From positions 8,868,001 through 8,932,000 of the forward strand of contig NC_087245.1 in the NCBI RefSeq assembly GCF_037042905.1: 64,000 bases of DNA, read 5' to 3'. Origin of the DNA: Lytechinus pictus. Lineage: Eukaryota. The translations under genes and the position numbers were made by a program. Below the pieces are notes generated by a model. The model made no database searches. It was not told the origin of the DNA and saw only the letters and a program-made list of their open reading frames with translations. Below are positions 1-64,000 of the stretch, piece after piece (the first letter of the stretch is position 1; each line of letters opens with the position of its first letter).

Positions 1-297
1 ATATTATTTTTGTAGAAGTTACTAAAATCCTTGTGCATAGATGTATTTATTATGTAATTAGATAATTTATAGTATAAAAACACAAAATACAATATTCTGT
101 AAACAATTTTCTTTTATTTATTGACATTATAGTTTTTCTTTTTCATTGACCCCATTACTATAGAATACCCCAGGTGTAAATCAAAATTTTGAAAATTCAT
201 AACTTTTAAACGGATTATCCGATTTTGCTCAAATTTTCAGTTTGATCATTGTATTTTTCTTCATTCACTGACAGCAATGTCTGTGGTTAATTCTCCT
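1..297. mobile_element. Right end of a Kolobok-like non-autonomous DNA transposon
   Basis: Ends ...TTCTCCT followed by TTAA (298-301), the same terminus type as the complete element at 21576-22164; the left end is not seen in the window. Confidence 0.45.
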
Positions 298-1339
298 TTA
301 AGCTTTTAATAAGGTTGTTTAAACTCTGACAACTGTTAATTGATTACCTGGAATCTCAATAATCATGATAATTGTCCTCTGCACCAGCCTATTGTATTCA
401 GTCAGCAGGCCTGTCAGTGTCGATCACTCAGTCAGTGTCACCACTGGTCACATACACAGTTTTTCTAACTTGTACAACTCGACCCTCTGGCGATACGGAT
501 TTGTACCGGATATCAAAACACTTGACCAACATCAAAGCAATATCATATTCTTCCCTTGAACCAAAACATAAAGTTCTATCACAAGAATTTGGGTGTGATG
601 GACAAGCATAAAACTGAAGATCAAAATCAAAACAAAGAGTGCCAATTTGCTCACTGTATTGACAAGAAATAGTTTTGGAATAACATGGACTCCATGCCAA
701 ATTTGGCAGGCTGAAGGTCCTAAAAGCCATTATATTTTGTTTTAAGGATGCTAGATCTAACTAAACTAAAGAAGAGACACTAGTCGATTCAGGTTATGCT
801 ACCACCTACGGCTTAGCCTAGCCTGGCCCTTGACCTCGTGTAGGTGTACAAAGTACTAGTAGGCCAAATATAAAAAAGCACGCACATGTGCTGTGCGGTA
901 TATCACGCGCGCCAGTAGTAGCGCGCATATTTCCGGTCGATCGTCCGCGATAATTGTATCTATACTGCCCTGGTGATTGCGATATTGTGAATGAATAAAA
1001 GGGATTATTGTGTGTCGTGAGGGCACCCGGTATTTAACATTGTTAGAAAACAACAATGTGTTTCCAATTTTGTCATCAAACTTCACACAAAGCAGAAAAG
1101 TAGAAATTTCTGCATAAGGAACCGGTACTTGTAATAGAAATATACAAATTTATTTTCGTTTAAAACGAAAAAAATGAGCTGTACAGCCAATGTACTCTTT
1201 TGCAAACCTCGATATATACTATACCCACAATTTAGGGTTGCAAAGGTGATCACTCAGTGAGGTTACAAAATTACTTATTGATCTTAACGATAGTTGGCGC
1301 TATTCTTTGTCTACCCCAAACCATTTGAACAATCAAATC

Positions 1340-2794
1340 ACATCTCTTCAGAAAAAATGCGGGTCGAAACAATAGGACACGAATATGTTCTCCTGTTGGC
1401 TGATTGGAAGCTGCTCCTTGTAGAGGTTTCGAAGATTAATTTTCTTCTCACCTCGAATCGAGGCCTTCACACGAATTGTGCGGAAAGGCTCATCAAAGTC
1501 ATACCTGAGGAGGATGACATTAGGCTCACTCCTCTGATATCGGAGCTGCTTGATCTTAAGCTACTTGACATTGTTTCCCTCTACATCTTTCTTCATATTC
1601 GTGAACAACCGAGCATCCAAGTCTTTGAAGTCAATGAGGTCCTCATGCTGAAGCTGTACAACGGCATATGGATTCTGCTTGCATGCCAACTTAATGACAT
1701 TCACCCACTCCTGTGGATGGTAATGGATGCCCTTTTCTTGGAGTATTCTATGGTCGAGTGGATTAAATCCACCTCCATGTGGGTGTGTCCTGTTTCCAGG
1801 AACTTCTGGTCATGACATCCAATGGGCTGGTTCTTACAACATAATTAAGGCAAGCCGACAAATATCTGTTGTGGTTCTGACCACCGCAACAGTCAGAGAA
1901 GAGACTTACATGTTTAGTGGATGATGGCAAGTCAAACAATGCTCTCATGAGGCAAGTGCCTATTTCACAATCACCTCTCTTGCCTTGGTGTTCTGACCAA
2001 ATGTAACAGGTAGCACCTCCAATATCTTGTTCATACATGGTCAGATTATATGTGGACAATTTCCTCTTGTAATAAAAAAGGGTGGCATTGGCACAAGGAG
2101 TAGGCAAGTTCTGCTGGAGGTCAAAGGTAAAACTCTTGAAGGATGGATCTATTTTACTTCTTTTTTTGTCAGCTGTCTTTTCTGCTCGAGCTCTCACCTT
2201 CCTTGTCAAGTGAAGCTGGTGGACTTCCTGAGCTTTCTCTTTTTCCTTTTCTGTCAAACTGAAGAAGGATGAGCACTTACTGTATTGGTCCTTCTTTGGA
2301 TGGTGGAAGAAGAAGTTGTAATTAGAGCAAAACACCTGCCGATACACGTGGGGAGAACAAGGATCTCTTCTTTCGTTTCTGCACTTATCTTGGTACAACC
2401 TGTACATTATGGAAATATTCAGATTGGATGGAAGGTACTTTCTTGTTGAACTTTTCCGACAGTAGTGGGACTCCACTGCTGGGAAACTCTTGATAAGTTC
2501 ATGGATATGTTGGACATCTTTCACAGATGTCTTATTCTTGGGCAGATGCTTACCTCTATGATCTGATGGAGAGAAGTCCCCTTCTTTCTTTGACAGAGTG
2601 TAGCGAACAAGCTTTTCTCCGATTCCAAGAGTGGCAAGGAAGAATTTCTGACAGACTTCCTTTCTACAGTCTCCTGTAGGAAAGTAGTACACATGTTTTT
2701 GTCGTTGTTTCTCTTGGTTAGTTCGTTTTTGTTTCTCTGGATGTACATGTGTGATTGCCTCTGTAGTATATTGTGAGGAAGAACTCATTGTCAT
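1340..2794 (-). pseudogene. Sola1-type DDD transposase, frameshifted and probably 5'-truncated
   Basis: ORF 1763-2794 has VCQKFFLATLGI, ESHYCR, PKKDQYSKC, TFDLQQNLPTP, WSEHQGKRGDCEIGTCL and FSDCCGGQNHN. After a frameshift near 1810 it continues QKFLETGHTHMEVDLIHSTIE. Family assignment is from motif recognition. Confidence 0.8.
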
Positions 2795-2873
2795 GCTCCC
2801 ATACTTTTATTTCTTCACAATAGGAATGAATTGCAGGACTGCCACAAATGGCACAAAGTTTGCACGTATTTGC

Positions 2874-3143
2874 TTATGTAAATTGAACAGCGTTCAGTTT
2901 GTCATCCAGTTCACAACTTTCTTGATGGCATTCATTGTATCCCTTGCAGTGGGCAATGTGCCTTATTCCAGTGAAGCCCTTCCTTGTAGACTTCATCCAG
3001 GTGTCCCATGGTCGCCCATCTTTTGAGACAATCATCATTTCCTTTCTATCACAGTTCATTCTGAACTTCTTTAGCCCATTAACATTACAGGGAATTTCAT
3101 ATTTTTCAATGTCAATCACCTCACAATCTGCCCAGTGGGACAC
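2874..3143 (-). pseudogene. Fragment of a Cys/His-containing, probably transposon-associated protein
   Basis: Reads IPCNVNG...KDGRPWDTWMKSTRKGFTGIRHIAHCKGYNEC, which looks like coding sequence, with stops nearby. Confidence 0.45.
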
Positions 3144-3661
3144 TAAAAAGTCAGTCAGCCTTTGTTGCTTTGTAAATGTGATACCTATGGTCTTGGAGCT
3201 GTTCTCAAGAGAGTGGCATGCCGGTAAGTTGCTGTTGGTAAATGTGATGACAGAGCTGCTGCTACTTGATTGCCAGGCTGAAGAGGTGCCATTGGTCGCC
3301 TATGAGACGCTGCAGCTGCCTCCATGAAAGTCCTGGACTGGCGAGGTGTTGTGGGATTATGAGATGACAGAGCTCTCCCCATATGGGTGGTTGGTTGGTG
3401 AGGGGTTGCTATCTGATGAAATGACAGAGCATGCACCACCGTGCAAATGATGGGTTGGTGAGGTGTTGGTAATTGATGTGGCAATGGAGCTTTCTCCATC
3501 TGAGGGGTGCATTGGTGACATGTTTTTGGCTGATGTGGTATGAGATCTAAAGATAGGGACCATCTCCACCAAGTTATGCTGTACTCTATCAGATCCAATC
3601 CTCTGAAACAGCCAGCGTGACAGGGCATGGCAACCCACTGTATTTGCTTTAGACCAGCATA

Positions 3662-3957
3662 TTATAGCAAGACCACCACCTTTGTATTGTTGTCTGACTG
3701 GGTGAGTATCCACCAAACAGATCCTGTCTCTCTGGAAAAGCAGCAGCCATGAGCCAAACCAATGACAAACGCTGTCTGGTTTCTCACTGTGCCAGCCTGC
3801 AGGGCCTCTTCCACTTCTGCTACATATGGGAAGCCAAGATCAGCATTGGTCAAGCACCAAAGAACCATTCCAAATGCCCAAATGTCCATCTGCCGCAGTG
3901 ATTACATAGAAGTCTTGCTGGTAGCAGATAGTGTGTGTATTTCTGGTGCTTGAAATG
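3662..3957 (-). pseudogene. Protein kinase C-lobe remnant (subdomains VIII-IX)
   Basis: The minus strand reads FQAPEIHTLSATSKTSM*SLRQMDIWAFGMVLWCLTNADLGFPY: APE and DIWxxG motifs at kinase spacing, with one in-frame stop. Confidence 0.7.
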
Positions 3958-4088
3958 CTAATAATTTGGCCACCACTGTACATGTAGTTCATGATAAAAT
4001 TTCATTTTGAATGGGTGATATCAAATCATTCAAAATTTCAGTCTTCTGCTTCCTTGGCCATCTTCACAGTCTGCTTTTCTGATGCCTT

Positions 4089-4180
4089 TCAAAGGGATGC
4101 CCTCACATCCTTGACTTTCTGGCCCATCTTTGCTCTGACTTTGCCCGGAGTCACATCTGGAAATTTAGCTGTAATGTAAT
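4089..4180 (-). pseudogene. Terminal exon resembling a BEN-domain C-terminus
   Basis: An acceptor (TACAG on the minus strand, ending at 4181) precedes (D)YITAKFPDVTPGKVRAKMGQKVKDVRASL*, similar to BEN-domain C-terminal helices. Confidence 0.45.
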
Positions 4181-4214
4181 CTGTATTTAAATAATTGAAA
4201 AGAATATAAACATT

Positions 4215-4650
4215 TAACAAGGGCAACTCATTGGGTAGTATCCCAATGCCAGGTAAAAATCTGAATCCACTGAAGGAATATGACTTGTAGTTTTCTTCAG
4301 GATGTATGACTTTTACCTTGACCTCTGGCCTTAAAATTTGTTTACAGTGCAAGTCATTTATATGGATTAAATTTGTATCAAGTTTGGTCTGTTGAAGGAT
4401 GTTGCATCTAGAGCAGGTCTAGAGCATTCACAATATTGTAAAGTTCCAATTGACTTTGACCTTGACATCTCGCCTTGAAAATTTTTAGAGTTCCAAACAT
4501 CAATATGGAGTAACTATGTACCAAGTTTGGTCAAACTCTGTTAAAGGACAAGAACTCTAAATGTAGAGCACTCAGAAGATTTGTTATGGATGGACAGACA
4601 GCAGCATTGATCCCCTTTGTGACTTTGTCAGCAAGGGGTAAAAAAAAGTA
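4215..4650 (-). mobile_element. Degenerate Helentron-associated (HINE/pearl-like) element
   Basis: Repeated GACTTTGACCTTGACCT cores, a GGAC/AGAC microsatellite, and an inverted repeat (CCCCTTTG...GCAAGGGG) followed by an A-run. Confidence 0.45.
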
Positions 4651-4986
4651 GTGGGTATCACTCGTAACCCCAATAAGGGCAAAAGATGCACTAATTCCAA
4701 ATTTAATCAATCAGGAAAACCCTTGAGACAAACATGAGTAAAATTATTTCTTGAAGAAAATGTTTAGAAGTCAGGAGAAAATTTGTGAGTTTTGTGTATC
4801 AATTCCCTATTCATATTATGTAGTGAATCAATTGTTAATTCTTTTGTATTTCTGTGGAATGGAGTGACTTATTCAGCTAAAATGTTTGACAAAATTTTCT
4901 AGCATGAAAAAGGATATCTACAAAAGAATCAAATTCATGAACTGCTACAAATTGCTTTATTGCTATTATTGAGTAATTTGACTTTA

Positions 4987-5140
4987 ACTCATCTTTGACC
5001 ATGTGTCCTTTTTGATCAGGGTTATGTGTAAGTTTGATTTTAATCCCAAATGACCATTCTGACTTTTACTCATCTTTGACCATGTGTCCGTTTGATCAGG
5101 GTTATGTGTAAGTTTGATTTTAATCCCAAACTGACCATTC
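4987..5140. repeat. Tandem duplication of about 80 bp
   Basis: ACTCATCTTTGACCATGTGTCC...TAATCCCAAA(C)TGACCATTCT occurs twice in a row. Confidence 0.85.
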
Positions 5141-6483
5141 TACAGAACTTGAATAAAGTGTTAGTTGTATTTTACTTTTGTGACAAAACAATTTTGGTTG
5201 GCTTGCATATATATTTGCATTGTACGATTCATTTTAAAAGTACAGTATGATATACATGACATAATATGTGAAATGTGACTTGAAAATTCTCATGTTGCAT
5301 TTAAAGTTGACAAGACAAGCCAGCAAGTGCATGCTATTGACCCAAATAGTTTTCAACATAAAGCCCAAATAAATACACAATGCATGACAAAGAGTTTATC
5401 ATTATTACCTTTATTGCTTGTGAAGGTAAACAAATAATGTTTTTGAGCTGAATTATTCATTTTCGTAGAAGTCAAACACATATTAAACAAAACATACACA
5501 AAAAGCTTGTAGTATGTTATGCTTTAAACTACATGAAATGAAAACAACATGGAAATGAGTTGCTATATTTGCAACTTCTTTTTCTCTGTAACATTGGAGT
5601 AAACTTACAACTTCTTGTTCTCTAGTACATTGGAATGAGCTTGCAACTTCTTTTTCTCTGGAACATTGGAATGAACTGTACATACATGAAGAGCATGTAA
5701 CATGCATGCAGGACTTTAGAAAAAATAAAGCTTCCGATGAACTTGTCACCACTTTTCTTTTCCATGTAAAACTGAAATAAACTGTGATTTATGTACAGCA
5801 TTTTGTGCATTACGACATACTACATGTACATGTATACATCACTTCCTTTCGAGTCTGGCAGGAATGGCACTCTGATTCTAGATCTTATCAAAGTTTCAAT
5901 TACAACATTTACAACTCATTTCTCTACTTTGGTCCAATCCAAACATTTCTAAACACAAAAATCAAAACAAGGATACATGCACAAAGTACGAGTGTTTCTT
6001 TTCTATTAAATGTATGTTCAATATCCTTCCCATGTGAAGGCAAAATTATTTAACAAGGTTATAGCAATGTCAGTACAGCTTCAATTCTTTGGTAGCTCTA
6101 CTTTTATACTTCCAGCAAAGTCTTACATCGCATTATAAACCTTGCTATGAACATCCTATGCAAAATATATGCTGGCTATATGAAAAAACCACATGAAAAT
6201 GAGTTGTTATTTTCAACTTCCTTTATACACTGAAACATTGAAATAGACTGTCTTTATGCATGCAGAGCTTGTACACATGTGAAGGTTTACATGATAGGAA
6301 AATAAAGCATGCAGATGAATGATGACACCTCAAGCCATGATTTTCCAAACCAGTACTGTAAACTAGGTGTAGACCCTCTCAATGGGCAAAATAATCAATA
6401 AGTTGGTATATGATGTTTACTTCTTGACCCCAAAACATGTCTCCGGCAAACACCTTCAATGGGTGCAGGCATAACAATTATAA

Positions 6484-6644
6484 AGGCGCAATTATATCGC
6501 ATGAAATCACGGCGCAGCATTTACGCGATATCTAAGCCGTGATTGGTTAATGTGTTGAACATTCTGTATGCAGAGTAGCACACCGACCAATTGCAGACTA
6601 GATATCTTGTGAATGCTGTGCCGTGATGCCGTGTAAACGAGCCT
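6484..6644. mobile_element. Short palindromic MITE (Harbinger-like)
   Basis: AGGC...ATCACGGCGCAGCATTTACGCGATATCTA pairs with TAGATATCTTGTGAATGCTGTGCCGTGAT...GCCT; TAA/TTA flanks. Confidence 0.5.
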
Positions 6645-7739
6645 TTACAATGAAAATTAAGCAAAATTTTAATGTAGAATAAGCACCCTCAGCAGAAGGT
6701 CTCAAATATATACTACATATTTTTGGTTGTTTCAAATTTGAAGTAAATTTGCCATTTGGGGAAATACATCACAGGAATATTATTACACTCATTCAAATGT
6801 AAATACAGAGGTATAATACTGCCATACTATATAGTGCGTCCCACAAAAATCGAAACCGTGATTTATCGATGATTTATAGTAACTTAAACACAAACACAAT
6901 AGACAAATAACCTATCATTTTAAAGCTTGGAATCTCCTCGTTTAACTCAAAAGATTCCTCCTTCACGCATGATTGAGTAAAAACAATTTGAAGAAAGGAA
7001 ACAAAAAAGTCACTTGGCGGGCGGTATCTGATCTTCAAACAGAAAATTACATGTCTGAAAAGTTCAATATCTGCTCTTTAATTTGATACCTTAATCACAG
7101 AAAATGGGCAAGAAATAACAAAGCATTATTTCAAAGAGAAATAATGCTTGTAACCCCATAATTTTAATCAAAAAGGCATTTTCACAGATTCTCTACGGTA
7201 GCTATTGCACAGTTTACAAAAGACTTTATGCCTGACTGATTGTCAACAAAGCAGAATGTTGAGTAAGTCCGACAGCTACACTGTAAAACACCTTCATTTT
7301 AGAAAATTATTTGAATGCAATCATTAAAAAAAACAGAACTTTGTTATTTCTTGATTATGTTATTATTATTAGCCGATTTAAAGATTGACATTTATTTATC
7401 TCTAGAGTACAAATTATACATGTATAGACTATTGTAAACTGTTAGTGACCAATGTAATATTGATTACACAAAATTGTGTCAGTTCAAAGTATGGTACAAG
7501 TGGTTTGATTTAGAGCTGCTTAATTGATGAAGCTTTGCCCAACTTTTGATACAATGGGATAAGAAACCTCGCCAATTTCAGGGAATAATTATACTTCTCA
7601 AAGTTAGTAGCAATTTTGGTTGATGGGGAAATACTTTAAACAAAGTTCTGTACAGTCCTATTTTAAGAAGAAAGCCTCTTGCACAAAATAAATTCTGTAT
7701 GCATTCTTATAAAAAAATGCAAAGCAAATTGCAAAGTTA

Positions 7740-7972
7740 TATAAGGAAAATTATTCCCTGAATTCATAATAACCCTTCTTTTATGCACAATTGTGCAGGA
7801 CATGCTGGCGGAATCACAGCTGGGCCTTCAGTGCTTCCATCTTTGCATTTGTTGGCGGTAAAGATAAGAGCATCTCGTCCACCTCCCTTTCATTCTGCCA
7901 CAGGCCATGGTACTGAATGTCTGCAGTAAATTTTTCAAGTTCTCCTATTCGGCACTGTGCCTTGGCCTCCTT
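7740..7972 (-). pseudogene. C-terminal segment of the hAT-like transposase whose main part lies at 14511-19078
   Basis: Reads KEAKAQCRIGELEKFTADIQYHGLWQNEREVDEMLLSLPPTNAKMEALKAQL*FRQHVL, continuing ...RKALKEKEKEK of ORF 15316-15870. Confidence 0.75.
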
Positions 7973-8231
7973 GGGTGGTATTCTGAGATCCATTTTATCT
8001 CAGATAAAATAAAATATTTTATCTCCGTTAAAATCAGTGAGATGAAATACCCCTAAAATCTCTCCGAATTGGTATTCTGAGAACAATTTTATCTTCATTT
8101 TATCTCTGTGAGACACCTATTTTTTAATAAATATCCAATTAGAAACGCGCTTATCAAGCTCATATCATTCAACCAATGGAAATCCATTCTGCTAGGAGGT
8201 GTGGCGAGGGAGTGAGATTGCGTCAATTTAT
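7916..8231. repeat. 316-bp direct repeat, copy 1 (copy 2 at 14511-14826)
   Basis: Near-identical from AATGTCTGC to GCGTCAATTTAT; contains 57 bp of transposase flank plus the left part of the MITE at 14568-15387. Confidence 0.95.
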
Positions 8232-9975
8232 AGTTCAAATTTATAGTTTGGCATGTCTGGAAATACTTTTTCATATCAATTGTGAATGATCTTTGATTGT
8301 AAAACTTTTGACTTTTTATTATTTTTTCATTCTGTTTTATCTTGCATACGTACCATGGGATCCATATCCCAAAGAAAGTGCCATTTTTGTTCTGTAAAAT
8401 TAACTTGACAAGCATGAACAAAACCTTTACGTAGCGAAATAATTTTACAAGCAAACAAAGTCACATAATGTATACCTGCACGGCTCTAAAAGGGGAGGGA
8501 GCAGGTCATACTTGGGTTTGGGGCATTCTAACAAGAACATGATGTCATTATCTAACTCATTTCCAAGTTGAAGAAAAAAGAAAATACATTGATTTTGTTT
8601 TTGTGATCAATGTTGAAAAAAAAATACTGCTTTTATAAATGCAATAATATTTAAAATTGACAGATTTGTCAGAATATTATCACAGTATCCACAAACCAAC
8701 AAGCAACACAATTTGTGACTTGCTAGAAAAATTAAAAGTTTGATCAAATTTAGTTAACATTGAAATAGTTTTCATGTCGGCCTAGCATTTTTAATAAGAT
8801 CAAGATTCACATAAAAGACAAATGTTCCGCATTCAAGTTTTCACAATATCCATCTTTTATTTTTCAATCACCATAAAACACATATTTACATACCAGTACA
8901 CATTTATGTCAGAATCAAGTCATCAAAAGTCATATTTCATAATAACAATAAAAATATAGAACTCTAATTGTAGGCCTACTAGAATATCGTGATCAATATA
9001 ATTTATATTCTTCATTGACATATCAAATTCTAAGTTTTCATTAGTGAAGACCTAATAATCATGTTGCAGATCTAGTCCTGACCTTAAAATTAAGCATGCC
9101 AGGGCCAAACAGGCCGCTATACATCATTACATGTACTAGGTCTTAGCCCATTGGCATTGAGTGGATCTAACTTTACTTTAGATTTAAAAAGTAAAAGTTA
9201 GATAAGCCTATGCTAAAGTCATCATGGTCATAGGATTTATGTAGACCGTTATACCCGGACCAGTTACAAGTCTAGATCTAACTAAAGATTCTAGATTATA
9301 TTACGTACTGATTATGAATATCGCGTTCAACCAAAACGTTGATTTTAATGTGATTTCGATTGTGAAATCGAGACTCTATTATTACGGGCTTAATTTGACT
9401 GGCCTTATGCTGCAGCTGACGGACCGGTCAGCCAGGCTCCAGCTACTGCATGAGCTATCCTAACGTTGGGCCTACAGCTAGCCCGGCATTAGCTCGATCG
9501 AGGTGCAAGCGATCTCGCCGACTACCGAAAAGTAGGTCATGTGAAAGTCCAGGTCGTGAAAATTGTTTTTGCGAGAAAGGAAATCGCAATAAATTTAGCT
9601 TTATTAATCGATCATCTACATTTGACACTTACCAAGAAAGCAAAGATTTGGCAAGGCTATATTCTCTTCAATAGAATTTACGGCAACAAAGTTTAATCAG
9701 GTAAGTTAATACTCGATCGACTTCATTTCCGAGGCTTTAGGCTATATTTTAAGGCGTATCTGAAACATGTGTTGTGAAGCTAATTAGCATAAGAAATGCA
9801 AATCAGTGTTGGTCATGCGTAGACGTAGACGTACCGGTAGTCTTTTCTTTCAACCAATACACACAATTACTGTGCACGCTCCGTAGTCCTTGTATATAGA
9901 ATTTGCAGTTGTAAAATCGACTTGGGATTGCTCAATCTATTCAGTCGTCCTGTTGATGAAGACTAGAATATATGG

Positions 9976-10203
9976 CAGGGGCGGATCCAGGGATTTTTAA
10001 GGGGGATGAAATTTTTCGGAGGAAAATTTTGACAAGCCCCCCCCCCCCAAAAAAAAAAGGTTTTAAACCACCGTGAAATTAAGGTTAAAATAAGCAAAAA
10101 AAGTCTTCAATTTCAAAAGAGGGGGCAAACCTCGGTTTTAATGGCATTTTTACATTATACATTTTGCTTCTCAAAGCCCCCCCCTTCCTTTGATCTGCGC
10201 CTG
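9976..10203. mobile_element. hAT-type MITE (CAGGGGCGGATCCAG family)
   Basis: Termini CAGGGGCGGATC...GATCTGCGCCTG, same family as 54561-54750; the 8-bp flanks (ATATATGG / CTCTGTGG) do not match. Confidence 0.7.
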
Positions 10204-10813
10204 CTCTGTGGTGTTTTTGGAAAGAGTTAATGTTGCTGTTGAGTGTTGTCGATACAAAATTAGACCCCCAACTTTGCTTCTCCTTTTGGAGGGCTCAGAA
10301 TAATTTATGTTGAACTTTGTTAAATTCTAAATGTGACACCATGGTCTAAACGACGAATCTGTGGTTTAGGCTTTGATAAAATAGATGCTATCATTGCTAG
10401 CTAGGCCTAACGTTAGTAGATCTCCATCATACTAGTCTCGATAAACTCGGGCGGGGTCATGCATGTACGAGAATTTTTTTAAGCCCCCCGACCCACCACT
10501 TACACTTCCAAAAACGATCCCTCAGTACCCAGTAAATAAAGAGATCTAACATAGTTTAGTGTCATTTGGTGCTGAATAGCCTCGTCCCACAGGCCCTCGT
10601 AATTTTGCCCCTCCGCGGGGATCAAGATTCAAAGTCTTAATGTTGTCGAGTTATGCAAGGGGGGGGGATTGTCCGGGGAATTGTGAACATTTAGAGAGTG
10701 TAATAATATTTCCAGCCAATGCTTGTTTCTTTCCCCAACTAGCTAGTATGAGAATATAATTAAATTCTAAATATTTCTTTTATAAATCCCATCATTCCAT
10801 CATTTTACAGAAT

Positions 10814-11767
10814 ATGGAATCGACTCCAAGAAAGAAAGGGGCCTGGAAGACGCATGAGATTATATCATGCCTTGACCTATACGTGGAAAACTATTGTACC
10901 TATAGGTCGATGAAGAAGGCGGGTCAAGCCAAGGCGTTTCACGATAGAATGTGTGATCTTCTTCAACTACACAGAAAACTTGATCAAGAATTTGGGTCGT
11001 GAATACAGGGAAGAAATCAAAAGAAGCATGCAAACTGGTGTAGAGACAAGGGAACCTACAATGAGAGGTTCATCCGAGCTGTACTACAAATATGAGGAGT
11101 ACAAACCAACTGTATTTCCCCGCTGGTGGACAGGTGATTAATTAAATACACTAGAGTTATACAATAGAATTGACCCTTCGCATAAATAAATCAGTAAATC
11201 AATAATAAATAAATGAATAAATGTATGAATGAATAGATAGATAAATAAATATGGGTCCTTGAATATATCAAAACAAGAAATTCGTGAGTTGCAAAGAAGG
11301 AAAAAAGAACAAGCGAAGTACATAATGAAATTACATATAATAGTACTAAAGTTCAAGATTATTGTCCATTATACGCCTATGATATCAAAGTTAAAAAGTT
11401 TTTAAAACTGTTGTATATATGAGATTCACAAAGTACCAAGTTAACGAAATAAGGTTAATTTTGCAATAAGTGACAATAAACTTAAAGTATATGTTCTGTA
11501 AATTTGTATACTTTTCAGGTAAAGCCCCAAGCTGTGATCACGGAGGGCAATGTCACAACTTTCGACAGTGACAATGGGGAGGCTGCTGGACCAAGCGAGC
11601 CTCACTCTTGCAAGAAGAAACGCATGAGTGCTCAAACCACTCGGGAAGAGGAGATGCTGACAGCGATTAAGGCGTTAGTTGACACAAACAAAAAGATTGC
11701 ATTGGAACTAGAAACTATTAGAATGGTGCTTGCTGCACAGTTTGGAATCCAAGTGCAACAAGAATAA
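10814..11767 (+). pseudogene. Harbinger Myb/SANT-like DNA-binding protein, two exons (10814-11133, 11519-11767), apparently two frameshifts
   Basis: MESTPRKKGAWKTHEIISCLDLY... then NLIKNLGREYRE... in another frame; GT donor at 11134, TTTTCAG acceptor ending 11518; C-terminal coiled coil EEEMLTAIKALVDTNKKIALELETIR. Confidence 0.7.
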
Positions 11768-11837
11768 TTCGTAGTCCTGATTTCTTGGTTCTCTATTCAC
11801 CCCCCCCTTCCGTCTGTTTTTAACAAGGCCCTCTCAC

Positions 11838-11940
11838 CATGGACCTATCCACGGAGGATTATTTTATTGTTACTTGGGGTGCTGAGCATTGTCACAGCAC
11901 CCCCAGTAACAATAGATAATCTTCCGTGGCCAGGTCCATG
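11838..11940. mobile_element. 103-bp hairpin hAT-type MITE
   Basis: Arms of about 46 bp (CATGGACC...GGGGTGCTG / CAGCACCCC...GGTCCATG) and a perfect 8-bp TSD CCTCTCAC (11830-11837, 11941-11948). Confidence 0.9.
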
Positions 11941-12201
11941 CCTCTCACTGTAGCCTATTTCTACTGATAACATTTCACTTTAAAATGTGAGTAAATTGAA
12001 ATCTGTCAATAAAAGGAGATTTAATTGAACTGAATGAAAAATTTTCATGTGTTTTTACACAACTTAATTCGATGGAGAAAGTCGCAAGTGAAAGAATTAT
12101 GAATGAACATTACAAAAATCAAATATTACTCCTCGAGAGAAGAATTCGAATTAGTAGTTTGTAAATCGGTTTGTGATGTTTTCTGATCAAGAGCAAGAAA
12201 T

Positions 12202-14150
12202 TCATACGAGGTAATTTGTGTATCTGTTATGCAGTTACGACATGGCAACCAAACATTTGGAGGGAAATAAAATACCTCCTTTGGCTGACATGCGATTTTC
12301 TTTTAGTTGCGACAATCTCCATCTTAGCTGAGTCGCTCCTATCGCCCTTTCCACAATTTGTCGTAACTTCGTTACATCAAGATTGTATCGTTCTTCTTCA
12401 GCACTGAGATTTGGTTTAACCACTCTATGTATCACTGATGGGTGAAGATTTCTGTAGGCAGGATCTCCCAAGACGACGTAGTCACCTGGCAAATCGTCAA
12501 GAAACTGCATGAAAGTCATGCTCCACTCTGTTGCTGTTTTGTCGTGTGTTGCTCCAGATAATCCTACATGATTTTTTTTAATTAGTCATCGGGGAGGGCG
12601 GGGCAGGAGAAATAAAAAAGAGAAAAAGAACGTTGTTAAATAATGTACACTGGGGAGGAAGTGGCAGAGTGCCCCATAAATTTATGACTCTAGTATTTGG
12701 TTTTTTTTTAATGGAAACAAAGAAAATTAAATGCTTCCGGAAAAAGGACGTACGTGTTATGACCACCCCACCCCTTATGATTAGTTCCAGGAAAAAAAAA
12801 TCCAGAAAAAGATAATCACTAGGTATAAAGCCTAATTAAAATATCCAAAAAATCTGAAATAGGCATAATATTATAACAATAACAACATAAATTGAGGAAA
12901 ATAATCCTTTCTCAAATAGGATATGCGATATTGGAATATTAAATAGTTCTTGAAAGTGATTGTTTGAAATTGTTTTGAAAACAGGTTGTTTGGATTGATT
13001 TCCTTCCAGTGCTTGGATCAATGACTTTTTCAAGCCTCAAGTTCATCTATAATAACTCTTATATCATTTCCGTGTTGAAAATGTTTTATGAAAACATATT
13101 TACCGGTTATTATATGACGAACTTGCCCAAATTTATCAGTAATGAGTTGGGTATTGATTGAATCACAAGATTTCCCATGACGACCACAAAAATAAGTGTC
13201 TCCCGCGTGGTCTGGACGTTGGATTCGGGAAATGTAGCCATCAATGTAAAGGATCACTTGTTTCATCTTTATGAAGAGAAGAAAAAATACAGGAGTGATT
13301 CACAAATAAACAACAAAATAAACTTTATCCTTCAAAATTAATATAAATATATATAGAATAAACATTCAAACATTCAAATAAACAAATATCATTCCGCCCG
13401 TGATAAGGAGGGGGGGCGGACTCCGGCCCATCAAATACTACGCCTATGCATGTCCCCTTTCTACTTCCAGCATATTCCATCGACACTCGCTGCTCCTTCT
13501 CTTGGTTTAAATACCTTCTTAATATTTTCTCTTTCTTTTTTCTCTCTCTCTTTTTGATCTATTCCCCCCCCCCCATTTACTTCTTCCCTATCTATTTTCT
13601 TTCTCAGTTGCAATCTTACTTCTTTGCATTTCCATCTCTTTTATTTTCATTAATTTCTCTTTCCTTTTCCCCGTGTCGGGAGAAGGTGGATCCAGATTGA
13701 CCATGTGGATGAAGCCTAGATCCACGCCTGCCTATTGGCTAACCAACAATAGCATTAATTACCTACCTGCCCATCTGGCATCTCAATACGTGAACTTAAT
13801 TGCTCGAATTCATGCTCAGCTCTCGGAAGCGAAATATAGTCAGACGCCTTTTCATAGATGAAATTCGTGGTCAATCTGGTATGTCGAAATGCAGTTGAGG
13901 TTGCAATACCCGATGAATGTCCCAGCTGACGATAGTACCCCCCTCCCGCTAGATAATTTAGTAGTGTCTCAATCATTTTTTCTGATTTTAGTTGATCACT
14001 AGGGCCCGCCGCCCTCCATTCATTGAATTCTGCTGCCAGTTGAGTTATTTCATGTACATTTAGCCGACAATTCTTGATGGAAGATTCTGCGGTAGATGCC
14101 GGAACTCTATTATAATTCGGGCGCCGACGATGTTGTCCGAAACGAAACAT
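12202..14150 (-). CDS. Harbinger (HARBI1-like) DDE transposase; exons 14150-13767, 13266-13104, 12563-12202; probable premature stop at 12235-12237
   Basis: GT-AG introns with matching phases (0, then 1). Motifs YLAGGGYYRQLG (HTH region), YIDG, SINTQ, GATHD, LGDPAY and RQIVERAIG; LHN follows just after the TAA. Confidence 0.88.
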
Positions 14151-14567
14151 AGTTGAAATTATAACCAAACAAACAAACAAAAAAATCAAAATAAAATGAG
14201 AAAACTGAACGATGATCACGGCATATGTACATTAGCAACACCAACACCGAACTTGAAATCACGATTTCCCCAATCCCTGGGGGTCGGTGTTGGGGAATGG
14301 GGAAATTGCACGCAGATCGTCAACACCAGCTGTGATGCTCGGTTCAGCAGACGGCATTCAACACCAGCGCTCAACACGAACTACCGGAAATACGTCATAT
14401 TTTCCGAGGTCAACCCCAACACCAGCCTGATTTCAAGTACGGTGTTGTGGCTGGTGTTGGTGTTGTCACAAAACCAACACCAGATTTCAACACCGTACTT
14501 GAAATCACCCAATGTCTGCGGTAAAATTTTCAAGTTCTCTTATTCGGCACTGTGCCTTGGCCTCCTT

Positions 14568-15387
14568 GGGTGGTATTCTGAGATCCATTTTATCTCAGAT
14601 AAAATAAAATATTTTATCTCCGTTAAAATCAGTGAGATAAAATACCCTTAAAATCTCTCCGAATTGGTATTCTGAGAACAATTTTATCTTCATTTTATCT
14701 CTGTAAGACACCTATTTTTTAATAAATATCCAATTAGAAACGCGCTTATCAAGCTCATATCATTCAACCAATGGAAATCCATTCTGCTAGGAGGTGTGGC
14801 GAGGGAGTGAGATTGCGTCAATTTATTGACTTCAAATATGCTTGCACTATACGCTTGCGCGTCTTTACAGAGATTTCTTTTTTTTTTAATGGCAATACTC
14901 TCATCTTTTTTTCGAAGTCTATATCGCATCTTTTCAAGCATCATTTCAAAGACAATATTAGTCAAGAAAAGTCTTATGAAATACTTCCTGATTGCACAGG
15001 AATAACTTTAAGGTGTTGTTGTCAATGAATATATAATTTTTCTTAATTTTCATGCCAACATTTGGAGTTAATTCACCTAGAAATATTGATGAAATCAACG
15101 TCGCTGAGATAAAATAGCCCCTACCCTCTTTTAAGTTTTTTTTTTTTTTTTTCAAAGTAACTTGGGCGCAAGCACATCACCCGCGTTGCAATGGCCAGAT
15201 ATGCGATGGGTATGTCTACGCAGCCACTGCTCGGTTGCGTATCATCATTGATACGCAAGATAAAATTTATTCGCAAGATAAAATTTTAATTTTATCTGAG
15301 AGATAAAATGTCATCTCAGAATATCAATTTCATTTTAAGAGATAAAATGAAATATTTTAAAGATAAAATGACCTCAGAATACCGCCC
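14568..15387. mobile_element. Harbinger-type MITE
   Basis: TIR GGGTGGTATTCTGAG / CTCAGAATACCGCCC, 3-bp TSD CTT, repeated TTTTATCT/AGATAAAA subterminal motifs. Confidence 0.9.
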
Positions 15388-16614
15388 CTTTTCTTTTTCC
15401 TTCTCTTTCAGTGCCTTCCTCTTCTGGTCGACTATGGTGGCAACCCTTCCGTGGAACCCCTTGGTCAGCTTTCTTCCCGCTGTTCTTGCTGTGTTCATGA
15501 TTTCCACCATGTCTTCTTCCTTCGTCCCATCTACCAATTCCCCCGTTCTGTTCAGAGCAAACATGATTGTTGCCTCATTTGCTAACAGGGAAGAATTAGG
15601 GTGCGTCCTCATGAGGTAATCCAAGTATGCAAACAAACGCTCAGTAAATTTATTGTGTTTGTCAACACTGCCTGTTTGAGATCTAGCAGAGATCTTGCTG
15701 AGTTCCCCTAGATGTGCTGAGTGATTTTCCATCACTTTACTGAGAGATGGGAGCATATGATACAGGATAGTTGTATTGAGACCATCATGCTCTGTTGGTT
15801 CTTTCAACTTCTCCAAGATTGGGTCATCTCTGATGGGTTCATGCCAAGGGAGAGTAAGGTTCCCTTCCAAGAAGCTGTAGGGTCTTTGCCTGCATCACTC
15901 AGTAGCTTAATGATGTCACTGTAGATGGGAGGAAGATCTAAAATGTGCACTGCCTTGTTTTCCAGGAGTTGCCAAAGAGGTGTTGTGATGTACTTACTAA
16001 CTAGACCCAGAGCTCTTCAGCCAGCTAGGTAAAATGGCTCCTGGAGGTCAGCTTCAACTGCACGTTGTAGCTTGTTGGTTGCCCCGGTCTCTAGAAATGA
16101 CTTTATGTGCTCAGACAAGAAATATGTATGTGCAGCATTGAAAAAGAGGATATTGAAACAATTCCCTCTGAAAGAAACTAAGGGTAATGATCTCATGTTG
16201 TACTTCTGAAGCATATCCTTGCTGTACACTTTGAACTGCCTATAGTTGCCGGCCTTTTCATCGCCCCCGCGAGCAAAAGCCTTGGATGCTGACTGTACCA
16301 ACCTTAGCACACCATTCTCATGCTTGAATGCAAGTCTCTTGATGGCTGCCCCTGAACCCTTACCCTCAAACTTTTCCTCCTCGACCTTTGCTAGAGTTTT
16401 TTGCTAGAGACTTCTGCATACTGGACAAGACTATGCAGTCCACAGAAGGAGGATTTCATATCATCCTCTATGGGCCTCCTTTCGTTCTCACTTAGGGCTT
16501 CACACATCTGGTAATTTCTGTTGCCGCACGGTCACTCATCGTGTTCCTTATGTGCCCTAGGATTTTTTTGCCAGCATCACTTGCATTCACAGCCACATCA
16601 TCAAGGTCGGCTTA

Positions 16615-18350
16615 TTATAATCACACGGGTCGCGGGCGGGTTCGCAATCACTCGGGTCGCGTTCGAAATCACTCGGGTTTTGGATTTTTGGCGATTTTTT
16701 TTCTAATGGTGTCTTCAATGGGACAAACACGCTGGGAAAATAAAATGAAATTCAAATTTGAGTTTCATTTTAAGCCGGCAAGTGCCTTAAATAAAATGTA
16801 CTTGACTACTGTTTTAACATAACAAACAAGCAAATTAGCTATGTGGCTCAACTAACTTAGAATAGATCCGAACTTCTACTGTGTCCTATACGAGGACTCC
16901 GAGTCGGAACTTGCCATATCTGCCACATCGATATTACATCGTCATTCCCATATGCGGACATGCCTGCATGCAATGGACCCAAGGCGGGACCCGGCCGCAG
17001 TCGGACATGACGTGCATCAGTAGCATGGAGCAAGCTAACGTGAGTCAAGCCGAGGTAGATCCAACGTACGTTATACAGTGCCAGTCAGTCCGCAGCCCGT
17101 CCGAAAGTATTTTATTCAGCGGTATGCATAGCCATCCGTGGTTTAATGCATATACGTAATGAGCTGTGAAGACGATCTTTCCGATCGGCGTTTAAAAATG
17201 TTGCTCTTAGAATTGTCAATTTCTCATAAAATTTGTCTTATTTTATAGATAAAAGGGCCATATCGTGTTTTAAGTAACTGGAGACCTAAACAATTCCCCA
17301 CCTAAAATTCTTTCTCTCTGTCTCTTCTACCCTTCGAAATTGAAACAGTCCTTCAGAAACAGTTTAGACGCAGGACAAATAATGCTCTGACAACCAAACT
17401 AACTTCTCATCAGCATCAGTAAAAATGTGAATGGGCTTTTAAAACTGATCTAAAATTGAACTTAAATCAATTTTGAAATTGATTTCAAAATCGATTTTAA
17501 AATCGTAATTATACCTGTCCTAATAAAGATTATTATTCCGTTTTGTCCTAAAATGCACCAAAAACAGGGAAAAAAAACTTTAAAGGGGAAAAAACAGTGA
17601 CTAATTACTTCGGCTGTCGCGCAACTTCTGTTTACCTGTTTTATTGGAACTTAATACATAAACATATGGCCATTGAGTCCCTGTACAGATCGAGCTAGAA
17701 CTTCGGTCTCTGTATTTGGTGAGTGGAGCCAACGGAGTTCAGCGGAACAACGAACATAACAGAGACCGAAGCTTTTGGTCTAATTACGTGTATATATATG
17801 CATTAAACCACGGATGGCTGGCTATGCATACCGCTGAATAAAATACTTTCGGACGAGCTGCGTACTGACTGGCACTGTAACGTGGGATCTAACTCGGCTC
17901 GACTCACGTTAGCTTGCTCCATGCTACCGATGCACGTCGTGTCTGACCGCGGCCGGGTCCCGCCTTGGGGCCATTTTATGCAGGCATGTCCGCAAACTCC
18001 GCATATGGGAATGACAATGTAATATCGATGTGGCAGATATGGCAAGTTCCGACTCGGAGTCCTCGTATAAGACACAGTAGAAGTCTGGATGTATTCTAAG
18101 ATAGTTGAGCCACATGGCTGATTTGCTTGTTTGTTATGTTAAAACAGTAGTCGAGTACATTTTATTTAAGGCACTTGCCGACTTAAAACGAAACTCGAAT
18201 TTGAATTTCATTTTATTTTCCCAGTCTTGAAGACACTGTTAGAAGGAAAATTGCATCGAAATAAAAAAAATCGCCAAAAATCCAAAACCTGAGTGATTTC
18301 GAACGTGACCCGAGTGATTTTGAACGCGCCCGCGACCCGAGTGATTATAA
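16615..18350. mobile_element. Non-autonomous foldback-type DNA transposon with ~550-bp TIRs
   Basis: 16615-17160 is the reverse complement of about 17782-18350 (ORFs 16881+ and 18075- are near-identical). Termini TTATAATCAC...GTGATTATAA flanked by TA. Confidence 0.92.
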
Positions 18351-19704
18351 TAGACTTGTTGGAAGGTAGACAGGGTGTCCGAAGCTGACTTCGTAGCAAT
18401 GTCTCTCAACTCGAGAACGTAATAGCGTTTGTCATCATCGCTTAGATGGTATCCCATGACTTTGTTTCCATATTTGGATGTCTCATCCGAGTACAAAGTT
18501 GTATTTTCCTTTGACGACACTTCTTGGGCAAGCTGTTCCTGTGCAATGTAGAGCCGCTGTATGTTCATGTTTTCGACTGTTGATTTACTAGGAAGTCTTG
18601 TACATGTTCTCCCTATAAGGTTTTTGACCACAGATTTAATACAAGGAGAAACTTTGGCTACAGCCACATGATTATCTAGTAAATCATACACACATCTGGT
18701 CAAATTTGTGCCATAGCAATTTTTCTCATTGTCATATGTTTCAATGTCTTGATTTTCTAGTCTCTTTATTCTGTCACGTAACTGTTTGTTTTCATCTGTG
18801 AGAAAGGTTATGTCATTTCCCATTTTCTTTACCTTTTCTTCCAATGCTGTGATTTTCATCTCACACTCTTCATGATCTATTTTTTCTTCCAATGTTTTGC
18901 TTTTCTTGCGTTTGTAATCCTCCCTCAGAAGTGCCCATTTTAAGGACTGTTTATTTTGAGTAGCCTTGTCTTTCACATGTTCAAGCTCTTTGTTGGTACA
19001 CTCAAGTTCATGTTTTTGTTCATTACATTGTTTTGTCAACCCCTCTACTGTTCTTTCAAAATTACATACTTCATGCACCTGACAAATCCTAGAACTTTGA
19101 GGCTTCCTTCTCTCAAGCTTGACAGTAGGATATTTATATATGAATTCTTCATATGCTGCATAGACAGACTTCTTTCCATCTTTACCTAATTTATTCCTCT
19201 ACTCTTTTAAACGGGATAAAATAATTTCTACAGTCTTTGGTAATATTTCTAGGTCAGGACATTATGAGATCAAATGCTGTGCAGTTGCTGCTGACGAACT
19301 AACTTTCAACATTACCAAAACTGCTTCATTTGTAAGAGCGTTGTTGCCTTCTTTTTTTCAGGGGGGGGGGGTGATATTAAAGGAAAGAAAAAAAGAAGAG
19401 ACAGATTAGTACTGCAGTTGGAGACTGTCAGGCGATACATGCATCAAATAATATCTGCTTTCCCTGAAAGAAAAGAAAGTTAATGAATGGAGACATATGG
19501 TAGGGCAGGACTTGATTTTGATGGCTATCTTCCATGATATGCTTAAGGAAATAAGAAAGATTACATGGAGCAGGAAAATTAAAAGGATAAAAGAATCTTG
19601 ACTATTGGAAATCAAGTAACAAAGATTGTTGTTTACAAGCTCAAGCCCAGTCAAGGAAAAAGGGTGGTCTACAAATTTTAGCTGAACAAGCTTTGTTTTT
19701 ATGT

Positions 19705-20565
19705 ACCAAATCTCGCGTCATATCACACGCCAAATTGTGCGCCATATAAGCAAGATCGCGCACTAAATCGCGTGCCATATCGTACTCCAGATCGCGCGAT
19801 TTAATTGCGTGTTATATCACACAGCAAATCGCGCGCCATATCATACACCAAATTGCGCATTAAATCGTGCGCCATATCACAAGCCAAATAGCGTGCCATA
19901 ATTACACGCCAAATTGCGCACTAATACCGTGTTTACACTTAATCGGCATTTGGTTCAGAACCAAATGCTGATGCAGAATCGGCATTTGGATTGCGTTTAC
20001 ACGTTGTTACAGCTCGCGGTTCTGAACCGCGAGCCGATGCAAAAACCTGAAATGATACGCATACCAACAATATACGTCATAATAAAGACAATGCTGGATC
20101 AGTGCGCTTACAATTACGTCACAATGGTAAAGTAATTGAAATGCACACAAATTGCCGGTGTAGAATCGGCTTTCTGTTTACACGTAGTAAAAAAAGCTGA
20201 TTCTGCATCGGCTCGCGGTTCAGAACCTACTACTTTGATGGTGCAAATTGCCGGTTCTGAACCGCGAGCCGATTCAAGTTGCTCGCGTTTACACGCTATG
20301 AAAAAGCCGATTCAAATGCCGATTAAGTGTAAACACGGTATAAATCACACACAGATCACGCGCCAAATCTCTCACCAAATTTCATGCCATATCCGAAATC
20401 GCGCGGCATATCACATGCCAAATCACGTGCTAAAGTGCACGCCAAATCATGCGCAACATATCTGCATGCCAAATCGCGCACCAAATTGTATGCCATAACA
20501 CGCGCCAAATTGCATGCCATATCACACGCCAAATCATGCACAACATATCTGTGCAACATATCTGC
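19705..20565. repeat. Degenerate minisatellite (~12/24-bp units, CCAAATCGCGCG/CCATATCACACG)
   Basis: Recurring ccaaat/ccatat units on both sides of the 19925-20340 MITE. Confidence 0.85.
19925..20340. mobile_element. Harbinger-type MITE
   Basis: TIR TACCGTGTTTACACTTAATCGGCATTTG / CAAATGCCGATTAAGTGTAAACACGGTA, TSD TAA. Confidence 0.9.
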
Positions 20566-21575
20566 GTCAACACTTATCTCACACATTACCTTATTACCGG
20601 ATGTACTGGACAAATGCAGAAAGCTGCAGCAAAGTTTCCAGGTCTAGCTTTTGTCCAAGCTCAATCTTTTTCCACAAGTATAATATATGTGTGTCAGTCT
20701 CGTGTACTAGTCGATTTGACATTTTCCGAACCTAGAAATGTTCTTTCCGATTAAGTTTTTTTCTTGATTCGTGTTCCTATGGGGTCCTAGAACAAATTCA
20801 GCTTGGTTGCCCAAAGTTGCCGTTTGGGCAATTTTGCTAATTTGCATAAATCCAAAATGGCCGCCACATGCCCTCTTAAAAAACTAACTTTTGAACCCCT
20901 TGCCCTATAATGATGAGGAAGAACTCCTTTTATGGGTTTAAATGTGTGTAGAATCCATTTCTATTAATATTTTTGCAATATAAGGTCATCTTCAGGTCAA
21001 ATCCAATATGGCCACCAGATGTCATTTTGAAAAATTGAATTTGAACCCCTTGTCCCAGAATGATGAGCAATACCTTTGTTTAGGGGTTTTGGTGTGTGTA
21101 TCTAATCTATTTCTGCTTATCTATTTTGCAATATAAGGTCATCTTCAGGTCAAATCCAAGATGGCCACCAGATGACGCCATCTTGAATATTAACTTTTGA
21201 ATCCTTTGCCCCAGAATCATGAATGATAACTTTATTCGTGAGTCATTTGGTATGTTGATTCAATTTTTGATGTAATTTTGCAATAAAGGAAAATCTTCAG
21301 ATCAAATCCAAGATGGCCGCCAAATGCCATCTTGAAAAGCTTCTAACCGAGGCTTATAGTGTAAGAGCTTATGTAAGGGGATTTCAGTAAAAATACTCAT
21401 TTCTTTTTATTAATTCTCAATTTTAGTTCAAGGGGAAGCCAGATCTGAGATGTTGTCAGACGTTCAAAATTAACTGCTCATCTTAGAATGAATCCTCGTT
21501 AGGTTATGATCAATTTCGCGTGTACTTTTATTTCTTTTAATGTCCATCCATACTTTTGTACTGAAGAGGCTTTAA

Positions 21576-22164
21576 AGGAGAATGAAACTCTTGGAGCAAG
21601 TTAGCTTTTGTGAAAGCAGAAAAATCAAAGAACAAGATCAACAAAATTTTGAGTAAAATAGGACTAGCAATAGAAGAGTTATGAGCATTTGAATGTCGAG
21701 ATCACTAATGCTATGGAGATCCTCCCATTGGCAATGCGACCAAGATCTATGATGTCACAGATGAACAACTCTCCCCTTTTGGACACTGAAAATATACCCC
21801 AAAACATCTCTTTTTGCTCATTCTAATCATATGACAAACGATTCATCAATGATATAATGTTGTGAAACCTCTGTACTTGTCCTCTCATAAAGAGAACACC
21901 TCACATTGTGATAGACTCTGTAAAAGTGAGAATATAAGTGAAATAAGTACTAAAGTAATGAGGGAGTTGTACGTGTGTGACATCACAGATCTTGGTCGCA
22001 TTGCCAATTGGAGGATCTACCGTATATGGCATTAGTGATCTCAATATTCAAATGCTCATAACTTTCTTATTATTCATTCAATCTTCCTCAAACTTTCAAC
22101 AATATGTTTCTTTGATTTTTCTCTTTGATATGGATTCAGCTGGTTTCAAGGGTTTCATTCTCCT
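21576..22164. mobile_element. Kolobok-type MITE inside the left Academ TIR
   Basis: TIR AGGAGAATGAAAC / GTTTCATTCTCCT, TTAA TSD on both sides, long internal inverted repeats. Confidence 0.88.
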
Positions 22165-22329
22165 TTAAAGTCTTTTTTTAATTTAAAAGTATTTTCTCCA
22201 TATTTTTCCTAAATCAAAGTGTCCAATGATAGGTAGGCATCAGTTCCTCTAGGGTCGCTGGGGTTTACATTTTCGATAGTGGCTGTAGAGCTCCGCTCTA
22301 TAGAGTGGCAGTCTCTAAAGCAAATTTGT

Positions 22330-23420
22330 ACAGATGAAGGAGAATGGCGCTGAGACAGGTTCAAATAGTGATGCTGCCCTAGCCTTCCTCCTTGGTCTTT
22401 GGCCTGCCAATGTAGCATTATGATTATTTTCTGACGTCTTGACCCCTGTACTTAGTAGCTCTCCATAGATGACGACTATCATCTACATCTTCAAAAGTGT
22501 TAGTGTTTATGCCGGCCAAGTTTTATGTCACGTTTGCAGGTGTGTTTATAACGGAGGTGTGATCTATCTGGGGACCAATCACATAGCTCACCTTACATTG
22601 GTGAATCCCTTCTAGAATTTGCCAAAGTTTCATGCGGCGAACATGCCCCCAACCACTTGAGGCACCTTTCACTAAGGAGCGAGAATAAGCTGGTGATGCC
22701 AACATGCACGTACGCTGAAGGGCCTTATATGTTTCACTCTGTCCTGCCATTTCATGTGCAGGATATGTCCGAGGAAGCTGACATGGAAGGTGTTTAGCTG
22801 CTTTTCTTGATCGGCGTACGTTTTCGAAGACTTATTTCCATTCAGGAGCTTGGCCATGGCTGTGACAGATATTCCCATCATGGTGCTTGCCTCCTTGTCC
22901 AGTGAAAGAGAACTAGAGACAGATAGTCAATCCAAGGTAGGTGAGGAGTCCACCACAACCAGACAAGTGCGTGCTGTTGATAGAGATATCTGGAGGACAG
23001 TCAGTGTCTTGAGTCTATCAGGATTTCTTTCTTACAGGCTGATGGGTGATCTAAACTCCGTACATGCACAGGACAGGTGGCTGTATTACTAGGTCTTGTA
23101 GGCCTACTCCCGCTTCTATATGAAAGGTTGAAGAGTTTCCCATCTGCTCTGGTACGGATATACATGTAGATGTCTTCTGTGCATCCGTGAAATGCATACT
23201 GAGGAAGCATGAAGAAGATCCCAAATGAGTGTCAGGGCCAGGCGCAGCATAATTGCTTCACGCCACTGCTCACAGGAACTGAGGGAAGCTACCAGATGTT
23301 TCAGCATTGTAGCAAACTGTGCTCATGGAATGATGTGACCATGGATCAGATTTGGGGGCCTATCTTCTACAGGAGGCTAAAAAGTGCACTCGTGCTGACC
23401 AAGTCAAAGGCTTTTGTCAG
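22330..23420 (-). mobile_element. Decayed RTE-clade LINE reverse transcriptase fragment
   Basis: Minus-strand remnants LTKAFDLVS, GVKQ, RTRADGKLFNL and QEKQLNTFHVSFLGHILHMKWQDRV. Confidence 0.8.
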
Positions 23421-24494
23421 GACGAAAAGTCCAATGATTATTATAAAGGATGGTAATAAGTTAACCAATTTTCTGAAAATACTGAAAAATCACTTTTTGA
23501 TTAAAAAATAATACTTTGAAGTCCTTTCAATAGAAAAATATGGCTGGACATGAAAAAATGATGAGAATTCCCGAAATGGGTCATAGCCCAAACCTTGAAT
23601 GGTTTCATTCTAAGGTGAGCGATTAATGCCGAAATATATCAACCATCTGACCATCTGAGACCTGACTTGACCACTAAAAATGGAGAAATTAAAAGAAATG
23701 AATCATTCTTACTGAAATACCCTTACATGAGCTCCCACACATAATAGTAACCCTCTTTAGGACAGCGTGTACTTTTTGGGGAGAGTACTTCTTCAAGGTT
23801 CAAAGTTCGATAGTCTCGGGAAGTAGTTTTTCTTATATAGCGTTTAGCGGCCATCTTTTTTTAAAATCTGAATGATCCTATATTTATTACCAGAAATGGA
23901 ATCAACATATCAAATAACTCACGAAAAGAGGTATTATTCATGATTCGTGGACAAAGGGTTCAGAAGTAATTTTTTTCAAAATGGCGTCATCTGGCGGCCA
24001 TCTTGGATTTGACCTGAAGATGACATTATATTGCAAAATAGATAGCAGAAAGAGATTCTACACACCCCAAAACCCCTAAACAGAGCTATTACTCGTCATT
24101 CTGGGGCAAGGGGATCAAAAGTCAATTTTTCAAGATGGCATCTGGTGGCCATCTTGGATTTGACCTGAAGATGACCTTATATTGCAAAAATGATAAAAGA
24201 AATCGATACTACACCCCCCCTAATCCTTTAAAAAGAGTCTTTAATCATCACTTTGGGGCAAGGGGTTCAAAAGTTTAGTCTTTAAGATGGCATCTGGCGG
24301 CCATTATGGATTTATGCAAATTAGCAAATTGCCCAAACGGCAACTTTTGGCAACCAAGCTGAATTTGTTCTAGGACCCCATAAGAACACGATCCAAGAAA
24401 AAAACTTCATCGGAAAGAACATTTCTAGGTTGGTGTATTGAGCCTATGGGACTGTCAAATCGACTATACATGGTGCATTTGCAATCATTTTTAT

Positions 24495-24846
24495 CAAATC
24501 AATCCCAAGGGTGACTGTACCATTCTCTATTCCAGAACTTATCAAGCTTGGCTTTGAAGGAGTTTACAGATGGAGCAGAGACAACTTCATTTGGTAGCGA
24601 GTTCCAGTCATGCACTATTATGGCTCCGAAGGCATTTGCTCTTACATCCAGTCTATTTCTTTTCTTGAAGAGGTTAAATGGGTGACCTCGGGTTGCCTCA
24701 ACAGTAATAGACGAGAAGAACATATCCTTGTCAAGCCAGTCGATTCCATGCATTATTTTATAAGTCTGGATCATGTCACCTCTTCTCATTCTGTATTGCA
24801 GGGATGGTAGTTTTAGGGCTCGAAGTCTGTCTCCATAGTCTAGCAT
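24495..24846 (-). mobile_element. 3' end of a CR1-clade LINE ORF2
   Basis: YGDRLRALKLPSLQYRMRRGDMIQTYKI...TRGH...WNSLPNEVVSAPSVNSFKAKLD is the typical CR1 C-terminus. Confidence 0.9.
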
Positions 24847-25025
24847 GATCTAACGTCAGGCCTGACAATGCTAGATATTTTACCGATTGTTTTCTCTCAT
24901 AATTAATTTAAAGTTTAACTTAGATCTAATTCATTTAGATCTATTTTAGAAAGTTGAGAAAAAAAATCTCCACGACTCCAATTCAAACAATTTTATAAAC
25001 TCCCTTTTAAATTTCAGTACATCTA

Positions 25026-25265
25026 TAATGTAGATTTGCTCCCTGATATGAGTAAATATACATGGATAAATGTGATACTATCAAGGAAAGGTGAAGAGGT
25101 GAAAACCTACCTGTTTTCAGGAGCGCTGACACGGGCTTCCTACTCAGGAAGGTCTCCAGATAAATCACACAGTCTCAGCTGAGGGGGGGGGGGAAGTGGT
25201 TGAGCGCCCCCTTGTGTCGGAAGCTGGGGGGGGGGAGTAGAGAAGTAGGTTCCATTCCTACAACA
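25026..25265 (-). repeat. 3' LTR (240 bp), preceded on the element strand by PPT GAACGGGGGGAA (25266-25277)
   Basis: Direct repeat of 34363-34593; element-strand ends TGTTGTAGG...CTACATTA. Confidence 0.95.
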
Positions 25266-26401
25266 TTCCCCCCGTTCTGAAAAACCCGGCGGCACACTCC
25301 AGGGATTGGTCGACGAGCAGTGCTTCCAAGAGAACCAGCCAAGCCAACAGAGTAGAAGAGTCCCAAAACCTAACCTACCCTAACAACCCCCTAAACAAAC
25401 CACCCAAAGAAAAAGTTTTTTTTCCCCCTTTTTTTTTGGTTCTACTTCACCAATTCCCCTTGCAATTTCAATCGCACTGCATAGTGAGCGCCCCAGAACA
25501 TATTCTACACTCCCTGTCTAGAAATTACTACTGAACCCCAATCAACAATACGTAAAAGGAAATTCCTAAGACCTCCCGGGAAACGATTCCCCTCCTACCC
25601 CGATCCCGCAAGTCAAAAATCTTCTCTCCCCCGGTGCCCAAGGTTAAAAAAGCTTTTTTTTTCTTTCTAAAAAAAACAAACATATTATGTCTCTAAACTA
25701 TCTTGGATAACCAAGGAAACGCATATACACGTCAACGCTGTGCCAACAAAATAAAATATACTCAAACGCATGTACAGCAGAAGGAGAAATGAAAAAAGAA
25801 AGAAAATGATCCTTGTTTGTGATAAAGGATTACACAAATAGACCAGGAAATCCAGCAGTCACCAGTTTAAACGCTACCATTTCTTCCTTAAAATAACTTT
25901 TTTTTCCAAAACTATGTCAACTGTAGTGTTTTCGCACTACAAGCAAACAAAACTGAATACGCTAGAAATACATAAGAATGCTTGATTATATATATATTCT
26001 TTCTTGATCTCTTCCTTTAGAAAAATGCAGGAATGCCTTGGTATACCTTAATATACAGATATTGGCCGCAGAGGGCCCCCCTTTTCCCCAGTCACTTCTA
26101 CTCCCATGACAGTGGACTGCACGCTTACCCTCCCCGGTCTGCGGTACCTTCTTACCGATGGGGCGGTACATTGCCCTTTTGTTTTGAAGGGACCCCTGGA
26201 TCACCAGCGACCAATCTAGGTAACTCGGGTACAGGGAGAGGGCGTCAGCTCTGTCATTTAACGGAGTGAGTGAATATTGAAAAGAGGGCCCCTCTGGGTA
26301 CCCCCCCTAAAAAAACGAGCTTTATATACAATACGGCCTATATGGCCAAAAAAGACCCTCGCCCGGTGAGCAACAGTCTTGCCCACCTGCCCCTACCAGG
26401 C

Positions 26402-27375
26402 CTACTGCCCAAAGAGAACCAGGCCATTCGCCTTGGTCTCCTCTAGGAGGTCCTGGAGCTGCACACCTCTAGCAGAGCCGCCAACCAGTACGTTTTAGCC
26501 GTATTTAGTACGTTTTTGCAACCAAAATACGGCAGTACGTTTTTTCTTTGAAAAATACGTTTTTTGTTTGTTTTTTGTTTAAAACTAAATCGTAATTTAT
26601 TGAGAAAAATAATCTCTATATGTCTCTATTTCATAAAACGTGCACAAATATGGTTATTAGATCAATGTAATTTCAGGTAACATGTTTTTTTTTCAATCAT
26701 TTTGTTCAAACCAGGGTGAAGATATACACATGTTTTGATGTTTTTTTTTTCATCTGCAAGAGCAGTGCGCATTTTTGCTTGCATGCAGCTTGAGCGCCGC
26801 GATGAGCGAGTGCGCCAAGCATTTTATTATGAGGAAAAATACAGTTTTTTTAATCACAGAATACAGTTTTTCATTCCCAGAGGTTGGTCTAGCCCCCGCC
26901 ACTAGGCGACCCACGTCTCCTACCTAGGCTGGAGTATGAAACTTCCGTTTGCCAATAACCAGATGAGGGGCATCAGTTTTCACCAGCAATCGGTTGCTGG
27001 GCACCCTGCGCAACGCGGTTAACTGCTCCCTCTGGAAGGAACTCACCGGCGCCGAGAAGCCAAAGTAGACATTGGGGAAGGCTTTTCCCCAAAGAGCCAC
27101 TTCCTCCGGGCCAAGCGTGCATGACTGGATATGTATCCGCTGATGCCAGTTGACCCGTTTGGCTGTCTCGGTCCGGACAATCCTGGATGGAACATCTGAG
27201 GATTTACCCTTTCCCCGGATGTGTAGGATCAAAACTCTACCGGTCGCTATAACCTTATCCAGGATCGCCCGGAACATGGTGAGCTGCGCCGACCAAGTCT
27301 CTTGAGGCTTGGTATAATCCAACCCAATCTCACCAAGAGCACTGGCGTTAGGTTGGCATATGAGCTTAGCCTGAT
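26402..27375 (-). pseudogene. TatD-family nuclease domain inside the Gypsy element (N-terminus missing, split by a MITE)
   Basis: ALGEIGLDY, LILHIRG, IHIQSC, NVYFGFS, RRVPSNRLLVKTDAPHL, TPA*VGDVGRLVAGAR, then after the 26473-26887 insert GVQLQDLLEETKANGLVLFGQ*. Confidence 0.9.
26473..26887. mobile_element. hAT-like MITE with a damaged right end, inserted in the TatD domain
   Basis: AT-rich insert starting CAGAGCCGCCAACC and ending GGTTGG, flanked by TCTAG on both sides; removal restores the TatD frame. Confidence 0.75.
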
Positions 27376-27612
27376 TATCTAAGGCTGGCTCATCAAAGGA
27401 GAGTGCATACTTGCTCTCTCCTTTGGGGAGGCCGGGGCTGGGGCTCGAGGCCGGGGCTCATCCCCTTCTTCGTCTCCCTGGACCTGTGTCTGCTTGACAA
27501 TTGGTCCTTCAACTACAGGCCCGCATCCTTCGTCAGAGCGGCAGATAACGGCGTGCGTCACACCAAGAACCGGCTTCTCCCCTCGGCCCGCATCTGCCTG
27601 AAGAGACATCAC

Positions 27613-30060
27613 CTAGCCAGTGAGTGGGACCACATCGTCAACCACATCACTGAATGGGGCCCAATCTCGGTGGGCCAGGGCACAATATCCGCAACCCCCA
27701 CAGGGCAGTTGACACAGCTCAAAACCCATGCGATACCCCTCACAATGAAGGTCCGAGTTTGTGATCCTGGACAGGGCATCCGCGTTGGCGTGTTTCGAGC
27801 CAGCGCGGTACTCGAGACGCATGTTGTACTGGATCAGTTCCTCCATCCAGCGAGCAAGCTGCCCCCGAGGATATCTGAAATTAAGTAGCCATGTCAGACT
27901 GCTGTGGTCTGTCCGAACCACGAAAGGTCGGCCCAACAGGTAATGGCGATATTGACGAGTGAACCTGACGACCGCCAGCAGTTCTCGTCGAGTCACGCAA
28001 TAGCGCCTCTGTTCAGGAGTCAGTGCAAAACTCCCATACGCTATAACGCGCTTCCCCCCTTGTACCTGCAACAGTTCAGCTCCTATTGCCTCATTTGACG
28101 CGTCCTTGTCGAGGATGAACTCATCCCGAGTGTTGGGCATAGCTAGAACTGGAGCTCCCGCCAGTGCCTGCTTGATCGCCTCAAGGCTTGCTGCTGCTCG
28201 GAACCCCACTGGAAAGGTTGCTTCCCAGTGATCCTATATAGAGGCACTGCCACTGCAGCATAATCCTTGATGAACGAACGATGATAGTTCGTCAGGACCA
28301 AGAACTGTTCAACATAGCGAGTCTTTAGAGGGGTTGGCCACTCCCTCACTGCCTTTATATGCTCGTCCCGAAGGCGGACTCTATTTGCGCTCACATTGCG
28401 TCCCAGGAACTATACTTGCTCCTGAAAGAGCAAGCACTTCTTTGGTTTCAGCTTCAACCCAAAATGGGCAAAACGCCCAAGGACATCCTCAAGGTTCGTC
28501 AGGTGGACTTGTGCTGTCTTACCCAGAATGACTATGTCATCCAAGAAAGCCAGCGCGGTCTTCCAATTAAGTCCCCGAAGAACAAGGTCCATGACCCTTG
28601 AGAAGGTAGCCGGAGCATTACACAGCCCGAACCCCATTCTCACAAACTCATATAGTCCGTATTTAGTGGCAAACGCTGTCTTCTTCTGATCTTCCGGGGC
28701 GATCTTAACTTGGTAGTATGCCGAATTGGCATCAAGTTTAGAAAACCACTGGTTATCCACAAGGGTATCCAAACATTCCTCAATGTTTGGTAGAGAGTAT
28801 ACATCCTTCCGGGTGACTGCGTTGAGGGCCCGGTAGTCTATGCACCACCATCGCGCTTCCAGACAAGAACGGGGGCAGATGCCCATTCTGATACTGAGGG
28901 TTGGATGATCCCAACCGATAGTGTGCTCAGTCTTGGAGAAATTCCCCAAGTCAAACTCATCTTTGGCAAATACATCAGCAAACTGAGTTAGGAGACACTT
29001 AAGATCGGCCTTCACTGATTCTGTAAGCAATCCCGAGGACCTTTCAAATAAGTCATGGAGGTGTGGAGGCATCTCATCGTTCCCCCCCTTTCTGACCTGG
29101 GAGATGGACCCATCCCCCTCATTCGAACTTCCTGAAACCGTGCTAGTGGGGGGAGTTTTCTCCCCCTCACCCGGCCCATCCTCGCAGATCTCAGCTTCTC
29201 CCAGCCTCACCAAGAACGTCCATACCCTTGAGTTTCCGGTGCCGGTCCGTAGGGTTGACAACGTACAGGTCAACCTCACGTCCAGACCTATGGATGGAGC
29301 AGGGAATTAGCACTTGAAGCTGAGGCTGCGGCTCGAACATGAAATTTCCAATCTTCTGATCAATTACGCCAGTGATTCGCTTAATTGTGTTGGGTGGGAC
29401 CACCACCCTCCTTAGAGCGTACACCCTGGCAATTTTCCGGTCAGTACCGTCCCCGTATCGGAGGCAAATGCTCTCCCCCATGAGGGACAATCGAGGCTGC
29501 TGAAGATGTATGACGGCTTTATGCTTCCTAAGGAAATCTAACCCAAGCAGCATGGAATCCGAGATGGGAGCCACATACACCTCCTCCTGGAATAATTGGT
29601 CCCCCAGCTTGATAGTCAGCGGTACAACCACTGCCCCTCTCATCTTCATCCCGCGACCTGCTGCATGTAGGAAAACGTCCCTCAACCATTCTGGCTTTGG
29701 GACTAGCTGCCCCAATATTCGATCAGAAATGATGGTGACTTGAACGGTGGTATCCACCACAGCACTGAGTGGAAGGCCGCCAACGATAGCCTCAACATTT
29801 AGGATGGACCCAGACCTAAGTCTACACACTACCACTTCTTCTATCCCACCTTCGGATGTACTTGGGCCACAATCTGGCCCAGCACTCATTCTTCCTGGAG
29901 GGTTACCTCCCTGTCCGATGGTCGGAGGCTCCTTAGCAGTGAGAGAGTGTACATATGTGGCCAGACCCCTGACCACTGGGTCTCCTGTCTGGTATAGGGT
30001 TTGCTCCTCGCCCGGCTTCATGTTCACCGAGAAGGAAGATTCCCTGGCGTCCCCGGACAA
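27613..30060 (-). pseudogene. pol: Gypsy pol: aspartic protease, RT and RNase H; frameshifted, no integrase found
   Basis: PR: AVVDTTVQVTII and LLGLDFL. RT: CIDYRALN, KLDANSAYYQ, FGLCNAPATF, FLDDIVI. RH: DKDASNEAIGAEL, ELLAVV, TDHSSL, NADALSR. Confidence 0.95.
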
Positions 30061-30080
30061 CTTGGGGGTTATGTCACGAA

Positions 30081-31390
30081 TTGTTACTCCAAGGCCACTT
30101 CCAGCTCGGGCCGAGGGTTGGCCTTGTCCTCCAGCCCGCTGTAGTTTTCCTCCTCTTCACATTCCACAAACAAAACCCGGGGATTAGGAGCTCGAGTCCC
30201 CTTGCTATTAGGGCACTCCCGTCTGAAATGTCCAAGCTCCCCACAACCCTAACATCGGTTTGGCCCAGGAGACTTCGAACGCTCTCATGCAGGCTCGGGT
30301 TTGGCCTGGAGAAGCTCGAGGACTTGTCGCAGGTCTCTTTCCAAACCCGCCATCCACGTCTCCATCTTGGACTCCAGTCGGTTGCACATGTCCATTGTGA
30401 GGCGCTCAAGCGCCACACCTGCTGTGTCTTCCACAGGGCGGCTTGTAGACCGAGGAGGGGCCTCAGCCTTCCGGACGGCACACAAATCCTCATCCAGGGT
30501 TACAGTTTTAACAGGGAGAGGACGTCCATACATCGCACTTTGAACGTGTTGGTGCCAGTGGATATAATCCACCGCCTGTTCCCTGGTTGCAGGGCTACGA
30601 GCGAGAGCATGACACCCTGCCTCCCTGTTGGAACAGCCCTGGCACAACCGAAGCACCACCTGCTGTTGGAGGTGTCCCGGCTGGGCACCTGGAAAAGCCC
30701 GGAGAGCCAGACGAAAAAGTCTATCGGCCCAGTCGGACAAGTGCTCATCCGTAGCCTGCTTCGCTGACATAAACTCAATCTGGGCGGCCTCTGGCAGCCT
30801 CCCCCCATCAAACCGCCTGTCTAGATGGCGGGCCATCAACACAAAACTAATGCCCGGCTCCTGCTCGAGCACCATGCTGAAATAATCAGCCCCCTTCCCC
30901 TCGAGGCACCAACCCAGCTGGTTGATTCACTGCACCTCACCCCAGGCGCACTGGTCTGCGAAAGCCTCAAATCTGGAGAAGGTCCTCCAGCTCCCACGTC
31001 CACCAAATGCTACCGACTTGGGGGGCTGCTGGTAAGTTGACCTCCCCGCATTTGCCCCAAATCGTCCCCCTCCTGGCGCAGCGGTTTGCAATGCCTGTCG
31101 GCCCGGGGTTTGGGCTGAATCAGCCCTACCCCCAAAATTAGGGGTAGTGGGTACCTCCCCCTCTCTAGCCGGACGAGCAGGGCCCCTGGCCTGGGGGATA
31201 AAATCGAACAATTGAATCAGCCCCCCAGCATCCCCTGGGTAAGATGCCTCGAAAAAGCAGGAGTGATGACCCTATTCTCGGCCCTTATGCTCCATAGTTG
31301 CTCGGCTTGGACTGCCGATAGGCCAGGCACAGCTAAGAGCTCAGCTTGGGAGCAGAGATTAATGGGGATTCTTCCTCCCCCCACTGCCAT
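30081..31390 (-). pseudogene. gag: Gypsy gag with an N-terminal helix-hairpin-helix domain and a CCHC knuckle; frameshifted
   Basis: N-terminus IPINLCSQAELLAVPGLSAVQAEQLWSIR; capsid-like WRTFSRFEAFA...LDRRF...AQIEFMSAKQATDEHLSDWADRL; knuckle C*GCGELGHFRREC near 30220-30260. Confidence 0.85.
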
Positions 31391-31559
31391 CTCTTCCCGC
31401 AACCCACGCTCCAGGTTAAAGTCTACCAAAAGATATGCCTGACACAGCACCAAAACAAACCAAATATATGCCCGATCTGAACCGTAAATCGAGATCACCT
31501 CAACGCCTGATCACCAAATGATTCCCTGTTTAAAACTAATTGGTAGCGAAATGACCATC

Positions 31560-32350
31560 TAAGGTTAATTCTCAGATTAAAGTTAATCCTCAGATTAATG
31601 TTAATCCGAGGATCAAAGTTAATCCCCAGCTAACCTCGGGTTATAGTCAATACTCAGTGCAAAGCCAATCTTCAGTTTAAAGTTGATCCCCAGGTTAAAG
31701 TTAATCTCCGTGACCTTTTGGGCCGAACACGCGTGGAATGAGTTCAGGGACACGTGACCTTGATAATCCAAAACAACCCACAAACCGCCTCATTTGAACT
31801 GTGTGCTTGGCTGCTAGTGCGAACGCATCCCTGCCTTAGAACTAGATATGCATTAACCGCCTAAGTTCGAAGTGAGAACACACCCAAAAACAACATTTCA
31901 GTGCACATGAGATTGCACCCCCTACTAGCACTAAGCCAGAATAGATTTGTGCCCGTTTGAATGAGAACGCACCTTCCTTCAACACCGAATGAGAATAAAA
32001 CGCCTTAGCTCAAGTGGGAACACACCCCCTACTAGCACTAGACAAGGATAAGTTAGTACCAGGGCTGAGTGAGAATGCACCCTCCCTTAACACAGAGCGA
32101 GCATAAAACGCCTTAGCTTGAGTGGGAACACACCCCGTCTTTAACCAGGCAATGATTTCCTGCCTAGGGATTGAGTGGGAACGCACCCGAGGTACGAAGT
32201 CAATGAGGATAAAACATCGCAGGTTCGAGTGGGAACACACCCCACCTTATCACTAGCTAAAAACTTTCGTCAGAACTAGTGTAAAAACGCACCCTTCTTT
32301 AGAACTAGTCGAGGATTAAACGGTTTTAAGTTCACGTGGAACACACCCGA
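31560..32350. repeat. Tandem repeats in the Gypsy 5' leader
   Basis: ~18-bp units (AAAGTTAATCCTCAGATT) at 31560-31710, then repeated GAGTGGGAACACACCC/ACTAG units at about 31870-32350. Confidence 0.8.
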
Positions 32351-32678
32351 TTTGAGCGATGAAAACAAACCACCCCAAGTGTAGCTGCACTTGACCACTA
32401 ACTCTGATTTGTTAAAAGCAACCACGCAACACACTCACCCACACCAAATACAACAGGTGCACAACATATAACCAGCATACAGAATATAACTATCACTCGG
32501 ACACCAGTCTTTTGGCGATATTATATTCTTTTATTTTATTTCTTTATTTTTCTTTGTTTTCAAAAGACTCCCCAGTACAAGAAAGGGTGGGTCCACACAC
32601 AACGCTGCAGTCACCAAGCTCACAGTCACACGAATAATACTATTATCTAGAGTCTATTATAATTAACTAGATCTCTCC

Positions 32679-33236
32679 CCCGGGGGGGGGGGCCACTTAC
32701 ATTGACGAGTGGATACCATGCGCGACCAAAAAAACACGTAAAAAGGATGTCTTTTTTCACGATAGGGCACGTTACGTACGTAACGTGATAAGGGTGTCAA
32801 AAACACAAAAATAATGAAAAAAGGGTATCTATTTCGCTAGGAAAATTACGTGTTTAGGGTCGAATTTGCGGGGATGATAAAACAAAATTAAAATGTTTTA
32901 TAAAGGATGTCCTTTTTGCCCCCAACACTTCGTGTTTAGAGTCCGATTTGCGCGAGGTGTAGAAGTTGGGGTCGTACTAAACCAAATAAGGTAAAGCCGA
33001 CAACCGAAGGACCCGTAACAATAAAAACATTCCTGTACTTGTTTAGGGGTTCATTTCAGGGAATATTTGCCAAGAGGATCGTTTTGTTTCCAATACTTGT
33101 TAAGGGTAGGGTTTCACACGCCAATACTTGTTAAGGGGTGCATTTTCAGAATATGGAAATTACGTGTTTAGGGTGCTTTTCGAGACCCCATGGTCGCGCA
33201 TGGTATCCACTTGTGAATGGAAGTGGCCCCCCCGGG
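32679..33236. mobile_element. CCCGGG-ended MITE in the Gypsy leader
   Basis: TIR CCCGGG(G)nCCACTT...GTGGATACCATGCGCGACCA and its complement; flanking direct repeat ATCTCTCC. Confidence 0.88.
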
Positions 33237-34346
33237 ATCTCTCCCCGCTGAACCACTAGCTCCGGCAGGGAAATTCAACCCTGCCTGGTAGCAAGCGCCA
33301 AGCAAGCCAACCCTACTAGCAAGAATTACTACCCCTGCAGTCCGGGGCGGCCGATGACCGATAGCCCGTTCCCAAACCGTACGCCTAAGCGAAGCTAAGA
33401 CACCGAGTCAAGTGCAACACACAACCCTTGCCCCACTCAGAAACTCCACGCAAATATCGTAAACAAAGCACACACTAATGGAAAATACGTCAAACTACTA
33501 CTTGCCGAGCGAGAGTCATGCACGGACACCCTGACTTCCCGAACTATCCTCAAAAAGAGACAAAAGAAATATCGGAGTCTCCGAGTGAGCTGTCCATTTA
33601 CTTTCTCAAAACTCAGCTACGCAACGAACCTGTGGCGATTCGCTTAACAAGTTTGCAAGTTTTCCGACCCTCCAGCCCGCCACGTGAAACTTTGCACGGA
33701 GGTCAATAGCACAAAATGGCGGCGGACCGATTCACTTTTTCCAAAAACTTCATCCGCACGGCGGATCACCTCCGGACAAGATGACCATTCGCCCCTTAGA
33801 GAAAAGTAACCCTTTAGAGTGCAGAAAAATCCACTAATTTTGACAGTTTTCCCCGAGAAAATTCTAGACAGACTCTAATAGCATGGTCACGACTACCCAC
33901 CTACTATAATATTGACTTGAGCCTAAAACTCCAAAAACTGACGACCAGCCCGATATGTTCGAATGCCCTTCGCTCGCCCTTCTCCTCCTCACTCAAAACT
34001 TGTGCCGAGGAGCGCGCCGGAACTAGAAGCGCCTGCCAACTCCCTACCCGAGCAATGGAAAACCAGCACAAAAATCACGCAAATCGCAAAATCGAGCTAG
34101 CAGCCAGAAAACGAATACAGAATTTCCGTAGACATATAAATAGAGTAGGTTATGCGCCACAGCAAGCACCTCGAAAATCATGCACGGCTTCAAAAACAGA
34201 CAATTTCCGCCACCACAAATTACAAAATCAAGCAAGTTGCCGCACCCGCTGCCAGAGCAGCCGCCGCACGCTAGCGAGAGAATTAGAAAATCCTCACCTC
34301 GCCCAGGCGAAAATTGAAAGAAAACCTCGCAATGGCAGGCAAACGA

Positions 34347-34361
34347 CTGCCGACTACGCCA
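34347..34361 (-). promoter_or_regulatory. Primer-binding site complementary to the tRNA-Ser 3' end
   Basis: Element strand TGGCGTAGTCGGCAG, 1 nt after the 5' LTR; complementary to ...CTGCCGACTACG-CCA of metazoan tRNA-Ser. Confidence 0.88.
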
Positions 34362-34362
34362 A

Positions 34363-34593
34363 TAATGTAGATTTGCTCCCTGATATGAGTAAATATACAT
34401 GGATAAATGTGATACTATCAAAGAAAGGTGAAAGTGAAAACTTACCTGTTTTCAGGAGCGCTGACACAGGCTTCCTATTCAGGTACGTCTCCAGATAAAT
34501 CACACATTCTCAGCTGAGGGCGGGAAGTGGTTGAGCGCCTCCTTGTGTTGGAAGCTGGGGGGAAGTAGAGAAGTAGGTTCCATTCCTACAACA
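34363..34593 (-). repeat. 5' LTR (231 bp)
   Basis: Direct repeat of 25026-25265 with scattered substitutions and G-run length differences. Confidence 0.95.
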
Positions 34594-34617
34594 TCTAGTT
34601 TTATACTTGGGACTACA

Positions 34618-34806
34618 GCGTGTGTGTGTGTGTGTATTTGAGTTTTGTCAGACGTGTATCAATCAGATATGATTATTTACGTCTGGGACCGACCTTTAAC
34701 GTCACCATCCGAAAGACGTGACCAGGGCTCGAACCTCGAACCTCTACATCAATTTGTAACTTCCCCGCATAGCTTGGATTACAGGCGCACGCCACAACGC
34801 CCAGTT
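34618..34806 (-). mobile_element. SINE with a 7SL-like head, B-box, Meta-like core and (CA)n tail
   Basis: Minus strand CTGGGCGTTGTGGCGTGCGCCTGTAATCCAAGCTA...GGTTCGAGCCC...CTTTCGGATGGTGACGTTAAAGGTCGGTCCC...(CA)n. Confidence 0.75.
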
Positions 34807-36164
34807 GTGTAGTCTGCTTGGGCAGGTTGGGGGCGCTATTCACATACACTGCACATTACCATCAATCTCGGACTTGACATAGCCTTGAAAAAAACCTTCG
34901 CGCCGTTTATCCGCTACTCCATCGGCTACAAGTCCGGTACCAATCGAAAGCTGAGAATACAGGGAGTTCAAAAATGCTAGTGCGAAACAAGTCTCTAGGG
35001 GTAGATTTCGAGCTATACGCAACATAATTGCCGATAAACTGTCACCATATTTCAACTCACACGCACATATATATCAGAAATTCAAATTTGAACGGAAAAA
35101 TCGAATTTTTGGAAAATAATATCGGAAATTTTCTTACCTTCGCGAGAATCCATCTTGATAAAAAATCCCGTATGGAAATCTCGAGGAACATTAGATTTGA
35201 TGAGACTGGTCCAATGCGGTAGTAGTTATAGGGGCATCGGCGTACATCGTGACTCACCAAAACAACACGAAAGAGACGCAAGTTTACACAAGTGTTTTTT
35301 TTGTAAAAAATCATATTTACTATCAATAACTGGGATATACTCATTTGATTTGCTAGTTCATTACAATTAACTTGCACGCCGAATAAAATGTACACAATTT
35401 TCCTGCGCGCGTGCTGCATCTCCCTATGAACGCACTATCCCAAGATTATCGCGCAATTGGGCGTCCATTTCCTCTTTTACTTTCGCCTGCCGTCGAGTAT
35501 AGTCGCAAGCTAAGTACACTCCCAAAATTGCAATTTTGTTTCACACTTTGGATACTATAATTGTGCATTTATTCCCTTATTTCAATCTTATTTTTTTATT
35601 TAAGATTGTTTCAAGCATATATATCCCATCGCGCGGAGCCCTCCGTGATATTTATTTTCACGTATTTTGTTCTTCTTCTTGTGAGTCAAAACATTAGATT
35701 TTCTCGCAGGACGGGTTGCCTTCGCTTCCCCTCCCGTAGCTTCGCGCTCCTGCGTGTTGCGGGCGTTGAGCCGTCGCTCTCCTTTTTCTTTATTAATTCT
35801 TTTTAAATCATTGACTTCTCGCTTCTATGCTTACGTCTTGAATTTCTTTGAATTTATTTCTCTTTCCACAGATAGGTTCTGTTGGACTGTCAGGAGCGTT
35901 GTGTTTATCTTAAACTCGTTTCAACTTCTGTTGTTCTTGTTTCGAGTTAGTTGATTGTTCTTTTGTTCCAATCAATCCTTGTATCCTTTTGTTCTTGTGA
36001 ATTAATTAATTGAATTAATAAATTATTTAATTAATTACTTCTAATTAAAAAAAAAAAATTCTTTGACCTTGTCTTGAGAATTTTTTTTTCCTTCGCAAGA
36101 AAAGTTTATTTCTTTTTAGGAAGCTGTTTCTTGTTAGCGTCCCTTCTCGCTAATTTCCGTTCTG

Positions 36165-36320
36165 GGTCCCGTAACACAAAGGTTAGCGATTGATCGCTAA
36201 TTTCAAAGGACAATTCTGATTGGTTCATAGTCAGTCTACTTAGCAAAATGCGCATGCAACGGTGATCTTGATTAGTCATTTCATTTAGAGATTAATCGCT
36301 AACCTTTGTGTTACGGCGCC
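36165..36320. mobile_element. Harbinger-type MITE in the DIRS leader
   Basis: TIR GGTCCCGTAACACAAAGGTTAGCGATT / AATCGCTAACCTTTGTGTTACGGCGCC, TSD CTG. Confidence 0.88.
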
Positions 36321-36889
36321 CTGGTCTTCCCTTTTCAGGAAAGCAAGCCATCATTTTCTTCTTTCCTTTTCAGATCAGCTGCTGGTCTCCGGAAACTTAT
36401 TTTTTTTAGACTTCTTGTCAAAAAAAAAAAAAAAAATTCTCAGCTGATCCTGTTCTTCGCCTCAGACTTTCTGAACAGGCTTTCACCCCCCCCCCCAAAA
36501 AAAAAAACTGTGTTTTTTCTTAGGTGCTTCTTCCCTTTTTTCCTAGGTGCTTCTTCCCTTTTTCCCTAGGTGCTTCTTCCCTTTTTTCCTTTCAGGAATC
36601 TAGCAGGAGCGGTTTTCTTGTGTTTTCTTAACGGACAAAAAAAAAAAGGGGAGAGTTTTTTCATAATAATTTCTAAATTGTTACTGTTCCCTTTTACTGT
36701 GATAGTACTTCTTTGTACTATCCTTTTGAGATATTAAATTTATTTAAATTTATTTATTCTCGCAGTTCATTTTGTTTGAAGTCTCTTGACTTCTGGGGTT
36801 GGGGTTTTTTCACCCCCCTAACCCCCCCCCCCCCGTTTTCTCTCTGTTTTATTCTTTCTACTCGCTACTAGATTTACGTCTACGTGAGC

Positions 36890-39284
36890 ATGAGCCTCTC
36901 GGATTCCTCCCTGGAAGAGCTCGAAATGGCCGCTGAAGAGGTGTCCAACACTGGGGTTCTGTTTCCCACCAGTGGTAATGTAGAAAGCGACAGAGATCCT
37001 TTGTGGGTTCTAAGAAGGGTGGAACCATGGATCCGAGTCCACGTGCCCATGGGGGTGGAACCGTGGAAGCGCGTCCAGGTGCCCAACTAAACCACTTGAC
37101 TGCGTAGCATGTAATATTACGTGCTGGGCGAGTGTACGATCTGTGCTGGGCACGTAATATTACGTGCTTGACCTATCTTCTGTTTGAGGCGTCAGCACCA
37201 TGCTGTTAATACCCTTACGATGACAACAGCGCATGTATATCAAATTTCAGACTATAGTCACCAGATGGCGCTATTCCACAAAAGTTATTGAAACTTTTGC
37301 AGTGATTTATAAATGTTTGTATTCACTTTTCCATAGTGATAGTGTACGGCGCTCAGTTCAAAATGGCGACTCGCAGTGGAAAAGTGAATCAGAAGGATTT
37401 TGACGAAACTTTAGACGATAGGAGTAATAAATATAGTGAAAGATCTGTGTCAGAAGGGGAAGATGATTTTTTGTATGGATATTGGAAAAAGTGATGAGGA
37501 AAGTGATGTGATTATTTACAATTTTTCCCCCAAGTTGCTGTCGGTAGTAGTCCCAAATAGATCTAACTTGTTAGTCCCATTCAGTAGCACCAGGGGGGTC
37601 AGTGCGCATTACAGCCTATAGCAGTCAAGTGGTTAAGAAGGGTGGAACAGTGGAACTGCGACCACGTGCCCGCAAAGTGATAGCCCAGGCTTCAGTCTCG
37701 GAACCTGAACCATATTTGGGGAGCGTCGTGCTAGCTCTGAAAACGCCGACTCCAGGGCTGCCAGACCCACCGGCTATCGGGTCACCCGAAGACCGGGGGG
37801 AGAGCATGGGCCTCTCCTTCCGGCACAGACTAGGCTCGATGCCGTGTCAGACTCCTCAAGGGAGCGTCGGCAAAGGGCTACCAGCCCCTAGTCGCAAGAG
37901 ACAGTGTAGCCCGACCCCGTCAGATTCGGCGGACCTCTCTTCTCGGTCGGTGAGCACTCCCCGGGGGAGAGCTAAGGTGAAGAGATCAAGGCCCGCCCAG
38001 TCTCTTGTCCCTTCTTCTGCTCTGCCGTCGGAGCCGCTTAAGAAGAAGAAAAAAAAAAAGAAATCTGCGGCCGTAAGCCCCGTTCCACCGGGCGGTCCGC
38101 CTTCGAGCACTGCTGGTTATTACTCCCGGGCTGATCTGCTTCAGCCGACGGTACTACCAACCAATCGGATCAAGCAGACATCGGCCATCTGACACCTTGA
38201 GGCGCCTCTAGCGATTCTTACGAATAGCCGGCTCTCGAACCCACTCAGGCTACGCCCATGAGCATCCAGGCTCGGCCGACTTTGGGGGTGCGTCCCCGCG
38301 AGCCCGGCCATGGCCCGCACCGCCACTCAAGCCTTTCACGGGCGCCTGCTACCCTCGGGGCTCCGCCCGTTGAGGAGACGTGGGTTGGTTCCGGAGCCGG
38401 TAGAGGGAGATATGGACTCTCTTTTCTTCTCGTAGCCACGTAAAACCCGTCAAGGTATTCCAGTCACCAATGATTCCAAGGTTGCATACGAGAGGGCGGC
38501 CGCACAGGCTAGCGTGCCTGCCGCCCAGGGAAGAAAACCGGTGTCCTTTGGAAAGGGTTTTGCCTTCTCCAAGGACGACACCGAGGCGTTCTTCACCCCC
38601 AAGACATTCTCCCCCCAGCTTAACCGCATCGGGGCACGTTTGGGGACCCGTTTCTCTTCCAGTCATTTTGCTACTGTTGAGAAAGCGGACGTTAGATATG
38701 AGGCCTTGACTCGTTCAGCCCTCAGACTTACAGCCTTCCTCGGGGCCTTGCTTGGTTTACGAGCACAGTCCTCCGAACTGGAAGTGACAGCCAACGACAG
38801 TGTCCTTCTTGATGAGGCACTTTTGTCCTTGGTAGGCGAGCTCTGGATGCAGCTAGCTACTGCAGCCACTACTGCATCCAACTCCCGCAGAACTCGCGTC
38901 CTTAGTAGACTGGGCATCGTGACCAAGGGCATCGTGACCAAGGACTTGCTAGAGTTCCTCCCGGGCGTCCCCCAATCGAACAAACATTTGTTCGGGGGCG
39001 AGGTGGCCTCTCTTCTGAAAGAAGAGATTGACGGACGCAAACAGGCTTCAGAGCTTCTTAAAGAACTCAAAGCCTCGCGCCCGATGGCTCCACCCACGAA
39101 GAAGCTGGCCCCCAAGGCCCGTCCTTCCTTTCGTCCCGTGGTGGCCCCATCTCAACCCCGTGCACCCGCTCCGCCAAGTCGCAGAGCTCGCACTAGACCT
39201 CCAGTGAGTGCCTCACGTGGTGGTCGGGGTAAGGGCAGCCGGCCAGCCTACAGGGCTCCGGTCAGGCCCAAACAGCCTCTTTGA
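36890..39284 (+). pseudogene. DIRS ORF1 (gag-like), disrupted
   Basis: Ser/Pro/Lys-rich N-terminal part, then helical ...RRTRVLSRL...HLFGGEV... (the LFG motif typical of DIRS gag) and a basic tail; interrupted by a piggyBac-like insert and frameshifts. Confidence 0.75.
37092..37632 (+). mobile_element. piggyBac-like non-autonomous element
   Basis: TIR CCACTTGACTGC / GCAGTCAAGTGG; right TSD TTAA, left TAAA; internal acidic ORF start MATRSGKVNQKDFDETLDD; removal restores the gag frame. Confidence 0.8.
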
Positions 39285-39299
39285 CGGGTTTTCCCGAGC

Positions 39300-41191
39300 G
39301 CTGGGACCGGTCGGTGGTCGTCTCCTTTATTTTTTTCCCGCATGAGAGGGAATAATGGACGATGCTTTTACCTTATCCGTCATGTGAGATGGCTTCTATA
39401 TCGATATAGAGGCCTTCCCGCACGGCGCGATTCGATCCGCCCCGCCGACCTTTCTTTTTTTCATCAGCAGTACATTGTAGCAGAAATCGGTGCACTGCTG
39501 GAGAAGGAGGCGATAGAGAGGGTTCCAGACAGTCCACATCTCTGTCTCTCTCCTATCTTCGTTGTCCCCAAGCGCTCGGGGAAATTGAGGATGATTTTGA
39601 ACATGAAAATGATCAACAAATTCATTCAGCCAGACCATTTCAGAATGGAAGCACTGGCATCGGATTGGGCCGTCTCCCTAGACCTCAGGGACGCCTATTT
39701 CCACATACCAATTCATACCGCTTCACGGGACCTGTTGGGTTTTTCGCTTCAAAGAAGCGACATACAGATACCGGGCAATGCCTTTCGGCTTACGCCCGGC
39801 ACCAAGAGTCTTCACTCGGGTGGTCACAGCAGTGGCCGCCCATCTGAGAGAACGAGGCCTCGGGCTTTTTGTTTATCTAGACGACTAGTTGCTCGTCGCG
39901 AGCTCAAAGACCAAACTCCTTTTACACTTATCCCTTCTCCTCCGGGTCACCCAGGAGTTGGGATTCGTAGTTAATTGGGAGAAATCGGATCTCTCGCCTT
40001 CCCGCGTACCCACATACTTGGGCGCGGTTCTAGACCTTCCAAACCAGATCACTCGACCAAGCCCCGACAGAGTTCGGGCAATCGTCTCTCTGGTTCGCTC
40101 TCTCAGAGAGCGCAGCTCTGTGAAAGCTCGCACATAGCTGAGTTGCTCGGGTTTATGGCAAGCCTTGTCGACATCCTTCGGGATTGTCGCCTGCTTATGA
40201 GACCTTTTCAGAGACACCTCCTGCGCTATTACAGACCAAGCGCAGATTCTCTGCATCTCCGGATTCCCCTGTCTCAGGAGATCCGTCTCAGCCTGGCCGC
40301 TTGGATGCGAACGTCCTTTGTAGCGAGGGGCAAGCCCTTCCACACTCCCCTCCCATCAGCCGCTCTGACCACGGATGCGTTGCTTACGTGATGGGGCGGC
40401 CATTGTGCGGGGAGATAGCCTCGGGTGTCTGGTCGTCCCAACGCACCTTACCACATATCAATGTGTTGGAGATGAAGGCTGTCATCAACTCCCTTCAGCA
40501 TTTCCGACACAGGTTAGTCGATCGAACGGTGCTGATTCGCACAGACAACAAGACAGTTGCGGCGTACATCAATCGCCAAGGTGGTACCCGATCGAGCTCT
40601 CTCAACGTCCTGGCTGCGGAGCTCTGGGAGTGGTGCCACCATGCGAAGATCGTTCCAAATGCTTCGTACATTCCAGGCAGCGACAACCTGATTTTCTGTC
40701 CCGGGGACGGTTCCTACCATCCGAATGGTCGCTCCACCCGGAGATATTTCAGTTTCTCCAAGCCCAATGGGGGCCCCTGGAAATAGATTTGTTTGCCACG
40801 GCTCTCAATCGGAAAGTTACCGATGTTCTGCTCTCGTGTCAACGAAACAGAAGCAACTTCCCTGGATGCATTCTCCATTCATTGGGGGGATCGGAGGTGT
40901 TATGCGTTCCCTCCGTTTCACCTAATACCGCAGGTATTGAGGAAAGTGAAGGAAGACCAAGCTTGGCTTCTTCTAGTGGCCCCCAATCGGCCAAGGAGGT
41001 GCTGGTTTCCACAGCTCCTAGAATTGTTGGAGGGGGACCCGCTCATACTTCCTCTGAGATCAGACATAATATCTCAACCTCTGTCGGGCATCGTGCATCC
41101 TCGGCCAGCGGTCCTCCACTTAACCACATGGCCATTATCGGGCAGGACGCGAGAGCGTTGGGCCATTCTGATCGTGCCTCAGAATTGGTGA
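39300..41191 (+). pseudogene. DIRS ORF2: RT, RNase H and Dam-like methyltransferase domain, with frameshifts and stops
   Basis: RT: SPIFVVPKRSGKLRMILN, SLDLRDAYFHIPI, YLDD. RH: TTDA, HINVLEMKAV, RTDNKTVAAYINRQGG. MT: IDLFAT, DAFSIHW, YAFPPF. Confidence 0.92.
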
Positions 41192-41870
41192 TTCAAAGTC
41201 GGAGCAACTCGACTCTTGATCTTTACAATTCTCGTTTGGGCCGATTTTCAGATTGGTGCGCTGCGCAGTATGTTGATCCTCGCAACGCTTCTCTTGCTGT
41301 GATCGCTGATTTCTTTGTTCACCTTTTCGACATCGGTCGCTCGCTTTCCACCATTAGGGGCTTCCAGTCGGCTATTGCCGCGTTTCATTCTGGATTCCCA
41401 GATGGCTCCAACGTCTCTAATTCCAGTCTTATCACTAGACTGATGAGAGCGTTTTTCCTAAAGCGACCTCCGAATAAAAGTCTGGATCCTTCCTGGAGTC
41501 TACCGGCTGTGCTTAACGCCTTGGCTAAACCTCCGTTTGAGCCTCTGGCCAAGAGCTCCTTGCATGATTTGTCTGTTAAGACTGCTTTTCTAATCGCTGT
41601 AGCATCCGGTCAAAGACACAGCTCTATTTACGCTTTGTGTATTTCTCCCGGTCACATCCGGTGGGAACGGCGTGGAGTCCGCTTGATTCCCACACCGTCC
41701 TTCATTGCCAAGAACCAGACTGCCACCTCTGGTTTGATTGAGTTCTTCCTAGCTCCTCTTTCAGATCTTTCCTCGGTTGCCGAGGACAAAGTCTGGTGCC
41801 CGGTCAGGGCATTGAAATGGTATCTGGTCTTAATCTCCCTTATTTTGCGCACTTTTTTTCTAGACATGCG
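41127..41870 (+). pseudogene. DIRS tyrosine recombinase, C-terminal catalytic part apparently deleted
   Basis: SRSNSTLDLYNSRLGRFSDWC, PSWSLPAVL, KTAFLIAVASGQRHSSIYAL, KNQ, WCPVRALKWYL; no HxxR motif downstream. Confidence 0.88.
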
Positions 41871-41896
41871 TCCCTTCACGTTGAATACATGTTGGT

Positions 41897-41996
41897 CTAG
41901 CAAATCAAATGAGTATATCCCAATTATTGATAGTAAATTACGAAAATAGTTACCATGATTTTCTTATTTATGAAATAACTGGATATACTCATTTGA
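41897..41996. repeat. DIRS internal complementary region (ICR)
   Basis: First half is complementary to the left terminus (35316-35356); second half is complementary to the right terminal extension (about 42177-42231). Confidence 0.92.
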
Positions 41997-42980
41997 ACCC
42001 TCCCACCTACCCCTCGTCTTGTGTCTTGTGTCTTGCGTGCAGGCTCATGAGAGGAAAGGGACGCCCAATTGCGCAATGATCTTGGGATAGTGCGTTCATA
42101 GGGAGATGCAGGGCGTGCGCAGGAAAATTGTGTACCTTTTATTCGGCGTGCAAGTTAATCGTAATGAACTAGCAAATCAAATGAGTATATCCACTTATTC
42201 CGTAAATAAGAAAATTATGGTATTTTCATAATTCATTCATCATCATCAAGGACATAAATGGAAAAATGCAAGTATTTTCTTCGAATTCACAACCATTAAA
42301 TTATTTTTTCATTACCATTTTCTTTTCATAGTCAAACAATTCACCAAGGCATGTTTGTGTAGTGGCAGAATAGGATCGCCGCGAATCGCGATCCGTTTGG
42401 TTACGCTATGACCTAGATCTAGATTTTAATCTAGATCTAGATCTTCGGTAGATCTGGAATTAACTTCAGGCGACATACATGACATATTTATACTGACAAA
42501 AAATGAATAGGTGGGACACATACATTTTGTGTGGGTGGAAAGTGTCATCATTGAGTTGAATTTTTTGTACAGACTTCAATTTCTAATCCAAGACAGTGGA
42601 CTATCGCTGATCTTTCCACTAAGCTCTAGTGATTTATTTGGTACAAAAAGAGATTATACTTACCACTTATCCCGTTTAGGACTTTAACGTTAGGTGTTAA
42701 TTCTGAAAATACGCGGGTACCGCGGCCGGTTCGTGAAATAGCCGACAATGCGATCACCCAAAAATTTCTGCTTTACGAATAGTCTCGATTGCGCGCACTG
42801 AAGGAGGACGATTCGTGATACAGAAAAATCTCTCAATTCCAAAGTGGACGCTTTTTCATGATTGCAGTATTACGTAACCATGCTTTCCCATACTCCCATC
42901 TTTTTACAGGAGGTAGGTAACTATGTGGTCATTCAAAAAATGCAAAAAAAATAAAAAATGAAAATAATGTGGAATTTTGC

Positions 42981-44058
42981 CAGGGTTGTTTGATTTAAAT
43001 CATGTCGATTTAAATCATGATTTAAATCGCGATTTAAATCACTTGATTTTTTTCAAAAAATCACTGATTTAAATCAACTTTTATGAAAAAAATTAGTTTT
43101 CTCTATTTTCTCTTCTTCTTAACAGATACTTTCAATGTAATCATTTTCATTTCTGTTCCACATGCTTTAGAGATACTTTTAAAGAATGATACACCCTCAT
43201 GGAGTCTGATTTAACACCACTGTTTTATTCTCAAATTGTAAAACAAGCAAAACTGATGAAAACAACAAGTTTCTTACGAAGTAATGATAAATAACTCTCT
43301 GTATGTGTGTTTTCATCCGCTTCACAATCCCCATCAACTCAAAACCACATAGTTTGCACTTTGCTCTGCATCCAGTTGCAGATTTTGATGGCAGTTTCTC
43401 AAAAAAGTACCAAATGGGGTCTGATTTTCTTCCAGACATGATTCATGCATCACAAAAGCTGTAAAACCCTTTGTTTATTAGCTATTACCAGCTGTTAGTT
43501 GGGAAGTCCCCCATGTGATAGTTCTAGGAAATATTCCTAGCTAAAATCCCCCATGTGATAATTCTAGGAAATATTCCCAGCTAGAATTCCCAAGGGCAGT
43601 ATAGGAACCCTAACAGGCCTTTAATAATGTCAATTTTGTTGGAAATTCTCAAGTTCTTTGAGTACTTCATGCATTGGAGTAACACTTCGGATGTTTTGAA
43701 CTGACTGATATAAAAATTTCAAGAGTTTAAATGTATACATAATACATACTTTACTTGGGCTTCCATAAAATGTCCCTCTCTATAATGCAAATAAATAAAA
43801 AAAAAATAAAAAAATAACCTGTATATAAGTGGATTATTGTGTCAAATAGTACAATACACAATGTTCAAAAGACTACTTGACCACTATTATTGGTGTAAAA
43901 CAGTTTAAATATAGTTTAAATCTTGTTAAGTGTGACCATTATTTTTCATTGGAAAAAAATCAAATAAATCTGATTTAAATCATAAAAATCCGATTTAAAT
44001 CATAAAAATCCGATTTTTTTGATTTTTTTAAAAAAATCAAAAAAAATCAACAACCCTG
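42981..44058 (-). mobile_element. hAT deletion derivative retaining a BED zinc finger
   Basis: TIR CAGGGTTGTT / AACAACCCTG, 8-bp TSD AATTTTGC, GATTTAAATC subterminal repeats, and MSGRKSDPIWYFF...AKCKLC...RMKTH at 43439-43295. Confidence 0.93.
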
Positions 44059-44199
44059 AATTTTGCCTAAGAGGACGGTTCGTGATGCGTGCATGCGACG
44101 ATTTTGCAGAGTGCATTAAATTTGTAAATGGAAAAAAATAATGAAAGCTCGATGTCCGAGCTGAAATAAGTTTTGTATATTGACTTAAAAACTTGATAT

Positions 44200-44480
44200 T
44201 TTAAGCTCCATATCAGCCTATTGAGCAAGGTGGAGCGCGAAGCGCGAGCGAAAATTTTATTTAGTAACATGAAAGATTTTTTTGCAAGTCTTCCCCCAAC
44301 ATTATCTTATTCACTCGTCTTGCTCCTCTTATTTTCCTCTTCTTTTCCTTTTCTTTTTTCCTTCTGTCTTTCCCCTTCTTTCTTTTCTTCTTTTTCCTTT
44401 CTTCTTTCTCCCTCTTTTTTTTGCTCCGCCAATTTTTTTTACAGGGGGGCACGTGCCCCCCCCCCGTAGCTACGCCACTG
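44200..44480. mobile_element. Partial hAT-type MITE
   Basis: Right end ...GTGCCCCCCCCCGTAGCTACGCCACTG and a GAGCGCGAAGCGCGAGC motif; left end unclear. Confidence 0.5.
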
Positions 44481-44779
44481 TCTACCGTAATGGTACTACC
44501 CAATGATATCCAGCAGCGAAATGTACCCTTATCCGTGGTCGAATTATGACAGTACTCGCATAACACTTGGACGTCCGTAAAAAACAACCACTCGTTCAGT
44601 TACCAATTTGACCCCGAACTTAGTGAAATTGACCACGAACATGGTTATTTTGAATCAACCCCGGAAAAAATAACCCCTCAGTTTTTAGAGTGTAGCGTAT
44701 AGCACACTGACAAACATGTACGTTGCTAACCTGTATTGAACAATGATTTTATCAAAATAAGTAATAGCTCAATTTTTGA

Positions 44780-45130
44780 TAAATCTCTTTTCTGTTCACA
44801 CATTTTATGAAATTCTTTTGAATAGAAGTTAATGGTAATGTAAACGTTTTCTTAAGTGGAAGTATATATTCGATATGAATGACAGACATTGGGAATCGTA
44901 TTGCTCGATTGGATTCAGTTGTACTAGAGATGTGGGCTTACGTTGGTTTCAGTTCAAAATAATGCAGCATGATATGTATCTACAAATGAATTGTTTCAAA
45001 TTAATTTCAGCTCGACAAAAAGAATGTACTTTTTGTATCGTACATTCAGTAATTCATCTTTATTGTGAATATGCATGTATTAAAGATATCTGGGACAAGT
45101 TTGAACAATGGATACTTATTAAAACTGAAA
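44780..45130 (+). mobile_element. L1/Tx1-clade LINE 3' fragment (zf-RVT region)
   Basis: W...LRWFQFKIMQH...CTFC...SVIHLYCEYACIKDIW. Confidence 0.7.
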
Positions 45131-47015
45131 AAAGACCCCCCCCCCGAAAAGATAAACATTTGATCTCAGATGTTCAAATATGTATTGAATTGTTTATTAA
45201 TATTGGTACGACGAATGATTTACACTTCGAAAGTATAGCATCAATTACCTGATTTTGACAATATCAATTTTGTGCTTCAGAATTATTTCAAGAAGTATCG
45301 CTACTATCGCAGATTCACATTTATTTTATTTCCAGGCAAAAGAAAACAAGAATATGTACAATAGGAATAAATTACCACCGACTAGTGCCTGAGGATGACT
45401 AAAAGAAAAACTAGTTTCTGTCATGAAGCTCTCCTCACTAGTCATTGTAAAATGATTAAGTTTAAAAAGGAAATTGTTTCAATTACGACCGCTGTCTGCT
45501 TGGAGTGATGCGTTCAGTCCTTTTCTTATTCAATAGTGCAATATGATTATTACGTTCCTTTATTGGTGGTTTGTTTCCTATTTTGTTAATTACTATGTGA
45601 ATCGAAAGTTCAATATACTGGTTTCAATTGTTGTTTTATTATAATTTTATGTTTTACTGCCATAAGTTTGATTTGTCAATAAGATGTTTGTTATGTTAAA
45701 CAATCTAATAAAATCCCTTTGGAGGGGAAAATAAATTTTGAAAAATGATCGCAGGACTTATGAATATAAAAGATCTATAGAGGAACGAAATTAAATATAT
45801 ATATATCTCTCTTGAGGTATGATAATACTGAATCAGTATACGTTATGAACCGAAAATTTTGAGGGGGGCAGATATGAAGTGTAGGGCGAATTTCTGAAAA
45901 ACGCGAGTGAGCAAAAATGTTGGCCTTGTTATATACAAACATCTAATTTTGTGATACAGTTTCAGAAAATGATATCATATCGGTTAAGGCAAGAAAAAGC
46001 CGTTACGGAAATTCTTTTATTCCTTTTTTTAATATTCAATTCGTCTTACTCTTATTAGTCATTATTGCCATCTATGTCGCCTTATCAATACAATAACTGC
46101 CACAAATGTAAAGAGTAATGATAGTAGTAGTAGGTGTAATAATAATAATAATAATAACTGTAATGATTACAATAATAATAATGTTATCGACAACATGGTC
46201 AATGTAAAGTTGTGAATTTATATGTGAATTATGGTTCAAGTAATAAAAGAAAAAATAAATGAATATAACTCATTTAACAGTTCTGGAATAATAATAATGA
46301 TATTTATATTGAATATGCGTACTGGCTGTTCTTACTTTAACAATGATCACATTTTACTCTTTTAATCGACTTATGTATAAGAATAAATATGTGGCAAAAA
46401 GAAGCTGCTGAAAACTGCTTATCTAATAAAAGAGAGCCAATGGCCCTTTTTGACTTTCTAAGAATAAATATGTGTTATGTGCACGCCAATATTCTGTATT
46501 GTCTTTCCTTCATTATGTATTTTTCCTTGTGTGTTGTAATTTGTATGTTTGCCTTTGAACAAAATGAATTTGCATTAAGTTTGACAATAAAACAATATAT
46601 ATATTTCACCACTTTTATTCTATTTTCTCTTTTTTTCTTGGTCGTGAAATTTTTTGGGGGTCCGTGGCTCCAAGACCCCCACCTGTATTCCAGTGTATTC
46701 AGGGAATTCTCTGTTAACAACCTTCATTAAATACAATATTCCCTTTGAGTAATACACCCTGTGTCTTATGAAAAATAGTACACTTTTGAAGTGGCAGCCG
46801 AATAAAGAACATGTATGAATGCAATAGCTCATGGACTTTAATTTCATGTGACACTAAAGTCCAAAAATCATTCATTCTTGGGTGAGCACTGTTTTTTTTA
46901 AAGGGTAGGCCTTTCAATTTAGGTTGCGCAGGAACTCCTTGGAGCATACAGAATTTAGGACGATGATAAATTCCTGATCAATTACATTGAGGTTGCCAAG
47001 AAAAAACATCGACTA

Positions 47016-48200
47016 ATTTTTAGCTCATCCGGCCCGAAGGGCCAGATGAGCTTATGCCGTGGCGTGGCGTCCGTCGTCTGTCATCCGTCCACAATTTCAA
47101 AATGCTTCTTCTTCGCCATTTGAAGTCCGATTTTAATTCTGTTTGCTTTATATGATATGATAGCACTAGGTGGGGGATTCAAAACTTCTACACAGAATTG
47201 TGAAACTCATTAAATATGCTAATTTATGCGCATTTTTTAAAAATTCCCCCCAAAATGCTTCTTTATTTGTTGACCGATTTTGAATTTTTTTGCTTCCATC
47301 TGGTAGAGCTTTATGAGGTTCACCAAACTTCTACACAGAATTTTGAAATTTGGAGTAGAAGATTATTTATGCTAATTTATGCGAAATTCATAAATCACAG
47401 AAAATGCCTCTTCTTTATTTGTTGACTGAATTTCAAAATGCTTCTTCTTCGTCATTTCAAGTCTGATTTCAATTCTGTTTGCTTTTTATGATAGCATTAG
47501 GTGGGGGATTCAAAACTTCTACACAGAATTTAGAAACTCATTAAATATGCTAATTTATGTGTATTTTTAAAAAATCACATAAAATGCTTCTTCTTCTTTA
47601 ATTGTTGACCGATTTTAATTTTTTTTTCTTCCATCTGGTAGAGCTGCATGAGGTTCACCAAACTTGTACACAAAATTTTGTCTAGAAAATTATTTATGCT
47701 AATTTATGCAAAATTTATTCATAAATCACAAAAAATGTTTTTTCTCCTTCATTTGTTGATCAATTTCGATTTTATTTTGCTTTATATGATAGCTGTAGGC
47801 ATGGTAGGTGGTGATACAAAATTTCAACACAGAATTTTGAAACTCATTGAATATGCTAATTTATTCATATATTTTCAAAACTCACAAAAAATACTTATTT
47901 ATTTGTTCATTGATTTTGATTATTTTTGTTCCATCTGAGAGCTACATGAGGTTCACCAAGGTTCTACACGGAGTTTAGAAATTTTGACTAGAAAATCATT
48001 TATGCTTAATTTATATGAAATTTATTCATAGATCACAAAATATGCTTCTATGTCATTTCTTCATCAGTTTCAATTCTATATCCTCAATATATGTCACCAA
48101 TATAATTCACTACAGTGTCAACTGGGCTGAAATTAAAATTGTGTTCAATTTCGTTGCGAGATGGCGGATGAGCTCCACATCATTGATGTGCTACTTTTTT
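47016..48200 (+). mobile_element. Helentron-associated HINE/pearl-like element with ~240-300-bp internal tandem repeats
   Basis: 5' TTTTTAGCTCATCCGGC with an adjacent inverted copy, a GTCC/GTCT microsatellite, tandem cores, then 3' subTIR GCGGATGAGCT, hairpin CACATCA/TGATGTG and a T-run. Confidence 0.8.
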
Positions 48201-48451
48201 AAATTGATATATGGACTATGTCCTTTATTAATGAGTATCGAATGGAAGAAATAAAGAATGAGCTTTATGCGCTTTATTGGCATGATAAGTTGTATATAGA
48301 CAAAGATGAAGGGAAAGATTGGCTGTCATGGCTGAGGTGTAGATTTAGCTTGAAATTATTACCCCAAAGTCTGACATTAACAAAAGTCCATCGGCAATAA
48401 ATATCACTTCCACAAATCATTTTTAATGAAGCATTATCTCCTTACAACCCA

Positions 48452-49780
48452 CACACAAAAAACAGAAACTTGCATGTGTTAGTAATCGTACTCAAATGTC
48501 AAAATAATTTTGACACTATAGCGACATACTTTGATGAGTACTTTCACTCAATGAAGGTACTTTGAAAACTCATCTTGTCGAGTATATTTCATTTGACACT
48601 ATAGTGACACATCAAGTGAGTAAATTTGAATAACTCAATCTAATGAGTAACTTAACCCAGTGTAATGAGTATGTTTAAAGTATATTTACTGACTTTTTGA
48701 GTATGTGAGCATATTACACACTTGATTAGTTTTAGCGATAATCTGACGATTAACTGCGCTGAGAAAATGAGTAGTATATGACTCTTGTATGTGAGTTTTG
48801 GGGTGTTGAGATCATGCATCCAAGTAATTTTACTCGGATCTCGCGTTAATTGCTTGCGCGCACACGTGATACCGGCCAAATGTGCAGAGCATGAAGACTT
48901 TTCTGGTAAGTTCTACATGTCTTTTTATTTAATTTCCCCCTTTTCTTCTATAATTACTTTTCTTGACAATAATAGCTTAGACCTACATGTATGGGGCAAA
49001 CATAAATGCTATGTATGGTGACAACAGGGTGCATTGATCTACATTCTCATCTATCCGAGGCTCCCGCCTCTCGGTTTGGGTAACCACACACCAGCCTGTT
49101 GTTGCGCCGCTACCCCGGGGCCAGAAGGGAGTGAAGGCCAGTGTGCCGCTACGATTGCTGGAGTCATTTATGAGGAGGGCAAATAAGTGACATCGTCCAT
49201 GATTACATAAATCATGGACGATGTCACTTATTTGCCCTCCTCATATGTTTGCCCCATACATGTAGGTCTAAGCTATTATTGTCAAGAAAAGTAATTATAG
49301 AAGAAAAGGGGGGAAATAAATAAAAAGACATGTAGAACTTACCAGAAAAGTCTTCATGCTCTGCACATTTGGCCGGTATCATGTGTGCGCGCAAGCAATT
49401 AACGCGAGATCCGAGTAAAATTACTTGGATGCATGATCTCAACACCCCAAAACTCACATACAAGAGTCATATACTACTCATTTTCTCAGCGCAGTTAATC
49501 GTCAGATTATCGCTTTACCTGGCTGTGAGTTTTTTCACCCGTTCTGCTATCATACCTTACAAACTTGAAGAAAAACTCATTTGTACGGATTGTTTTACAT
49601 ACTTTCACTGACAGGGATACTCAAGAAAAGTAGTTAATAAGTAATGTCCTTGAAAAAAAGATCAGGTGTAACAGAAACCCAGATTCTCGAGTAAAAACAC
49701 ATACGTTACGAATTTTTGCACTTAATTCTTTATGTAAAAAACAATTTTACTCATGGAAAATAGTTCTCGTTTTTTGTGTG
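48452..49780. mobile_element. CACTA/EnSpm-like non-autonomous element containing a large palindrome
   Basis: Termini CACACAAAAAAC / GTTTTTTGTGTG, 2-bp TSD CA, many TACTC/GAGTA subterminal motifs. Confidence 0.6.
48734..49514. repeat. Inverted duplication: arms 48734-49004 and 49244-49514 plus a perfect 36-bp-stem hairpin at 49169-49245
   Basis: ORFs 48785+ and 49463- are near-identical; hairpin TATGAGGAGGGC...CCATGATT-ACATA-AATCATGG...GCCCTCCTCATA. Confidence 0.95.
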
Positions 49781-50280
49781 CACGTCCCTGCTGTTCTTTC
49801 TTACGCCCCCCCTCCCTCTCCTACTCAAATCTGTCATCATTTTGCGTACTATGTTTATTCCCGTGAAAAAAAAAACTATGGTGCAAATCTGGTAAACATG
49901 TCTCCTAGTCAATTAGCAAGGTTATTTTACTTTTAACTCTTACGATGACGTCATCATCACATCATTTTTTTTATTGACTAAAGGTATGTATGTACGTTCC
50001 AAATGACAATCTTATTCACATGGTTGGCAAGTAGGAAAAGATTGCGAGGTTTTTTTTTGGCAATACATGGAGGGTTTTCACTTTACTAATCGAATAAAGA
50101 ATTAGAGGTGTTTACAGAAGATGTTCCACAACATGGGCTCATTATAAAATTGATTATAGGATTTTTCTATTAAAAAAAAAATAGTTTTTTTATGCAAGCA
50201 TTCGAAGCATTGATTAGCGTTCCTGATTCTAATCATGTTCTAGTTTGGTTTCACATGTGTTGAATATTCGTCAATAGCCT

Positions 50281-51980
50281 TATTAGGTGGTCTGTCAACG
50301 ACAGATCACCTATTGATTTCGCTAGAATTTTCTTTCTTTATTTATTTATTTATTTATTTTTATTTCTTCCGTACACTTTTTTGTACACACGTTCACTCGA
50401 AATCGACATGGTCAATTTCCTTCAAATTTCTGTCAGTCATCAAGCCCTATGATTTCAAGTAAAATCAACTTTTTCAAGGTCATCAGGTCATGATGACGTC
50501 ATCCAGGCGCCATTTTGTAAAATCACATTGTCGATCATATCTCCATTATCAATTATCAAAAATCAATCAAATTACCATCACATCAACTTCAGGTCAAGGG
50601 TCAACAGGTCATGTCATCAAAGGTCACCTGGAGGTCACGACGCGCGCGTACGCGCTCGTCAAATTTTTAAAATGCTCAAAATCACTTTTTGACCAAAGTT
50701 AAGTACGTTTCAGGTCATTTTAAGCATTTCAAAAATTTGCGCACGCACAGGTATGCGCGCGCGTTTCCGCGCGTAACGCCTTCAACGCAACGCAGAAACG
50801 CCTTTTTTTTTATATCGTTGCATTGATAATATAATTCTGAGCAATTTGATACCTTGATCAACCTTCTACGACCATTAATAACGAAATTAACACCCGTTAA
50901 AGTTTGCAGCACGTGTGCGCGCGAGCTCTTACTATAGGCCATATATGGGCAAAAACATGCCTATTAAAAATTCGATGTAGCTCTTTAAATAGTCCGTTGA
51001 CCCCCAATTTTTTTTCATATATCGATAGAGTATGAGTTGTAGATTTGATTTCATGTCACCATTGTCCCTCAATTTGATCATGACGTCATCAAAATTGCGC
51101 CTAAACTGAAAATTTCATTTTTTCAAAAATGACGTCATCAAATTTATGCAAATTTGATCATAACTCCGTGAATATTGATTATTTGTCGCCCAGATTTCGA
51201 TATGTTGTAGTTTAGAATGTACTCTTTCTCGTCAGTAAACATGAATTTTCATTTTGAAAAACGCATCATGGTGTAAAATTGCGATGAAAAGAGGCATGTC
51301 ATTTTTCCTCATTTTACGTGTAATCTCTATGGGACATGACTTTTTCTCAAAACTAGATTCTACATTCCTCTATTTCGTGAGCTATATCTCCATTTTTTCT
51401 TGTTAGTTATCCCTGAGCTTTTGGTATGATGTAGCTGAGATTCTAAGCTTTCGGTAATGTGCCCTCCATTTTTCAATCAGATGCCAGGATCATGCCCGTT
51501 TTTCGCTTGCAAAATTGGATTTGTAATTCTCAAATTTGCTTACGTGTAATCTCTATGGGAACGTGTAATCTCTATGGGGAATATCGTGGCTCAATGGATA
51601 ACACACTTGACTTGAGTTCTCGGGGGCGCAGGTTCGAGTCCTGGGGGTGAACAAGAGGATTTTTTCTTTCTTTTTTTTTTCTTTTTAATACCTCGTACAT
51701 GATCCTTTATGATAATTAAAAGGTATGAAAGTTAAAATTTAGCAAGATTAAACAGATTTTAATTACTTTTTTCATATCACATGTATTTTAATATATCAAA
51801 GAGACCCTTTTCACAGTGCTTTATCATCTCCCGTCTTTCACAAGTATTCCATCCATAATGAACATTCCGTTGTCATCATGAAGATCATATCGATCTGCTT
51901 GAACATGGTAAGAGTGATCATGATGGCGAGAATAAGGACAGACCACCTAATTCGTCCGCATGACGAATTAAAATCTAGTT
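50281..51980 (+). mobile_element. Helentron/Helitron-like non-autonomous element
   Basis: 5' TTAGGTGGTCTGTC with an adjacent inverted copy and (TTTA)n; 3' GACAGACCACCTAA, hairpin AATTCGTC/GACGAATT, then CTAG and a T-run. Confidence 0.75.
51586..51648 (+). other. tRNA-derived fragment (SINE head or tRNA pseudogene) inside the Helentron-like element
   Basis: A-box GTGGCTCAATGG and B-box GGTTCGAGTCC; no convincing acceptor stem. Confidence 0.55.
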
Positions 51981-53760
51981 TTTAACTGGAATCATTCAAA
52001 TTACGATTTTTTTTTTACCATGTGAGATTTTGATTCTGTTTTGATTTGCGCATCATACTTTCCTTATACTTCCAATTGCTTTGAAGTCCTAACTCCTATC
52101 CGGTGTAGTGAGCTGAAATAAGAGTTCAATATTGAGAAACACGAGATACACTGGATGACCGAAATAGGAACATAATATTTTAAAGAGTCTGAAGCAAATA
52201 TGTTGTTTATTTTGTCGTTGGCTTTGAGTCTGAATGGGAATCAAAGGGGTCCAAATTGTGGTTGAAACGTCAATGATAAGTATTTCCAAACATATCGAGC
52301 TATGATTATACTGTAATTTCCCAGGGTCCAAACTTGCGCGGTTAATACTTTGTCACTTGTTATGTTTTCACCAAGGAATACTCGTTTAAATCTCATGGTG
52401 AAAGCGTCAATGATACATATTCTAAATCGAGCTATTCCTTTTATGAGTATGCTATTTCCCAGGGTCCAAACTTGAGCAGTAATTGCTTTGATACTAATTA
52501 TATTTTTACCAAGCAATCTCATAACCTCATCAAAGACTCAATTGAAGTCCCTCTCCTGTGGTATTTCAGCGAACCTTCTCCTCTTCTTACATGAACGTGA
52601 TCTTCTAAACCCGACTCTCCCCTTCCCTCCCCTACGGAATTCCCCTACAATTTGGCGTTAATGATGAAACGTTGTACCAGGGCAAAATTACGAAAGTCAA
52701 GGCAAGAGCTATTTTCAAGTTGTTTGAGTTGGCATTGTTGTCTTGTTTGCCGAGGCTTGATGGGAAAATTGATCTGAAATGAGTGTGTCTCTGGAAAATA
52801 AATCACATCTCACGCTTAGACGATTTTTCGGACTGTCATCTCTTGTTTCGTGACTATTTGCTCATTATTATTGAAACAGGAGAAAGTTTGGCATTTACTC
52901 GCCACAATTCGAAGAGATCTTTCGGGATTTTCATGGCCCTGTTTCTTTGTTAGTCGAATTAAATTAATTTGTCTTTTCTTCACCCCTCTTACCATGACGC
53001 CATGAAGACAATGCAGGTAATAATATAGACTTTTTGCATTGCGATTGTTAATTTATAATGTCTTTATTTGAAATTAAAATTGATTTATCATGCCATTAAC
53101 AAAATTCTTTATAATCATGGCAATGTAAAACTAATGTAAGTTTGCTTGATAGCGAAAGGTATTCATATTGATTTATATTTGTTTATTTCATCAGTCTTTA
53201 CTTCTTGTCAGGTCAAACATAAGTCCCAATCATTCCTATTAATCTCTGAAGAAGTCTTAATTTTTTTCTCTTCCTTCCCCTCGTATATTCTTAATTCATC
53301 TCCACCCTCGTTTTTTCTCTGTTCACATCAATCGGTCTGTGTATGTTCGAACATAATACTCTTCTAACACTTTAGAACAATACCAATCAACATGCATTCG
53401 AAATTTTAAGATTCTCCGATATTTGCCAAGAAAATGTTTCCTCTGTTAGACATACAATAAAATTTACTTCTGATCAGTCAAATTCGCATGTTATTTTGAT
53501 GAAACTTTTAGTTCACTCCCTTATCATGTCCCTGCACAAACACCATCCTCCCTTGCTCATCCCACCTCTGGTACCACTGCCTACGACGTGCGGAGATTAC
53601 GCTTTATTCAATGTTATTCAATATCTGTTTCTTTCATTAGAAGTCCCTGGTATTCAATTTGGAGTTAACACGCTTCTCTGCTCTTAGCGCCCATTTTCGA
53701 CACGTTTTTACTCAATTGATTTTCCATACGCTTGATTTTTTTGTGCCGCTGAAGGGAAGA

Positions 53761-53864
53761 AAGTTTTGAACCTACTATGGCCCATCGAAGTACAATTGAT
53801 TTAAGTTTTGAACCTACTATGGTTTTGAACCTACTATGGCCCATCGAAGTACAATTGATTTAAG
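53761..53864. repeat. Short local tandem duplication
   Basis: GTTTTGAACCTACTATG occurs three times and CCCATCGAAGTACAATTGATTTAAG twice. Confidence 0.85.
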
Positions 53865-54065
53865 ATTCATTTTCAAGCAGTCGAAGAATTATGTTTAAAA
53901 AAATGTAATGTATGTTTATATTTCAAATTGAAAGCGTAAGTTTGATGGTGATATTTGCCATTTATGTGCAATCCTCATATCAATACTATCCTCTACTTTA
54001 TTTTTAGATAAGTTAACAAAAAAAAGAAGCTTATACAATTAAAATATAACATCCATGCTTGTTGG

Positions 54066-55171
54066 CAGGTGCGGTGTAACCGGGCGCCAGGGGGGCACTT
54101 CCCCAATAAAATTCTCTGTAGGAAAAAATGTTATTTTTTCGAAATTGAAATTGCCCATTTTTACAAAAAGAAATACCCCTTTTAAAGTAAAACATAATAC
54201 ATTTAAGGTCGAAAACAATTTTTTTTTCTCTCGCTTCGCACTTGCATCAATTATTGTTCTTCTTAGAATGTCCTGTTTTCAGGTTGGAATATCACACATA
54301 TTTGGCTCGAGTTCCACGCTCGCATCAATTATTGTTTAATAAGGTCCTCATTTCGTTCCTGGTTACAAAGAATTCTTAGAATGTCCAGTTTTCAGGTGGA
54401 ATGTCACAAATTTCAACTCACGCTTCGCGCTCGCATTATTTGATTGTGAGATATGTATCCTGTTCATGAGTCACATAATGTAGTCCTTATCAGGTTCCTT
54501 TTCTGGTCAGTATATTAAAGATTTCAGCTCGCGCTTTGCGCTGGCGTTAATTCTTTAGTTCAGGGGCGGATCCAGGTTTGTCCAAAAGGGGGTGGGGGCA
54601 CATTTTCCGAGAAAAAATCTGACAAGCAAGCAAAAAAAAATTCAATAAGGACATTTCGCCCACGAAAAATTTTGACAAGCAAAAAAAAGGGGGCTCTTCA
54701 CTTTCAAAATGGGGGACACACTTCTATCCCCTCCCCTGGATCCGCCACTGCTTTAGTTAGATACGCATTTTTTCATCATTACAAAAACTGCTCGGAATGT
54801 TTAATTTTCTTGTCTTATTACATGAAATGTCCACAAGTTTGAGCTCGCGATTTGTGCTCGCAAAATCTCGCAAGGATGGCATTTTAATAGTAATTAGCGC
54901 CATGAAAGGTTGGTCTTACAACTGCGGATTTTTTTCCAAAGCACTCGCTCGCTGTGCTCTATCGCGGATAAAATAAGCTTTGATATGAATCTTAACATAA
55001 ATCACTTCAAAAAAGGCTTTGCTCAACTTTATTACTACAAAACTCTCAACTACTTCACGCAGAGGACAATCTCATGGTGAAAATATCCATTTGCACCAAA
55101 ACGCTCATTTTAACATTATAAGTGCGCCTTTTGGCTTTCCCCCCAAAATAAGATACGTTTCGCTGCCCCTG
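54066..55171. mobile_element. Old hAT-like non-autonomous element with CTCGCGCTTCGCGCTCGCA-type repeats
   Basis: CAGG...CCTG degenerate ends, imperfect 8-bp flanks (CTTGTTGG / TTTCTTGG), ~100-bp internal repeats. Confidence 0.5.
54561..54750. mobile_element. hAT-type MITE nested in the previous element
   Basis: TIR CAGGGGCGGATCCAGG / CCTGGATCCGCCACTG, perfect TSD CTTTAGTT. Confidence 0.92.
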
Positions 55172-58100
55172 TTTCTTGGGTAATACAATGCCAAATGCTT
55201 TGTAAATGTTATGTAATGTCCAAAAGAAAATCTCACGAAGAGTTGATTTAAACGCTATTTAAAAAAAAAGAAAAAGACGTAACCTGCGACCAATCAGAAA
55301 CTCGGAATTTAAGATTAAGATTTCTTAAATTTTGTTTAATCGCAATCCTCTCCGAATATGGCCCCTGTTTAATTTCGGCCGTATAAATTACGGTCAAGTT
55401 CAAACTTCACATAAGTTATTTTGTACCTGAGAATTACTCGATAACTAACAAATTAAAAACAGTTTGATGGATGTATCACCAATTTGCCAATGGGCATGAA
55501 TTTTAAAAAACCAACCCATCCCCCCCCAAAAAAAAAAAAAAAAAAAAAAAGAGACAAATTATGGAAAATGTATATTTTGGACAAAGTTTGATAAGCTGCA
55601 CCAATTTAGAAAACATGAGCGTGTCATTTACTATATTCCTATATGCTTCCGTATTGTAATTCGAGTATTGTAATTCGAGCAAATAATGCTTATACTAACA
55701 TAGCTTTACTCCAATGTCTTCATTCGAGGTTTTGACGCCATAATCTTTGCAGTAATTATTATAGAATTGTAGGCGATGATTGTAGGGAATTCTCTTTTGA
55801 TTCCTTTATTTCATTCACTCTACCCCTTCTCTCTCTCCACTCTTTCTCACGCACACCCACCCTCACACACAACACACATTTCCGTTATTTTCATGCACCA
55901 TCTCACACTCCGTCATCCCTACCCATTCTCCTCCCTCGATCAGTCTCACCAAGAAACCAACCGATGATATGTCATTCAACATCAGCTCTGAACATTTCTG
56001 AGTCGGTTCCGTAGATGTGAATGTTGCATAACTATCTGCCTATTCTTCACCATTCCACAATCATTATAAAGGCCTACCACTCATAGCTGCCTCTCTTCCT
56101 AGTTCTTTTAATACCCCCGCACTTAGTCCCTCTGGAACTCGTAACCCTCATCCAAATTCAAATTAGAATGCCCTTAGCATACCAACATCAAATTACTTCA
56201 GATAATCATATTAGATTCCTTTCTATACACATCTCTCATAACTAAGAAACTAACGCTCAATTTTAGCGGCAAGGGAGTTAAATGCTACCAAAGCACCACG
56301 TTTTTTAGTCAGACGACAGAACCGTTATTGCATTTTCGATTTCATGATCGCAGTATCGATCGTTGTCTTAATAATAACAAGGTGTTCGCTTATTATGTAT
56401 TTCATGTCAGGGTAAATATCAAATCATATATAAACTGATGTCGATTCTTTTTAAGGTGATATTTCAGAAAGTCTTGATTAAATTGACTGGTCGCTTGGGG
56501 ATTGGCTGGCGTACAGTGAAAAAATACTATAGCAGGGTTTGTAAGAGGTTGAAGTTACATAGTTTGACGGTATTTCATACTCGCAATGTGTGTTTATCAT
56601 TATGACTGATTTCACGTGGAAGTTCAACTATTCATCCTTCATGAAGCTCAGTTCAAAAACAGAGAAAAAACACAATTTCGCATATACATACATAACACCC
56701 ACACATCCATTAGACATATATATATATACATATATTATTCGGCTAGTCACTATACACAGCCGATCTTGGTTTATTTTTAATTCATTTGAATTAAGAGTGT
56801 TCTTTTTAAGCCCCCTCCCCTTTAAGAGATATATAGTTTTTCATCGATTCTACTACTTACAGCATAGCGTGTAATGCTATATTTCATCACTTTTTTTTTT
56901 AGCTTTCGTTGAATTACCAAAGGGATCAGCCTGTCGATAACGACTGATGTAAAGATCCTCCATTCGTGCGCTTTATTTTGATGGGGTACATTTTTTTCTA
57001 TCCGTCTTAAGTGAAAGAAGTGTGTTTCACAAGACGATCATTTCTTTTTCATTGGGGGATATTGATAGCTTTAATGGACAAATCAGAACATCAATACCTT
57101 TATAATTTTTTTAAATCCTCTTTTATTTAATTGTTTTGGGGGATGTATCCACTTTTCTCAGACCAGCATGTTTGAATAAAAATGTTACTCTATGGATTGA
57201 TAGAGTGGAATATCACCCAATGGAGAACATTGTATTACGTCTTTGTACTCTTTCGTGGTTGCGAATGATGGATAAGTTTCTTGCAAAGATTTTAGTTGCA
57301 ATTTAAATTGGTTATTAACTATTGTTCCAGTGATGATACTTATTATCCGTCAGAAAAGTGCATCGCAATCAAGGAGGGTTGAGGGTCGATTCGATAATCC
57401 TTATGAAGACAAAGCTTTAGTCCCTTGTTTATCGTATGCAAACAGCCAGCTTTGAGCATTGAAAATCTTGAAAATTAATTTTCGAAGGGATTTCATGCGG
57501 CTAGGGAAATCCAGGCGAGGGCTTCAAGGGGTGATCGACTTACGGCACGCGCGGGGACGTTGGGGGTAAATTAGAAGGAAATTATATAACGTCTGTTTCG
57601 ACTCTCTGTTCGTCACACGCACGACTAGTCACGAGCGGGATGCTGGATGGCGGGTTACCGAAGAGAGCCGGGTGAGTGGTGTACCGGGTGTCCTACCATA
57701 CGGAGACCTTGGCATAGGTGTGAGAAAGTTAGATACCAATTTTAGTTTAACTGGGGTTGAAAGAGACATTGTGATGTTAAAAAAATCGCAAGTCAGCTGG
57801 GCACAATGTGATAACATGATTACAAAATCGGTGATAAAAATATACTTTTGACTCTGATAGTCATATAGTAACATCGGTACGCAGATAATGTCATATGACG
57901 TAATTCCACTCTGAACCTCCCAAGTATAGCTCTAGTCCCTATGTGTGAGATGTTATTCCTGGTTTTATTCTAAAAACTAAACCTGTTTGCAGAGTTCGTA
58001 GTTTCGTACAATTTCTTGTATAGTACAGGTTCTCCGTCAAAATAAAAAAATATCGTCAAAATTCCCTCCGATTTAATGATGTCAGCACTTATTTTAGAAC

Positions 58101-61100
58101 GAATTTCAATGACCGATGAGATCGACATTCATAAAGCCAAATAGTTCATTCAATTTGATTTAATTGGAATACAATTTCATGATTTTCTCACCTAAACATG
58201 CAAAATTAGCGACCAAATAAAAAAAAAAGAGATTTTTTTTACATTCGCACCGGTACCCTCTTTACCAGTGTTATGGAATTCAAATTCTTGAATATCAAAC
58301 ATTTACAGTATACATAGTATATGGGCGGTAATTTCGTTGTTGCTTATGCTCTTTTTACAGGGCACTGGGAATGGCTTTTGCAGAGGTGCTTGTATGGAAA
58401 AAATGACAAAAAGGGGGTTTCACTTTGAAAAAAAAAACGATGAAGGTAATAGTGCTATAAAGGAAAAATAATGACAAGTAAAAAAAATCTACTTGATTAT
58501 AGATTGAAGAAGAAGATGCGAAACTAGAACTGCTATCCTATTACAACGTTAAATTTTAATGTCTCGGGAATGAGATATGGAAAGCAGAAAGCAGGGGGCG
58601 CCTGGGAACGAATTTTGAAAAGCGGGTGCATGGTTTGGCTAAGTTTTTGACAAAATTTGACAAGCAAGCAAAAAGAAAAAGTTTGCGCTCGGATACTCAA
58701 TACTAAAAGTCGACCTTGGGTTTTTTGCAATAAAACAAATTGTACGCCTATAGACTATTATTTGGGGTACTTAAGTACACGTTATCCATCACATGTAATT
58801 CATCAAATAACGGAAGACGATTAACATCAGTATGTCACGATTTGAAGCCGAACTTACAGTTCTCTACATTTCAAAACATAGTTTAATTCGCCCTCCCCGG
58901 CGAGAGGAAGCTCATAATATTCGTACATCGTTTTCTACTCTGTATGCCATACTACCATCATGAGTAGTCGAGAGACAACCATTAGTGTCTGTGCGTGCGG
59001 TATAGTTCGCGTAAAATAAGCCGGCGCGTTAATTAATATCAGAGGATTATAATCCGAGCCTCAACAAAATGGAGCGTAAGACGTCTACCATATTACCCTC
59101 GGGAGAAAGTATCCTTCCAATCCTATTGCGATTATCTTCAATTACTAAAACGGTTGAGAAAGAGGTGTTTAAACTCCTTATAACAGTAAATAAGGCAAGC
59201 GACCAGACAATATAATGGCCTTTTCTAGAATGCTTCCAAATGTGCATTTTAAAATTTTAGGCTTGGCGGAGAGATGGGATAAAAGCATATTGTAGATTTG
59301 GCACCACGCCACTATATTCTCTCTTTCCCTCACGTTGTATCCTCTCTTTATTTTATTTTGTTATTGTTGCCGGAAACACACGCTAGTAATGAAGAACTGT
59401 GATAATTGCTTCATTACATTTGATGAGAACTTGAATTTTGATAGGGCCACTTATCAAGAACAATCGCAATATGGCCAGTAGGCCAATAACGTTGGCCATT
59501 TATCCTGGTAATAAGCCCCGCCTCCATGTTCTCTTTCTTTTTCACCAAATTCTACCACCCCGATAGTCCACGTTTTCAATGCAATATGTCATTTTTTTTC
59601 ACTGTGTGGTGAATTATGAAAGTAACGATTAATACAAGCTTATTTGAAAACTTACTTTAAAAAGCGTTCTTTTCGGAATTAAACCCATTACGTAAATTAG
59701 ACGGAATACACGTAAAGTTTCGGGTATTGATGATGTATACAAATCAATTTGCTTGATTTCCTTTAATGCCAATCATCAACGGGGTTAAGAATTTTGTTAT
59801 TCTGTATGCCAGAAGGCTATCTCTTAAAAAAAGCCTGAGACATGATTCTTTTGAAAAATGCTGGTCAAACTTAATAAATACTTTCGACTGATATCGAAAA
59901 TAATTTTTTTGTGGGGGGGGGGGGGATCGGAGTGTCTCTTGCATATTCATATCTGATTTTGTACTAAATGTTATACATTATGTTAGTTTATTTCATGAGA
60001 AACAATATAATATGTGTCATTATATTGTTGTTGTACACTCACTTGCTGAAACGTATGTAATTCTTTTAAATGTACACTTGATTTGATTATTCAATATCAA
60101 TAAAACACCCTACTTTTGGGGTAGGGAGAAGTTGAAAAAAATACAGTGTTATGAAATTTAATTTCCTCCAGAAAACTTATCCATTGAAACAAATAAAGTT
60201 AGTTGGTTTGAATCGAACCCCCTTCTAAACCAGCTTTGAAACAATCGCATTAGCAGTAAATTAAATTTGCTGGAATCCAATAAAGAAAGTACACCTTGAA
60301 CATGTCGTAATAATGACATTTGACCACGTCTTATTCGTGAAGCCACTTCAGCGGTTTTTCTTTATAAATGAGATTTTGTGTTTTTCAATAAGCCTATACT
60401 GTTAAATATTTCAATAAATTATTTTTAGATAGTTTGCTTTATTGATTTAAAAAATTGTATGAATTTGGTTAACCTTGGTGTTCGAGTTCTCTGATGTGAA
60501 ATCGACTTGTTTCCCGCCCTTTATCTTCCTCGGATAATGATCGTCTGCTTTGGCAAAACACCTGTACACGTGTTTTCAGAGGGGTTTCCAAATTATTTCG
60601 CGACGAAGTAGGACTTCGTTGTGTTGTATCGTGACTGTTGCCATAATCTCTATCCAGTTGTGGATTGTTTCCCCATCGTTTTCATTATTTCTTACCGTAT
60701 TTACTATAAAGTTACCTGCTTTATTCAAACCACCCCTGTTTTTGTGCCCTGTTTTAACTCCTCTCATCTTTCTTTCTTACCCCCCTCCCTCTCTATATGG
60801 TTGTCCTCCACCCGTTTGTCTTCCGCATAAAATTTCTGTTTATATCTTTATTCAATGGACGTTACGATAGCTAATATTCTGGTGATAATATCCAACAACA
60901 CACCCACATATATGCAATCAAGTTTGCCCATTTTAAGTGACTAAAATCTAAAGTACAAAACTAAATATAGCCCACAGGATATTACATCGATCGAATTCGA
61001 GTGATGAAAAATTAGTAACACAGTCCCTGTTGATAAAGTATCACCAAGTGTGATAGTTTGACACACGTCTCATATGATTATATGCTCCATGTCAAGAAGT

Positions 61101-61397
61101 TGTGTTATACATAATGCTGTACATAATAGGAGATGTTAAAGGGAGGTTACATAAATGAGGTTGGAGTAGATGGGGATTATCCGTCCTTATTTCGATCAAG
61201 CAAGAGATAAAATGGAAGTAAGTTTCATGTTGCTATTTGATTGTATATGACTACAGATTTTTTTTTATTGTTCAAAATGTCAATCCTATAATTCGCTGAG
61301 TAAAGTGATGGATGAATGAGAGGGTCATTAACTGAACTGAATAAACAGTAGTGACCACATACAGCGAAAAGAGTAAGAAGAAGAACGAGATAAGGAA

Positions 61398-61428
<31 letters not shown>

Positions 61429-64000
61429 TAAAAATAAAAATAAAAAAATCCGGGATTGGTGGAGATGAGGGAGATAGGTATACTGATGTGTAAATGGATG
61501 GGACGGAGGTAAAACATATTACACATTCATTGCAATCTCCGGATAGCAATGCCAATTAGAGAAACATATAACCCATGCATTCTTCGCAGCTTTGGCTAAA
61601 TCAATTAAGTAGAATCAGTTAATATCACAGCGAACACACAATGCATTTTTTTCCAAGTCAAATAAGACGATTGTTAACGACACGGGTCCAAAATGCCACG
61701 TAATCGCTGAATCAAATCTCGTTGGGGTCCTTAATTGATAATTACCTTTATCGCCTCCCCTGTAATTCTGTCATTTAGACACTGACTGCTATTAGTACAC
61801 GAACAAAACGAATATTCAATTCAGACTAGTCCAAATCGTTGTCGAATGCGCGCCTACGGGTTAGTGGTTATACGTCTCTTTCAAGTCGTGTGTGAAGTTG
61901 AATGAATTATTAATGGTCGGTTTGTTTCATTGGTCTGTACATCATAGCCGAACCTTAGAATTTTTTGATGGGTGTACATCATCAATTTAAATGTGTATAT
62001 TCCAGATTGGTGTATACAACAGTAGTACTGTAATCGTCTTTCTTTATTGTGCGGTATATAGACTGCGATAATGGCGCAATTTCACTGTATTGAATATCAG
62101 TGGAAAGACGTGATATAATTTGACTTGTTAAATTTGATTAATGACAGACAGTAAAGTACAAATCGGAATTCGTATAAACCTGTGAGGCATTTGTATGTCA
62201 CAAAGCATAATCCGTTTTATTGTGTAGTACAAACACCTATATTTTCCTTTGAAGATCTATGTTTAATATAAAAAAGATTACATTAAAGATAAAACGAGGT
62301 AAATGCATTATTGCTGTGTTACAAATTTGGTTAGAGCAGTGGAAATGAAAATAATTCGCTTTTATATCTCTCTAAATACATCGTAACGAGGTCTACATTG
62401 ATTTCATACATTATTGACTTTCCAAGGCATATTTTTTATATATCCCTTCATCTCGTTTCATTTCTTCTAAAAATATTTTTTGATCACTTGCATCCTGTCT
62501 TCTATTCATTACTTAATTTTTCATTTTTCATTATTATTTTTTATACTAAAGTAAGAAAGTTCAGAGAACTGCGCAACCGCCATAACATGTACACCACTCT
62601 CTCCCACCACTTTCACCACCTCAAGAAGATTTAAAACTGTCACCTTTCTTGTTCTACTTTCTTAGTCACTTTCACCGGAAACACCATTATATTTGACATG
62701 GAATATAACGCCTCATAGCAACTCTATGGACCTGCATACCCACTATCATCAATACTACCTTGCTATATGTGAAATTCTAGTCTCTTTGCTCACCAGAAAT
62801 TATAACAAGACAACGGCAAACCATCACCACTGACAAAACTGCTACCACGGCTACGACTACTAACAAAAAAACGAAAATCATTGCAACTTCTTACAACATC
62901 AAATCATTCATAATAAATATCACCACAATTACCACCGCAAATATCGCTTTCAGAACTTACTTTCTTGATTACATGGTTATCTAATGAAGATATGAAGTAA
63001 GGCATATTTACATGTCTGAACTTCCTTCTCTCGACCTTATTACTCTTTCCTGATACAACAGCCTTGTTACTGTTTAAAGTAAAGACAATGCCCCCTCGTA
63101 CATGTCAAAACTTTTCAAAGGGGTTTGTTTAATATTACATTCCCATTCATTTTTACTTCCCTCTCTTTAACAATGAAAATGTTCCAATTACTCAAACTAA
63201 AGAGATAGAAAAATGTATTCAGTGTGATCACGATTTTATGTGTTTTTCCCAAAATAATATCGTTTCTGTGTGTTACCTGTCATTTTCCATCTTTTCTTTG
63301 TGTTCTTGTAATCATCTCATTCTCATATTCTTTGGGATTTCAACATTGAGTATTAGCTACTTCCTAGTCGTTTCCACATCGCATGTAAATTCTTTGTACA
63401 TCTAATGGCTAAATTAATGTTCTTGGTGTGGTCCACAGTTTTATCTTAATTATGTGATAGCCTAGCATAGAATAGCATACACGGGACCAGGGCATAATAC
63501 CTTAGTCTCTTATATTCTCTAGCAGTGACATATGTTTTGTAAATACATCCCACCAGTCGTCAAGTTGAACGTCACCCACTACCAGTAAATCATCGTCCTG
63601 AATACATAGCTTCCACAGCTATACCGTCTCCAGTCCAGTCTCTGCGATAATAAACAACACAGTGATCAAAGACTCAACATAACATTCTTTTCTCTCCGTT
63701 GTAGACTCAGTGAACATAACAAGACCCACTGCGATACTGCAAATCTACATTAGCTCGCAGATAATCAATAAGATATGGAAATATTTGTTGGACAAATTGC
63801 AGTGTAAGTGAAAGTGATGGTAATACCCAAGTCTCCGCGGAAAAGTTACTCAACACATCGTCGTCCGTGACTTCATTCGTCTAAAACGCAAGACCTGATA
63901 TCGATTGATTTTTAATGCTCTTATGAAGGCCAGATAATAGGGAATTGGCTGGTAATCAATTCCGAAATAATTGTCTAACTTGTCTAATGGGTTGTCAAAT

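Follow-up and report, generated by a model that had tools for sequence, protein, structure and literature searches.

Gypsy retrotransposons with a TatD-family nuclease gene between pol and the 3' LTR, and a decayed copy in the sea urchin Lytechinus pictus

Our study shows that a lineage of Gypsy LTR retrotransposons carries a TatD-family nuclease within a separate gene, ORF3, placed between pol and the 3' LTR. The copy in the window, i.e. the whole stretch of 64,000 nucleotides of the Lytechinus pictus genome that we analysed, is a decayed relic of such an element, from which the integrase and most of ORF3 were deleted. An earlier reading made from the letters alone (the sequence-only reading) had proposed a Gypsy lineage with a nuclease as cargo, and this proposal holds: diverged sister elements carry TatD at the same place, their active-site motifs are intact, the domain is under purifying selection and its divergence tracks that of pol. 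Of this part of our account we are nearly certain.

The window element occupies the minus strand from 34593 to 25026 (9,568 bp) and has the hallmarks of Ty3/Gypsy, namely two LTRs (231 bp at the 5' end and 240 bp at the 3' end, identical at 219 of 231 aligned bases, 94.8%), a target-site duplication, a primer-binding site and a polypurine tract. Protease, reverse transcriptase and RNase H follow each other in this order; the integrase is deleted here, but comes after RNase H in the related loci L087, L104, L083 and L084. The window RNase H is 61-68% identical to those of L083, L087 and L104, and Pfam matches to HhH and zf-CCHC in the gag of L087 and L104 support the domains of the window gag. 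Supplement files 2 and 4 of PMC13524379 list the 12-mer of the primer-binding site under tRNA-Ser(AGA). The element contains the following features (window coordinates, strand):

25022..25025, no strand: target-site duplication TCTA, left copy, matching the 4-mer at 34594-34597
25026..25265, minus: 3' LTR, 240 bp
25266..25275, minus: polypurine tract adjoining the 3' LTR; a similar G-rich tract and TG start occur in 8 related loci
25276..26401, minus: 3' untranslated region, between the ORF3 stop and the purine tract
26402..26472, minus: last helix and stop (26402-26404) of the ORF3 TatD domain, family profile positions 248-270
26473..26892, no strand: AT-rich MITE-like insertion, 415 bp plus duplicated TCTAG (420 bp), terminal inverted repeats incomplete
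26893..27412, minus: main surviving part of the ORF3 TatD, with an in-frame stop at 26924-26926
27413..27621, minus: deletion junction, where remnants of the pol linker abut TatD; the integrase, the PHD finger, the spacer containing the splice acceptor and the first two ORF3 domains are gone
27622..28191, minus: RNase H (RT_RNaseH, E 4e-29) and the Cys-rich stretch after it
28182..29204, minus: reverse transcriptase (RVT_1, E 1e-25), with one stop and an internal gap
29203..29841, minus: aspartic protease region
30201..31390, minus: gag, frameshifted and with 3 stops; helix-hairpin-helix at the N-terminus, zinc knuckle at the C-terminus
31916..32243, no strand: degenerate tandem repeats of about 108 bp in the 3-kb 5' leader
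32679..33236, no strand: second MITE, in the leader, with inverted ends and the 8-bp duplication ATCTCTCC
34350..34361, minus: primer-binding site, tRNA-Ser type, 12 bases
34363..34593, minus: 5' LTR, 231 bp, with a consensus splice donor CAG/GTAAGT, GT at 34445
34594..34597, no strand: target-site duplication TCTA, right copy

The window retains the C-terminal two-thirds of the TatD domain (26402-27412, minus strand). The motifs on which its recognition had been based (GEIGLDY, HIR, YFGFS and KTDAP) are all present, and the frame 26924-27457 (minus strand) matches Pfam TatD_DNase at positions 75-208 of 253 with 61.4 bits (E 1.1e-16), the cut-off being 27 bits. Of the span originally proposed, 26402..27375, the end at the stop codon 26402-26404 stands, but homology starts slightly beyond the other limit, at 27412, and carries on past the in-frame stop at 26924-26926. 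The domain lies inside the LTR pair on the same strand as protease, reverse transcriptase and RNase H, as had been noticed, and its C-terminal helix does continue beyond the MITE. When the family profile was run on the three minus-strand frames, with stops read as X, it matched from position 76 to about 249 ahead of the insertion, whose body (26473-26887) is flanked by two copies of TCTAG, and, with the frame unchanged, from 248 to 270 beyond it; taken alone, this latter part scores only 0.8 bits (E 0.04) and is convincing because it continues the family profile exactly. The copy had been called dead, given its stop, altered ligands and missing N-terminus, which understated the damage. Two metal-site positions, that of the second His ligand and that of the Glu in ETD, now have other residues, and the DxHxH and HP motifs were lost with a deletion that lies between the end of pol homology at 27622 and the start of TatD homology at 27412. 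A search of the window element in six frames detected neither integrase nor PHD finger nor the N-terminal domains of ORF3, and we thus estimate from the intact L087 and L104 that about 4 kb were deleted. A 108-aa gene model of L. pictus is 97% identical to the window TatD fragment and has the same defects; the closest whole proteins are those of Lytechinus, Diadema and Strongylocentrotus.

A scan of metagenome contigs with a motif of the family gave 26 loci, of which 21 encode the family and 5 were unrelated and dropped; these loci are a partial sample, since the scan motif is present in 48 of 143 long relatives, and elements devoid of ORF3 could not show up, because loci were located by their TatD motif. 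Ten of the 21 contigs start inside ORF3. Among the 11 that reach farther upstream, nine have integrase/PHD directly before ORF3, L090 has the end of gag at this place, and L105 has 351 nt of spacer only. Two loci, L087 and L104, are intact, with three open frames for gag (514 and 508 codons, respectively), pol (1537 and 1457) and ORF3 (907 and 1081). Their gag contains a helix-hairpin-helix, a PNMA-like region and a zinc knuckle, and their pol contains protease, reverse transcriptase, RNase H, integrase and PHD finger. Downstream of ORF3 come a purine tract, the LTR and the primer site, after which both contigs wrap round into the leader, the form that a collapsed multi-copy repeat should take. 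The question of whether TatD is a separate ORF or fused to pol is answered by these two elements in favor of a separate, unfused ORF3; no pol-TatD fusion was found among three longer protein hits, a weak search, and none of the collected family proteins matches pol. Farther downstream, a purine tract and TG start are found in 8 of the 9 loci that have more than 700 nt there; L096 fails the purine-tract rule, yet a similar tract is visible. In addition, a gene model of Strongylocentrotus (P0321) joins a gag 40% identical to that of the window to a whole ORF3.

L090 is a pol-less derivative, in which gag zinc knuckles are followed by part of ORF3 with TatD, a purine tract, an LTR and a primer site; both L090 and the window copy keep the TatD end. 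The gag of the lineage opens with a helix-hairpin-helix DNA-binding motif (L104 228-1751, L087 9553-11094, window 31259-31375) and its pol ends in a PHD finger, which makes two more additions that read chromatin or DNA. An old sea-urchin gene model (P0327/P0184 cluster) fuses ORF3 with xylulose kinase, suggesting that an element was inserted in or beside the xylulose kinase gene.

The nuclease is maintained by selection and inherited with the element. Whole-protein Nei-Gojobori estimates were mostly saturated and four pairs of close loci were used instead; in these pairs, which are few and come from assembled, partly decayed contigs, dN/dS of TatD was 0.12, 0.14, 0.14 and 0.27 over 70-269 codons (Fisher p of 0.009, 0.001, 8e-9 and 0.002), i.e. 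selection was purifying in four out of four. The dN/dS comparison recommended by the sequence-only reading thus came out in its favor. The part of ORF3 upstream of TatD gave values of 0.43, 0.46, 0.19 and 0.42, one of them not significant (p 0.074). TatD distances correlate with those of RT-RH (r 0.79, p 0.025, 5 elements) and of the C-terminal end of integrase (r 0.45, p 0.005, 9 elements), as expected from inheritance with the element.

When the window fragment was searched against representatives at 50% identity, it matched 869 proteins at E up to 0.001. With a L. variegatus protein as query there were 62 hits, and the relatives named among them come from sea urchins, Ptychodera, Pinctada, Mytilus, Argopecten, Dreissena, Saccostrea, Tegillarca and Haliotis, with three entries from bacterial bins. 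Near-identical ORF3 proteins recur within Pinctada, on 6 contig records, and within Diadema, on 2, and these long contigs differ in length. Whole ORF3 proteins have 600-1100 aa. Their N-terminal domain is predicted to comprise five helices (pLDDT 90); a linker with a basic patch at its end leads to a C2H2 finger, to which a predicted helical domain (pLDDT 93) is attached, and after another linker comes the TatD barrel, which is complete. The linkers are disordered. The basic patch precedes the finger in 17 of 18 cases, versus 9 of 76 other linker windows used as controls, and the ligands of the C2H2-type finger are kept in 86-94 of 97. On these grounds the patch probably serves nuclear import, and the finger the binding of nucleic acids or proteins. 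Fold searches gave nothing clear for the middle domain (best Z 4.3, rmsd 5.1, 80 aligned; best Foldseek E 1.6) or for the N-terminal one (best Z 7.3, rmsd 3.1, 81 aligned, generic helical; best Foldseek E 3.1), which does not imply new folds, and searches of the atlas returned leads under 0.8 only.

The active site of the element TatD is conserved: D, H, H, E and D are present in 29 of 29 domains, as is the second His, and the His of HP, the His of HxR and the Glu and Asp of ETD in 28 of 29. Its N-terminal HxH places it in group II (scheme of PMC10085689, partial text). The intact ORF3s of L087 and L104 match Pfam TatD_DNase with 128-136 bits and nothing else in Pfam, neither an envelope nor a DEDD exonuclease. 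Highest hydropathy over 19 residues ranges from 0.97 to 1.77 in 20 ORF3 proteins and exceeds 1.6 in three. The low hydropathy and the TatD-only Pfam result do not support a membrane fusion glycoprotein, as in env-carrying Gypsy elements. The viral contigs searched had no relative of TatD, ORF3 or the reverse transcriptase, and the plasmids searched had ordinary bacterial TatD only; a scan of genome contigs was likewise dominated by bacterial TatD of the ordinary kind. A search of sequencing runs gave a single match with 38% of the words and no RNA run among the matches listed, which has no bearing on expression.

Where does the nuclease come from? In a quick tree of 76 rows, with 30 of the 80 bacterial TatD contig loci as references, TATDN2 and bacterial TatD fell outside the single branch that united the element domains (support 99). 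A more careful tree of 38 rows was rooted on four group I TatDs; its references included 12 bacterial-contig loci and 3 more of group I, and it was built without cnidarian, sponge, plant and fungal TATDN2 and without eukaryotic TATDN1/3. This rooted tree placed the element TatD as sister to TATDN2 (100/99), with the element branch itself at 100/100. Its stem is long (1.08) and stands beside, not inside, TATDN2. Two alternative placements were rejected: grouping with YcfH-like bacteria, as expected of a bacterial origin (p-AU 0.021), and nesting in echinoderm TATDN2, as expected of a recent capture (p-AU 0.010). A Cys located 55 residues ahead of the catalytic Glu, in a Cys-x-Pro motif, is found in 23 of 29 element domains, 16 of 16 TATDN2 and 0 of 30 bacterial TatD, and has been called specific to TATDN2 among human enzymes (PMC10711561, partial text). 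Global similarity does not favor TATDN2: the TATDN2 profile scores higher for 13 and the bacterial one for 16 of the 29 element domains, mean identities are 28.5% to TATDN2 versus 26.2% to bacterial TatD, and the best match of the family profile among solved structures is YcfH (E 2e-35). It is likely, judging from the rooted tree, that the ORF3 nuclease derives from the animal TATDN2 line. Since it is sister to TATDN2 of both protostomes and deuterostomes, the capture would seem old; displacement of the long branch may also contribute to this position.

The position of ORF3 recalls the env gene of errantiviruses and retroviruses, e.g. that of Drosophila gypsy, a third ORF between pol and the 3' LTR that is expressed with a splice donor near the 5' end and an acceptor after pol. 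ORF3 resembles errantivirus env in this position and in splice signals, as far as the signals themselves go, and differs from it in that it encodes no envelope protein. Between pol and ORF3 lie a stop and 60-450 nt. With the choice of ATG and the donor rule both set after inspection of the sequences, an acceptor-type site (pyrimidine tract and YAG) lies at most 7 nt from the chosen ATG of ORF3 in 7 of 10 loci (shuffle chance 0.02-0.09 each), and a donor-like site lies at LTR position 168-238, in the 3' half, in 8 of 8 loci (0.09-0.18 each by shuffling), against none on the opposite strand. An acceptor-type site is present somewhere in the spacer of 9 of the 10 loci; applied to pol, the same rule finds 23 sites in 20.6 kb. 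N-terminal homology confirms seven of the ten chosen ATGs, five of which are among the seven with an adjacent acceptor, and L104 has two ATGs between the acceptor and the chosen start. The 5' LTR of the window likewise has the donor, the acceptor being lost. These signals make it quite likely that the donor in the 5' LTR would be joined to the acceptor just behind the pol stop, giving a subgenomic mRNA of the env type.

What may such a protein do for the element? We favor, as moderately probable when taken as a whole, a reading in which a Gypsy lineage would have taken a nuclease of the TATDN2 line long ago as a separate and conserved third gene, translated from a spliced message. ORF3 would be a nuclear RNase, with R-loop-like RNA:DNA structures as its substrate. 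Such structures would arise at the transcribed or newly integrated copies of the element itself, and the element would benefit in that its transcription stays steady and the germ cells where it multiplies survive. The substrate and the benefit, which are argued by analogy with the host enzyme, are put forward tentatively; an R-loop RNase is our choice because ORF3 is a separate, probably nuclear protein of the TATDN2 line. TATDN2 cuts RNA in R-loops and hairpin RNA, has little DNase and very weak AP-endonuclease activity, is minimally active on plain RNA:DNA duplexes and requires its own N-terminal region for R-loop binding (PMC10711561, partial text); vertebrate germ cells need it against R-loops (PMC12709183, partial text). 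ORF3 and TATDN2 share the HxH motif of group II, the catalytic Glu/Glu/Asp, a Cys-x-Pro in the strand that precedes HP and a long N-terminal extension. They differ in sequence (about 28% identity), in the two folded domains of the ORF3 extension, which are absent from TATDN2 (the middle domain matches none of the TATDN2 proteins collected), and in that the gene of the element is multi-copy, intronless and inside LTRs. Because TATDN2 needs its N-terminal region for R-loops and the N-terminal domains of ORF3 differ, the substrate may have shifted. A bolder version of the favored reading appears doubtful to us: an old Gypsy lineage of marine invertebrates would have captured TATDN2 before protostomes and deuterostomes split, added two new folded domains and expressed the product from an env-type spliced message, so that an RNase for genome maintenance or against silencing, clearing RNA:DNA structures at its own copies, would have replaced the envelope.

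The substrate might instead be DNA, with ORF3 trimming 3' ends or clearing abasic sites on the cDNA or integration intermediate, much as the sequence-only reading had suggested. E. coli TatD, YjjV and YcfH, and human TATDN1/3, are 3' exonucleases and AP-endonucleases (PMC10085689, partial text), YcfH is the structure closest to the family profile and the basic patch is compatible with a nuclear role. We nevertheless find this unlikely, given the little DNase and very weak AP activity that TATDN2, the nearest host line, showed. Somewhat less probable still is a role against silencing, in which ORF3 would destroy small RNAs or nascent transcripts recognised by piRNAs, or its non-catalytic domains would bind a silencing factor. 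A separate and probably nuclear protein with two extra predicted folded domains and disordered linkers would suit this role, TATDN2 also cuts hairpin RNA and a silencing-related function has been entertained for the DEDDy ORF3 of rotifer elements (PMC5408684, partial text), but the catalytic domain is under strong purifying selection with no sign of an arms race there. We regard it as improbable that ORF3 is packaged into the particle as a second RNase H and clears away the RNA of primer and template while the cDNA is made: Ty3/Gypsy elements have acquired additional RNase H domains on several occasions (PMC4408406, partial text) and the rooted tree suggests an RNA-nuclease ancestry for ORF3, but ORF3 is joined to neither Gag nor Pol in L087 and L104, the RNase H of the element itself scores normally and TATDN2 does little on the plain duplex. 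Finally, a host gene fragment landed by chance in one dead element, as might be thought of a window copy without integrase, whose pol linker runs into mid-TatD, and of relatives entered as host genes by annotation pipelines, has a negligible probability: TatD is not a secondary insertion confined to this copy, having the same position in diverged sister elements, the intact L087 and L104 refute the idea, and in both trees the element domains make up a single branch that excludes host TATDN2, nesting in echinoderm TATDN2 being rejected.

The favored reading, with an enzyme in the place of the envelope, has a precedent in the Juno and Vesta elements of bdelloid rotifers, which we compare from the partial text of Rodriguez et al. 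2017 (PMC5408684). Like the elements described here, they have a Gypsy-like gag-pol and an enzymatic, non-envelope ORF3 in the env position, with catalytic residues kept and no membrane segment. ORF3s of this type are typically expressed from spliced messages, and the function of the DEDDy ORF3 is unproven in that source. The folds differ, an RNase H-like DEDDy 3'-5' exonuclease in Juno/Vesta versus a TIM-barrel TatD here; our ORF3 is also multi-domain, with 600-1100 aa, and has relatives in sea urchins, a hemichordate, bivalves and abalone. Selection is purifying in our elements, whereas the rotifer study found no significant departure from neutrality within a genome. TatD is a real addition to the precedent of enzymatic ORF3s set by the rotifer exonuclease. 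A survey of metazoan env genes (PMC13524379) detected no env-carrying Gypsy among echinoderms; its main text does not contain the word nuclease, nor its 7 supplements TatD. TatD is also absent from the available part of PMC6338049, and neither "tatd" nor "nuclease" nor "additional ORF" occurs in that of a mollusc survey (PMC6238403); a paper on the giant squid just labels a TATDN2 gene in a figure. We found no paper on TatD in a retrotransposon in the literature outside Repbase, GyDB and most subscription journals, and think that there is one chance in three of a note in Repbase or GyDB.

These results add a new class of enzyme to the short list of accessory genes of LTR retrotransposons, and link this cargo with a host nuclease on which the germ cells of vertebrates depend to cope with R-loops. 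They make the role of a nuclease in the env position directly testable, this being a soluble enzyme with known motifs, and they bring two confidently predicted domains of ORF3 without clear structural match. They also bear on annotation: multi-copy genes named "tatD" or "TATDN2" in sea urchin, mussel and pearl oyster assemblies are likely transposon cargo, and so are entries called "TatD family hydrolase" in certain bacterial bins.

The window contains other repeats. A decayed DIRS-like element (35315-42222, plus strand), with inverted terminal repeats and internal complementary pieces, has frames for a gag-like protein (38436-39284), reverse transcriptase (39285-39974) and RNase H (40142-40786), and a frame of 526 codons (40369-41949) that by eye resembles a tyrosine recombinase and has no Pfam hit. 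A transposase-like frame on the minus strand (1763-2806), also without Pfam hit, has motifs that we take to be of Sola type. Pieces of another transposase-like frame (18239-19198 and 15316-15894, minus strand) are split by an insertion with long inverted repeats (16613-18352). Two direct repeats of 300 bp (7916-8215 and 14511-14810), 98% identical and 6.6 kb apart, enclose a fragment (13755-14231) that is presumably Harbinger-nuclease-like. Arrays of a 12-bp minisatellite and several MITE-like or fold-back repeats lie at 19706-20551, 20729-24431, 47093-48047 and 48734-49514.
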